Shown piece after piece: positions 1 to 64,000 of a DNA stretch of 64,000 nt. A program made the position numbers and the translations under genes. The notes below the pieces were generated by a model. That model was not told where the DNA came from, ran no database searches, and saw only the letters and a list, made by a program, of their open reading frames with translations. How positions within the stretch are numbered: the first letter of the stretch is position 1; every line of letters starts with the position of its first letter. The stretch is from Squalus acanthias (Eukaryota). Location: contig CM059431.1 in assembly GCA_030390025.1 (NCBI GenBank), positions 158,784,001 through 158,848,000 on the forward strand, given 5' to 3'.

Positions 1-800
1 CTTCCATCTCACTCCAGACAAGGAGTCCCACATTGACTTGACACATATTTCCTCATTAAGCAGCCCAGTGCAGAACAATACAGAGCACCACCTTGAGGCC
101 TTGTCTTTAGTCGAGTGCCTCAGTCTCAATATTCCCTCTATAAACGTATTTCTATCCGTGTTACTGATTCCGACCTTGGGTAAGTTTTGCTCTCCTTTCC
201 TTCCCAGAGATTTTCCCACCTGTTCCAGGATGTTCTTCCCTCTGGCACCAGGGAGGCAACTTATCATTTTGCACCAGCTCAGGGCTGCAGACGAGTCTTT
301 ATATTCCCCTGACTATAGCATCTCCCACCACTATTGATTTGCTTTTCCTGTGCACCACCTGCCTCTCACCCCACTCGGGGTGGCCTCCTGCTCCCTGCTA
401 CCACACTGTTGCTCAGGAAGACACTCCTCTGAGTCACTGTCTCTATCCACCTTACATTCCTCAATACCAGATATCTATTGGAATGTTCCAGTACGCAATG
501 CCTCCCTCCAACTGTGACTGCGATGTCTCTCGAGATGTTCACTCACTTCCCTCTTTCTACTCAGCCCCTGTCCAGTTCCATCTTCATGTGCGAGCTGCAG
601 GTTCTTGCACGAGATCTGGACCCTATGTCAGGACAGAAATTATATTTTAAAGTATTTTCTGAACCTACCTGTGTCCTTGCTCCTGCTCAGGCTTCTGGAT
701 AAAATGTCTGCCCTGTTTCGATCTTCAGCCATTGTGGTGACAGGCGTTCTCAGTCGCTGACGCACTGTAATAAATATAAAATTAACAGGAGGGTTAGATG
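1..800 (-). mobile_element. Ancient, heavily decayed CR1-type LINE 5' part (ORF1 esterase-like region); repeated at ~10840-11900, ~19650-20800, ~35040-35980, ~40700-41780
   Basis: The paralogous copy translates on the minus strand (41036..41251) as CLPGARGKNIMEQVGTSLGRKGEQ, matching CCLPGARVKDISSGLERNLEWEGED in the younger CR1 ORF1 at 61357; all copies are frameshifted. Confidence 0.6.
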
Positions 801-1109
801 GAAATATTAAAATGAGAAGGAGAACGTTTCCTTGTTAAAAAAATATATCAAGTCGCTGTTAGCTATGAGATCGAGCATTTCCCGAGTGTTACGATCAACT
901 CTCCACATCAGGTGTGACACCAGCAGTTGCCCAGTAAAATCCAGTGAGGCCCGCTGATCGTGTGTGTGCATGTTGGCTGGTGCTGCGGACCCGAACCGTT
1001 CACTTTTATTTACACGTTTTTCTCCACTTTCCCTTTTCTCTCTATCCCTCCCTGATCGCTCTCTTCTGTCATCATGCCTCCTTTCATCTCTTCTTCTGGC
1101 ATACACTGC

Positions 1110-1628
1110 TCTTCCAAATCCCAACACCAACGCTTCATTACTCTTCGAACTTCTTACTTTCCTGCTGACGTCCCAGGTTTGACTCCCTCTTAGATAAGTC
1201 TACACCTTCACTCTGTGTCTCTCTTGGCATCCTCCGAAATTCCCACCGTGGCAATCGTTGCTGCTTCCTCACGAGCAGCAATCCCAACTGTATTATCCTA
1301 CTCTTTCGTCAAGCTTCCCGCCTAGCCCATTCGCTGTGGTCTAATCTTGTCAATCTCCTTCCCGTCTAACTCAGCCCTCCCAGTGCTGAACCTTTGGACA
1401 CTGGCAATTCATTAGACATCACCGAACCTCTCCGCATCTACCTCCAGAATGTTGATTCTTGCCATCCATGAGCATATCGTGGATGATTGCATCGACATCA
1501 TGGCCCTGACGGAAACTTGGCTGAGGGGTGATGACACCTTACCCTTAAATGAAGCCTCCCCGCCGGGCTATACGTTCTTCCAATTGCACAACACAGACAG
1601 GCATGGCGGGAGTGCGGCTCTCATTAAC
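1110..1628 (+). mobile_element. L2-clade LINE ORF2 5' fragment (AP-endonuclease start), cut off by satellite
   Basis: AIHEHIVDDCIDIMALTETWLRGDDTLPLNEASPPGY...DRHGGSAALI motif; colinear with the longer L2 at 42130 onward; second copy at ~36290-36805. Confidence 0.8.
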
Positions 1629-2220
1629 ACGCCCAAACAACCCCACTGACGCAAACCCAAACTAATACCCCACTGACCCAGCCAACACCTACACCCCACG
1701 GACCTAGCCCCGACATCCCCACTGACCCAGCCCCACACTGACACCCCACTGACCCTGCCCCGACACCCTCACTGACCTAGCCACGAAACCCTCACTGACC
1801 CAGCCCCGACACCCTCACTGACCTAGCCACGAAATCCTCACTGACCCAGCCCCGACACCTTCACTGACTTAGCCCCGAAAACATCACTCACCCAGCCCCG
1901 ACAACCTCATTGACCTAGCTTCGACACCCTCACTGACCTAGCCCAACCCCGACACCCCACTGACCCAGACCAACACCGACACCCTCACTGACCCAGCGCA
2001 TCACCGACACGCCACTGACCTAGCCCAACACAGAAACCTCACTGACCCAGCCCAAAACCGACACCTCACTAACATAGCCCATCACCGACACACTCAGTGA
2101 CCCAGCCAATCACCGATACTCCACTGATCCAACCCAAAACCGAAACCCCACTCACACAACCGAACACTGCACTCACTCCGCCCGACACTGACAATCCACT
2201 GACCCAGCCCCACCCCACAG
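1629..2220. repeat. C-rich satellite, mixed 23-bp and 27-bp units with core CACTGACCCAGCCC
   Basis: Tandem degenerate units visible directly; paralogous array at ~36806-37327. Confidence 0.9.
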
Positions 2221-2441
2221 GATGGCAGCACACCATGTCTGGCACAAGAGGTCGGGCTCAATATTCTAGGGCTCTGAGCCCACAGGATGGCACTGTAGCA
2301 TTCCTGGCAAAAGGTTGTGGACAAGATGAATGTGCTGTAAAGTGTCTGTAGCATCCAGGGACTGATTCCGAATGAGATGGCGTACAGCAAAGGTCCTGTC
2401 TGGGTAGAATAGCCAAATACCCGACTTATCCGGTTGATGAG
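2221..2441 (+). pseudogene. Decayed exon-like block, copy 1 of 5 (others ~5771-5955 truncated, ~18188-18408, 33620-33841, 37328-37548)
   Basis: Non-satellite ~222-bp block preceded by ccccaccccacag and followed by GAG|gcaaga; protein-like translation with stops; identity unknown. Confidence 0.4.
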
Positions 2442-2829
2442 GCAAGATTACAGTCTCCACAGCAACAGCTTTCATTTATAAAGCTTTTTTAACGTAATAA
2501 GATGTTCCAAGTTACATCGCAGGAGCGTTATCAAACAAAATTTAACACAGAGCCACATATTAGGACAGGTGACCAAAAGCCTGGCCAAAGAGCTATGTTT
2601 TAAGGAGCGTCATAAGGAGAGAGATGGAATTCCAGACTTTAGGGCAGTAGAAATGCGGTGGTACGCAAGTGGCCAGAATTACGGGATCGCAGTAATCTCG
2701 ACGGTTTAGAGTTGGAGGAGGTGACACAGATTGGGAGTGGCGAGCCATGGAGGGATTTGAAAACAATGATGAGAATTTTTAAATCGAGGTGTGCTGGATC
2801 GTGAGCCAGTTTAGTTCAGAATGCACATG

Positions 2830-3247
2830 GGTGATTTATACTTTCTATAGCAGATCTATTCAGACACGTCTCAGAAAAGGTGCATCAAAAACGTCAAATA
2901 CAACTTGTCTGCAGCTAATCTGTTCCAGCCTCGGCTTTATCTCTAAATGTTCATTAATTCAATCTGGAATTACAGGTTCGAACAGCTTTCTCACAAACAA
3001 CAGATTAATTGGTCTTCAGTTACCCGCAGATCATCTCTCCCCATTTTAATAGAGACATTGTTTGGGCTCTTTCAGTCCGCCTGTACATTTCCGATATTAT
3101 ATGAGGATAGAAAAATTGTGCTCAGAGTTCCTTTTTTCTCCCCACTGATGTTTCCTTTAACAGCCTGAGGTGCATTATCTCTGGGTCCAGTGACTTATCC
3201 ACCTCAGCTATTTTTCTCAGATCCAATTCCTTCTGTAATGTGATCTC
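2830..3247 (-). mobile_element. Ancient CR1 reverse-transcriptase fragment (also ~18830-19480, ~34240-34785, ~37940-38480)
   Basis: The paralog at 38203..38439(-) reads LEITLQKELDLRKIAEVDKSLDPEIMHLRLLK, a decayed [16 protein letters not shown] motif of CR1 ORF2. Confidence 0.7.
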
Positions 3248-5770
3248 AGCCCAAACCCGACAGCACACTGAACCAGCCCTAAACTGACACCCCACTGACC
3301 AAGCCCAACACCGAGACCGTCACTGAACCAACAGCGACACCCCACTCACCTTCCCCAAAGACCGATAGCCCACTGACACAGACCTACAACGGCAGCCCAC
3401 TGAGACAGCCATACACCGAAACCTAACTAACACAGCCCAAAACCGATATCCCAATGACCCAGCCCGACACCTAATCCCTCAATAGCCCGACAGCGACACT
3501 CCACTGACCCAGGCTAACACAGATACCACACTGACACAGCCCAACACCGACACCCACTGACACAGCCCAAAACGACACCCCACTCACACAGCCCAACACC
3601 GAAACCCCACTGACACAGCCCAACACCGAAACCCCACTGACCAACACAACACCGACACCCCACTGACCCAGCACAACACCGACACCCCACTCACACAGCC
3701 CAACACCGAAACCCCGCTGACCCAGTCCTAAACCGAAAACCCGCTGACCCAGCCCTACACCGACACCCTCACTGACAAAGCCCAACACCGACACCCTCAC
3801 TGACCCAGCCCAACACCGACACCCCACTGACCAAGCCCAACACCGACACCCTCACTGACCCAGCCCAACACCGACACCCCACTGACCAAGCCCAACACCG
3901 ACACCCCACTGACCCAGCCCAACACCGACACCCCACTGACCCAGACCAACACCGACACCTCACTGACCCAGCCCAACACCGACACCCCACTGACAAAGCC
4001 CAACACCGACACCCCACTGACAAAGCCCAACACCGACACCCTCACTGACCCAGCCCAACACCGACACCCCACTGACAAAGCCCAACACCGACACCCTCAC
4101 TGACCCAGCCCAACACCGACACCCCACTGACAAAGCCCAACAGCGACACCCCACTGACCCAGCCCAACACCGACACCCCACTGACAAAGCCCAACACCGA
4201 CACCCCACTGACAAAGCCCAACACCGACACCCTCACTGACCCAGCCCAACACCGACACCCCACTGACAAAGCCCAACACCGACACCCCACTGACCCAGCC
4301 CAACACCGACACCCCACTGACACTGCCATACACCGACATACCACTGTCCCAGCAAAACACCGACAACCTAACAAACACAAAACCGACACCCCACTGACCC
4401 AGTCCAACACCAAACATCGCACTGGCCTAGTCCAACACCGACAGCCCACTGACCCAGCCCTACACCGACACTCCACTGGACAAGTCTTACACCGGCAACC
4501 CATTGACCCCATTCAAAACCGCCACCCTCTCTGATCCAGCCCAACACCGACACCCCACTGATCCAGCCAAACAACGACACCAAAACTGATACAGTCCAAT
4601 ACCGAAACCCCGCAGACACAGCCCAACACTGAAACCCCACTGACACAGCCCAACACCGACACCCCACTGACACAGCCCAACTCCGACACCACACTGACAC
4701 AGCCCAACAGCGATACCCCACTGACACAGTCCAACTCCGACACGCCACTGACACAGCCCAACAACGACAACCCACTGACCCAGACCAACCCCGACAGCCC
4801 AAATTCCCAGCACATCACCGACACTAAACTGACCCAGCTCCACACCGGCACCTCGCTGACACAGCCCAACACCGACACCGCAATGAAACAGTCCCACACC
4901 GAAACCCCACTGACAGAGCCCCTCAAAGACACCCTCACTGATCCAACACCGACAACACACTGACCCAGCCCAACACCGACACCTCACTGACCCAACAGCG
5001 ACACCGCACTGACCTTGCTAAAGACCGACACACCACTGACCCAGCCATAAAACGGCACTCCACTGAGCCTGCCCGACACAGACACCGCATTGACCGATCC
5101 CAAAACTGACACCCCTATGACACAGCTCAACATCGAATTCCTCACTGGCCCGTCAGCGACACCCCACTGACCCAGCGCAACACCGACACCCCACTGACCC
5201 AGCCCTACACCGAAACCCCACAGAGCCAGCCATACAACGACAACCCACTGACCCAGCCCTAAACGACCCCACACTGACCCAGATCAATACAAAAAACCAC
5301 AATGATCGAGCCCAACACCCTCACTCCACTGACCCAATCAAATAGCGACACCGCAATGACCCAGCTCAACACCGACACCCCACTGATCCAGCCAAACAAC
5401 GGCACCCCAACTGATACAGTCAATACCTACACGCCACAGACGCAACCCAACACCGACATCCCACTTACACAGCCCAACACCGAGTCCCCACTGACATAGC
5501 CCAACTCTGACACCCTCACTGACCCAACATCGACACCCCACTGACATTGACCAAGTCCGACACCCCACTGAGCCAGCCCTACACTGACACCCCACTGACC
5601 TAGACCGAAACCGACATCCACTGATGCACCCTACCCCGACAGCCCACTGACCCTGCCCTAAACTGAAACCCGACTCACACAGACCAACACCAACACCCCA
5701 CTCACCCTGCCCAAAACTGCACTTACCCAACTCGACAATGACAATGCACGGACCCAGCCCCAACCCACGG
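3248..5770. repeat. 27-bp satellite array, unit ACTGACCCAGCCCAACACCGACACCCC, homogeneous core ~3750-4320
   Basis: Direct tandem repeats; 9-aa periodic ORFs (VGCRCWAGS, LGQWGVGVG) on the minus strand confirm the 27-nt period. Confidence 0.95.
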
Positions 5771-5952
5771 AATGACATTGCACCGTGTCTGGCACAAGAG
5801 GGGGGGCGGAGTACACTAGGGCACCGAGCACGCATGCTGGCACGGTAGCTAATCTGGCAGGAATTTGTGGACACGCTGAATATGCTGAAATATATCTGCA
5901 GGTCCCAGGGACTGATTCCGAATGAGATGACGTACAGCAAAGATCCTGGGTG

Positions 5953-8900
5953 GGTTGCTGCCTCTACCACCCTTTCAGGCAGTGAATTCCAGATTCCAAC
6001 CACCGTCTGGGTGAAAATGTTTTTCCTCAAATTCCCTCTAAACCCCCTGCCACTTACGTTGAAACTATGGCACCTGGTTATTGACCCCGCTTCGAAGGGT
6101 AAATGTTCCTTTCTATATACCCTATCTATTCCGCTTATAATTTTGTACACCTCAATCAGGTCCCCCCTCAGCCTTCGCTCCGACCCAAGTAACATCCTGG
6201 TGAATCTCCTCTGCACCCTTTCAAAAGCAATCACGTCCTTCCTATAGTGTGGCGACCAGAATTGCCCACAGTATTTCAGCTGTGGTCTAACTAACGTTTT
6301 GTACAGTTCCATCATAACCTTCCTTCTTTTATATTCTATGCCTCGGCTGATGAAGGCAAGTATCCCATATGCCTTTTAAACCAACTTATCTAACTGTTCT
6401 CCTGCCTTCAGAGATCTATGTATATGCACACTAAGGTCGCTCTGGTCCTCTGTTCTTCCTACGGTCCTACCATTCATTATGTATACCCTTGCCTTCTTAG
6501 TCCTCCCAAAATGCATCACCTCACACCTTTCAGGGTTAAATTCCATTTGCCACTTTTTTGCTCATCTGACCAACCCGTCTATATCGTCCTGTAGCCTGAG
6601 GCTTCCCTCCTCGCTATTTACCACTCCAGCAATTTTCGTGTCATCTGCGAACTTACTGATCATACTTCCTACATACATATCTAAATCATTAATGTACACT
6701 ACAAACAGCAAGGGACCCAGCACCGAACCCTGCTATACACCACTGGACACAGGCCTCCAGTCACAAAAACAACCTTCGACCTCACCATCTGCCTCCTGCA
6801 ACTAAGCCAATTTTGGATCCAATATGCCAAATTGCCCTGGATTCCATCTGCTTTTAACTTCTAGACCAGTCTCCCATGCGGGACTTTGTCAAAAGCCTTA
6901 CTGAAGTCCATGTAGACTACACAACTGCACAACTCTAATCCACACAACATTTACCCTTCGAAAAATGTTATCAAATTGGTTAGACATGATCTCCCCCTGA
7001 CAAAGCCATGCTGACTATCCTTGATTAATTATTGCCTCTCGAAGTGAAGAATAATTCTGTCACTCAGAATTGTTTCCAATAATTTCCCTACCACTGATGT
7101 TAGACTCACTGGTCTGCAGTTCGCTGCTTTATCCCTACTACCCTTCTTGAATAATGGTACTACGTTAGCTGACCTCCAGCCCACTGGCACCTCCCCTGTG
7201 GCCAGAGTTTCTGAAACTTTTTTGTCAGATCCCCTGCAATCTCCTCCCTTGCCTCACACAGAATCCTGGGATACATCTCGTCTGGGCCTGGGGATTTATC
7301 CATATTTAAGCCGACTAAAACCGTTAGTGCCTCCTCCCACTCAATGATAATTTGTTCAAGTATATCACAACACCCCCGCATGATTTATATGCCTACTTCG
7401 TCCTTTATAATGAACACAGATGCAAAATATTAATTTAAAACCTCACCTACATCTTCCGGCTCTGCACACAGCTTGCCACTTTTGTCCCTAATGGTCCCTA
7501 CTCTTTCCCTGGTTATCCTCTTGCCTTAATTTATTTCTAAAACACCTTGGGATATTCCTTTAGTTTGCACACCAGGGTTTTTTATTGACCGCCTCTTCGC
7601 ACTCCTAATTTGTTTGTTAAGTACCCCTCTGCAAATTCTATACTCCTCTTGGGCTTCCACTGTTTTTGGTCCTTTGTATCTGCCAAAAGGCTCCATTTTT
7701 TTCCTAAATACATTCTTGTATATCCCTTGATATCCAGGGATCCCTGGCCTTGTTGTTCCCACCCTTAACCTTGACGGGAACATGTTGGAACTGTACTCTC
7801 TCTATTTCCCTTCTGAATAACTCCCACTGCTCTGATTGGATTTTCCTACAAGTAGCAGATCCCAGTCCACTTTGGCCAGATCCGCCCTGATCATATTTAA
7901 ATCGGCCTTCCCCCAATTTAGAACCCTTATCTCCGGTCAATTTTTGTCCTTTTCCATGACTACCTTAAATCTCACTGAATTACGGTCACTGCCACCGAAA
8001 TGCTCTCCGACAGACACTTCTAGCACTTGCCCGGCTAAATTCCCTAGAATTAGTTCTAGTACCGCCCCCTCTCTTGTAGGACTTTCTACAAGCTGGCTCA
8101 AAAAGCTCTCCTGGATGCACTTTAAGAATTCCGCACCCTATAAGCCTTTCACACTCTGACTATCCCAGTTAATATTGGGGAAGTTGAAATCCCCAACTAT
8201 TATTACCCTATTATATCTGCACTTCTCTGAGATTTGCCTACATATCTGTTCCTCTATCGCCCCTGAATGTTTGGGGGCCTATTGTACACTCCTGGGAAAG
8301 TGCTTGCCCCCTTTTTGTTTTTAAGTTCTACCCATATAGCCTCATTAGAGGAACCTGCTATGATATCATCCCTCCTCACTGCAGTAATTGACTCCTTGAT
8401 TAATATTGCGACACACCCTGCTCTTTTACACACACATCTGTCTCGCCTGAAGATTCTATACCCCGTGATAATGAGCTGCCAGTCCTGGACATCCCTCAAC
8501 CTTGTCTCCGTGATAGCAACAATATCATACTCCCATGTGTTCATCAACAACTTCACTTTATCTGCCTTACTCGCAAGACTACTTGCATTGAAATGAATGC
8601 ACGCCAGACTAACTATACTCAATTGTGCCGTTACTTATTTGCTCTGACTTCCAAACTGGCTTGTTTTTTCCTCTATATTTGGCTGCGCATCACCCCCTAC
8701 TATAGCTCCACTCCGTATCCCATCCCCCTGCCAAGTTATTTTAAATTCCCCCTAACAGCACTAGCAAACCTCCCCGCAAGGATGTTGGTCCTGGTGGAAC
8801 CCGACCGACTTGTACAGGGCCCACCTTCCCCAGTAACAGACAGAATGATCCAGGAAAATAAAGCCCTCCCTCCTGCACCAACTCTTTAGCCCCGCATTCA

Positions 8901-9990
8901 TCTGCTCTATCCTTCTATTCCTATACTCACTAGCACGTGGCACCGGGAGTAATCCAGAGATTACAACCTTTTCGGTCCTGCTTTTTAATCTGCTACCTAG
9001 CTCGCTAAATTCTTGTTGCAGGACCTCATCTATCTTTCTAACTATGTCGTTGGTACCCATATGAATCACGACCTCGGACTTTTCGCACGGCCTCTTCATA
9101 ATGCCCTGCAGCCGTTCAGTTACATTCTTGACCTGGCACCAGGGAGGCAACTTACCATCCTGGAGTCACGTCTGAGGCCGCAGAAACGCCTGTCTGCACC
9201 CCTCACTATTGAGTCTCCTACCACTATTGCACTTCCACTTTTACTCCTCACCCATTGTGCAGCCTAGCCACCCACAGTGCCGTGAACTTGGCTCTGGCTG
9301 CTCTCCCCAGAGGAACCGTCACTTTCACGCGTTTCCTACACAGAATAGCAGTTGTTGAGTGAGATGCACTCTGGGGCTTTCCTGACTACCGGCGTGCCCC
9401 CCTTCTTCTGACTGGTGGTCTCCCATTCCCTTTCTGACTGCACTTTCTAATTCTGCGATGTGACCTTGTGCAAAAACGTGCTCTCCATGTAAGTCTGAGC
9501 TCGGGGATACACCGCAGTGCCTCCAGCTGATGCTCGAGCTCTGAAAACCGGATCTCCAGTTGGCCAAACCTTTGGCACTTACTGTACATGTGGTCATCCT
9601 GACTGCAAGAAGCGACTAGGGATTTTAACATGCTGCAGGACGTTCAACGCACGGGACTGAGGTCCCCTGCCATAACATTAATTAAAAAACACTTACCTCA
9701 AGTTTAAACTCTCGGATTCTCGCTCTCCCGAACTACCTTAACTATGACCTACCTTAAAAAAATAGACTTAAAATTGAAGAAAAAAAAACACTCAACCACT
9801 ATTCACGAATCAGCTTCCTCCCCTGCGCCGACGTCACTTTGGAACACGAATATCTTTTAATCGACATCAAGGCACTTAAATTTAGACGTCCAAGTTTGGA
9901 AAAAAGCGATAAATAGAGAAATACTTATCAACCAATCATTTACCTGCTTACTGTTGACGTGACCCTTCGATTACTTTTTACTTCTTTACA
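5953..9990 (-). mobile_element. Near full-length, degenerate CR1 LINE (ORF1 esterase-like; ORF2 endonuclease-RT)
   Basis: ORF1 pieces VVIHMGTNDI, VVISGLLPVPRA; endonuclease YDIVAITETRL; RT pieces DKSPGPDEMYPRIL, LYKTLVRPQLKYCGQFWSPHYRKD, FTQTVVGIWNSLP; many frameshifts. Confidence 0.93.
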
Positions 9991-10004
9991 CTCACCGGTC
10001 CTTT

Positions 10005-10810
10005 GTATCTCAGCCGCTCCCGCTGCTTTTACTGCCGCCGAAGTCTCGTGCTCTCCAGCCTCTCCCGCTGCTTTTTCAACCGCCGAAGTCTCGTGCTCTC
10101 CAGCTGCTCCCGCTGCCTTTTCTGCCGCCGAAGTCTCGCGCTCTCCAGCCGGTCCCGCTGCTGTTACTGCCGCCAAAGTCTCGCGCTCTCCAGCCGCTAC
10201 CGCTGCTCTTCCTGCCGCCGAAGTCTCGCGCTCTCCAGCCGGTCCCGCTGCTTTTTCTGCCGCCGAAGTCTCGCGCTCTCCAGCAGCTCCCGCTGCATTT
10301 ACTTTCCCCGGAGTCTTGCGCTCTCCAGCCGCTCGCGCAGCTTTTAATGCCCCCGATGTCTCGTGCTCTCTAGCCGCTCCCCCTGCTTGTACTGCCCCCG
10401 AAGTCTCGCGCTCTCCAGCCGCTCCCGCTGCTTTTTCTGCCGCCGAAGTCTCGCGCTCTCCAGCCGCGACCGCTGCTTTTTGTGCCGCCGAATTCTCGCG
10501 CTCTCCAGCAGCTCCCGCTGCATTTACTTTCCCCGGAGTCTTGCGCTCTCCAGCCGCTCCCCCTGCTTGTACTGCCCCCGAAGTCTCGCGCTCTCCATCC
10601 GCTCCCGCTGCTTTTACTTCCGCCGAAGTCTCGCGATCTCCAGCCGGTCCCCCTGCTTGTACTGCCCCCGAAGTCTCGCGCTCTCCATCCGCTCCCGCTG
10701 CTTTTACTGCCGCCGAAGTCTTGCGCTCTCCAGCCGCTGCCGCTGATTTTACTGCTGCCGAAGTCTGGTGCTCTCCAGCCGCTCCCGCTGATTTTACTGC
10801 CACCGAATAT
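10005..10810. repeat. GC-rich 45-bp minisatellite (~18 units) at the 5' end of the CR1 element
   Basis: Unit approx. GCCGCTCCCGCTGCTTTTACTGCCGCCGAAGTCTCGCGCTCTCCA; gives a 15-aa periodic ORF (AAGAAGERETSAAEK). Confidence 0.92.
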
Positions 10811-12269
10811 TGACACTTCATTATTTCATTTTTTTTAACAGCAGGTGACTTCATCTCTCACTATTCGAAAACAACCTTCCTTTTTCCTGCTCAAAATCTG
10901 TCACTATTTCATAAATATTCTGTTTCAGCTACAACAGCTTCATTAATTCCACTCTGTAGTCTCAGATGCGGATATTTGTCACACTAATCATATCAGCTGA
11001 TACCCTTCCTACTGCTTCATTTACCTGTTCTGTGAAACCATCGTTGTTGGTGGGTTCAGATCGCGGCCGTCCCTTCCCTTTTCCCTGATCTCACCCTCCT
11101 GCCCCAAGAATTTGAACTCTTCCCCCTTACTCCAGCCAAGCAGTCTCACATTGACCTGCCTCATATTTCCCTCATTAAGCGGCCCAGTGCAAAACAATCC
11201 AGAGATCTCCAGCTTGAGACCTTGTCTTTAATCTAGTGCCTCTGTCTCAATATTCCCTCTATAAATGTATTTACATCCGTGTTACTGATTCCGACCATGG
11301 GTAATTTCTTCTCTCCTTTCCTTCCCAGATTGTTCTTCTCTCTAGCACTAGGGATGCATATTCCCAATTGGCACCTGCTCAGGGCTAAAGACGAGTCTGT
11401 CTATTCACCTGACTATAGAATCACCCACCACTATCGCTATTCTATTTTTGTTCCCACCTGCCTCTCACCTCTGCCCAACTCGGGGTGGCCTCCTGCTCTC
11501 TGGAGTCACACTGTTGCTCAGGAAAACCCTCCTTCCAGTCACTAGCTCTATCTAGCTTACTGTCCCCAAAAAACAGGTATGTATTGGTCCGTTCAGATAC
11601 TCAGGGCTCCCTGCACCTGTGACTGCTGTGCCCTCTAGAGGGTCACTCACTTCCCATTTTGTACTCAGCTCATGTCCTGTTCCCTCTTCCTGTGTGAGCT
11701 GCAGGTGCTGCACCAGATCTGCTCCCTTTGTCGGTGCAGATATTATATTTTAATGAGTTCTGTGAACCTACCTCTGTTATTTCTCATTATTCCTGAAATT
11801 GTTGAATCCTTTTCCGTGTTTCGAACTTCGGCCATGCCGGTGACAGGCGTTCCCAGGTTCTGATGCTCTTTAATAAATATATTAATAGGAGGGTTAGGCA
11901 GAAATATTAAGATGAGAAGCAGAACGTTGCCTTATTAAACATGATATCAAGGCCCTCCTCATCCATCAGTACAGCAAACTGTTAGCTCTAGTTACCAGCA
12001 TTTCCCGACTGTTACCATCATCACTCCAGATCAGGTGTGACACAGACAGCTGCCCAGTGAAATCCACTGAGTCCCGCTGATCTTGAGTGTGCATTTTGTA
12101 TGCCGCTACAGACCCGAGCCGTTCACTTCTATTTCCACTTTTTTCTCCCCTTTTTTCCTTTTCTCTCTAAACCTACCTGATCGCTCTCTCCAGTCGCCAT
12201 ACCACCTTTCATCTCTGCTCTTTCGGATATACTGCATTCCCAAATCCATATCACAATCCTTCCACATCC

Positions 12270-15200
12270 CCCTTCCATCTCAAACTTAGTTCGTTCTGTG
12301 TAGAAAAATCTCTCTCCCATCTCTATTAAAAACTGCATTTACGAAATCCCAGCTATCCCACTTTTGGCCCTCCATTCACGACATACTTTCTACAGCTCCC
12401 GATCACACCCACACCACCACCTTCGATGCCCTACTCCCTATTAAATCAATCACATTTTCTCTCCCTGGCTTTTCCAATTGGTACCGCCCTCATATCGCAC
12501 CCTTAATTCCAAGAGACGCAGAATTGAACTGATATGGCGGACAATGGGTTTAGCCATTTGTCGCCAGTTCCGGCTGGACCACATAAAGCATTATTGGGTC
12601 CTGCTCTCGTCTGCACAAATTGCTCACTATTCCAAAATCATTCTGGAATGCAAAGACAAACCCCGGCTTCTATTCTCCACTGCTAACCATCTTCTTAAAC
12701 CTCTCTCCCCTGTCTCCTCTACCCTCAACTCCAACAACAATTGCGAGAGGCTCATAAATGTATTTGTCTCTGAGATTCAGACCATCCGATCAGCTGCCTC
12801 TGCCACTTCGCATCCTTCCCCTATCCAACCGGGAAAATATTCAATAACGTTCCCTCTGCCCTAGCCATGAACTCGCATCTTTCACCAGCTTCTCTCTGGT
12901 CTCCTCCCCTGACCTCTCTCTCACTCATCGTATCTATGAGACACAGTTCCTGCTCGCTCGATCCTATTCCCAGCTAACTGCAGACCACCAATTTCCTTTT
13001 TTGGCTCCCATGTTAGCTGACATTATTAATGACTCTCTCTCCGCAGGTACTGTCCCTCTCTCCCTCAAATCTGCCGATATCACCACTCTCCTCAAATAAA
13101 TAACTCTCGATTGCTCCGTCCTTGCAAATTTACCCTGCAACTCCAACTTCCCTTTTCGCTCCAAATTCATTGAACACGTTGTTGCCTTCCAATGCCATTC
13201 CCATCCTTCCTGGAACTCCATATTTGAGTGCCTCCAATTGGGTTTCCGCCCCTGCCACAGTAATGAAACGGCTCTTATCAAGGTCACAAATGACACCCTT
13301 TGTGACTGCGAAAAAGACAAATTATGCCTCCTCGGCCTTCTTGACTTCTCAGCACCCTTTGACACGTTTGACCACTCCACACTCCTCCAACGCCTTTCCA
13401 CCGTCGTTCAGCTGTTTGGGACTGCACTCGTCTGGTTCCATTCTTATTTATCATAGACAGAGAATCACCTGCAATGGCTTCTCTTCTCACTCGCGCATCA
13501 CTACCTCTGGTTTCCCCAAAGAATCTATCCTTGACCCCTTCCTATTTTTCATCTACATGCTGCCCACTGACAACATCATCGGAAAACAAAGCTTCAGTTT
13601 CCACGTTTAAGCTGACGACACGCAGCTCCAGCTCACTACCACTTCTCTCGACCCCTTCACTGTCTCTAAATTGTCAGACTGCTTGTCCGACATCCAGTTC
13701 TGGATGAGCAGAAATTTTCTCCAGTTAAATATTGTGAAGCCATTTTTTTCATTCCCCGTCACTGACTTCATCCCTCTCCCTCACATGTGTCTGAGGTTGT
13801 ACCACACTTTTTGCAATTTTGGATTCAGATTTGAGCCTGAAAGGAGCCTCCGACAATGTTTCCGCGGCCTAACTAAGACCGCCTATTTCCACCTCCACCA
13901 TCGCTTGTCTCCAAACCTGCATCAGAACATCTGCTCCTGAAACCCGCATCCATGCCTTTGTTACCTCTAGATTTGTCTGTTCTAAAACACTTCTGGCTGG
14001 CCACCCACATTCTACGCTACGTAAATTAGAGGCCACCCTAAACTCGGGTGCCAGTGTCCTAACTCGCACCAAGTCCCATTCACACATCACCCCTGTTCTC
14101 GCAGACCTTGGACAACGTGGACAACTTTCCATACCGCGGGAACCTACTGTAAACATGTGCGTCGATGACGAAGTCCAACACTGCCTTCAGTGTGCCAGTG
14201 CAGCCTTCGTTCGCCTGAGGAAGAGAGTGTTTGAAGACCAGGACCGCAAACCCAGCACCAAGCTAATGGTCAACTGAGCAGTAGTGATACCCTCCCTCCT
14301 GTATGCTTCGGAGTCATGGAGCAAGTACAGCAAGCACCTCAAAGATCTGGAGAGGTAAAACCAAAGCTGCCTCACCAAGATCCTGCAAATCTATTGGCTG
14401 GATATGCGCACCAACATCAGTGTTCTCGCTCAGGCCAACATCCCCAGCATCGATGTTTTCACCATGTTGGATCAGTTCCGATGGACGGGCCACATCGTCT
14501 GCATGCCCGATACGAGACTCCCAAAACAAGAGCTGTACTCGGAGCTCCGACACAGCAAGAGAAACCCAGAAAGGGCTTAGGACACGCTTCGAGGACACCC
14601 GCAAAGCCTGCTTGAAAAAGTGCAACATCCCCACCGACACCTGGGAATTCCTGGCCCAAGACCAGACAAGGTGGAAGTGAAGCACACGGGAAGGCGCCGA
14701 TCACCTCGAGCCTCTTCGCCGGGAGCAAGCGGAAGCCAAGTGCAAATAGCGGAAGGAGCGCAGGTCAAACCAAGCACCACACCCACCCGGTACTTCAACC
14801 ACCGTCTGCCCCATCTATGACAGAAATTGTAGGTACCGCATTGTACTCATCGGGGAACTAATATTTAGTGTCGAAGCAAGTCATCCTCGGTTCCGAGGGA
14901 CTGCATAAGAAGAAGAGACATTGGATGCCGGTTAAGCAACGCCTCGATTTCAAAATTCTCACCCTTCTTTTCAATTCCATCCGTGGCCTCCCACCTCCCT
15001 ACCTCTAATCTCTTCCAGCCTCCCCGCCCCACCCCAAGATAGATGCGCACCTATAATTCAGCCCATTTCCGCATCTCTGATTATATTCGCTCAACTATTG
15101 GTGGCCGTGCCTTCAGTTGCCAAGGCTCGAAGCTGTGGAAATCCCTCATTAAACCTCTCCGCCTCTCTACCTCTCTACCTCTATTTCACTTCTTTATATC

Positions 15201-15350
15201 GCTCCTTAAAACCTACCTGTTTGACCAATCTTTAGTCATCTGCGCTAATTTCACCTTATGTGTCACGGTGTCAATTTATTTTCCTATGACAAAAACTTTT
15301 ATACGTATAGCGCGTTTAACGTCCTAAAATGTCCCAAGGCACTGCACAGG
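12270..15350 (+). mobile_element. L2-clade LINE ORF2/3' end, degenerate, interrupted by an RTE fragment
   Basis: IILECKDKPRLLFSTANHLLKP, GFRPCHSNETALIKVTND, LLDFSAPFDTFDH, ADDTQL, FISLLKTYLFDQ. Confidence 0.9.
14105..14918 (+). mobile_element. RTE (BovB-like) LINE 3' fragment nested in L2
   Basis: KACLKKCNIPTDTWEFLAQDQTRWK; short AAG-repeat tail at ~14908-14918; L2 sequence resumes afterwards; same family as 24845-26880. Confidence 0.85.
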
Positions 15351-15369
15351 ACTATTGTAAGACAAAAAT

Positions 15370-15755
15370 GAAGTACTGCAGATGCTGGAAATCTGAAATA
15401 AAAACAGAAAGTACTGAAGAACCTCAGCAACTGTGAAGAGAGAAACATGAATTAACGTTTCAGGTCGATTACCTTTCGTCAGAATTTGAAAAAAGCAGGA
15501 CATGAAACAGATTTTTAAGCAAGTGTAGAGGTTGGGAAAGTGAGGAGCGGATGAAAGAACAAAAGGGAAGGTCTGTGATTGGATATAAGGCGGAAGAGGT
15601 TAAGAGACATTAAGAGATATTCAAGGCAAAAGCAGAAGGTAATGGGACAGATTAATGAAACAAACGATGGCTCTCGATTAAGTGTAAATTGCGCTGGCAG
15701 AATGAAAGACAGCTGCCATGTGGGGGAAAAGAAAAAAAAGATAAAGAGTGTGGAT

Positions 15756-15793
<38 letters not shown>

Positions 15794-16585
15794 AGGGGCC
15801 GAGGTTATAACCTGAAATTGTTGAACTCTATTTTGAGTCCAGAAGTCTGTAAAGTGCCAAATCGAAAGATGAGGTATTGTTCCTCAAGCTTACGCTGAGC
15901 TTCCGTCGAACAATGCAAGAGGCTGAGGACGGTGAGGTCTGAGTGGATGTGGAGCGGTGAGTTAAAGTGACAGGCGACCGGAAGCTCGGGGTCCCCCCTA
16001 CGGAATGAATGCAGGTGTTCCGCAAAGCGGTCACCCAAGCTGCGTTTGGTCTCCCCAATGTAGAGGAGACCACATCCTGAGCAGCGAATACATTATGCTG
16101 AATTGCAAGAAGTACAAGTCAATCGCTGTTTCACATGGAAGGGGTGTTTCGGGCCCTGGACAGCTGGAAGGATGGAGGTATAAGGGCATGTGTTGCATCT
16201 CCTGCGCTTGCACGGGAAGGTGCCGGGCGAAGGGGAAGGGCAGTTGGGAGTGATAGAGGAGTGAACTAGGCTGTTGCGGAGGGATCGGTCCCTATGGAAT
16301 GCTGAAAGTGGAGGTGAGGGGAAAATGCATTTGGTGATGTCATCACGCTAGAGGTGGTGGAAATGGCGGAGGATGATCCGTTGAATGTGGAGGCTGGTGT
16401 GGTGAAAGTTGAGGACAAGGGGAACTCTGTCGTGGTTCCGGGAGGGAGAGGCAGGGATGAGGGCAGAAGTGCGGGAGATAGAACGGACATGGTCAAGCGC
16501 CGTGTCAACCAATGTAGCGGGTAATCCTCGTTGAGGAAAAAGGAAGACATGTCAGAAGCACTGGTATGGAAGGTGGCATCGTGAG
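15370..16585 (-). mobile_element. Penelope-like element 3' fragment (GIY-YIG endonuclease)
   Basis: GDRFAEHLHS...ELPVACHFNSP...EAQRKLEEQYLIFRFGTLQTSGLKIEFNNF at 15805..16038; contains (TA)n at ~15759-15790. Confidence 0.88.
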
Positions 16586-18187
16586 ACACCCTCACTGCCC
16601 CAGCCGCGACACCCTCACTGACCCAGTCCCGAAACCCTCACTGACTCAGTCCCGACACCCTCTCTGACCAGCCCCAACACCCTCACTGACCCAGTCCCGA
16701 CACCCTCTCTCACCAGCCCCAAAATCCTCTCTGACCAGCCCCAACACCTTCACTGACCAGCCCCGACATTATCACTGACCAACCTACACAACGACAACCA
16801 AATTACGCAGGCCAGCACCGACACCCCACTGACCCAGCCCAACACCGACACCCCACTGACCCAGCCCTACACCGACACCCCACTGACCCAGCCCTACACC
16901 GGCAACCCACTGACACAACCACACTCCGACAAACCACAGACCCATTCCCCACACCGACACCCCACTGTCCCAGCCGAACACCGCACCCCACTGACCCAGT
17001 CCTACACCGACACTCCACTGACCAAGTCCTACACCAACACCCCACTGACACAGCCCAAAACCGCCCCACTCACTGACCCTACACCGACAGCCCAGAGACA
17101 CAGCTCAACACCGAAACCCTACTGACACAGCACTTCAACGACACCCCACTGACCCAGCCCAACACCGACACCCTCACTGACCCAGCACAACAACGACACC
17201 ACAATGACCCAGCCCAACACCGACACCCCACTGACCAAGTCCTAAATCGATACACCACTTACCCAGGCCAAAACCGACATCCTCTGTGACCCAGGCCGAC
17301 ACCGACACTCACTGACCAAGCCCAACATCGACACCTCACTGACTCAATCCAACACCGACACCCCACTGGACAAGACTTAGACCGCCAGCCCACTGACATA
17401 ATCCAACACTGACACCTCACAGACCCAGCCCAACACCGATACCCTCACTGACCCAACAGCGACAACCCAGTAACCTTACCTAAAGATCGACACCCCACTG
17501 ACACAGACCTACAACGGCACCACACTGAGAAACCCGAACACAGAAACACCACTAACACAGGCCAAAACCGACACCCCAATGACCCAGCCCGACACTGAAT
17601 CCCTCACTGGCACGACAGCGACACCCCACTGACACAGCCCAACAAAACACCCCACTTACCCAGCGCTTCACCGAAACCCTACTCACCCAGCCCAATAGCG
17701 AAACCATACAGACCCAGCCCAACACCGAAATCCCACTGACACAGCCCAATACTGAACCATACAGACCCAGCCCAACACCGAAATCCCACTGACGCAGCCC
17801 AACACCGAAACTCCACTGACACAGACCAATACCGAAACCATACAGACACAGCCCAACACCGACACTCCGCTGACCCAGTCCTGCACCGAAACCCCACTGT
17901 CCCAGCCAAACAGCGACAACAAACTGACACCCTCACTGACACAACATCGACACCCCACTGACATTGACCAAGACCGACCCACTACTTAGCCAGCCCTACA
18001 CTGACACCGCACTTACCTAGACCGAACCCGACCTCCACTGAAGCACCCTACCCCGACACCCCACTGACCCTGCCCTACACTGACAACCGGCTCACCCAGA
18101 CCAACACAAACACCCCACTCTCCCTGCCCAACACTGCACTTACCCAACTCGACAATGACAATCCACGGACCCAGCCCCACCCCACGT
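16586..18187. repeat. 23/27-bp satellite array
   Basis: Same unit family; its distal part is colinear with the end of the 3248-5770 array. Confidence 0.92.
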
Positions 18188-20202
18188 AAAGGCATTGCAC
18201 CGTGTCTGGCACAAGAGGGCGGACGGAGTACTCCAGGGCACCGAGCACGCATGCTGGCACTGTAGCTAATCTGGCAGGAATTTGCGGACACGCTGAATTT
18301 GCTGAAATATATCTGCAGGTCCCAGGGACTGATTCCGAATGAGATGACGTACAGCAAAGATCCTGGCTGGGTGGAATAGCCAAATACCCAACTTATCGCG
18401 TTAATGAGGCAAAAACTTCAGGCCTCCACAACAACAGCTTTCATGTATATAGCTGTTCTGGTGTAATAAGATGTCCAAAGAACTTCGCAGGAGCCCTATC
18501 AAACAAAACTTCTCACCGAGCTACACATAAGGACAGGTGACGAAAAGCTTAGCCAAAGAGGTGGATTTTAAGGAGCGTCTTAAAGGAGAGAGCGGGAATT
18601 CCAGACTTTATGGCAGTAGAAGGAATGGCCACCAATGCCGGAGTGATTAAAATCGGAGGTGCACAAGACGCCTGAATTAGATGATCAGAGTGATCTCGAG
18701 GGCTTGTGTTGGAGGAGGTGACATAGATAGGGACTGCGAGGACATGGAGGGTTTTGAAAACCAGGATGAGAATTTTTAAATCGATGTATTGCCGGATCGT
18801 GTGCCAATGTAGGTCAGAAAGCCCTCGGGAGATGGATGCTTTCTATTTCAGATCTCTACAGACACGTCTCAGAATAGCTGCTTCAAATCCGTGAAATAAA
18901 ACGTGTCTACAGCTAATATAAAAGCAAAATACTGCGGATGCTGCAAATATGAAACACAAACAGAAATTGCTGGAAATGCTCAGCCGTTCTGGCAGCATTT
19001 CTGGAGAGAGAATTTTCTAATTCTAATCCGTTCTAGCCACCCCTTTATTTCTAAATGTTCACTAATTCAACCTGGATTTACAGATTCGAACAATTTAATC
19101 ACAAATAACAGACAAAGTGGCTGATCCTCGCTCCCCATTTTAACAGAGACATTGTTTGGGCTCTTTCAGTCCAGCTATATATTTCTGATATTGTATGACG
19201 GTTGAGAAATTGTTGTCAAAGTCCCTTTTATCACCCCTCTTATTTCATTTAATAGCACGAGGGGCATTATCTCTGGGTCCAGTGACTTATCCACCTCAGC
19301 TATTCGTCTCAGATCCAAATCCTTCTCTACAGTGATCTCTAAATATGGACCCACATCCTCTTCTTGTACATCAACATTTTCACTTCCAGCATCAAAGGAA
19401 ATATTCTGTATCTCCCCAAACCTTCACCCTCCACGAGTTTCCCCCAGCTCCCCATCTAGCTCACCTCCACTGCAACAGGAAATTCTCTTAGTAAAGGAAA
19501 ATCCCAGGCCCTGTCCTATAGAGAAGAAATCACATCTCTCAGACCTGTGACTTTCAAAATGCCTTTGGAATGATTTGTAAATTTACAGGAACAACAGTCA
19601 ATCGTAAATCCAATTCATTGGAATGTTGATCCTATTTTATTTTACATTTGTTTAACAACAACCACTTCATCTCTCACTACTCGAAAACAACCTTCCTTTA
19701 TCCAGCTAATAATTTTTCACTATTACATAAATATTCTGTTTCAGCTCGAACAGTTTTATTAATTCCGCTCTCCAGTCTCAGATGCGGATAATTCCCACCC
19801 TACAGTCATATCAGATGATAACCTTCAAACTGCTCCACTCACCTATTCTGCAAAACCATTGTTGCTGTTGGGTTCACATCGCGGCCAACTTTCCCTTCTC
19901 CCCAAACTCACTCCAGTGCGCCAACGGCGTGAACCCTTCCCTCGTCCTTCAGCAAACCAGTCCGACTTTCACCTAATACATATTTCCCTCATTAAGCATC
20001 TCAGTGCTAAACAATCTAGAGATCACAACCTTGAAACCTTGTCTTTAGTCTAGTGCCTCAGTCTCAATATTCTAGTTTTTAAACGTATTTCTATCCGTGT
20101 TACTGATTCCGAGAATGGGTAATTTCTGCTCTCCTATCCTTCCCAGAGACCTTCCCACCTGTTCCAGGATTTTCTACCCTTTGGCACCAGGGAGTCAAAC
20201 TA

Positions 20203-20532
20203 GATGCAGGAAGAATGTTCCCGATGGCCGGAGAGTCCAGAACCAGGGGTCATAATCTAATGATAAGGGGTAAGCCATTTCGGACAGAAATGAGGAAGAA
20301 TATCTTCACCCAGAGGGTGGTGAACCTGTGGAATTCTCTACCACAGAAGGTAGTTGAGGCCAAGTCATTAAATATATTAAAGAATGTGTTAGATATATTC
20401 CTTAGAGCTAAAGGTGTCAAGGGATATGGGGAGAAGGCAGGTACAGGGTACTGAGTTTGGATGATCAGCCATGATCTCATTGAATGGCTGAAAGGCCTAC
20501 TCTTGTTCCTATCTTCTATGTTTCTATGTTTC
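20203..20532 (+). mobile_element. CR1 LINE 3' terminal fragment
   Basis: MFPMAGESRTRGHNLMIRGKPFRTEMRKNIFTQRVVNLWNSLPQKVVEA; TTCTATGT-repeat tail. Confidence 0.9.
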
Positions 20533-21289
20533 CCTTTAGATGGTCACTCCCTTTGATCTTTCTACTCAGCCTCTGTCCTGTTACATCTTCCTGTGTGAAG
20601 TGCAGTTGCTTGCACGAGATCTGGACCCTCTGTCAGGACAGAAATTATATTTAAGAGTATTTTCTGAACTTACCTGTGTCCACTCTTATTCTTTTGGAAG
20701 ATGCTGGATCTTCTCCCCTGTTTGGACCTTCAGCCATGTTGGGAACAGGCATTCCCAAATTCTGATGCTCTGTAATAAATATAATATTAACAGGAGTGTT
20801 CGTTGGAAATATTAAAATGAGAAGGAGAACGCTGCCTTGTTAAACATGATATCAAGTCCCTCCTCCCCCATCAGTACAACAGCTGTTAGCTCCGGGATCG
20901 AGCATTTCCCGAGTGTTACGACCAACACTTCACATCAGTTGTGACACAGACAGCTGCCAAGTGAAAACCACTTCTATTTCCACTTATCATTTTGCACCAG
21001 CTCAGGGCTGCAGACGAGTCTGTATATTCCCCTGAATATAAAAATTCCTACCACTATTCATCTCTTTTTCCTGTGCCCCACCTGCATCTCACCCCACGCG
21101 GGATGGCCTCCTGTTCCCTGCTACCAAACTATTGCTCAGGAAGACCCTCCTCTGAGTCACTGTTTCTATCCATCTTACAGTCCCCAGAACCGGTTGTCTA
21201 TTGGACAGTTCCAGTACTTGGGGGCTCCCTTCACCTGTGACAGCGGGGAAAGTCATAATGGGGAACAAAGAAAAGGCAGACCAATTAAA

Positions 21290-23560
21290 AGTCTTTCGCC
21301 CTCCATTCGCCACAACATTTCTGCATCTAGCGATCTGCTCAACCACACCCTCACCACCACCATCGATGCTATAGTCCCAATTAAATAAATTACACTGTCT
21401 CACCCTAGCTGTTCTAATGGGTACGGGTCTCATCTTCGCTCGCTTAAGTGCAAGAGACGCAGACTTGAACAGATTAAGCAGACAACTGGTTTAGCCTTTC
21501 TCTGCCAGATCTGGCTGGAACACCTAAAGCATTACCGGGACCTCCTCTCGTCTGTCAAAATTGCTCACTGTTCCAGAATCATTATAGGAATGCAAAGCTA
21601 AACCCCGGCTTCTATTCTGCACTGCAAACCAGCTTCTTCAACCCTTGTCCCCTGTCTCCTACAGCATCACCTCCAATAACAAGAGTGAGAAGCTCATGAA
21701 CTTCTTTGGCCCTAAGATTGAGACCATGTGATTAGCGGCCTCTGCCACTTCTCTTCCTTCCCCTAACTCACGGGCCAAACTTCAACTAAGTCTCCGCCCT
21801 GCCCTAGCCCTGATCTCGCAACTTTCTCCATTTTCTCTCCGATCTCCGCTCCTGATCTCTCCGCGCACAACATGTCCATAAGTCTCACTTCCTGTTACCT
21901 CGACCCTATTCCCACCAAACTGCTAACCAGCATACTTTCTTTTCTAGCTACTTTGTCAGCTGGCATTGATAACGGTTCTCTCTCCACAAGTACTGTTCCT
22001 CTCTCCTTCAAATCTGCCGTTATCACCTCTCTCTTTAAATAAAACAACTCTTGACTCCGACGACCTTGCAAACTTTCGCCCCATTTACAAACTCCCTTTC
22101 TGCTAAAAAGTCCTTGAACATGTTGTCGCCTCCCAAATCCATTCCCATGTTTCCTGCTACTCAGAGACTATTTCCTCGGGTAGAGGCAGCTGTTACAAGG
22201 GGGCATAACTATAAGGTGCATGGGGGGAGATATAGAAGGGATGTCCGAGGTAGATTCTTTACTCAGAGAGTGGTTGGGGTGTGGAATGGACTGCCTGCTG
22301 TGATAGTGGAGTCGGACACTTTAGGAACTTTCAAGCGATTATTGGATAAGCACATGGAGCACACCAGAGTGATAGGGAGTGTGATAGCTTGATCTTGGTC
22401 TCGGACAATGCTCGGCACAACATCGAGGGCCGAAGGGCCTGTACTGTGCTGTACTGTTCTATATGTCTATATGTAAAGACGTCCAGCTGGGTGGGACTGC
22501 ACGCGCCTGGTTCCATTCTTATCTATCATAGGCAGAGAATAATCTGCAATGGCTTCTCTTCCCGCTCCAGCATCGTTAGCTCTGGTATTCCCCAGGAATC
22601 TATCCTTTGCCCCCAGCTATTTCGCATCTACATGTTGCTCATTGACAATATCATAGGAAACACCGCGTCAGGTTCCACATGTACGCTGACGTCACCCGTT
22701 TCTACCTCACCACCACTTCTCTCGACCCCTCAACTGTCTCTAAATTGTCAGTCTGCTTGTCTGACATCCAGTTCTGGATGAGCAGAAAAGTTCTCCTGTT
22801 AAATATTGGGAAGACATTGTTTTCGTGCTCCGCCTCCGAATCCATCCCTCTCCCTAACATCTGTCTGAGGCAGAACTACACTGTTCGCAAAATAGGAGTC
22901 ATATTTTACCCTGAAATGAGCTTCCCACCACATAGCCATGGCATATCTTAGACCGCCTGTTTCCACCTCCGTAACACCGCCCGACGCCACCCCTGCATCA
23001 GCACATCTGCCTTTGAAATCCTCATCCATGCCTTTGTTAACTGTAGACTTGACTATTCCAACACACTCCTGGCTGGCCACCCACGTTCTACACTACGTAA
23101 ATTATGGTCATCCAAAACTCGAGAGCCAGTGTCCTAAATCGCACCCAGTCACATTCACCCATCACCCCTGTGCTCGCTGACCTACATAGGATCCCGGTTA
23201 AGCAACGCATCGATTTCAACATTCTCACCCTTGTTTTGAATTCCCTCCATGGCCTCTCATCTCCCTACCTCTAATCTCTTCCAGCCTCATGCCTGCCCTT
23301 CCCGAGATAAATGTGCTCCTATCATTTCCACTCTTGAGCATCCCGGATTAAATCGCTCAACCCTTGGTGGCCGGGCCTTCAGTTGTCAAGGCTCTAAGCT
23401 CTGCAATTTCCTACCTAAACTTCTACACCTCGCTACCTCTCTTTCCTCCTTTAAGTCGCTCCTTAAAACCTATCTCTTTGAGCAAGCTTTTAGTCATCTG
23501 CCCTAATTTTCCTTTGTGGCACGGTGTCAAATGTTTGTCTTTTAACAACAACTTTTATTT
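21290..23560 (+). mobile_element. L2-clade LINE ORF2/3' end, degenerate
   Basis: Colinear with the L2 copies at 12270 and 43170; MYADVTRFYLTTTSLDPSTVSKLSVCLSDIQFWM; FKSLLKTYLFEQAF. Confidence 0.88.
22160..22473 (+). mobile_element. Young CR1 3' fragment nested in L2
   Basis: FPRVEAAVTRGHNYKVHGGRYRRDVRGRFFTQRVVGVWNGLP..., nearly identical to the 3' end of the CR1 at 58560-60271. Confidence 0.92.
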
Positions 23561-24069
23561 CTACAGCGCCTTTAAAGTAGTAAAACATCCCAAGGCACTG
23601 CAATGGAGTATTGTAAGACAAAAAAATTGAAACTGAGCCACATAAAGATAAATTAGGATGGGTGACCAAATGCTTCGTCAGAGAGGTAGGTTTTAAGGTG
23701 CATCTTAATAGAGGGAAGTGTGGTAGCGCGGCGGAACGGTTTAGGGACGTATTTCATTGGCTTTGGCTAGAGGCAACAGTGAGCGATTAGAAATAGGTTT
23801 ATAGTCCAACAGTTTTATTTGAAATCACGAGCTTTCGGAGCGCTGCTCCTTCGTCTGGTAGAGTGAAGGAATACCAATCAGCAAAGCATATATAGAGAGA
23901 GAACAATGTGTAGCGTACAGTGTCAGACGACTACAGTAAATCTTACTGACTGCCCTCCATCTTACCTCGGCAGAGATACAATCAAGGATGGCATTACATC
24001 AAAGACACAGCAAAATACCGCTAAGACAATGAGCTGAGGTAACAAGGGGTCTAACGTGCCAACAAAAAA

Positions 24070-24845
24070 CCTGTGCCCCACCTCATTTTCTTAGAGTTAG
24101 AGACTATTCTGCAGGGATACATGGAGCGGGTGATCATTGATGAATTAAATGATCCTTCACGAGGTTTAACAAAGTCTGGCGGTATAATATTATACTTGCT
24201 CACAGATTTTTGTTTAATATTTTGGATTTGTTGTGTTTTGATATTAAATTCTGGTAGTTTATGACTGTGATATCTATCCACACACAAGATATAGCTGGGA
24301 GTGATCCCTCAGTTCTCTATGGTAAGTGACATTGTCCGTGTTTCCATGGAGCTGTGATCTGGTTGGTGATTCTATTTTAATATCTTGACCATATCTCTCC
24401 TGGTTGCAGCACTGACTGATGAGCACTGTAGGAGGTGAGGAAATTTTCCACTGTTCCACTAATATACACACTAATGCATAATGTCACGTCACTTGAAACA
24501 GTGAGATGATGCACAGCATTGATTAGTGGAATATATTTTGAGCTGACAATCTCAGAATTGTCCATAAATATGCAAGTGGTAGATTTGCCTGCAGTTTTAC
24601 AAACACAATTCTCCACTTGTGCGCGTGTCTCGCTGTGTGTGTATCCACACACGTGCGTCCAATCAAACACTTAGTCGCATCCTTTCCTTACCCAACTGGA
24701 AATGTAAAAGCGATTCAGTCTCGGATCAGTAACTTCTCCAAATTAAGGTCCAAGAACTTTGATAAAATTAATTTAGAACTGAGTTTGAGACCTTGTAAAA
24801 TTCAGTTATCTGCTGTTTCATCTTCTTCTTTTTACCTAGAATAAC
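24070..24845 (-). pseudogene. Orphan paralog of the terminal exon and 3'UTR of the death-fold/TM gene
   Basis: Colinear with ~46985-47745; acceptor ttattctag|GTA at 24835, reading VKRRR* versus VSNSR*; an RTE abuts it upstream and no upstream exons were found. Confidence 0.65.
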
Positions 24846-26880
24846 GGGTGGGGCAGACAGTGGTTGAAGGGGCGGGTGGGTGGGGTGCTTGTGTTGACGT
24901 GCGCTCCTTGCGCTGTTTGTGCTTGGCTTCCACTTGCTCCCGGCGAAGTGACTCGTGGTGTTCGGCGCATTCCCGGATGCTTCTCCTCCACTTTGTGCGG
25001 TCTTGGGCCAGGGATTCCCAGGTGTCGGTGTGGATGTTGCACTTTTTCAAGGAGGCATTGAGGGTGACCTTGAAGCGTTTCCTCTGCCCACCTGGGGCTC
25101 TCTTGCCGTGTCCGAGCTCCGAGTACAACGCTTCTTTTGGGAGTCTCGTATCAAGCATACGGACGATGAGACCCATCCATCGGAGCTGATCGAGCGTGGT
25201 CTAAGCTTCGATGCTGGGGATGCTGGCCTGAGCGAGAGCACTGACGTTGGTGCACCTATCCTGCCAATGGATTTGCAGGATCTTGTAAGGTAGCGTTGGT
25301 GGTACCGCTCCAGTGCTTTGAGGTGCCTGCTGTACATGGTACATGTCTCTGAGGCATACAGGAGGGCGGGTATTACTACTGCTCTGTAGACCATGAGCTT
25401 GGTGACGCAGTTTGAGGTTCTGGTATTCAAACACTCTCTTCCTACTGCCCTGGCACACTGAAGGCTGCGTTGGACTTCGTCATCAACGTCTCCCCTTGTT
25501 GACAGTAGGCTCCCGAGGTATGGAAAGTGTTTCACGTTGTCCAAGGCGTTGTCGTGGATTGTGATAATCGGGGGGCAGTACTGTGTGGCGGGGGCAGGTT
25601 GGCAGAGGACCTTTTTCTTACAGTTGTTTAGTATAAGGCCCATGCTCTCTTACGCTTCGGTGAAGGAAATAACAAAGGTTTGGAGTTCGACCTCCGGTTG
25701 TGCGCAGATGCAAGCGTCGTCTGCACACTGTAATTCGATGACAGAGGATGGGATGACCTTGGATCTGGAATTGAGAGACGGAGTTTGAAAAGTTTCCCAT
25801 TTCTTCTGTAAATTAACTCCACTCCAGCAGTACTTACTGATGGTGAAATGGAGCATTGCAGCAAGGAACACCGAGAGCGCGTTGGTGCGATTACACAGCC
25901 TTGCTTGACCCAGTTCCGTACGTGAATTAGGTCTGTGGTGGAAACGTTGGTCAGGATCACGGCTTGCATGTAGTCCTGAAGCAGGCGGAGGATGGTGACA
26001 AACTTTGGAGTGCAGCCGAATTTGAGGAGGACACTGCCTAATCCCTCACGTTTGACAGTGTCAAATGCCTTTGTTCGTTCGAAGAAGGCCATGTACAGCG
26101 GTTGGTTCTGTTCCCTGCATTTCACTTGTAATTGGAGAGCTGTGAAAATCATGTCCATTGCACCACTTACTGGTCGGAATCTGCATTGCGACTCTGGGAG
26201 GAGATCTTCAGCCACTGGGCGAAGGCGATTGAGGAGGATTTTTGCGATGACTTTCCCTGTGGCTGATTGCAGCGAAACTCATCTGTAATTAGCGAAATCG
26301 GACTTGTCACCTTTCTTGAAAATGGTCACAATTACGGCGTCTCTGAGATCCCCTGGCATGCTCTCCTCCTTCCAGATAAGCTAAGTGAGTTCATGAATTC
26401 GCACCAGCAGTGCTTCTCCGCCATGCTTTCGTGCCTCGGCAAGGAGTCCATCTGCTCCTGAGGCCTTGTTGTTCTTCAGTTGTTGGTTGGCCTTTTCAAC
26501 CTCATGCCGGGCTGGGGTTGTGCTGAGATGGTGGTGGGTAGCATGTTGCGAGATGGAGTTGAGACACTAGCGTTGAAGACAGAGTCTCGGTAAGGAGTTG
26601 TTCGAAGTGCTCCTTCCAGCGGGCACTGACTGCCTACTTGTCCTTGATGAGTACCTCCCCGTTCTTGGCCAGCAGTGGGTTAGGACATTGGGTGATTGGG
26701 CCGTAGGTGGTCTTGACTGCGCTAAAGAATCCACCCACACCGTGGTTGTCGGCGACTCCTGGATCTCCTGCGCTTTCTCCACCAACCTACTGTTCTTTAG
26801 ATCGCGAGTTTTTTGTTGGACCGAAGCCTTAAGGCGTCTGTAGAGCTGCTTTCTTGCTCTCCAGTTCTGTTGCTGGGTAA
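24845..26880 (-). mobile_element. RTE (BovB-like) LINE, 5'-truncated, degenerate RT
   Basis: AEDLLPESQCRFRP, MIFTALQLQVKCREQNQPLYMAF, VKQGCVIAPT, ELQCADDA, HFPYLGSLLS, RLPKEALYSELGHGKR. Confidence 0.92.
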
Positions 26881-27689
26881 AAGTGCAAACAAGCGAGGGC
26901 ATTCCCACTGAACTAGACAACGGGGGAGAGGTGTTGGATGATGTTGTGCTCGACCGTGTAAAGGCTTCAGAGGTCAAGTAGAATGAGGAGGGATAGTTTA
27001 CCACGGTCACAGACATAGAACGTTTCATTTGTGACTTTCATTATTGTCACCTTAGTGCTGTGGCAGTAGCGGAAAGAGATTCAATCATGTCCTTGTGTGA
27101 AAGATGGGCAGAGATTCGAGAGCCGACAAAACATTGTTGGGAAAGTGAGGCTAGAGATGGAGGTAAACATGTCTAACTCTTCACCCACGTGTTAAACTGG
27201 GCACATCCCTGTGTTCAAACTCCCTCCTCTGAAATACACAAGTCTCATTTGTGGTTTAATGGTAGAGAGATTGTTAAACTCATTACAATTTAACAGATCA
27301 TTCCACCTGCTCTCACTGGGCGACTGGAATCTCCCAGTTCCACCGGAGGGGTTTGCGAGCTGCAGGTTACAGAATTAGAGCAAAGCTTTCGATATCCTTG
27401 TTTTACAAAACTGCTTCAGAAAATGCAGTGCCGTCACTTCACTTTTGTTAATACACAGAATTACACAGAATGTAAAGCTCAGAAAGAGTCAATTCCATTC
27501 AACTGGTCCATGCCTGTGTTTATACATCACATGAAAATCCTACCATTCCTCTTCATCTAACCCTATCACAAACTCTGCTAATTCCTTTCTTCCTCTTGTT
27601 TATCTCGCATACCCTTAAATGCATATCTTCATTGCAGTGAGGCTCTGTAACCTGGAGCTTGCCCTATCATTGACCCAATACAGAACACG

Positions 27690-30600
27690 TGCTGTTATTT
27701 ATATGTCCAACTGACCCAACCCCGTCCCCCCAACGACTCAGCCCGCCCCCCAACCGAAACAGCACTACCCCCACTGACCCAGCCCCAACAATCCCACTGA
27801 TCCATTCCCGCCAAGCACCGACCCAGCACTGACCCCCCGAACGACCCAGCCCAACTCCCACTGACCCAGTTCCAACAGCCACATTGATCAAGCCCCGCCT
27901 CCCACTAACCCAACCCGAAACCCAAAATGAACCAGCCCAGACACACTCACGGACCCAGACCCGACACCATCACTGACCGAGCCCCAACACCCATCACTGA
28001 CCCAGCCCCGACACAATTAACTGACCCAGACCTGACACCTTCACTGACCCAACCCCGACACCCTCACTGACCCAGCCCCGACACCCTCATTACCCAGCCT
28101 CTACACCCTCAATGATCCACCCCCGACACCCTCATGACCCAGCCCCGACACCCTCACTGACCCAGCCCCGACACGCTCACTGACCCAGCTCCGACACGCT
28201 CACTGATCCAGCCCCGACACCCTCACTGACCCAGCCCCGTCACCCTCACTGTACCAACTCCGACACCCTCACTGACCCAGTCCCGACACCCTCACTGACC
28301 CAGCTCCGACACCCTCACTGACCCAGCACCGACACCCTCACTGACCCTGCCCCGACACCCTCACTGACCCAGCTCTGACACCTCACTGACCCAGCCCCGA
28401 CACCCTCACTGACCCAGCTCCGACACCCTCACTGACCCAGCCCCGACACCCTCACTGACCCAGCTCCGACACCCTCATTACCCAGCCTCGACACCCTTAC
28501 TGACCCAGCTCCGACACCCTCACTGACCGAAACCCGACACCCTCACTGACCCAGCCCCGACACCCTCATTACCCAGCCTCTAAACCCTCAATGATCCAGC
28601 CCCGACACCCTCATGACCCAGCCCCGACACCCTCACTGACCCAGCCCCGACACGCTCACTGACCCAGCTCCGACACGCTCACTGATCCAGCCCCGACACC
28701 CTCACTGACCCAGCCCCGACACCCTCACTGTACCACCTCCGACATCCTCACTGACCCAGTCCCGACACCCTCACTGACCCAGCTCCGACACCCTCACTGA
28801 CCCAGCTCCGACACCTTCACTGACCCTGCCCCGACACCCTCACTGACCCTGCCCCGACACCCTCACTGACCCAGCCCCGACACCCTCACTGACCCAGCTC
28901 CGACACCCTCACTGACCCAGCCCCGACACCCTTACTGACCCAGCTCCGACACCCTCATTACCCAGCCTCGACACCCTTACTGACCCAGCCCCGACACCCT
29001 CACTAACCGAAACCCGACACCCTCACTGACCCAGCCCCGACACCCTCACTGACCCAGCCCCGACACCCTCACTGATCTTGCCCTGACACCCTCTCTGAAC
29101 AAGCCCCAACACACTCACAGATCCAGCCACGACACCCTCATTTACTCTGCCCCGGCAGCCTCACTGACCAGGCCACCATCACCCTCACTGAAGCAGCCAC
29201 TACACATTCACTGACCCAGCATCGACATCTTCACTGAGAAAGCTCTGACATCCTCACTGAGCCAGCTCTGACAGCCTCACTGATTTACCCCGACAGCCGC
29301 ACTGACCGAGTCCCAACACCCTCCCTGACCCAGCCACGACACCCACACTGACCAAGCCCCGAAACCCTCAGCGACCCAGCCCCGATAGCCTCACTGACAC
29401 AGCCCCGAAACTCTCACTGACCCATCCCCGACACCTTAACTGACTCAGCACTGACACCCTCACTTACCCCGCCCCGGCACCCTCACTGACCCAGCCCCGA
29501 CACCCTCACTGAACCAGCTCCGACACCCTCACTGACCCAGTCCCGACACCCTCACTGACCCAGCTCCGACACCCTCACTGACCCAGCCCCGACACCCTCA
29601 CTGACCCAGCTCCGACACCCTCACTGACCCAGCCCCGACACCCTCACTGACCCAGCTCCGACACCCTCACTGACCCAGCCCCGACACCCTCACTGACCCA
29701 GCTCCGACACCCTCACTGACCCAGCTCTGACACCCTCACTGACCCAGCCCCGACACCCTCACTGAACCAGCTCGGACACCCTCACTGACCAAGCCCTGAC
29801 ACCCTCACTGACCCAGCTCCGACACCCTCACTGAACCAGCTCGGACACCCTCACTGACCAAGCCCCGACACCCTCACTGACCCAGCTCCGACACCTTCAC
29901 TGACCCAGCCCCGACACCCACACTGACCCAGCTCCGACACCCTCACTGACCCAGCCCCGACACCCTCACTGACCCAGCTCCGACACCCTCACTGACCCAG
30001 CTCCGACACCCTCACTGACCCTGCCCCGACACCCTCACTAACCCAGCTCCGACACCCTCACTGACCCAGCCCCGACACCCTCACTGACCCAGCTCCGACA
30101 CCCTCACTGACCCAGCCTCGACACCCTCACTGACCCAGCTCCGACACCCTCATTACCCAGCCACGACACCCTTACTGACCCAGCTCCGACACCCTCACTG
30201 ACCGAAACCCGACACCCTCACTGACCCAGCCCCGACACCCTCACTGATCTTGCCCTGACACCCTCTCTGAACAAGCCCCAACACACTCACAGATCCAGAC
30301 ACGACAACCTCACTTGCTCTGCCCCGGCACCCTCACTGACCAGGCCCCCATCACCCTCACTGAAGCAGCCAATACACCTTCACTGACCCAGCATCGACAT
30401 CCTCACTGAGAAAGCTCTCACATCCTCACTGAACCAGCTCTGACAGCCTCACTGATTTACCCCGACAGCCCCACTGACCGAGTTCCAACACCCTCCCTGA
30501 CCCAGCCACGACACCCACACTGACCCAGCCCCGACACCCTCACTGAACCAGCTCCGACACCCTCACTGAACCAGCTCCGACACCCTCACTGACCCAGCCC

Positions 30601-32624
30601 CGACACCCTCACTGAACCAGCTCCAACACCCTCACTGACCCAGTCCCGACACCCTCACTGACCCAGCTCCGACACCTTCACTGAGCCAACCCCGACACCC
30701 TCACTGACCCAGCCCCGACACCCTCATTACCCAGCCTCTACACCCTCAATGATCCAGCCCCGACACCCACATGACACAGCCCTGACACCCTCACTGACCC
30801 AGTCCCGACACCCTCACTGACCCAGCTCCGACACGCTCACTGATCCAGCCCCGACACCCTCACTGACCCAGCCCCGACACCCTCACTGAACCACCTCCGA
30901 CACCCTCACTGACCCAGCTCCGACACCCTCACTGACCCAGCTCCGACACCCTCACTGACCCAGCCCCGACACCCTCACTGACCCAGCTCCGACACCCTCA
31001 CTGACACAGCCCCGACACCCACACTGACCCAGCTCCGACACCCTCACTGACCCAGCCCCGACACCCTTACTGACCCAGCTCCGACACCCTCACTGACCCA
31101 GCTACGACACCCTCACTGACCCTGCCCCGACACCCTCACTGACCCAGCTCCGACACCCTCACTGACCCAGCCCCGGCACCCTCACTGACCCAGCTCCGAC
31201 ACCCTCATTACCCAGCCTCGACACCCTTACTGACCCAGCCCCGACACCCTCACTGACCCGGCTCCGACACCCTCACTGACCCTGCCCCGACACCCTCACT
31301 GACCCAGCTCCGACACCCTCACTGACCCAGCCCCGACAACCTCACTGACCCAGCTCCGACACCCTCATTACCCAGCCTCGACACCCTTACTGACCCAGCT
31401 CCGACACCCTCACTGACCGAAACCCGACACCCTCACTGACGCAGCTCCGACACCCTCACTGTTCCTGCCCTGACACCCTCTCTGAACAAGCCCCAACACA
31501 CTCACAGATCCAGCCACGACACCCTCACTTGCTCTGCCCCAACAACATCACAGCCCCAGCCGCGAAACCCCCACTGACCCAAGCACGACATCCTCACTGA
31601 CCCAGCTGCGAAACCCTCACTGATTCAGCCGGACACCTCCACTAAGCCAGTCCCGACACCCTCACAGACCCAGGCCCGACACGCTCTCTGACCAAGGCCC
31701 GACAGCCTCACTGTCCCAGACCCGACACCCTCACAGACCCAGAAGCGACACCCTCTCTGACCCAGCCCCGAAACCCTCACTGAGCCAGCTCCGACACCGT
31801 CATTGACCCAGCCCCATCACCCTCACTGACCCAGACACATCACCCTCATTGACGAAGACCCGCACCGCCCTCCAATGAAACAGCCTCGACCCGACACCAC
31901 CACTGACCAAGCCCACGACAGATACCCAACTGATCCAGCCTCGACACGGTCACTGACTTAGTATCGAATCCCTCACTGACCTTGGCAAGCCCCGACATCC
32001 CACTGACCCAGCCCAACACCGGCTCCCTCACTGACCCAGCCGCGACACCTCCCTGACCCAGCGCCGAATCTCTCACTGACGTAGTATCGAATCCCTCACT
32101 GAGCCAGCCCAACACCGATACCCCACTCACCGAGCACAAAACCGACACCCTCACTGACCCAACCCAACACCGTCACCCTCACTGACCCAGCCCCGACACC
32201 CCACTGACCCAGCCCAACACCGACACCGCACTGACCCAGCCCAACACCGACACCCCACTGCCCCAGCCCAACACCGAAACCCCACTGACCCAGCACAACA
32301 CCGAAACTCCACTGACCCAGCCCAACACTGACAACCCCCTGACTCAGCCCTACAAAGGAACCCCACTGAACCAGCCCAAAACTGACAACCCCCCTGACTC
32401 AGCCTTTCACCGACACCCCGCTGACCAAGCCATACACCGATACCCTCATTGACCCAACAGCGACATCCCACTGACCCAGCCGAACACCGTCACCCGACTG
32501 ACGAATTCCTTCACCGACACCCCACTGACACAGCCATACATCAACATCCCACTGAACCGTCCGAAAGAGATACGCCACTGACACAGCCCTACAACGACAC
32601 CCCACTGAACAAGCCCAACACCGA
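27690..32624. repeat. Large satellite array; 23-bp unit ACTGACCCAGC(C/T)CCGACACCCTC in ~27950-31850, grading to 27-bp units distally
   Basis: Direct tandem repeats with alternating CCCC/CTCC variants and longer duplicated variant blocks. Confidence 0.97.
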
Positions 32625-33486
32625 TGTAGGATACGGTGCATCTGTATGATTTAGTAAACATTATTAAGATTCTAAAATCATTTTTGTATAACTATAATAT
32701 GTGAAAATGTATGTTAAAAACCTAGAAACATGTAGAAAATGGCGCTTGGCTGAGAACAAGGCAGGAGGGGGAAATTATGCCAACCTGACTAAAAACCTTT
32801 GTTTTCAATTACTGAAGTAATGAAATGTAGTGCTAAGTCTACGGAGACTGTCAGGGACGTGGTAATCGGTAACGTTATGGGAAAGAGTTAAGAGTTAGAG
32901 AAGAGAGAATGGGATTGGAGGCATCCCTCAGTAATACCACTATAAGATGGACAGACTGCTTCGACAAAATCTTGAGAAATGATCTTTGAAAAGAGAACAT
33001 CTAAAGCTAAGGGCACTTTGTTATGCAGAAAGGGAGACCTAGAGGAATCAACAAGGTGAATAAATGTCCTATGGAGACTGACAAGGAAAGCAGGGATATT
33101 TACCAGGAGTCAGAGAGCTGATTACTGTCAGGTAGGCAAAAGGAAGAGAAAGGGTATAAAGATACAGATGTTGAACACTGAAAGCAGCTCGCACCGCTTA
33201 ATCAGAGTTGAATAAGCTTCAGTTAACAGAACACAGCAAGAACCAAGAGAAGCGAGCTTCAGTCAACAGAACACAACAAGATAATTAAGAGACCACGCCA
33301 CAGTCACTCGGAAGGAACGCCGAGGCTCAAACGAACAAGACTGTGACTGTCTCCTTGTTAATTATGACTTCTTTGTACTGGATGCTTAATGCTTAATAGA
33401 CCTGTTTTACTTATACACAATATACCTGTACCAAAGTGCTTTGTGTAGTCACGGACAAATTATTCTAAGAGCTTTTGAAAGATACA
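32625..33486 (+). mobile_element. Solo LTR (862 bp) inserted in satellite
   Basis: Begins TGTA, ends TACA; 4-bp direct repeat CCGA on both sides (32621-32624, 33487-33490); TATA-like GGGTATAAAG at ~33152; AT-rich against the flanking satellite. Confidence 0.85.
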
Positions 33487-34787
33487 CCGACACCCCACTA
33501 AGCAGCCAAACACCTACACCCCACTGACACATCCCAACATCTGCACCCCACTCACCCAGACCAACCCTGCACTCACCCAGCCCAACACTGACAATCCACG
33601 GACACATCTCCACCCCACATATGGCATTGCACCGTGTCTGGCACAAGACGGCGGGCAGAGTATTCTAGGGTACCGAGCCCACATGATGGCACATTAGCTC
33701 ACCTGGCAGAAGATTGTGGACATGCTGAAAATACTGTAAAGTTTCTGCAGGATCCAGGGATTGATTTGGAATGAGATAGCTTGCAGAAAAGATCCTGGCT
33801 GGGTAGAATAGCCGAATTACCCGATTTATTGGTTTGATGAGGCAAGATTACAGTCTCCGCAACAACAGATTTAATTTATATAGCTTTTTTAACGTAATAA
33901 GATGTTCCAAGGAACTTCGCAGGAGCGTTATCAAACAATATTTGATACCGAGCCACATATTAGGACAGGTGACCAAATGTTAGGCCAAGGAGGTAGGTTT
34001 TAAGGAGCGTCATAAGGAGAGAGAAGGAATTCCAGACTTTATGGCAGTAGAAGGTATGATCACCAATGACGGAGTTATTCAATTGGAGGGTGCGCAAGAG
34101 GCCAGAATTAGAGAATTACAGAGATCTCGAGGTTTAGGGATTGGCGAGGCCATGAAGGGTTTTGAAAACTAGGTTGAGATTTATTAAATCGAGGTGCTGC
34201 CGAATCGTGAGCCAATGTAGTTCAGAAAACACATGTGTGATGGGTGCTTTCTATTTCAAATCTATACAGACACGTCTCAGAAAACCTGCATCAAATAGGT
34301 CAAATACGACTTGTCTACAGCTAATCTGTTCCAGGCTCGGCTTTATCTCTAAATGTTTACTGATTCAACCTGGAATTACAGATTCGAACAGCTTAATCAC
34401 AAATAACAGTCTAACTGGTCTGCAGTTACCCGGCTGATCCTCTCTGTCTCCATTTTAACAGAGATATTGTTTGGGCTCTATCAGTCTAGATGTACATTCA
34501 TGATATTATATGAGGATTGAACAACTGTATTCAGAGTCCCTTTTATTTACCCTATGATTTCCTTTAACAATATGGGGTGCATTATCTCTGGGTCGAGTGA
34601 CTTATCCACCTCAGCTATTTTACTCAGATTCAAATCCTTCCTTACACTAATCTCCAACCATGGACCCACATCCCCCTTCATTACATCAACATTTTCACTT
34701 CCACCATCAAAGGAATTATTTTGTATCTACTCAAACCTTCACCCTCCACGAGTTTCCCCCAGCTCCCCCTCTATCTCACCTCCACTG

Positions 34788-34951
34788 TAACGTTCCCGCT
34801 AAGCTGCACGAACGCGCAGTTATCTGGAGATCCCGCGCAGGCCGCTTACCGGTTTTTCTATGTTAGATTTGGCACAAGCGTGAAATTGTAAATGGGCCCC
34901 GCAGATCGTTATAGGCAGATGCATCCCAAAAAAAAAATAGCGGGAACATTG
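34788..34951. mobile_element. Short MITE-like element; second copy ~38485-38646
   Basis: Inverted termini AACGTTCCCGCTA ... TAGCGGGAACATTG; absent from the paralogous position at ~19470. Confidence 0.65.
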
Positions 34952-35177
34952 CTTTTTCACTTCTTATTGCTTATCTGTGTACATATGTATTACATAGAAA
35001 TACAAATATACAGCACAGAAACAGGCCATTTGGCTATCCCAACCTAAAATCATATCAGTTGATTCCCTTCCCGCTGCTCCATTCACCTATACTTTAAAAC
35101 AATTGTTGGTGGGTTGAGTTCGTAGCCGTCCCTTCCCTTCTCCGTGAACCCATTCTAGTGCCCCAACAACGTGAATC

Positions 35178-38100
35178 CTTCCATCTCACTCCAGACAAGG
35201 AGTCCCACATTGACTTAACACATATTTCCTCATTAAGCAGCCCAGTGCAAAACAATACAGAGCACCACCTTGAGACCTTGTCTTTAGTCTAGTGCCTCAG
35301 TATCAATATTCCCTCTATAAACGTATTTCTATTCGTGTTACTGATTCCGACCTTTGGTAATTTTTGCTCTCCTTTCCTTCCCAGAGATGTTCCCACCTGT
35401 TCCAGGATGTTCTTCCCTCTGGCAACAGGGAGGCAACTTATCATTTTGCACCAGCTCAGGGCTGCAGACGAGTCTTTATATTCCCCTGACTATAGAATCT
35501 CCCACCTCTATTGATTTGCTTTTCCTGTGCACCACCTGCCTCTCACCCCACTTGGGGTGGCCTCCTGCTCCCTGCTACCACACTGTTGCTCAGGAAGACA
35601 CTCCTCTGAGTCACTGTCTCTATCCAACTTACATTCCCCAATACCAGATAACTATTGGACTGTTCCAGTACGCAATGCCTCCCTCCAACTTTGACTGCGA
35701 TGTCCCTTTAGATGATCACTCACTTCCCTCTTTCTACTCAGCCCCTGTCCAGTTTCCTCTTCATGTGTGAGCTGCAGGTTCTTGCACGAGATCTGGACCC
35801 TATGTCAGGACAGAAATTATATTTTAAAGTATTTTCTGAACCTACCTGTGTCCTTGCTCCTGCTCAGGCTTCTGGAAAAAATGTCTCCCCTGTTTGGATC
35901 TTCAACCATTGTGATGACAGGCGTTCTCAGTCGCTGACGCACTGTAATAAATATAAAATTAACAGGAGGGATAGATGGAAATATTAAAATGAGAAGGAGA
36001 ACGTTGCATTGTTAAAAAATATATCAAGTCGCTGTTAGCTATGAGATCGAGCATTTCCCGAGTGTTACGATCAACTCTCCACATCAGGTGTGACACAAAC
36101 AGCTGCCCAGTAAAATCCAGTGATGCCCGCTGATCGTGTGTGTGCATGTTGGCTGGCGCTGCGGACCCGAACCGTTCACTTTTATTTCCACGTTTTTCTC
36201 CACTTTTCCTTTTCTCTCTATCCCTCCCTGATCGCTTTCTTTTGTCATCATGCCTCCTTTCATCTCTTCTTCTGGCACACACTGCTCTTCCAAATCCAAA
36301 CACCAACGCTTCATTACTCTTCGAACTTCCTACTTTCCTGTTGACATCCCAGGTTTGACACCCTCTTAGATAAGTCTACAGCTTCCCTCTGTGTCTCTCT
36401 TGGCATCCTCCGAAATTCCCACCGTGGCACTCGTTGCTGCTTCCTCACGAGCAGCAATCCCAACTGTATTACCCTACTCTTTCGTCAAGCTTCCCGCCTA
36501 GCCCATTCGCTGTGGTCTAATCTTGTCAATCTCCTTCCCGTCTAACTCAGCCCTCCCAGTGCTGAACCTTTGGACACTGGCAGTGGATTAGACATCACCG
36601 AATCTCTCCGCATCTACCTCCAGAATGTTGATTCTTGCCATTCATGAGCATATCGTGGATGATTGCATCGAACACATGGCCCTGACGGAAACTTGGCTGA
36701 GGGGTGATGACATCTTACCCTTAAATGAAGCCTCCGCGCCGAGCTATAGGTTCTTCCAATTGCCCAACACAGACAGGCATGGCGGGAGTGCGGCTCTCAT
36801 TAACACGCCCAAACAACCCCACTGTCCCAAACCCACACTAATACCCCACTGACCCAGCCAACACCGACACCCCACGGACCTAGCCCCGACCACCCCACTA
36901 ACCCAGCCCCACACTGACAACCCACTGACCCTACCCCGACACCATCACTGACCTAGCCCCGAAACCCTCACTGACCCAGCCCCGAAAACATCACTCACCC
37001 ATCCCCGGCACCCTCACTGACCTAGCTTCGACACACTCACTGACCCAGCCCAACCCCGACACCCCACTGACCCAGACCAACAGCGACACCCTCACTGACC
37101 CAGCGCATCACCGACACGCCACTGACCTAGCCCAACACAGATACCTCACTGACCCAGCCCAAAACCGACACCTCACTAACACAGCCCATCGCTGACACAC
37201 TCAGTGACCCAGCCCATCACCGATACTCCACTGACCCAACCCAAAACCGAAACCGCACTCACACAACCGAACACTGCACTCACCCAGCCCGACACTGACA
37301 ATCCACGGACCCAGCCCCACCCCACAGGATGGCTGCACACCATGTCTGTCACAAGAGGTCGGGCTCAATATTCTAGGGCTCCGAGCCCACAGGATGGCAC
37401 TGTAGCTTCCCTGGCAAAAGGTTGCGGACAAGATGAATGTGCTGTAAAGTATCTGCAGTATCCAGGGACTGATTCCGAATGAGATGGCGTACAGCAAAGG
37501 TCCTGTCTGGATAGAATAGCCAAATACCCGACTTACCCGGTTGATGAGGCAAGATTACAGTCTCCACAGCAACAGCTTTCATTTATAAAACTTTTTTAAC
37601 GTAATAAGATGTTCCAAGTTACATCGCAGGAGCGTTATCAAACAAAATTTAACACCGAGCTAAATATTAGGACAGGTGACCAAAAGCCTGGCTAAAGAGC
37701 TATGTTTTAAGGAGCGTCATAAGGAGAGAGATGAATTTCCAGACTTTATGGCAGTTGAAAATTCGGGGATGCGCAAGTGGCCAGAATTACGGGATCGCAG
37801 AGATCTCGACGGTTTAGAGTTGGAGGAGGTGACACAGATTGGGAGTGGCGAGCCATGGAGGGATTTGAAAACACTGATGAGAATTTTTAAATCGAGGTGT
37901 TGCCGGATCGTGAGCCAGTGTAGGTCAGAATGCACATGGGTGATTGATACTTTCAATAGATCTATACAGACATGTCTCAGAAAAGGTGCATCAAAAACGT
38001 CAAATACAACTTGTCTACAGCTAATCTGTTCCAGCCTCGGCTTTATCTCTAAATGTTCATTAATTCAACCTGGAATTACATGTTCGAACAACTTTCTCAC

Positions 38101-38352
38101 AAACAACAGATGAATTGGTCTTCAGTTACCCGCAGATCATCTCTCCCCATTTTAACAGAGACATTGTTTGGGCTCTTTCAGTCCGCCTGTACATTTCTGA
38201 TATTATATGAGGATAGAAAAATTGTGCTCAGAGTTCCTTTTATCTCCCCAGTGATTTTTCTTTAACAGCCTGAGGTGCATTATCTCTGGGTCCAGTGACT
38301 TATCCACCTCAGCTATTTTTCTCAGATCCAATTCCTTCTGTAATGTGATCTC
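35178..38352 (+). repeat. Segmental duplicate of 1-3247
   Basis: Base-by-base colinearity starting CTTCCATCTCACTCCAGACAAGG; paired ORFs in the track (807..1130 vs 35959..36306; 2266..2475 vs 37373..37582). Confidence 0.95.
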
Positions 38353-38699
38353 TAACGGTGGACCCACATCCTCCTCCATTACATCAACATTTTCACTTCC
38401 TCTATCAATGGAACTCTTTTTTACCTGCAAAACCTTCACCCTCCACGAGTTTCCCCCAGCTCCCCCTCTATCTCACCTCCACAGCAACGTTCCCGCTAAG
38501 CTGCACGACCGCGCAGCTAAATGGAGATCCTTCTCAGGCCGCTTACCGACTTTTCCATGGCAGATTTGTCTCATGCGCGAAATTGTGAATGGTCCGCTCA
38601 GCTCATTAAAGGGTGCCGCACCTAAAAAATATTAGGGGGAACATTGCTTTTTCCCTTCTTAATGCTTACCTTTGTACATATAGATTACTTAGAATTACA

Positions 38700-40230
38700 A
38701 ACAATATAAAGCACAGAAACAGGCCATTCGGGCCAACCAGTCCATTTATGTTCCACTCCAGCCTCCTCCCATCCTTCCTCATCAAACTATCAGCATAACC
38801 CTGTATTCCCTTCTCCCTCATAGGCTTATCAAGCCTCCCCTTAAATGCATCTATAATATTCGCTTCAACCACTCCCTGTTGTAGCGAGTTTCGCATTTTC
38901 AGCACTCTCTGGCTAAAGATGTTTCTCCTGAATTCCCTATTTCATTTCTTGGTGACTATCTTATATTGATGGCCTCAAGTCTTGCTCTTCACCTCAAGTG
39001 GAAACACTCTGTCTACTGTATCAAAACCTTAAGAATTTTAAAGACTTGTAATATGTCACTCGTAAATCCTCTCTTTTCACGAGAAAAGTGACCAAGCCTG
39101 TTCAAACTTTCCTGATATGTAGAACCGCGCAGTTTTGGTATCATCCTTGTAAATCCTTTTAGCACCTACTCCATTGCCTCTATATGCGTTTTCTATAATA
39201 CGGCGACCAGAACTGTACACATTACTCCAAGTCTGGTCTAACCAAGGTTCGATACAAGTGTATCATAACTTCCCTACTTTTCAATTCTATCCCTCTACAA
39301 AGAAATCCCAGTGCATGTTTTGCTCTTGTTATGCCTTTATTAACCTGCGTTGTAACTTTTAATGATTTGTGTATTTTTAATCCGAGATCACTTTGTTCCA
39401 CTACCCCATAAAGATTCTTATTTCTAAATAATTTGTGAACTCCTCACTTTTCTAACCAAAATGTGATAAAACACATGTATCTATGTTGATATTTATTTGC
39501 CAATTATATGCCGATTCTGCAAGTTTATTAATGGCTACCTGTAAATTATTGAAGTCCTCCTCAGTGTTGACTATCCGTCCTTATTTGAGGTTGTCCACGA
39601 ATTGAGTAATTTTATATTTGATTCAAAATTCTAAATCGTTCATGTAAATTGTGAACAACAGTGGTCTCAGCACTGATACTTGTGGAGCAGCACTATCCTC
39701 CTTCTGCCACTCTGAATAGCTACCCTTTACCCCCACTCTCTGATTTTTGTCCTGCAGCCACCAAGCTATCCATTCTGCTACGTGTCCCCTGACTCTTCAT
39801 GCTCTCACCTCATTCATTAGTTTATTATGTTGCACCTTATCAAAGACCTTTTAGAAATCCACAGAGATTACATCTACGACATTACCCCTGTCTACTCTCT
39901 CTGTTCCCTCGTCAAAGAATTCAATGAAGCTGCTCAAGCAAGAATTTCCCATTGAAATCCATGTTGAGTATTCATTATCATATTTTTGCTTGCTAGATTT
40001 TTTTCTATTTTCTCTTTCAGTACAATTTGCATTATTGTTCCTACTACTGATTTAAGCTGACTGGTCTTTAGTTTCCTCGATATGTTCTATCCCCCTTCTT
40101 ATATACAGGTATAACGTCAGACATCCGCGAGTCCTCTGGCATGACACCTGTATCGAACGAATTATTCAACATGTGTAACAGTGCCTTTTCACTATTTTAA
40201 TTAAAATGCACGGATTCTACCTTAATATAG
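38700..40230 (-). mobile_element. Old CR1 LINE 3' portion (RT)
   Basis: MRNSLQQGVVEANIIDAFKGRLDKPMREKGIQGY near the 3' end; decayed RT upstream. Confidence 0.8.
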
Positions 40231-42129
40231 CGCCCAGGAAGAGCCTTTTCTTCAAAACATCTCTTTCCTCCTTTAAGCCGCTCCTTAAAACCTCCCTCTC
40301 TGACGAAGCTTTTTGTTCACCTGTCCGAATATCTCCTTATGTGGCTCGGTATCACATTTTGTTTGATAACGCTCCTGTGAACAGCCTTAGGACGTTTTAC
40401 TACGTTAAAGATGCTATAGAAATAAAAGTGTTTTATTGTTCTTCTAGCCCTGTCCTGGAACCCTTTATTGTTTATGGCGTCCACATTATTTTTCTCCTCC
40501 TCAAAATGTTATGACCAGGAACATATCTCTGAATCCAGTGAAATCCCAGGCCCTGTAGTTTCGATACTAAATCACATCATCTCTCATGCTTCTGACTTTC
40601 CAAATGTCATTGGAATGATTTGTACATTTACAGGCATAACAGTCAATCCACAATCCAACTCTTTGTAATGTTGATCCTATTTTAACTTGAATTTTGTTAA
40701 CACCTAGTCAACTCATCTCAAACTACACGAAAACAGTCTTCCATTTTCCTGCTAGTAATTTTTAACTATTTCATAAATATTCTGTTTCAGCTCCAACAGT
40801 TTTATAAATTCCGCTCTCTGGTCTCAGATGTTGATTATTGCCCCCCGACATTCATATCAGTTGATACACTTCCCACTGCACCATTCAACTATTATGTAAA
40901 ACCATTGTTGTTGGTAGGTTCAGATCGCCACCGTCCCTTCCGTTCTCCCCGAACTCACTGTAGTGCACCAACAACCCGAATCCTTCTCTCCTGCTCCAGC
41001 CAAGTAGCCCCACATTGACTTGACTCATAATTCCCTTAATAAGCGTCCCAGTGCAAAAAATCCAGAGATAAACTCTTTGAGACCATATTTTTATTCAAGT
41101 GCCTGAGTCTTAATATTCCCTCTATACATGTTTTTCTATCCGTGTTACTGATTCCGAGCATGGGTAATTTCTGCTCTCCTTTCCTTCCCAGAGATGTTCC
41201 CACCTGTTCCATGATGTTCTTCCCTCTGGCACCGGGGAGGCATTTTAACATTCGGCACCTGCTCTGGGCTGCATAGGAGTCGGTCTATTCCCCTGAATAT
41301 TAAAAGTCCCAACACTATAGATCTCCTTTTCCTGTGCATCACATGCCTCTCATCCCACTATGGTAGCATCCTGCTCCCTGGTACCACACTGTTGCACAGG
41401 AAGACTCTCCTCTGAGTCACTGTCTCTATCCACATTACAGTCCCCAATACCAGGTATCTATTGAACAGTTCCAGTACTCAGTGGCTCCCTCCACCTGTGA
41501 CTGTGATGCCCCTCTAGATGGTCACTCACATCGCTTTTTCTACTCAGCCCCTGTTCTGTTCCCTCTTCCTGTGTGAGCTACAGGTTCTTGCACGTGATCT
41601 GGACCTTTTGTAAGGACAGGAATTATATGTTAAAGCATTTTCTGAACCTACCTGTGTCTTTCCTTATCCTTTTTGAAGATGCAAGATCTTCTCCCCTGTT
41701 TGGACCTTCAGCCATGGTCGGGACAGGCGTTCCAATATTCTGATGCTCTGTAAACATTATAATATTAACAGGAGTGTTAGAAGGAAGTATTAAAATAAGA
41801 AGGAGAACGCTGCCTTGTGAAACATGATATCAAGACCCTCCTCCCCCATCAGTTCAACAGCTGTTAGCTCTGGGTGTGAACATTTCCCGACTGTTATGAT
41901 CAACATGTCACATCAGGTGTGACAAAGACAGCTGCCCAATGAAAACCAGTGAGTTCTGCTGATCTTGCGTGTGCATGTTGGCTGGCGCTGCGGATACGAA
42001 CTGGTCACTTCTATTTACCACTCTTTTCTCTCCTTTACCTTATCTCTCTATCGCTCCCTGATTACTCTCTGCTCTCATTATGCCTCCTTTCATCTTTCCT
42101 CTCTCGGATACACTGCTCTTCCAAATCCC

Positions 42130-45100
42130 TACACCAACCCTTCATTACTCTTCGACCTTCCTAATTTCCTGTTGACTTCCCAGGTTGAAACCCTCTTAGA
42201 TAAGTCTACAGCCTTCCTCTGTGCCTGTCTTTGCATTCTCCGAACGGCCCACGGTGGCATTCGTTGCTGCCTCCTCACGAGCAGCAACCCCAAATGTATT
42301 ATCCTACTCTTTCGCCGACCTTCCCTCCCAGCCCGCACGCTGATTGCTAACCTTGCCAATCTCCTTCCCGTCCAACTCACCACTCCCAGCGCTAAACCTG
42401 TGGACACTGGCAATGCGTTAGCCATCACCGAACCTCTCCCCATTTCTCTCCAGAATGTCCATTCGCCATCGAACAAGGTCCTTGCCATCCATGAGATTAT
42501 CATGGATGATTGCATCGACATCATGGCCCTGATGGAAACGTGGCTGAGGGGTGATGACACCTTACCCTTAAATGAAGCCACCCCACCTGGCTATACCTTC
42601 CACCACTTGCCCAGCCAAGACAGCCATGGCGGCAGTGTGGCTCTTATCACCAAATCTCACCTTGGTCTGTCTCCCTACTCCTCCACCACTTCATCCTCCT
42701 TTGAGCATCACACATTATTCCACAACTCTCACCACATTTAAAATTCTCGTTCTCTATCCCCCACCCAAGTAACATTATAATTTTATCACCGAGATAGCTT
42801 CACTGATCTCTTCCCTCAGCATCTGCACCGAGCGACTTCTCATCCTCGGTGATTTCAACCTTCATCTCAATTCATGATGCTCTCTCTCCTCTGAGTTCAC
42901 TGCCCTGCAAACTCCCTTAATCTCTCCCTCCACGTAAACGCCCAAACCCATATTCAGGGCCACAACCTCGACCTTACCATCTCTCGTGGCCTCGCTACAC
43001 CCATCGTGTCAATTGCAGATAAAGCCTTCTCCTACCATTTGCTTCTGTCACTCTCCTCCCACCTCCACTTTCTCCCCAAACCCTACTACAATCTGTTTCC
43101 TCCCCTCTAAAAAAAACTCTCTCCCAACTCTCTTACAACTGCACTTATGAAATCCCAAAAAACAGCCTTTGGCCCTCCATTCACCACAACATTTCTGCAG
43201 CTACCGATCTGTTCAACCATACACTCACCAGCATCTTCGATGCCGTAGTCCCTATTAAATCAATTACACTGTCTCACCCTGGCTGTTCCAACAGGTATGG
43301 GTCTGATCTTAGCTCCCTTAAGTCCAAGAGACGCAGACTTGAACAGATATGGCGGACAACTGGTTTAGTCTTTCGTCATCACATCTGGCTGGATCACATA
43401 AAGCATTAAAGGTTCTTGCTCTCGTCTGCCAAAAATGCTCACTATTCCAGAATCATTATTGGAATGCAGAGCTAAACCCTGGCTTCTATTCTCCACGGCT
43501 AACCAAATTCTTATACCCCTATTCCCTGTCTCCTCCACTCTCACCTCAAATAACAAGAGCGTGGAGCTCATGAACTTCTTTGTTTCTAAGATTGACACCC
43601 TACTATCAGCTGCCTCTGCCACTTCTCTTCCTTCCCTTAGCCCACCAGGCCAAACTTCCCCTAAGTCTCGCCCCTACCCCACCCCTGAACTCGCATTTTT
43701 CTCCAGTTTCTCTCCGATCTCCGCTCCTGACTTCGCCGTGCTCATATGAGACCCACGTCCTGCTCCCTCGACCCTATTCCCAGCAAACTGCTGAAAACTC
43801 AACTTCCTTGTCAGGTTCCTTTCTTAGCTGACATTGTTAACGGTTCTCTCTCCTCAGGTACTGTGCCCCTCTCCTTCAAACCTGCCTTCATCACCACTCT
43901 CCTCAAAAAAACAACCCTCGACTCCTCCGTCCTTGCAATCTATCGCCCCATTTCCTACCTTCCTTCCCGCTCCAAAGTCCTTGAACATGTTGTCACCTCC
44001 CAAATCCATGCCCATCTTTCCCGGAACTCCATGTTTGAATCCCACCAATCAGGTTTCCGCCATTGCCACAGTACCGAAACGGCTCTCATCGAAGTCACAA
44101 ATGACACCGTTTGCGACTTTGACAAAGACAAAATATCCCTCCACGTCCTTCTCAACTTCTCAGCAGCCTTTGACACGTTTGACCACTCCACAGTCCTCCA
44201 GCGCCTTTCCACCGTCGTACAGCTGGGGGGTGGGGGGTGGGTGGGGCTGCACTCGTCTGGTTCCACTCTTATCTGTCGTAGCCAGAGACACAACTGGAAT
44301 GACTTCTCTTCCCGCTCCCACATGGTTACGTCTGTTGTTCCACAAAAATCTATCCTTGGCCCCCTGCTATTCCTCATCCACATGCTGCCCCTTGACGACA
44401 TCATCGGAAAACACAGCGTCAGTTCCCACATTATACGCTGACGACACCCAGCTCTACATCACCGCCACTTCTCTCGACCCCTCCACGGTCTCTAAATTGT
44501 CAGACTGCTTGTCCGACATCCAGTTCTGAATGATCAGAAATGTTCTCCAGTCAAATATTGCTAAGATATTGTTTTCATTCCCGCCACCGACTCCATCCCT
44601 CTCCTTAACATCTGCCTGAGGCCGAACCACACTCTTGGCAAACATATAGTCATTTTTGACACTGAACTGAGCTTTCTACCACCTATCTGCGGCATAACTA
44701 AGACCGCCTATTTCCACCTCTGTAACATCGCCCGTCACGGCTCTGCCTCATCTCATCTGCTGCTGGAACCCTCATCCATGCCTGTGTTACCTCTAGACTT
44801 GAATATTCCAACGCACTCCTGGCTGGCCTCCCACAATCTACCCTACGTAAACCTGACGTCATCCATATCTCGGATGCACGTGTCCTAACTCACACCAAGT
44901 CCCGTTCACCCATCACACCTGTGCTCGCTGACATACATTGGCTCCTGGTTAAGCAACGCCTCGATTTCAAAATTCTCACCCTTGTTTTCAATTCCCTCCA
45001 TGGCCTCGACCCTCCCTACCTCTAATGTCTTCCAGCAAATGCTATGGGCCCCGACAACATCCCGGCTATCGTGCTGAAGACTTGTGCTCCAGAACTAGCC

Positions 45101-46890
45101 GCGCCTCTAGCCAAGCTGTTCCAATACAGCTACAACACTGGCATCTATCCGACTGGTAAACTGCCCAGGTATGTCCTGTCCTCAAAAAGACTAACAAATC
45201 CAACTCAGCCAGTTACCGCCCGATTAGTCTGCTCTCAATCATCAGCCATGTGATTGAATGTGTCATCGATAGTGCTCTCAAGCGGCACTAACTCACAAAT
45301 AACCTGCTCACTGTTGCCCAGTTTGGGTCCACTCAGCTCCCGAACTCATCATAGCCTTGTTTCAAACATGGACAAATGAGCTGAATTCCAGAGGTGAGGT
45401 GAGAGTAACTGCCCTTGACATAAAGGCAGAATTTGACTGGGTGTGGCTTCAAGGAGCCCTAGTAAAATTGAAGTCATATGGGAATCGGGGGGGAAACGCT
45501 CCATTGCTGGAGACATATCCAGCACAAAGGAAGATGGTTCTGGTGGTTTAAGCTCAATCATCACAGCCCCAGGACATCGCTGCAGGTGTTCCTCAGGGCA
45601 GTGTCCTAGAGCCAACCATCTTCAGCTGCTTCATCAATGACCTTCCCTCCAACAAAAGGTGAGAAATGTGAATCTTCGCTGATGACTGCACAGTGTTCAG
45701 CGCCATTCACAATTCCTAATATAATTTAGCTGTCCATGCCCGCATGCAACAAGACCTGGACGAAGTTTAGGCTTGTGCTGATAATTGGCAGGTAACATTC
45801 GTTCCACAGAAGTTCCCGGCAATGACTATCTCCAACAAGCGAGAGTCTAACCATCTCCCCTTGACATTCAACATCGAATCTCCAACCATCAATACCCTGG
45901 GGGTCACCGTTGACCTGAAACTTAACTAGATCAGCCACATAAAAACTATGGCAACAAGCGCAGGTCAGAGGCTAGGTATTCTGCGGCGAGTGTATCACCT
46001 CCTGATTCCCCAACACCTTTCCATCATCTACAAATCACAAGTAAGGGGCGTGATGGAATACTCTCCATTTGCCTGGATGAGTGCAGCTCCAGCAACACTC
46101 AAGAACCTCGACAAAATCCAGGACAAAGCAGCCCGCTTGATTGGCACCACATCCACCACGTTAAACATCCACTCCCTCCGCCACCGGCGTACCGTGGCTG
46201 CAGTGTGTACCATCGAGAAGATGCACTACAGCAACTCGCCAAGGATATTTTGGCAGCACCTCCCAAACCCGCGACCTCTTCCACCTAGAAGGACAAGGAC
46301 AGCAGGCGCATGGGAACACCACCACCTCCAGGTTCCCCTTCAAGTCACACACCATACTGACTTAGAAGTATATCGCTGATCCTTCATCGTCGCTGGATCA
46401 AAATCCTGGAACTCTGTAAATAAAAGCACTATGGGAGTATCTTCACCACACAGACGGCAGCTTTCCAAGAAGGCAGGTCACCAACACCTTCTCAAGGGCA
46501 ATTAGGGATAGGTAATAAATGCTGGCCTTTCCAGCGACACCCACATCCCGTAAACGAATAAGAAGTCCCACCCCCACGCGAGATAAATGCTCTCCTATAA
46601 TTCTGCCCTCTTGAGCATCCCTGATAATAATCGCTCAAGCATTGGTGGCCGTGCCATCTGTTGCCTAGGCACTAATTTCTGGAAATCCCTCCCTAAACCT
46701 CACCGACTCTCGACTTCACTTTCCTTCTTTAAGTCGCTCCTTAAAACTTACCTCTTTGACCAAGCTTTTAGTTATCTACCCTAATTTCTCCTTACCTGGC
46801 TCGGTATCAAGTTTTTGTCTTATAATACACCTGTGAAGCGCATTTGGGACGTTTTACTCCTATCGACGCGCTATATAAATACAATTTGTT
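42130..46890 (+). mobile_element. Longest L2-clade LINE copy (endonuclease + RT + 3' end), interrupted by another LINE
   Basis: LQNVHSPSNKVLAIHEIIMDDCIDIMALMETWL, LGDFN, SLDPIPSKLLK, QSGFRHCHSTETAL, LYADDTQLY, FKSLLKTYLFDQAF. Confidence 0.93.
45037..46565 (+). mobile_element. Different CR1-group LINE (RT 3' half) nested in the L2 3' end
   Basis: GPDNIPAIVLKTCAPELAAPLAKLFQYSYNTG, ALDIKAEFDWVW, FADD, IYKSQVRGVMEYSPFAW; L2 text resumes at ~46566. Confidence 0.88.
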
Positions 46891-47101
46891 GTTGATCTCC
46901 ACAACCGAGTTCCAGATGTGCTCCCGTCGGCCGGGACTCCGCACTGAGAGTGCCCGTTTGTAAGCTTTACTCACGGTGCACGCCAAAACCAGCCTTATTC
47001 CTGAGGTAGAGAATATTCTGTAGCGAAATTTGGAGCTTGTGATTATTGATAAATTAAATGATCCTTCACTAGGTTTTACACTCTGGCGGTATAATATTAT
47101 A

Positions 47102-47107
47102 TTTATT
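47102..47107 (-). promoter_or_regulatory. Candidate polyadenylation signal of the death-fold/TM gene
   Basis: AATAAA on the minus strand ~610 nt after the predicted stop codon. Confidence 0.35.
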
Positions 47108-47718
47108 CACCGATTTTTGTTTAATATTTTGCATTTGCTGTATTTTGATATTATTTCTTGTAGTTTATGACTATGATATCGATCCACACACAAAATATTT
47201 CCAGATGTGATCCCTCTGGTCTCTATGGGCTGTGACATTGTCCGTGTGTTACTGGAGATGAGTCCTGTTTGGTGCTTCTATTTGAATATATTGACCATAT
47301 CTCTCATGGTGTCAGCAGCTGAGGAATCAGCACTGTAGCAGGTGAGGTCACTTACCACTGTTCCACTAATATTAACAGTTATGAATAATATTATCAATCA
47401 TGTAAACTTTAAACAGTGAGATGATGCACAGCATTGATTTCTGGAATATATTTAGGGGACTGACAATCTCAGAATTGGCCATTAATATACAAGTGGTAGA
47501 TTTAACTGCTGTTTTACAATCACAATTCTCCACTTGTGCGCGTGTCTCGCTGTGTGTGTTCACACACGTGCGTCCAATCAAACTCTCAGTCAGTGTCCTT
47601 TCCTTTCCCCACTGGGGAAAAATAGTTTCAGTTCCGGATAAGTAATTTCTCCAAAATATAGTTGAAGTTATATTTCGGAATTAATTTAGAACAAAGCTTG
47701 AGACCTTGTAAAACTCAA

Positions 47719-47736
47719 TTATCTGCTGTTTGATAC
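47719..47736 (-). CDS. Death-fold/TM gene, putative last coding exon (VSNSR*)
   Basis: Acceptor ttatttctttgttatactag|GTA TCA AAC AGC AGA TAA, phase 0; similarity to the 24.8 kb paralog ends at this acceptor. Confidence 0.5.
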   Translation of the reverse strand, partial: VSNSR

Positions 47737-48057
47737 CTAGTATAACAAAGAAATAAGTCACATAAGTCACAACAACAACTTGCATTTCCACAGCTTGAGT
47801 GGAGTACAAACGCCGGCATGGTCTGGTTGGGCGGAATCGCCTGTTCTTTGAGGTATCTCCTATGTAATCGTATGTAATTCACATTTCGCACTCCATACTT
47901 TTCTCGCATCGTGCTCTACTTCATCCGGGCATCTGCCTACTTCATTTTTTGTTAATTCTGCCTCCCATTTTTTACTAACTCCTAACGGTTCACATGTATT
48001 TCGTTATACCCTCTATTCCCCCCGCCAACAAAGATACTTCCTCTTGACGTTGCTTAC

Positions 48058-48083
48058 TGAACCGGCATCCTGCTGTGATTTAC
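48058..48083 (-). CDS. Death-fold/TM gene, 26-nt tail exon (GKSQQDAGS)
   Basis: taatttcag|GT AAA TCA CAG CAG GAT GCC GGT TCA|gtaagc; phase 1 to 0; read-through would end VSNVKRKYLCWRGE* at 48013. Confidence 0.6.
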
Positions 48084-48887
48084 CTGAAATTAATTTAGCA
48101 GATAATAAAAGAGTTCTCTTCCTTTTATTGGCAGGGATGCGGCGTTGGCAGTTTGCGGGGGCGTCCGACTCGAAACCAATCGATTGATGAATGTTACATT
48201 CATTTATTTCCCTTAACTCCAAGATCAAGCGGGTGCTCAAAATGAACAAGACATACCATTGAACAGCGAAAGGAAACGGTGAACGGGTTAACAAGTGAAA
48301 AGGGAATATTGTGAACTCAATTGCAATCACACTAATTTTTGTGGATATCACTACAATGAGTAATAAGGAAATAATTTTGGGAAAACAGTTTGCGATATGA
48401 ATAGAAAATAATCAGGCAGTCATCAATAATTCGGCCAATACATGACCGTAGCTGGTATAATTAAAGAACTGAACGTACATCACTATAAAACTCAGAGGGA
48501 TTTGCGGGAGTCGGGTCGGAGAAAGGCGTGAGAGTTATCTCTGTTAATAAAGACAAAACCTCATCATCAACAACTTGCATTTGTACGGCGTCTTTAACGT
48601 GGAAAATAAATATTCCAAGGCGCCTAAAGGAAGTTTTACAGATATAAGAACGCACACATCCGGGACAACGAAAATGATAAAAAGGGTTCAAAAGATTTAG
48701 ATGAAGTGCAGTCAAAAAAGTAGTTTTTTGAGCATAAGTTTAATGATTACCAGGGGACGTAGAAATGGATAATTTAGGGAGAGAATAACAAAGTGAGTAG
48801 TGTATTTCTTTTTCTCCACCAAAAATGCAACTGGTTATTTCACTATTTGTATTTCCTGCATCTTTACTGTCGGCGGTGCAATCTTAC

Positions 48888-49016
48888 CGAGATTTTTCCG
48901 GTTTTGCCAACAACACGTCAACAGAAATCCTACGGCTCCCACCAGTATTGCAACTAAGACTGCAACCGTGACGATTATCTTGCCGATTTCGTCCATTATT
49001 GCAGTATCGTCAATCT
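48888..49016 (-). CDS. Death-fold/TM gene, transmembrane exon (EIDDTAIMDEIGKIIVTVAVLVAILVGAVGFLLTCCWQNRKNL)
   Basis: ttctttaatttacag| acceptor, G|gtaaga donor, 129 nt, phase 1-1; ~21 consecutive apolar/small residues followed by CC and RK. Confidence 0.85.
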
Positions 49017-49221
49017 CTGTAAATTAAAGAATATGTTTGAGGTTTGTTTTTCAAGTATTCATTGACAGTCCAAATAGTCTCAAACAATTAGAAAAGCTGC
49101 TGTTATTTCATAACACTCAGTGAAAAAAAAACTCTAAGCGAAAGATGAACCATCCGTGAATATGTAAGAAAGTAAAGGATGGTGTGAACTTGAGAATAAA
49201 AGCATATAATGTTGCGAAGAA

Positions 49222-52200
49222 TAGCAGCTCTTCTTTAGAGCCTTTCAAACAGTGAGACGGCCATTGGCGCCTCACAGAGCAGGAATTTAGAGTTAAAGCT
49301 GCCTCTTTTCCGTAGAGTTAAGAGAAACGACCTAGTATTTGCAACATGTGGAGGTTGTTTAAAGTAAGTAGGAAGTAAAGAGTGGAAGCCCAAGGCAACG
49401 GATTCCAGACAATGGTGCTGACGACTTTGTTGGAGTCCGGAGCAGAGGAACCAATAATCTGGGGACCACAGCAAAGGGAGAGGATGGACCAGAAATAAAA
49501 GAGGGTTTCTGAAGATGACTGTAAAATTAAGACGCTCGAGACCGTAAAGGGAATTGTAGATGAGTAGGAGTCTTTCACAAATTGTTTGGGATAGCAAGTG
49601 AATGTCGGTCACCGACGAATGGGATTATGGATAAGTGGAAATGAGGGTGAACTGATGAATTGAAGCAGTCGAGCTCTGGAGATTCTATCTGGCAGTGCCC
49701 AAAAGCCGTTTAAGGAATCGAGTCTAAACCTCACAAAAGCGTATCTAAATCACGAGCAAATATTCATATGTTATCATATATCCAGAAAATTAAAATATGA
49801 TGCTTGCGGACGGTGATCTGAGAATCCATTCGAAATGTATTGCTTGGAATCACCAGATGCTGCTGATCAATTACAACTAGTCGTGACTGTCGCTTGTTAG
49901 CCTAAAGAGCTAATAAATAATGCACAGATAGTTAAAGAAAGTAACAGTAAATGCAAGCTCATTCCTTCTTTCTTGGGAAAACTAAACTGCGATACGGACC
50001 GGAGAAATTGAAATACTGTGAATGTAAATGTACTCAAAATAAATTTGATTGATATCAATACAACAATTAAAAGAACACACCATTGGGATAAAGTTATTGA
50101 TATCAAATTGAAAAAATAACTAAATCTCAAATACCACGTCTGAAACATGGCAATAGCTGGTAGGAATCATAATTGAATGTACCTGATTCTAAAATGCCTA
50201 TCGATGTAAGTAGAAAGACCTGAGAGATACTAAATGAAGAACGTCCCGGAATTAGCGGTCAGCGCGAAGCAAAGGCATTTGCTGCGGCCACAAAGTATGC
50301 TTGACACAAAGATCTCGCAATCAGGTTTTCCGAAGTGTAATTCAAATCAACGGAGCATCATTGGGAATCCCGAGTGCAAGCTGCTGTGAAGTCAACAGGC
50401 TGTCTAAGCATCCAAACAAAACGCAGAATTCTCACAGAGAGCGAACAAGGAAGTGAATAAGCTGTTGAACTTCTAACATTTCAAAATATCATTCAGCGAA
50501 CGAAACAAATATTGCGGCTCTAACATGCGGAAAATGCAAAGCAGAAATAAGGAAGAAAAATCTTTTAAAATAATTACATTTTCAGAATAATGTTCATTTT
50601 TATTTAAATTAATAAAGTTGTCTCTGCACAACATAAAAATTCGATTTTCTGGCCATCACATCGGTTTAGAATTCAATACGCTGTTGCAATCCAGTTACAC
50701 CCTTCCCTTTCAGTCAAACTTTTAGTGGGGAATTCAAGAGCGCAATTACGGTGAAAGAGCCGAAGATTACATCAGTTTTCCTGATTTGAGAGTTTTCCCT
50801 GATGACCGGCTCTGGGTGGGCACAGCGCAGCCTCTGCAATTTTATTGGAGTCAAAGGAAGGGAACATAGGACCGAGCGAACAACGGGCAACCGATGCAAT
50901 GCCGGCCGTTTTTCGGCGAGGACAGAACACAGACCGTATCTCATCCATCGCCTGTTATATGTTGCGCGCGAATAAACTTGAATTGAGCTGAATATCGGGC
51001 GTGTGTGCAACTGTCGACAAATGTCATCCGGCCATTGTGTGTCCCCGACAATTAGAATTTCATCCATCTGGACATCAACTTAAAATAAGTTTCTCGACAT
51101 AAATAATGAACTCTCTTACTATGAAAGTAAACGAGATCTTTTGCAATTAGATTTTGACATCGCCTACCTTCTAGATCATGTTTTGTCCCTGTATCTCTGT
51201 TCTGTATCTCTGACAATGTCGCTTTCAGTTTGGGTTCTGTATTCTGCAGTTGAAGAAATATGTTCCACATTGTTCTTTCTCCCCGAGCTCCCTTTTCCAG
51301 CACGATATCGAAAATGCGTTGGGATGCATTGTTTCTGCGCGGACTTTCAGCAAGTGTACTGATTTCCTAAAAACATATTGCAATCATATTGAACAAAGTA
51401 TTTTACAAAATCAACTAAGAAACGTCGGTTTTGTTTCTCCCTCTCTTTATGGGAGGAATGAATAGAAAAGCTCACAATCAGGTGACCAAAATCTATGTCA
51501 TCGCGGTAAGTTATAAGGAGCGTCTCTAAAGAGCAGAGAATGGCAGACGGCCGGAGAGGATTACAGAGTTAATTCCAGAGTTTAGGACCGAGAGAGCACA
51601 ACGCACCGCTAACAATGGTGGCGTGAAGAGAATCGGGGTTGCGCAATGGTGCAGAATTTGATGAGCACAGAGATCACGGAGGATTGTAGGGCTGGAGGAT
51701 GCTGCACAGATAGAGAGGACTAGCGTTGAGTCACCGAGGGAAGTTGAATTTTCTCAACTGATATGAAAAAATGTTAAGTGCCAAATAAAAGGGGAAAAGT
51801 CAGATTTCAGGAATATGGTTCGTGCAAAATGAAACATTATTTGTTGTTAGTAACAGCAATATTCTGGAAAGCTCACAAAGTGCTTTCAGAAACTCAAACT
51901 GCACAGATTGCAAAACAATGCGGGTGAAATTGGAATCGGCCAGTCGCATGACAGGTGCTGATAGCGAATGGTCGACTCGTGTTACACGCGTCCGTATTTC
52001 TTTACCATTGATTGCAATTAGACTTCCGTTCATTTCAAGTATCATTCATCGAAACAGTAGCACAAGCTTATCAGTCAATCCTTCATCTTCTATATGAAAC
52101 ATTTGCTTTGAATACCTGAATAGTCCTGTCTTATGAGTAACTATATTATTTGAAGTGTTTATGAAATGTGATCATTGTCCCGAAAACTGTCTCATGCCAA

Positions 52201-52340
52201 TCACCAAATTCTTAAACTGTCAACGTTTTACCTTCTGCTCGTTAACCTCTATGTTTCTTTGATTTGATTTATATAATCAACCCCCTACATTCAATTTTTA
52301 AATCTACTTTTAATTTCCTTTTCTATGCACATCCAAATAA
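49222..52340. repeat. Intragenic duplication: 49222-52340 matches 56159-60990 (the latter carries an extra CR1)
   Basis: Near-identical text at an offset of ~6.94 kb; paired ORFs 49897/56834, 50714/57651, 51822/60472. Confidence 0.95.
51168..51366 (-). CDS. Death-fold/TM gene, exon B (second half of CARD-like domain): EISTLAESPRRNNASQRIFDIVLEKGARGERTMWNIFLQLQNTEPKLKATLSEIQNRDTGTKHDLE
   Basis: atgtttttag| acceptor, G|gtaggc donor, 199 nt, phase 0-1, no stops; EKGxRxxRxMWxxF...PKLxxxLxEIQ pattern recalled from shark NLR N-termini. Confidence 0.85.
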
Positions 52341-52832
52341 TTCTTGTATGTGCTCCATTGCTTTTATTATCGTGTAATTCCTTTATATAGTATCGCAATC
52401 ATTTCCTAGTTGGTAACTTCGTATTGCTTCCCGACGGAATTATCTGATCCATTGCCTCCCAATATATCTGGACTAGTGTGTTGTTGATTTGTGCAAAATG
52501 GTTATCCTGTACATATACATTGCGTTGATTTACTGTTCTTCTGAATTCTAAGGATATCATTGCTTCATAGATATCCGTTATCCGTTTGCAGAAATTGATA
52601 CAATACTCATTCCTTCCCTGTTGTTCTGGAAACGTACCCATCTATCTCACGTCCTGGATACGTGGCAGATAGCACACTCCCTCTTCCACCCGTACATCAC
52701 TTCTATACTTTAGATATTTAAAGTCATCCATATCTCTGATACCCTCGCTAAAATGTCTCAATTTTTTCAATATATCGCTTCCTCAATTCGTGACCCACCA
52801 CTTGTGAATGAAAATGAACTCCTCATAGTTAA

Positions 52833-53654
52833 TGGCCAGGTTTTTCGATCGCAGGAATTCCGGGTGCGCAGGTCTGCAATCTAGAAGAATCTACGCCCTT
52901 ACCTTCGGGTTCCCGGGACGCACACGATTCAGATCCTGGGCCTCTCCAATCTCGATTTGCGCAGGGCCCTATTATCCCAGAGGCACAGGCAGATTACAGG
53001 GAGCATGGGATCATGTGGGCCATGGGGAGCCAATCAAAGTAGGGAAACTGCATTCATACACTTGACAGGAAGACCTTTCAAATATATGAATGGAGATCAC
53101 CCCAAAAACATAGTGGCCCAGCAATTCCTTTCGCAGGCCGCCCGCGGGTGGAGGACTGCGATCTGAAAAAATCTGTACCCGGACCGGAGGGGTCCCGGGA
53201 GGCGCAGAGTTCCGTTGCTTGGTCTCTCCAAACTTCCGGTGCGCAGGGCCCACGTATCCCAGAGGCGCAGGCGGTTCGCAGCGTCCCTGGGATCACGTAG
53301 GGATCCAATCAGAGAAGGGAATCTCCCTTCATACATTTGACAGGAAGACCTGCCAAATATATGAATGGAATTCACCCCCAAAACATAGTAAAAGCAAGCC
53401 TTAGCCCTGCTTTTACCAGGCATACGATTTATAATGGTTTTCTGCAGGCGGGGGTTCTCCAGAAAGCGGAAATATCCGTCCGCAGAGGACCTTCTCCAGG
53501 CTAGGCGTCCAATCTGTCAAGAGCATTCTTGACAGATCGGAAATTACGGATTTCAGCGCATGCGGCTTGGCATGCCTGAAACCGTCATTTCCGATGTCCC
53601 TACGGTTGTGTACACAGCGCGTACACACCCGTAAGGATCCGAATATCCGGTCCA
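52833..53654. mobile_element. Non-autonomous DNA transposon-like element in intron
   Basis: Imperfect inverted termini TGGCCAGGTTTTTCG ... CGAATATCCGGTCCA flanked by TTAA; internal partial duplication; related to 54409-55165. Confidence 0.6.
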
Positions 53655-54408
53655 TTAACGCCAATCTCCCAGCCGTGCGCTTACATTAACCATGTCTTCA
53701 TATCATAACTTCCTAGAGCATCTTCAGACAATCGCTACCTTCAACTAATCAGTTTTATTCACCATGCTTTATTAATATATGTGTTACATAACTTCAGGAA
53801 ATATTCGAAAAGAGATCAGATTGACATCATGGATGAGACTCGGAATTTTATTTTAAATAGGACATGATGGCTGTCATGACAGGAGATGCCGGTAATGTTA
53901 TGTCCCTGAGCATTGGGCAGAAGAATGAACGTGAAGGCTTAAAGTTGCGTAACCCATGGACTGGATGAATTTTGCGAGTGCTTGGTGAGACGTAGAATAA
54001 TGCAGATATTTTGAGGTTGTTAACTATAAATAATAACTGTGGCAGGGAAGTTGGTAGATCGGCAGGTAGAATCAGCCATGCAGTGAAGTTGGAAGGAGAA
54101 AATTAATGGAAGCAACGACTTGGATATGTTCAGGAGAAAGTTCTAGAAATTGGTGCCACCGGCAGTGACTCACACGAATCGTCTCGTTTAATTAAAATAC
54201 ACGTCACCTTTGCTAAAGAACGGACAGAATTTCTCGGCCGTGAGCGACAGCTTATTTTAAATATGTCAGTTAATTTATTTTCCTGAGATTAGCTATATGT
54301 GGCTATTAGATGTTCTATCTAGCTCCAGGATATCCATTGGGTATTTGCTGAGCAGGCCTGATGCTTGTGCTGCTAGTGGTATCTTATTCAAATATTCATT
54401 ACAATATT

Positions 54409-55165
54409 TGGCCCGTAATTTTCGTTAGGTGGCTGCCTGCGTGCGCATGCCTCCTATCGGGAAGAAATCTACGCCCTTACCTGAGGGCTCCCGAGGAGGA
54501 GCCATTTCCGATCCTGTGCCTGTCCACAGTAGAAATGCGCAGTGCCCACCTGATCCCAGGGACGCTTGCGAAGCTCGTGAGCCCCTGAGATAGGTGGACA
54601 GGCGAGAGAATAGAAGGGAATCTCCCTTCATACCTTTGACAGATAGACCTGTCAAAGGTATGAATGGAGATCACCCCAAAAACAAATCAAAACAATAAAT
54701 ACATTTTTAAAAAGCATCGCGTTTTTAAAATGAGTAACATTAATATTAATTTAAATTTTTTAAACAAAAATTTAATGTTTTTAAAAAAATAATTAAAGAT
54801 TTTTACGAAGCTAAAATTAAACTTACCTTATTTAGAAGTACTTTAAAATTATAAGTGAGTCAAAAAATAAATATTTTTTTACTTTTTTAAACTCTGCGCT
54901 GGGAAAAGCCGGCTTTACGGCTGCTTTTAGCAGGAGTACGATTTCTAAGTGTTTTCAAGAGCGGATGTCCTGCAGCAGCGGAAATCTCCACCCGCAGATT
55001 CCCTTCTCTGGGGCAAGCGTCCGATCTGCCAAGATGATTCTTGACAGAACGGAAATGCCGGTTTTCAGCGCATGCGCTTCGCATGCCTGAATCTGGCATT
55101 ACCGATGTCCCGACGGTTATGTACACCGAGCGTACTCACACGTTGGCATCGGAAAATACGAGCCA
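54409..55165. mobile_element. Related non-autonomous DNA transposon-like element
   Basis: Inverted termini TGGCCCGTAATTTTCG ... CGGAAAATACGAGCCA; GC-rich arms around an AT-rich centre; right arm resembles 53400-53650. Confidence 0.62.
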
Positions 55166-55910
55166 TTGTGTCTTGGCGTGTTCCTTGCAATCCTGAAATT
55201 TGGATTAATTGCTCCTTGGATAGGATGCCATTTATGTCCGATTACAGAAACAACATTCACCCAAAACCCTGCAGAAATACGGCCAAGGTAAATAGCTTAA
55301 CTGCAAGACGTTTTCCAGTGAATTATCAGTTGATTAGAAAGTCTCTTTCTGCAGATGGTTTTTGCCTGTCACTTATGCGGCACAAATGTTACTTCCTAAT
55401 TATCCAACAAAACTGGAATGTTGACCAGATCTTGTTGCATACGGGCATGTACTGTTTAGTTACGTGAGCAATTGGGAATGGAATTGAACACTGCAATCAT
55501 CAGCGGACAGCCCAAATTCTGACCGTCTGACAGAAAAAAAATTATTGATGAAGCAGCTGACGGTATTTGGGTCGTAAATTCTTCCACAATGAACTCATGG
55601 TTATAATATGAGATGCTGTTCTCTTGTTATTTAACACATTAAAAACGACAAGTTCTGTTTCCTTTGAGACGATATTAGCTGTAATCTAAGAGCACGTGAA
55701 AGGGTGGGCCGTGAGAAGGTTGTTATCATTCACCCCATGGCTATCAAGTCCTCACACCACCACACCTACCCCGCGAACATAACGTCGCCAGAAAATACAA
55801 CCGTTAAACCAGCAGAGACATGCCGTTCCAGACCGACTTGAACAATCTCCCACCAACCCGTCTCAAATTTAGGAGGACATTTAGACAATTCCAACATATA
55901 TGTAGCATAC

Positions 55911-56080
55911 CTTATGGATTGTTTCAGTAAACACGTTTGCATCTAAGAGCGATTGACTAACAGCTTCCACGAATTCTTCAATTGACGATTCTAGTCTCTG
56001 ACGGTAGCAGCCGATAATTCTTCCAAGCTGGATATCCGTGTAGCTCGCCAACATTAGTAACATTTTAGTATCTGAATTTT
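55911..56080 (-). CDS. Death-fold/TM gene, exon A (first half of CARD-like domain): ENSDTKMLLMLASYTDIQLGRIIGCYRQRLESSIEEFVEAVSQSLLDANVFTETIHK
   Basis: tttacacttttacag| acceptor, AAG|gtatgc donor, 170 nt, phase 1-0, no stops; DxQLxxxxxxYRxRLExxIEExVExVS pattern recalled from shark NLR N-termini. Confidence 0.85.
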
Positions 56081-58103
56081 CTGTAAAAGTGTAAATGGGA
56101 ACAGGTTACAAAACTATGTTTGCTTTGAAGCAATGAATAATTTGAACTAACTTTTAGAGCAGCAGCTTTTCTTTAGAGCCTTTCAAACAGTGAGACGGCC
56201 AATGGCGCCTCACACAGCAGGAATTTAGAGTTAAAGCTGCCTCCTTTTCGTAGAGTTAAGAGAAACGACCTAGATCTTGCAACATGTGGAGGTTGTTTAA
56301 AGTAAGTAGGAAGTAAAGAGTGGAAGCCCAAGGCAACGGATTCCAGCCAGTGGTGCTGACGACTTTGTTGGAGTCCGGAGCAGAGGAACCAATAATCTGG
56401 GGACCACAGCAAAGGGAGAGGATGGACCAGAAATAAAAGAGGGTTTCTGAAGAAACTGTAAAATTAAGACGCTCGAGACCGTAAAGGGAATTGTAGATGA
56501 GTAGGAGTCTTTCACAAATTGTCTGGGATAGCAAGTGAATGTCGGTCACCGACGAATGGGATTATGGATAAGTGGAAATGAGGGTGAACTGATGAATTGA
56601 AGCAGTCGAGCTCTGGAGATTCTATCTGGCAGTGCCCAAAAGTCGTTTAAGGAATCGAGTCTAAACGTCACAAAAGCGTATCTAAATCACGAGCAAATAT
56701 TCATATGTTATCATATATCCAGAAAATTAAAATATGATGGTTGCGGACGGTGATCTGAGAATCCATTCGAAATTTATTGCTTGGAATCACCAGATGCTGC
56801 TGAGCAATTAGAAATAGTCGTGACTGTCGCTTGTTAGCCTAAAGAGCTAATAAATAATGCACAGATAGTTAAAGAAAGTAACAGTAAATGCAAGCTCATT
56901 CCTTCTTTCTTGGGAAAACTAAACTGCGATACGGACCGGAGAAATTGAAATACTGTGAATCTAAATGTACTCAAAATAAATTTGATAGATATCAATACAA
57001 CAATTACAAGAACACACCATTGGGAAAAAGTTATTGATATCAAATTGAAATAATAACTAAATCTCAAATACCACATCTGAAACATGACAATAGCTGGTAG
57101 GAATCATAATTGAATGTAACTGATTCTAAAATGCCTATCGATGGAAGTAGAAATGCCTGAGAGATACTAAATAAAGAACGGCCCGGAATCAGCGGTCAGC
57201 GCGAAGCAAAGGCATTTGCTGCGGCCACAAAGTAAGCTTGACACAAAGATCTCGCAATCATGTTTTCCGAAGTGTAATTCAAATCAACGGAGCATCATTG
57301 GGAATCCCGAGTGCAAGCTGCTGTGAAGTCAACAGGCTGTCTAAGCATCCAACCAAAACGCAGAATTCTCACAGACAGCGAACAAGGAAGTGAATAAGCT
57401 GTTAAACTTCTAACATTTAAAAAAATGATTCAGCGAACGAAACAAATATTGGGGCTCTAACATGGGGAAAATGCAAAGCAGAAATAAGGAGGAAAAATCT
57501 TTTAAAATAATTACATTTTCAGAATAATGTTAATTTTTATTTAAATGAGTAAAGTTGTCTCTGCACAAATAAAAAATTAGATTTTCTGGCCATCACATTT
57601 GTTTAGAATTCAATAGCCTGTTGCAATCCAGTTACACCCTTTCCTTTCAGTCAAACTTTTAGTGGGGAATTCAAGAGCGCAATTACTGTGAAAGAGACGA
57701 AGATTACATCAGTTTCCCTGATTTGAGAGATTTCCATGATTACCGGCTCTGGTTGGGCACAGCGCAGCCTCTGCAATTTTATTGGAGTCAAAGGAAGGGA
57801 ACTTAGGACCGATCGAACAACGAGCAGCAGATGCAATACCGGCCGTTTTTCGGCGAGGACAAAACACAGGCCGTATCGCATCCATCGCCTATTATATGTT
57901 GCGCGCGAATAAACTTGAATTGAGCTGAATATCGGGCGTGTATGTAACTGTCGGCAAATGTTACCGGCCATTGTGTGTCCCCGACAATTAGAATTTCATC
58001 CTCCTGGACATTAACTTAAAATAAGTTCCTCGACATAAATAATGAACTCTCTTACTCTGAAAGTAAACGAGATCTTTTGCAAATAGATTTTGACATCGCC
58101 TAC

Positions 58104-58302
58104 CTTCTAGATCATGTTTTGTCCCTGTATCTCTGTTCTGTATCTCTGACAATGTCGCTTTCAGTTTGGGTTTTGTATTCTGCAGTTGAAGAAATATGTT
58201 CCACATTGTTCTTTCTCCCCGAGCTCCCTTTTCCAGCGCGGTATCGAAAATGCGTTGGGAAGCAGCGTTTCTGCGCTGACTTTCAGCAAGTGTACTGATT
58301 TC
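58104..58302 (-). CDS. Death-fold/TM gene, exon B' (duplicate of exon B): EISTLAESQRRNAASQRIFDTALEKGARGERTMWNIFLQLQNTKPKLKATLSEIQNRDTGTKHDLE
   Basis: atatttttttag| acceptor, G|gtaggc donor, 199 nt, intact; splices in frame to exon A. Confidence 0.8.
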
Positions 58303-58559
58303 CTAAAAAAAATATTACAATCATATTGAACACAGTATTTTACAAAATCAGCTAAGAAACGTCGGTTTTCTTTGTCCCTCTCTTTATGGGAGGAATGAAT
58401 AGAAACGCTCACAATAAGGTGACCAAAATCTATGTCAACGAGATAAGTTATAAGGAGCGTCTCGAAAGAGCAGAGAATTGCAGACGGCCGGAGAGGATTA
58501 GAGAGTTAATTCCAGAGTTTACGACCGAGGCAGCACAACGCACGGCTACCAATGGTGGC

Positions 58560-60271
58560 ATAGAACATATAGAACAGTGCAGCACAGTACAGGCCCTTCG
58601 GCCCTCGATGTTGTGCCGAGCATTGTCCGAGACCAAGATCAAGCTATCACACTCCCTATCACTCTGGTGTGCTCCATGTGCTTATCCAATAACCGCTTGA
58701 AAGTTCCTAAAGTGTCCGACTCCACTATCACAGCAGGCAGTCCATTCCACACCCCAACCACTCTCTGAGTAAAGAATCTACCTCGGACATCCCTTCTATA
58801 TCTCCCCCCATGCACCTTATAGTTATGCCCCCTTGTAACAGCTGCCTCTACCCGAGGAAATTGTCTCTGAACATCCACTCTATCTATCCCCCTCATCATC
58901 TTATAAACCTCTATTAAGTCGCCTCTCATCCTCCTCCGCTCTAAAGAGAAAAGCCCCAACTCCCTCAATCTTTCCTCATAAGACCTCCCCCCCAAACCAG
59001 GCAGCATCCTGGTAAATCTCCTTTGCACTCTTTCCAATGCTTCTACGTCCTTCCTATAGTGAGGTGACCAGAACTGCACACAATATTCCAAATGTGGTCT
59101 CACCAAGGTCCTGTACAGTTGCAGCATAACCTCACGGTTCTTAAACTCAAACCCTCTGTTAATAAACGCCAACACACCATAGGCCTTCTTTACTGCTCTA
59201 TCAACTTGAGTGGCAACCTTCAGAGATCTGTGGATATGAACCCCCAGATCCCTCTGCTCCTCCACGTTCCTCAGAACCCTGCCGTTGACCCTGTAATCCT
59301 TATTCAAATTTGCCCTACCAAAATGAATCACCTCGCACTTATCAGGGTTAAATTCCATCTGCCATTTTTCGGCCCAGCTCTGCATCCTATCAATGTCTCT
59401 TTGCAGCCTACAACTGCCCTCCACCTCATCCACTACTCCACCAATCTTGGTTTCATCAGCAAATTTACTGATCCACCCTTCAGTCCCCTCCTCCAAGTCA
59501 TTGATAAAAATCACAAACAGCAGAGGACCCAGCACCGACCCCTGTGGCACACCGCTGGTAACTGGTCTCCAGTCCGAAAATGTTCCATCCACCACCACCC
59601 TCTGCCTTCTATGAGATAGCCAGTTACTTATCCAATCGGCCAAATTTCCCTCTATCCCACAACTCCTTACTTTCTTCATGAGACGACCATGGGGAACCTT
59701 ATCAAACGCCTTACTAAAATCCATGTATACGACATCAACTGCTCTACCTTCATCTACACACTTAGTTATCTCCTCAAAGAATTCTATCAAATTTGTTAGG
59801 CAAGACTTACCCTTCACGAATCCGTGTTGACTATCCCTGATTAAGTTGCCCCTTTCCAAATGGTCATAAATCATATCCCTCAGGACTTTTCCATTATCTT
59901 ACCAACCACCGAAGTAAGACTAACCGGCCTATAATTACCAGGTTCATTTCTATTTCCTTTCTTGAAGAGAGGAACAACATTCGCCACTCTCCAGTCCTCT
60001 GGCACCATCCCCGTGGACAGTGAGGACCCAAAGATCAAAGCCAGAGGCTCTGCAATCTCCTCCCTTGCCTCCCAAAGAATCCTAGGATATATCCCATCTG
60101 GCCCAGGGGACTTATCGACCCTCAGGTTCTTCAAAATTGGTAAAACATCTTCCCTCAGAACAACTACCACCTCCAGCCTATCCACCTTTATCACACTCTC
60201 ATCCTCAAGAACATGGCCCCTCTCCTCGGTGAACACTGACGAAAAGTATTCATTCATCACCTCTCCTATCT
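58560..60271 (-). mobile_element. Young 5'-truncated CR1 LINE, near-intact RT domain
   Basis: 411-aa ORF with [47 protein letters not shown]; one frameshift at ~59880; absent from the paralogous site at ~51622. Confidence 0.97.
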
Positions 60272-60990
60272 CGTGAAGAGAATCGGAGTTGTGCAATGGT
60301 TCAGAATTTGATGAGCACAGAGATCACGGAGGATTGTAGGGCTGGAGGATGTTGCAGAGATAGAGAGGACTAGCGTTGAGTCACCGAGGGAAGCTGAATT
60401 TTCTCAACTGATATGAAAAAATGTTAAGTGCCAAATAAAAGGGGAAAAGTCAGATTTCAGGAATATGCTTCGTGCAAACTGAAGCATTATTTGTTCTTCG
60501 TAACAGCAATGTTCTGGAAAGCGCACAACGTGCTTTTAGAAACTCAAACTGCACAGATTATAAAACAATGCGGGTGAAATTGGAATCGGCCAGTCCCATG
60601 ACAGGTGCTGATAGCGAATGGGAAGCTCGTGTTACACGCGTCCGTATTTCTTTCCCATTGATTGCAATTAGAATTCCGTTCATTTCAAATATCATTCATC
60701 GAAACAGCAGCACAAGCTTATCAGTCAATCCTTCATCTTCTATATGAACCATTTGCTTTGAATACCTGAATAGTCCTGTCTTATGAGTAATTATTTTATT
60801 AGAAGTCTTTATGAAATGTGATCATTGTCCCGAATTCTGCCTCATGGCAATTACCAAATTCTTAAACTGTCAACGTTTTACCTTCTGCTCGTTAACCACT
60901 ATGGTTCTTTGATTTGATTTATATAATCAACCCCCTACATTCAATTTGTAAATCTCCATTTCATTTCCTTTTCTATGCACATCCAAGTAA

Positions 60991-63900
60991 TTGGCTGCTC
61001 GAGGAACTCCGGCTCCGTGTTGATGAGCTGGAGTCCGAGCTTCAAACACTGCGACACATCAGTGAGGGGGAGAGTTACCTGGACTCCGTGTTTCAGGAGG
61101 TAGTCACACCAATTAGAGTAACTAATTCAGAAGTAGCCCGTGGTCAGGGACAGTAAGGTGTGACTACGAGTGAGGCAGGTACAGGGATCCAGGAGGTAGT
61201 GTTGGAGGAGACGCAGCCCTTGCTCTTGTCCGACAGGTTCGAGGCTCTTACTCCCTGTGTGGATAGGAGCGGGGACTGCAGGGAGGATGAGCAACCTGGC
61301 CACAGCACCGTGGTAAGGGGGGCCATTCAAGTGGGGGAGTAAAAAGAAATGTTGTTGTGGTAGGGGATAGTATCATTAGGGGGATAGATAGGGTTCTTTG
61401 CAGCCAAGAGCGAGAGTCCCGAACGCTGTGTTGCCTGCCCGGTGCCAGGGTTAAGGACATCTCCTCTGGGCTGGAGAGAAACTTGGAGTGGGAGGGGGAG
61501 GATCCAGTTGTCGTTGTCCATGTTGGTCCCAATGACATAGATAGGATAAGGAAAGAGGTTCTGCTGAGGGAGTTTGAGCAGCTAGGGGCCAAATTAAAAA
61601 GCAGAACCTCGAGGGTAATAATCTCTGGATTACTACCTGAGCCACGAGCAAATTTGGCTAGGTTAAATAAAATCAGGGAGTTGAATGCGTGGCTCAAAGA
61701 CTGGTGTGGGAAAAATGGGTTTGCTTCTTGGGACACTGGCACCAGTATTGGGGCAGGAGAGAGCTTTTCCGTTGGGACGGACTTCACTTGGCCAGTGCTG
61801 GGACTAGTGTCCTGGCGAATCGAATAACTAGTGCTTTGGAGAGGGCTTTAAACTAATTAGTGGGGGGGAGGTTTCAAGAGAGCAAAAAATAAAAATGACA
61901 ACAGAGAGGGTCATAGACATAGGTAGCAGTAGGGGAATCACAAATCAGAGCGTGGCAGGAAGGGACAGAGTGTGTGGAGTAAAAGGTAAAGTGGTAAAAA
62001 GTGAAAAAGCAGGAATTAAGTGCCACAAAGCATATTTGAAAGTTCTCTATCTGAATGCACGTAGCATTCGTAACAAAATAGACGAGTTAATAGCATAAAT
62101 AACTATACATGGTTATGATATTGTGACCATTACAGAAACATGGCTGCAGGGTGACAATGCCTGGGAATTAAACATACCAGGTTATTTAACGATCAGGAAG
62201 GACAGGCAGGAAGGAAGGGGAGGTGGGGTGGCTATGTTAATAAAGGAAGGAATCACTGTAATACAGAGTAATGATATTGGGTCAAAAAATCATGATAATG
62301 AAACAGTTTGGGTGGAGCTAAGGAATAATAAGGGAAAAAAAACACTAGTGAGCGTAGTCTATAGGCCTCCGAACAGTTGCAACTCTGTTGGACGTAGTAT
62401 CAATCAGGAAATGGTTGAGGCATGTAATAAGGGAATATCTATAATTATGGGGGATTTTAAATATCATATTAATTGGACAAATCAAATGGGGCAGCGCTGC
62501 CTTGAGGATGAGTTCATTGAGTGTATTAGGGATGGGTTTCTTGAGCAGTATGTAACTGAACCGACCAGGGGGCAAGCAACCTTAGATCTGGTCCTGTGTA
62601 ACGAGACAGGATTAATTAAAAATGTCCTAGTAAAGGATCCCCTTGGAATGAGTGACCATAACATGGTTGAATTCCATATTCAATTAGAGGGTGAGAAGGT
62701 TGGATCTCAAACAAGCGTGCTAAGCTTGAATAAAGGAGACTATGAAGGTATGCGAGCGGAATTGAGTAGAGTGGATTGGGAAAATAGATTAAAGGGTAAG
62801 ACGACACATGATCAGTGGTGTACATTCAAGGAGTTATTTTACAACTTCCAGAAAATATATATTCCACTGAAAAGAAAAGGGTGTAAAAGAAAGGACAGTC
62901 ATCCGTTGCTAAGTAAAGAAATTAAGGATTGTATGCGACTAAAAACAAGGGCATATAAGTAGCGAAATCTAGTGGGAGGACAGAGGATTGGGAAATCTTT
63001 AAAAGGCAGCAAAAAATAACAAAAACATTGATTAAGAAAGGGAAGATAGATTATGAAAGTAAATTAGCAAAAAATATAAAAACAGATAGTAAGAGTTTTT
63101 ATAGTTATATAAAAAGAAAAAGGGTGGCTAAAGTAAATGTTGGTCCCTTAGAGGATGAGACCGGGAAATTAATGGTGGGAAATATGGAGATGGCAAAAAC
63201 ACTGAATGAATATTTTGTATCAGTCTTTACAGTCGAGGACATTAAGAATACCCCAACACTGGACAAACAGGGGGCTATAGGGGGAGAGGAGCTAAACACG
63301 ATCAAAATCACTAAGGAAGTGGTACTCGGTAAAATAATGGGACTCAAGGCGGATAAATCACCTGGACCTGATGGCTTACATCCTAGAGTCTTCAAGGAAG
63401 TGGCGGTAGGGATTGTAGATGCATTGGTAATAATTTTTCAAAACTCCCTGGATTCCGCTAAGGTCCCGGCAGACTGGAAAACTGCTAATGTAACACCCTT
63501 ATTTAAAAAGGGAAGTAGACAGAAGGCTGGTAACTATAGACCGGTTAGCCTAACATCTGTGGTAGGTAACATTTTGGAGTCCATTATTAAGGAAACAGTA
63601 ACAGGACATTTGGATAATCATAATTTAATAGGACAAAGTCAGCATGGTTTTACGAAGGGGAAGTCATGTTTGACAAATTTGCTGGAGTTCTTTGAGGAAG
63701 TAACACATAGAGTGGATAAAGGGGAACCAGTGGACGTAGTGTATTTAGACTTCCAAAAGGCATTTGACAAGGTGCCACACAAAAGATTATTGCTTAAGGT
63801 AAAAAATCACGGGATTGGGGGTAATATTCTGGCATGGATAGAGGATTGGCTATCTAACAGAAAGCAAAGAGTTGGGATAAATGGTTCATTCTCAGACTGG

Positions 63901-64000
63901 CAATCAGTAACTAGTGGTGTTCCACAGGGGTCAGTGCTGGGTCCCCAACTCTTTACAATCTATATTAACGATTTGGAGGAAGGGACCAAGTGTAACATAT
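60991..64000 (+). mobile_element. CR1 LINE (ORF1 coiled-coil/esterase-like; ORF2 endonuclease-RT), runs off the window end
   Basis: [95 protein letters not shown]; a few stops and frameshifts. Confidence 0.97.

Follow-up and report, generated by a model that had tools for sequence, protein, structure and literature searches.

A tandem array of predicted CARD exons beside a transmembrane exon in Squalus acanthias, with relatives in sharks and rays

Six exons were located on the minus strand of the window, that is, the whole stretch of 64,000 nucleotides of Squalus acanthias DNA that was analyzed. An AG acceptor was found on all six exons and a GT donor on the five that splice onward; the sixth exon terminates at its own TAA. 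Their phases are compatible, and the splice product of 741 nt comprises 246 codons and the TAA. These results agree with the first-pass annotation, which had described six minus-strand exons with AG/GT sites and matching phases that join into a stop-free C-terminal fragment of ~246 aa. The features of the locus are as follows.

58104..58302, minus strand: B exon of unit 8, predicted second CARD half, phase 0 to 1, AG/GT, 66 open codons
55911..56080, minus strand: A exon of unit 9, predicted first CARD half, phase 1 to 0, AG/GT, 56 codons
51168..51366, minus strand: B exon of unit 9, predicted second CARD half, phase 0 to 1, AG/GT, 66 codons
48888..49016, minus strand: transmembrane (TM) exon, phase 1 to 1, AG/GT; hydrophobic helix, then CC and basic residues
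48058..48083, minus strand: exon 5, 26 nt, AG/GT sites, tail KSQQDAGS
47719..47736, minus strand: putative and doubtful exon 6, AG acceptor, VSNSR, TAA stop
47102..47107, minus strand: AATAAA, possible poly(A) signal from a pattern scan, ~600 nt past the exon 6 stop
41113..49224, minus strand: 8.1-kb TM module (TM exon, exons 5 and 6, and flanks), duplicated en bloc
49225..58400, minus strand: last one and a third 6.9-kb tandem units, exons and conserved introns
58639..64000, no strand assigned: LINE insertions (RVT_1 and endonuclease Pfam matches) that lengthen the unit-8 A-to-B intron

The B exons of units 8 and 9 are 96.5% identical. Exon A alone, searched with phmmer against 1.84 billion representatives, matched shark proteins at E values of 9.7e-39, 1.7e-28, and 2.4e-12, so the six-exon observation is far beyond chance. 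Of the six, exon 6 is the least secure and should be regarded as doubtful: it is conserved in 6/7 copies but not in the remaining one, and the segment that contains it (44434-47762) matches a second location at 80%.

We extended the window by 100 kb of upstream DNA; extended coordinates refer to these 164 kb. Upstream of the TM exon we found nine units of two exons each (A, 170 nt; B, 199 nt), repeated with a period of ~6.9 kb; the last lies 2.15 kb from the TM exon, and the fragment in the window is the 3' end of this longer array. All 18 exons (9 A and 9 B) are open and carry AG/GT sites; the unit-8 A exon, at extended coordinate 68797, lies outside the window. Extension beyond position 64000, as proposed in the first-pass annotation, thus yielded the further A and B exons that had been expected, but neither a 5' end with a start codon nor a NACHT was found in the DNA searched. 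The DNA around the exons had been taken for otherwise decayed transposable-element sequence. This view was too narrow: the introns share the 6.9-kb tandem unit with the exons and are 92-95% alike between units (94.8% for introns after B and 91.6% for those after A, with 96-97% for the exons). The tandem repeat is also rich in transposon insertions. The A+B exon pair is phase-symmetric (1 to 1), so that units can be added, lost, or skipped with the frame kept. On the downstream side, 69 kb of sequence contained no further A or B exon, which makes the TM exon terminal at the locus.

Two of the B exons (extended coordinates 84869 and 71020) have T rather than G as their last base, and the codon formed at the junction with the next A exon is therefore TAA, an in-frame stop. 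When all 21 exons were conceptually spliced, 1,164 codons were obtained with stops at codons 615, 861, and 1164. The open stretch consists of the last two units and the TM exon only, with 302 codons, 297 of them from the first Met. B exons of the T-ending type are present twice in a sister array too, which indicates that the variant is old.

At E ≤ 0.001, six of the seven matches among the 1.84 billion representatives were shark and ray proteins; the seventh, a repeat protein, was judged spurious. The six proteins (P0001, P0002, P0003, P0005, P0006, and P0007) form a chondrichthyan tandem-CARD family with significant similarity to exon A of the window (phmmer E values from 9.7e-39 for P0001 to 4.8e-04). 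P0002 (XP_078087540.1, "NACHT, LRR and PYD domains-containing protein 3-like") of the smooth-hound Mustelus asterias contains three A+B CARDs followed by NACHT, NOD2_WH, NLRC4_HD2, and LRR. The CARD type of the window therefore also stands N-terminal to NACHT in a shark NLR, as the first-pass annotation had stated for A+B, and the motif that it cited is present in the ray proteins P0005 and P0006. P0003 (XP_078390056.1, "uncharacterized protein LOC144671995"), a RefSeq model of the basking shark Cetorhinus maximus, has two CARDs and a C-terminal TM; exons A and B of the window are 57% and 45% identical, respectively, to its second domain. A literature search found no paper describing these proteins, although predicted proteins of the family are already in public databases, labeled "uncharacterized," "hypothetical," or "CARD domain-containing." The gene, which had not been recognized as a described one, thus belongs to a tandem-CARD family of cartilaginous fishes that is real and undescribed in the papers found.

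We searched for a NACHT in the same gene, as expected of an NLR, by tblastn with the NACHT-LRR part of P0002 (E < 0.01). Neither the 164 kb surrounding the gene nor 100 kb at the sister locus contained a match, and there were no P0002 matches in a further 20 kb downstream. In this searched DNA, the frame closes after the TM exon, in line with the earlier observation of a TM helix in place of NACHT and LRR.

Sequence and structural comparisons indicate that A and B together encode one divergent CARD (death-fold) domain, with A as the N-terminal half and B as the C-terminal half. The window exons, scanned one by one because the domain is split between them, gave no CARD match in Pfam. Among the relatives, P0005 exceeded the threshold of Pfam CARD (PF00619) with 30.3 bits against a cut-off of 23.9, while P0006 (23.4) and P0003 (22.9) fell slightly below. 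For the fold comparison we used the AlphaFold2 model of the basking-shark relative P0003, not the spliced domain of the window itself; its block-mean pLDDT is 75-96 across residues 150-260. CARDs topped the Foldseek list, the best rows being RIG-I 2CARD, APAF-1, and NOD1 CARDs. Superposition with VIA-align on solved CARDs (ARC, NLRC4, NOD1, ASC, NLRP1, and APAF-1) gave Z 10-12.1 and rmsd 1.3-2.5 Å over 80-98 residues, where Z ~12 falls inside the range (to about Z 13) that helical bundles reach by common arrangement. Natural proteins with a CARD made up 38 of the 39 best structure rows; the next unrelated row scored Z 5.1. At the sequence level, no solved CARD, that of MAVS among them, gave a match. 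The death fold predicted in the first-pass annotation is thus supported by the Pfam match and the structural model of relatives.

The best 19-residue Kyte-Doolittle mean in the TM exon is 2.99, and the splice sites of this exon are kept in 7/7 aligned copies. Exon 5 is identical in 3/7 paralog copies and ends in TAA in 4/7, giving the tail GKSQQDAG and a stop. Given the predicted splicing from B through the TM exon to exon 5, the helix would be followed by 14-20 residues, depending on the use of exons 5 and 6, in line with the single helix within about 30 residues of the C-terminus that defines tail-anchored proteins. The TM module is 92-96% identical to two copies without an adjoining A or B exon. 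Conservation of the TM exon (0.948) is no better than that of the following intron (0.951), and its amino acid identity between copies (83-93%) is below the nucleotide identity (91-96%).

Next, RNA contigs from three runs were compared with the predicted splicing. One 239-nt contig (run X3) contained an exact join of A donor and B acceptor at the predicted sites, in a paralog, and for the unit-9 B exon, runs X1 and X2 supplied contig cover at a depth of 26-50. No contig in the three runs covered the TM exon or exon 5. Of the predicted junctions, the A-to-B join was thus seen in a paralog contig, but the B-to-TM junction (51168 to 49016), which the first-pass annotation had singled out for an RNA check, had no support in the three runs.

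We then considered how the locus may have arisen and whether it is functional. It could be the decaying by-product of array expansion: N-terminal CARD exons of NLRs would have been amplified recently, in the manner of a macrosatellite, and placed beside the TM module by segmental rearrangement; the result would be a pseudogene or CARD-only fragments, with the B-to-TM splice unused. We regard this as possible but rather unlikely. Such an origin is suggested by the junction stops at codons 615 and 861 and by the TM module, a separately duplicated 8.1-kb block whose homology begins sharply 208 bp upstream of the TM exon. The sister array, moreover, is broken: besides a stop and a frameshift, it shows the loss of an AG acceptor. 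Exon variant and indel counts are near those of introns, with 0.106 and 0.126 variants per site in exons against 0.153 in the intron; the absence of exon indels is unsurprising, since only 1.6 were expected (P = 0.19). pN/pS was 0.68 for A and 1.02 for B over both arrays and 1.7-1.9 within array 2, that is, at least 1.0 in some sets. On the other hand, the array of the window has 18 exons with intact splice sites, its pN/pS is 0.5-0.7 (A, 0.52; B, 0.72), and per-site variation in its exons is 18-31% below that of the intron. These values point to weak selection at most and almost neutral evolution. Genome-wide, we found ~115 candidate copies of exon A and about as many of exon B (for B, 114 first-look candidates, of which 40 were scored and 40/40 matched) and 12 TM exons, nearly all at one chromosome end. 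Of the 12 TM exons, 4 are preceded on their own strand by a B exon at a distance of 1,987-2,152 bp, and the junction of the last B and the TM module is kept at four separate loci. Furthermore, an independent species has a predicted protein with two CARDs and a TM, and family transcripts exist. The gene copy in the window may be decaying, and the clean hidden gene of the first-pass annotation was not confirmed in view of the two in-frame junction stops, the near-neutral evolution, and the decayed sister array.

The TM exon could also be an N-terminal anchor as in P0002, with genes running from TM to array and a TM module 44 kb upstream forming the 5' part. The TM copy in the window would then be a displaced or unused duplicate, and the order, following P0002, would be a hydrophobic leader, a short ectodomain, the TM, cytosolic CARDs, NACHT, and LRR. 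The TM of the window aligns to the N-terminal TM of P0002 (BLASTP E 0.001, with TCC common to both) and not to the C-terminal TM of P0003. The phase of the TM exon (1-1) allows it to splice directly to an A exon as well. The flanks of the helix (acidic on the N-side, CC, basic on the C-side) are, in our reading, what a type-I helix with its N-terminus outside and C-terminus inside would have. TM module copies lacking a neighboring A or B exon also occur 26-50 kb upstream of arrays, and four TM-ended arrays have another TM module 33-50 kb upstream on the same strand. However, tblastn found no P0002-like leader or ectodomain exon in the searched DNA, just retroelement ORFs lie upstream of one array-less TM copy, and exon 5 comes after the TM in all copies, where it closes the frame. 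In addition, no NACHT follows the array of the window in the searched DNA, and P0002 is a single automatic gene model that could be chimeric. We consider an N-terminal anchor improbable. Open frames arising by chance in repetitive or transposon sequence, a reading that the setting of the exons within a tandem repeat with many transposon insertions might suggest, were refuted by the protein matches to five other species (down to E 1e-39), the spliced contig, and the CARD fold of the domain in the relative's model; their probability is negligible.

The best explanation, which we hold with somewhat better than even confidence, is that this locus holds the 3' end of one member of a multigene family seen only in cartilaginous fishes and predicted to encode a tail-anchored CARD-array protein. 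The array probably behaves as a young repeat of variable copy number. The product would be anchored by its tail with the CARDs in the cytosol, where homotypic CARD-CARD contacts would engage the greatly expanded NLRs carrying the same CARD type; it might serve as a membrane platform, as MAVS does, or as a sink, as CARD-only proteins do. Because of the two junction TAA codons, only the last two CARDs and the TM of the window copy could be translated together, giving 297 residues from the first Met. A product of two CARDs and a TM has the same plan as P0003. The membrane-anchored multi-CARD protein of the first-pass annotation finds a counterpart in P0003, with its two CARDs and C-terminal TM, but the B-to-TM junction on which it depends at this locus had no RNA support in the three runs.

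A MAVS-like, anchored multi-CARD reading is plausible, though unproven. MAVS has a cytosolic CARD and a TM helix at its extreme C-terminus and signals by CARD filament formation; it has a single CARD and a long proline-rich linker region with TRAF-binding motifs, and its gene is single-copy and conserved across vertebrates. The likeness to our locus is one of architecture only, a CARD tethered by a C-terminal TM. MAVS complexes were among the fold-search rows. Membership in MAVS was rejected, as the locus lacks a proline-rich linker between CARDs and TM and no sequence similarity to MAVS was detected. CARD19 (BinCARD-2), a regulator of CARD signaling, likewise has one CARD and a C-terminal TM, but it is a conserved single-copy gene without a tandem array. 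RIG-I and MDA5, the top Foldseek rows for the two-domain model (Z 10.4-11.5 on superposition), carry tandem CARDs within a single polypeptide; the two CARDs are diverged, not near-identical repeats, and a helicase, not a TM, comes after them. The CARD-only proteins ICEBERG (Z 10.1 against the P0003 model) and COP/CARD16-18 are effector-less modules that act as decoys, but these are single, soluble CARDs that originated from caspase-1. Among the relatives, P0003 shares with the window two A+B-type CARDs, a hydrophobic helix ending in CC, and a short tail; this automatic prediction differs in having two CARDs only, a hydrophobic N-terminus, a tail of ~42 residues, and a TM that cannot be aligned to that of the window. 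P0002 shares three tandem CARDs of the same type and an alignable TM helix, but there the TM precedes the CARDs, which are followed by NACHT, WH, HD2, and LRR, whereas the array of the window has no NACHT in the searched DNA.

More tentatively, and with less than even likelihood, the locus may represent an undescribed class of tail-anchored poly-CARD proteins in sharks and rays, in which two to nine near-identical NLR-type CARDs in cis would form pre-oligomerised membrane hubs or sinks for a very greatly expanded set of NLRs. Such a class would be encoded by 6.9-kb exon-pair repeats of variable copy number at the end of a chromosome, and it would be an independently arisen, MAVS-like solution for NLR signaling with domain number as a tunable variable. 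In genome architecture only, the array is analogous to the kringle IV-2 repeat of LPA, which encodes an unrelated domain of a secreted protein: there too, a two-exon domain lies in a tandem unit several kb long, and introns are as similar as exons, so that domain number can vary.

Six minus-strand exons had been proposed in the window by a first-pass annotation, and all six were recovered at the same positions, with AG acceptors in 6/6, GT donors in all five exons that splice onward, and compatible phases. Spliced together, they amount to 741 nt, that is, 246 codons followed by TAA. The window lies ~1 Mb from the end of contig C7, which measures 159.8 Mb in a vertebrate assembly of 3.7 Gb.

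58302-58104, minus strand, exon B (with exon A, one domain per unit)
56080-55911, minus strand, exon A
51366-51168, minus strand, exon B
49016-48888, minus strand, transmembrane (TM) exon
48083-48058, minus strand, exon 5
47736-47719, minus strand, exon 6

The DNA between these exons had been taken for decayed transposon sequence, which proved inaccurate in that it consists in part of a tandem unit and not of transposon remains alone: the stretch 58400-56180 recurs at 51480-49220 because the exons sit in a tandem unit of ~6.9 kb. When the search was carried past position 64000 into 100 kb of added upstream DNA (extended coordinates, in continued window numbering), further A and B exons were found there. 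As a whole, A exons (170 nt) and B exons (199 nt), nine of each, alternate strictly on the minus strand from extended 118411 down to 51168, all 18 of them open and with AG/GT sites, and the TM exon, exon 5, and exon 6 come after the last B exon. The B exons at extended 84869 and 71020 end in T instead of G, so that the junction codon with the next A exon becomes T|AA. Conceptual splicing of all 21 exons thus gave 1,164 codons, of which 615, 861, and 1164 are stops, leaving open segments of 614, 245, and 302 codons; the last of these, comprising units 8 and 9, the TM exon, and the tail, encodes 297 residues from its first Met. The G-to-T change falls on the last exon base of the donor and may favor skipping of the T-ending B exons. 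A sister array at a distance of 460 kb also has this B type ('KTGTGTKHDLE') in two places, and the variant is therefore older than the array duplication; whole arrays were thus duplicated after the units had diversified. The array also has a higher-order structure, in that identical variant exons recur ~20.8 kb, or three units, apart within extended 51168-118411 (e.g., A 103450 and A 82671, A 96510 and A 75734, and B 98732 and B 77955). Homology to the tandem unit ceases ~840 bp before the first A exon, and tblastn with the N-termini of two relatives, P0002 (XP_078087540.1, NLRP3-like, Mustelus asterias) and P0003 (XP_078390056.1, uncharacterized, Cetorhinus maximus), found no 5′ end of the gene.

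The identity of the domain encoded by exons A and B was investigated through its relatives. Pfam searches with single window exons gave noise matches only, as expected for half-domains. By contrast, when exon A was run through a full HMMER scan of 1.84 billion representatives, seven proteins were returned at E ≤ 0.001. One of them, P0004, is a low-complexity repeat protein and was regarded as spurious. The other six are all cartilaginous-fish proteins (Scyliorhinus torazame, two proteins; Mustelus asterias; Cetorhinus maximus; Hypanus sabinus; and Hemitrygon akajei), and the relatives carry 2-4 tandem copies of the A+B domain each. Pfam CARD matched the relative P0005 with 30.3 bits against a cut-off of 23.9 and fell just under the cut-off for P0006 and P0003, and a further relative, P0001, is labeled 'CARD domain-containing protein' in UniRef. 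An AlphaFold2 model of P0003, built with the relatives' alignment A1, which has the window exons among its sequences, showed block-mean pLDDT values of 75-96 across residues 150-260. In Foldseek, the two-domain P0003 model brought the CARDs of RIG-I (2CARD), APAF-1, and NOD1 to the head of the list, with every E value above 0.1, and VIA-align was therefore used as a second look. The model aligned with CARDs at Z 10-12.1 and rmsd 1.3-2.5 Å over 80-98 residues, in a range where helical bundles may reach ~Z 13 through common arrangement. Among the top 39 rows, however, 38 were CARD-containing natural proteins, and the next unrelated row had Z 5.1. Against PDB chains, neither P0005 nor the A1 profile gave a significant sequence match (best CARD row, caspase-1, E 0.47). 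In word-indexed protein searches, exon B (longer proteins), P0003, and residues 60-500 of P0002 retrieved nothing or the query itself. The CARD-exclusive fold list, the full-domain coverage, and the Pfam match in P0005 firmly identify the A+B domain of the family as a CARD, as had been supposed. The window's own domain would be a CARD by its identity to the modeled P0003 domain, 57% for exon A and 45% for exon B.

A kinship with NLR proteins, proposed in the first-pass annotation, was supported by P0002, in which three A+B CARDs are followed by NACHT, NOD2_WH, NLRC4_HD2, and LRR; the motif quoted in support of it is present in P0005 and P0006. P0002 begins with a hydrophobic leader, a short segment with Cys and N-glycosylation sites, and a TM helix, after which the CARDs and the NACHT-LRR part come. 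This protein would be an NLR with a transmembrane segment if the gene model is real; the model may also be chimeric. The locus itself was said to lack NACHT and LRR, and tblastn was indeed blank in 164 kb around the gene and in 100 kb of the sister locus. Likewise, neither P0002 including its NACHT-LRR part nor the other relatives matched the 20 kb beyond the window start, where A, B, and TM exons were absent as well. Within the DNA searched, the locus is therefore not an NLR. The NACHT profile, searched genome-wide, picked up 481 first-look candidates; 95 were scored, and every one exceeded the Pfam cut-off, which points to a very large NLR expansion. In the scored candidates, the frames are open over 326-680 codons (one contains an internal TGA), and many candidates are on C7, C29, and small unplaced contigs. 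The portion of the whale-shark genome paper available (PMC8455134) reports no NACHT-bearing NLRP orthologs.

The TM exon has a best 19-residue Kyte-Doolittle mean of 2.99, and past its helix come CCW, basic residues, and a 14-20-residue tail. The proposed order of CARDs and then a TM helix recurs in the predicted basking-shark protein P0003, in which two CARDs precede a long hydrophobic helix ending in CC and a tail of ~42 residues. The splice sites of the TM exon were kept in 7/7 copies, and exon 5 ended in TAA in 4/7. The genome contains 12 TM exon copies (86-100% identity). In four of these, a B exon lies 1,987-2,152 bp upstream on the same strand. In a fifth (locus L029), an array lies 3.3 kb upstream and the junction differs: homology to the B-to-TM intron is limited to the 388 bp that precede the TM exon, and B exons are absent within 2.4 kb. 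For the remaining seven, no A or B exon was near among the matches listed. A more diverged array (L032, C7:158605300-158611299, plus strand), whose B exon is 74% identical at the protein level, retains the intron by which the TM module is normally reached, yet the 5.7 kb that follow its last B exon showed neither TM nor NACHT.

The TM exon is part of an 8.1-kb module that was duplicated as a block; module homology starts 208 bp before the TM exon, exactly at the end of array-unit homology. Module copies also precede arrays, at a distance of 26-50 kb and on the same strand. In the window, the module and a downstream spacer are colinear, at 90-93% identity, with a copy upstream of the array, and thus a large block lies on both sides of the array.

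49224-41113, TM module including the TM exon
6190-16094, ~10-kb downstream spacer
Extended 155082-163176 and 133187-141895, second copy of TM module and spacer, 44 kb upstream of the array

Two array-less modules, C7:158396009 (plus strand) and C7:158946840 (minus strand), are 98.6% identical over 6 kb and mutually inverted. Upstream of one array-less copy, open frames were retroelement-like only.

Both the A+B pair and the TM exon are phase-symmetric. Most likely, the product translated here would consist of the last two CARDs and the TM helix. With no leader and with the helix no more than 20 residues from the end, such a protein would enter the membrane after translation, tail-anchored and with its CARDs facing the cytosol. 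Two observations speak against this reading: the flanks of the helix (acidic on the N side, CC and basic on the C side) fit an N-outside orientation by reading of the sequence, and the TM with which the window's exon aligned was the N-terminal one of P0002 (E 0.001), not that of P0003. Alternatively, therefore, the TM modules might serve as 5′ anchors of TM-CARD-(NACHT) genes. However, no CARD exon follows the window's TM exon within 69 kb, and the 5′-anchor arrangement is therefore unlikely for this copy. As a tail-anchored protein, the product would meet NLR CARDs through homotypic contact and might act as a MAVS-like platform or as a sink in the manner of CARD-only proteins. RIG-I 2CARD acts as a preformed seed, and several CARDs in cis could serve likewise.

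Transcription was examined in three small runs (X1-X3) that carry the same species label and whose RNA nature is a guess ('RNA?'). Their contigs cover exon B and transposon pieces and not introns. One 239-nt contig of run X3 joins 55918 to 51368 with five unmatched letters; counted letter by letter, it represents the exact A-donor to B-acceptor junction in a diverged paralog. It follows that the A|B splice is real and that members of the family are transcribed. The exon-only cover and the spliced contig are compatible with the three runs being RNA. The TM exon and exon 5 had no contig cover in these small runs, which proves nothing either way. Chance open frames were rejected as an explanation on the exon A protein matches, the spliced contig, and the CARD fold of the relative.

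Signs of selection on the array exons were weak. Within the window's array, pN/pS was 0.52 (A) and 0.72 (B), compared with 1.9 and 1.7 in the sister array and 0.68 and 1.02 in both arrays pooled. Distinct variants per site were 0.106 (A) and 0.126 (B) in exons versus 0.153 in the B-to-A intron. The exons contained no indels, which is unremarkable with 1.6 expected (P = 0.19), and conservation of the TM exon (0.948) was like that of the intron behind it (0.951). The sister array carries one stop, one frameshift, and one lost acceptor. Only the cross-species relatives, at ~50% identity, show the domain to be constrained over the long term. The family is real and unusual; the window's copy is compromised, and its B-to-TM junction is predicted. 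Even if this copy is merely decaying, it flags a family auto-annotated as 'uncharacterized'.

First-look candidates numbered 115 for exon A and 114 for exon B; 40 of each were scored, all matching at 87-100% identity. Nearly all A, B, and TM copies are on C7 between 154 and 159.3 Mb.

In plan, the locus resembles MAVS and CARD19, with CARD and C-terminal TM, in architecture only; it is a member of neither, having no proline-rich linker and no sequence similarity, and it differs in its tandem NLR-type CARDs and in forming a lineage-specific multigene family. The view that the gene is undescribed stands for the literature searched on shark and elasmobranch NLRs and CARDs, including the portion of PMC8455134 available, where no description of tandem-CARD plus TM proteins was found, but not for public databases, in which family members already exist, as automatic predictions only. 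A membrane-anchored protein made of the CARD that the NLRs themselves carry would be a candidate hub or brake for the shark NLR system and would offer a testable link between CARD copy number and signaling threshold. Cartilaginous fishes are the oldest living lineage having both adaptive immunity and large NLR expansions. In genome architecture, the locus recalls the kringle IV-2 repeat of LPA and is a clear example of a protein domain encoded within a multi-kb tandem repeat, in which CARD number can alter by unequal crossing-over.

Other repeats were also observed. LINE pieces are nested in the A-to-B intron of unit 8, at 58639-59898 (minus strand) and 62099-64000 (plus strand); one has a 419-codon RT frame, and the other, with an endonuclease frame and then an RT frame running off the window, looks young. 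At 52900-55100, also in an A-to-B intron, several copies of a short SINE-like element reached a contig depth of up to ~1,200 in all three runs, far higher than the exons. C-rich satellites at 27767-32110, 3247-5717, 16808-18134, 32097-32624, and 10011-10807 (a 23-bp unit in 189 copies, related 27/54/81-bp units, and a separate 45-bp array) account for the high GC and strongly negative GC skew of those stretches. The same C-rich satellite also comes after the TM module in its other copies.
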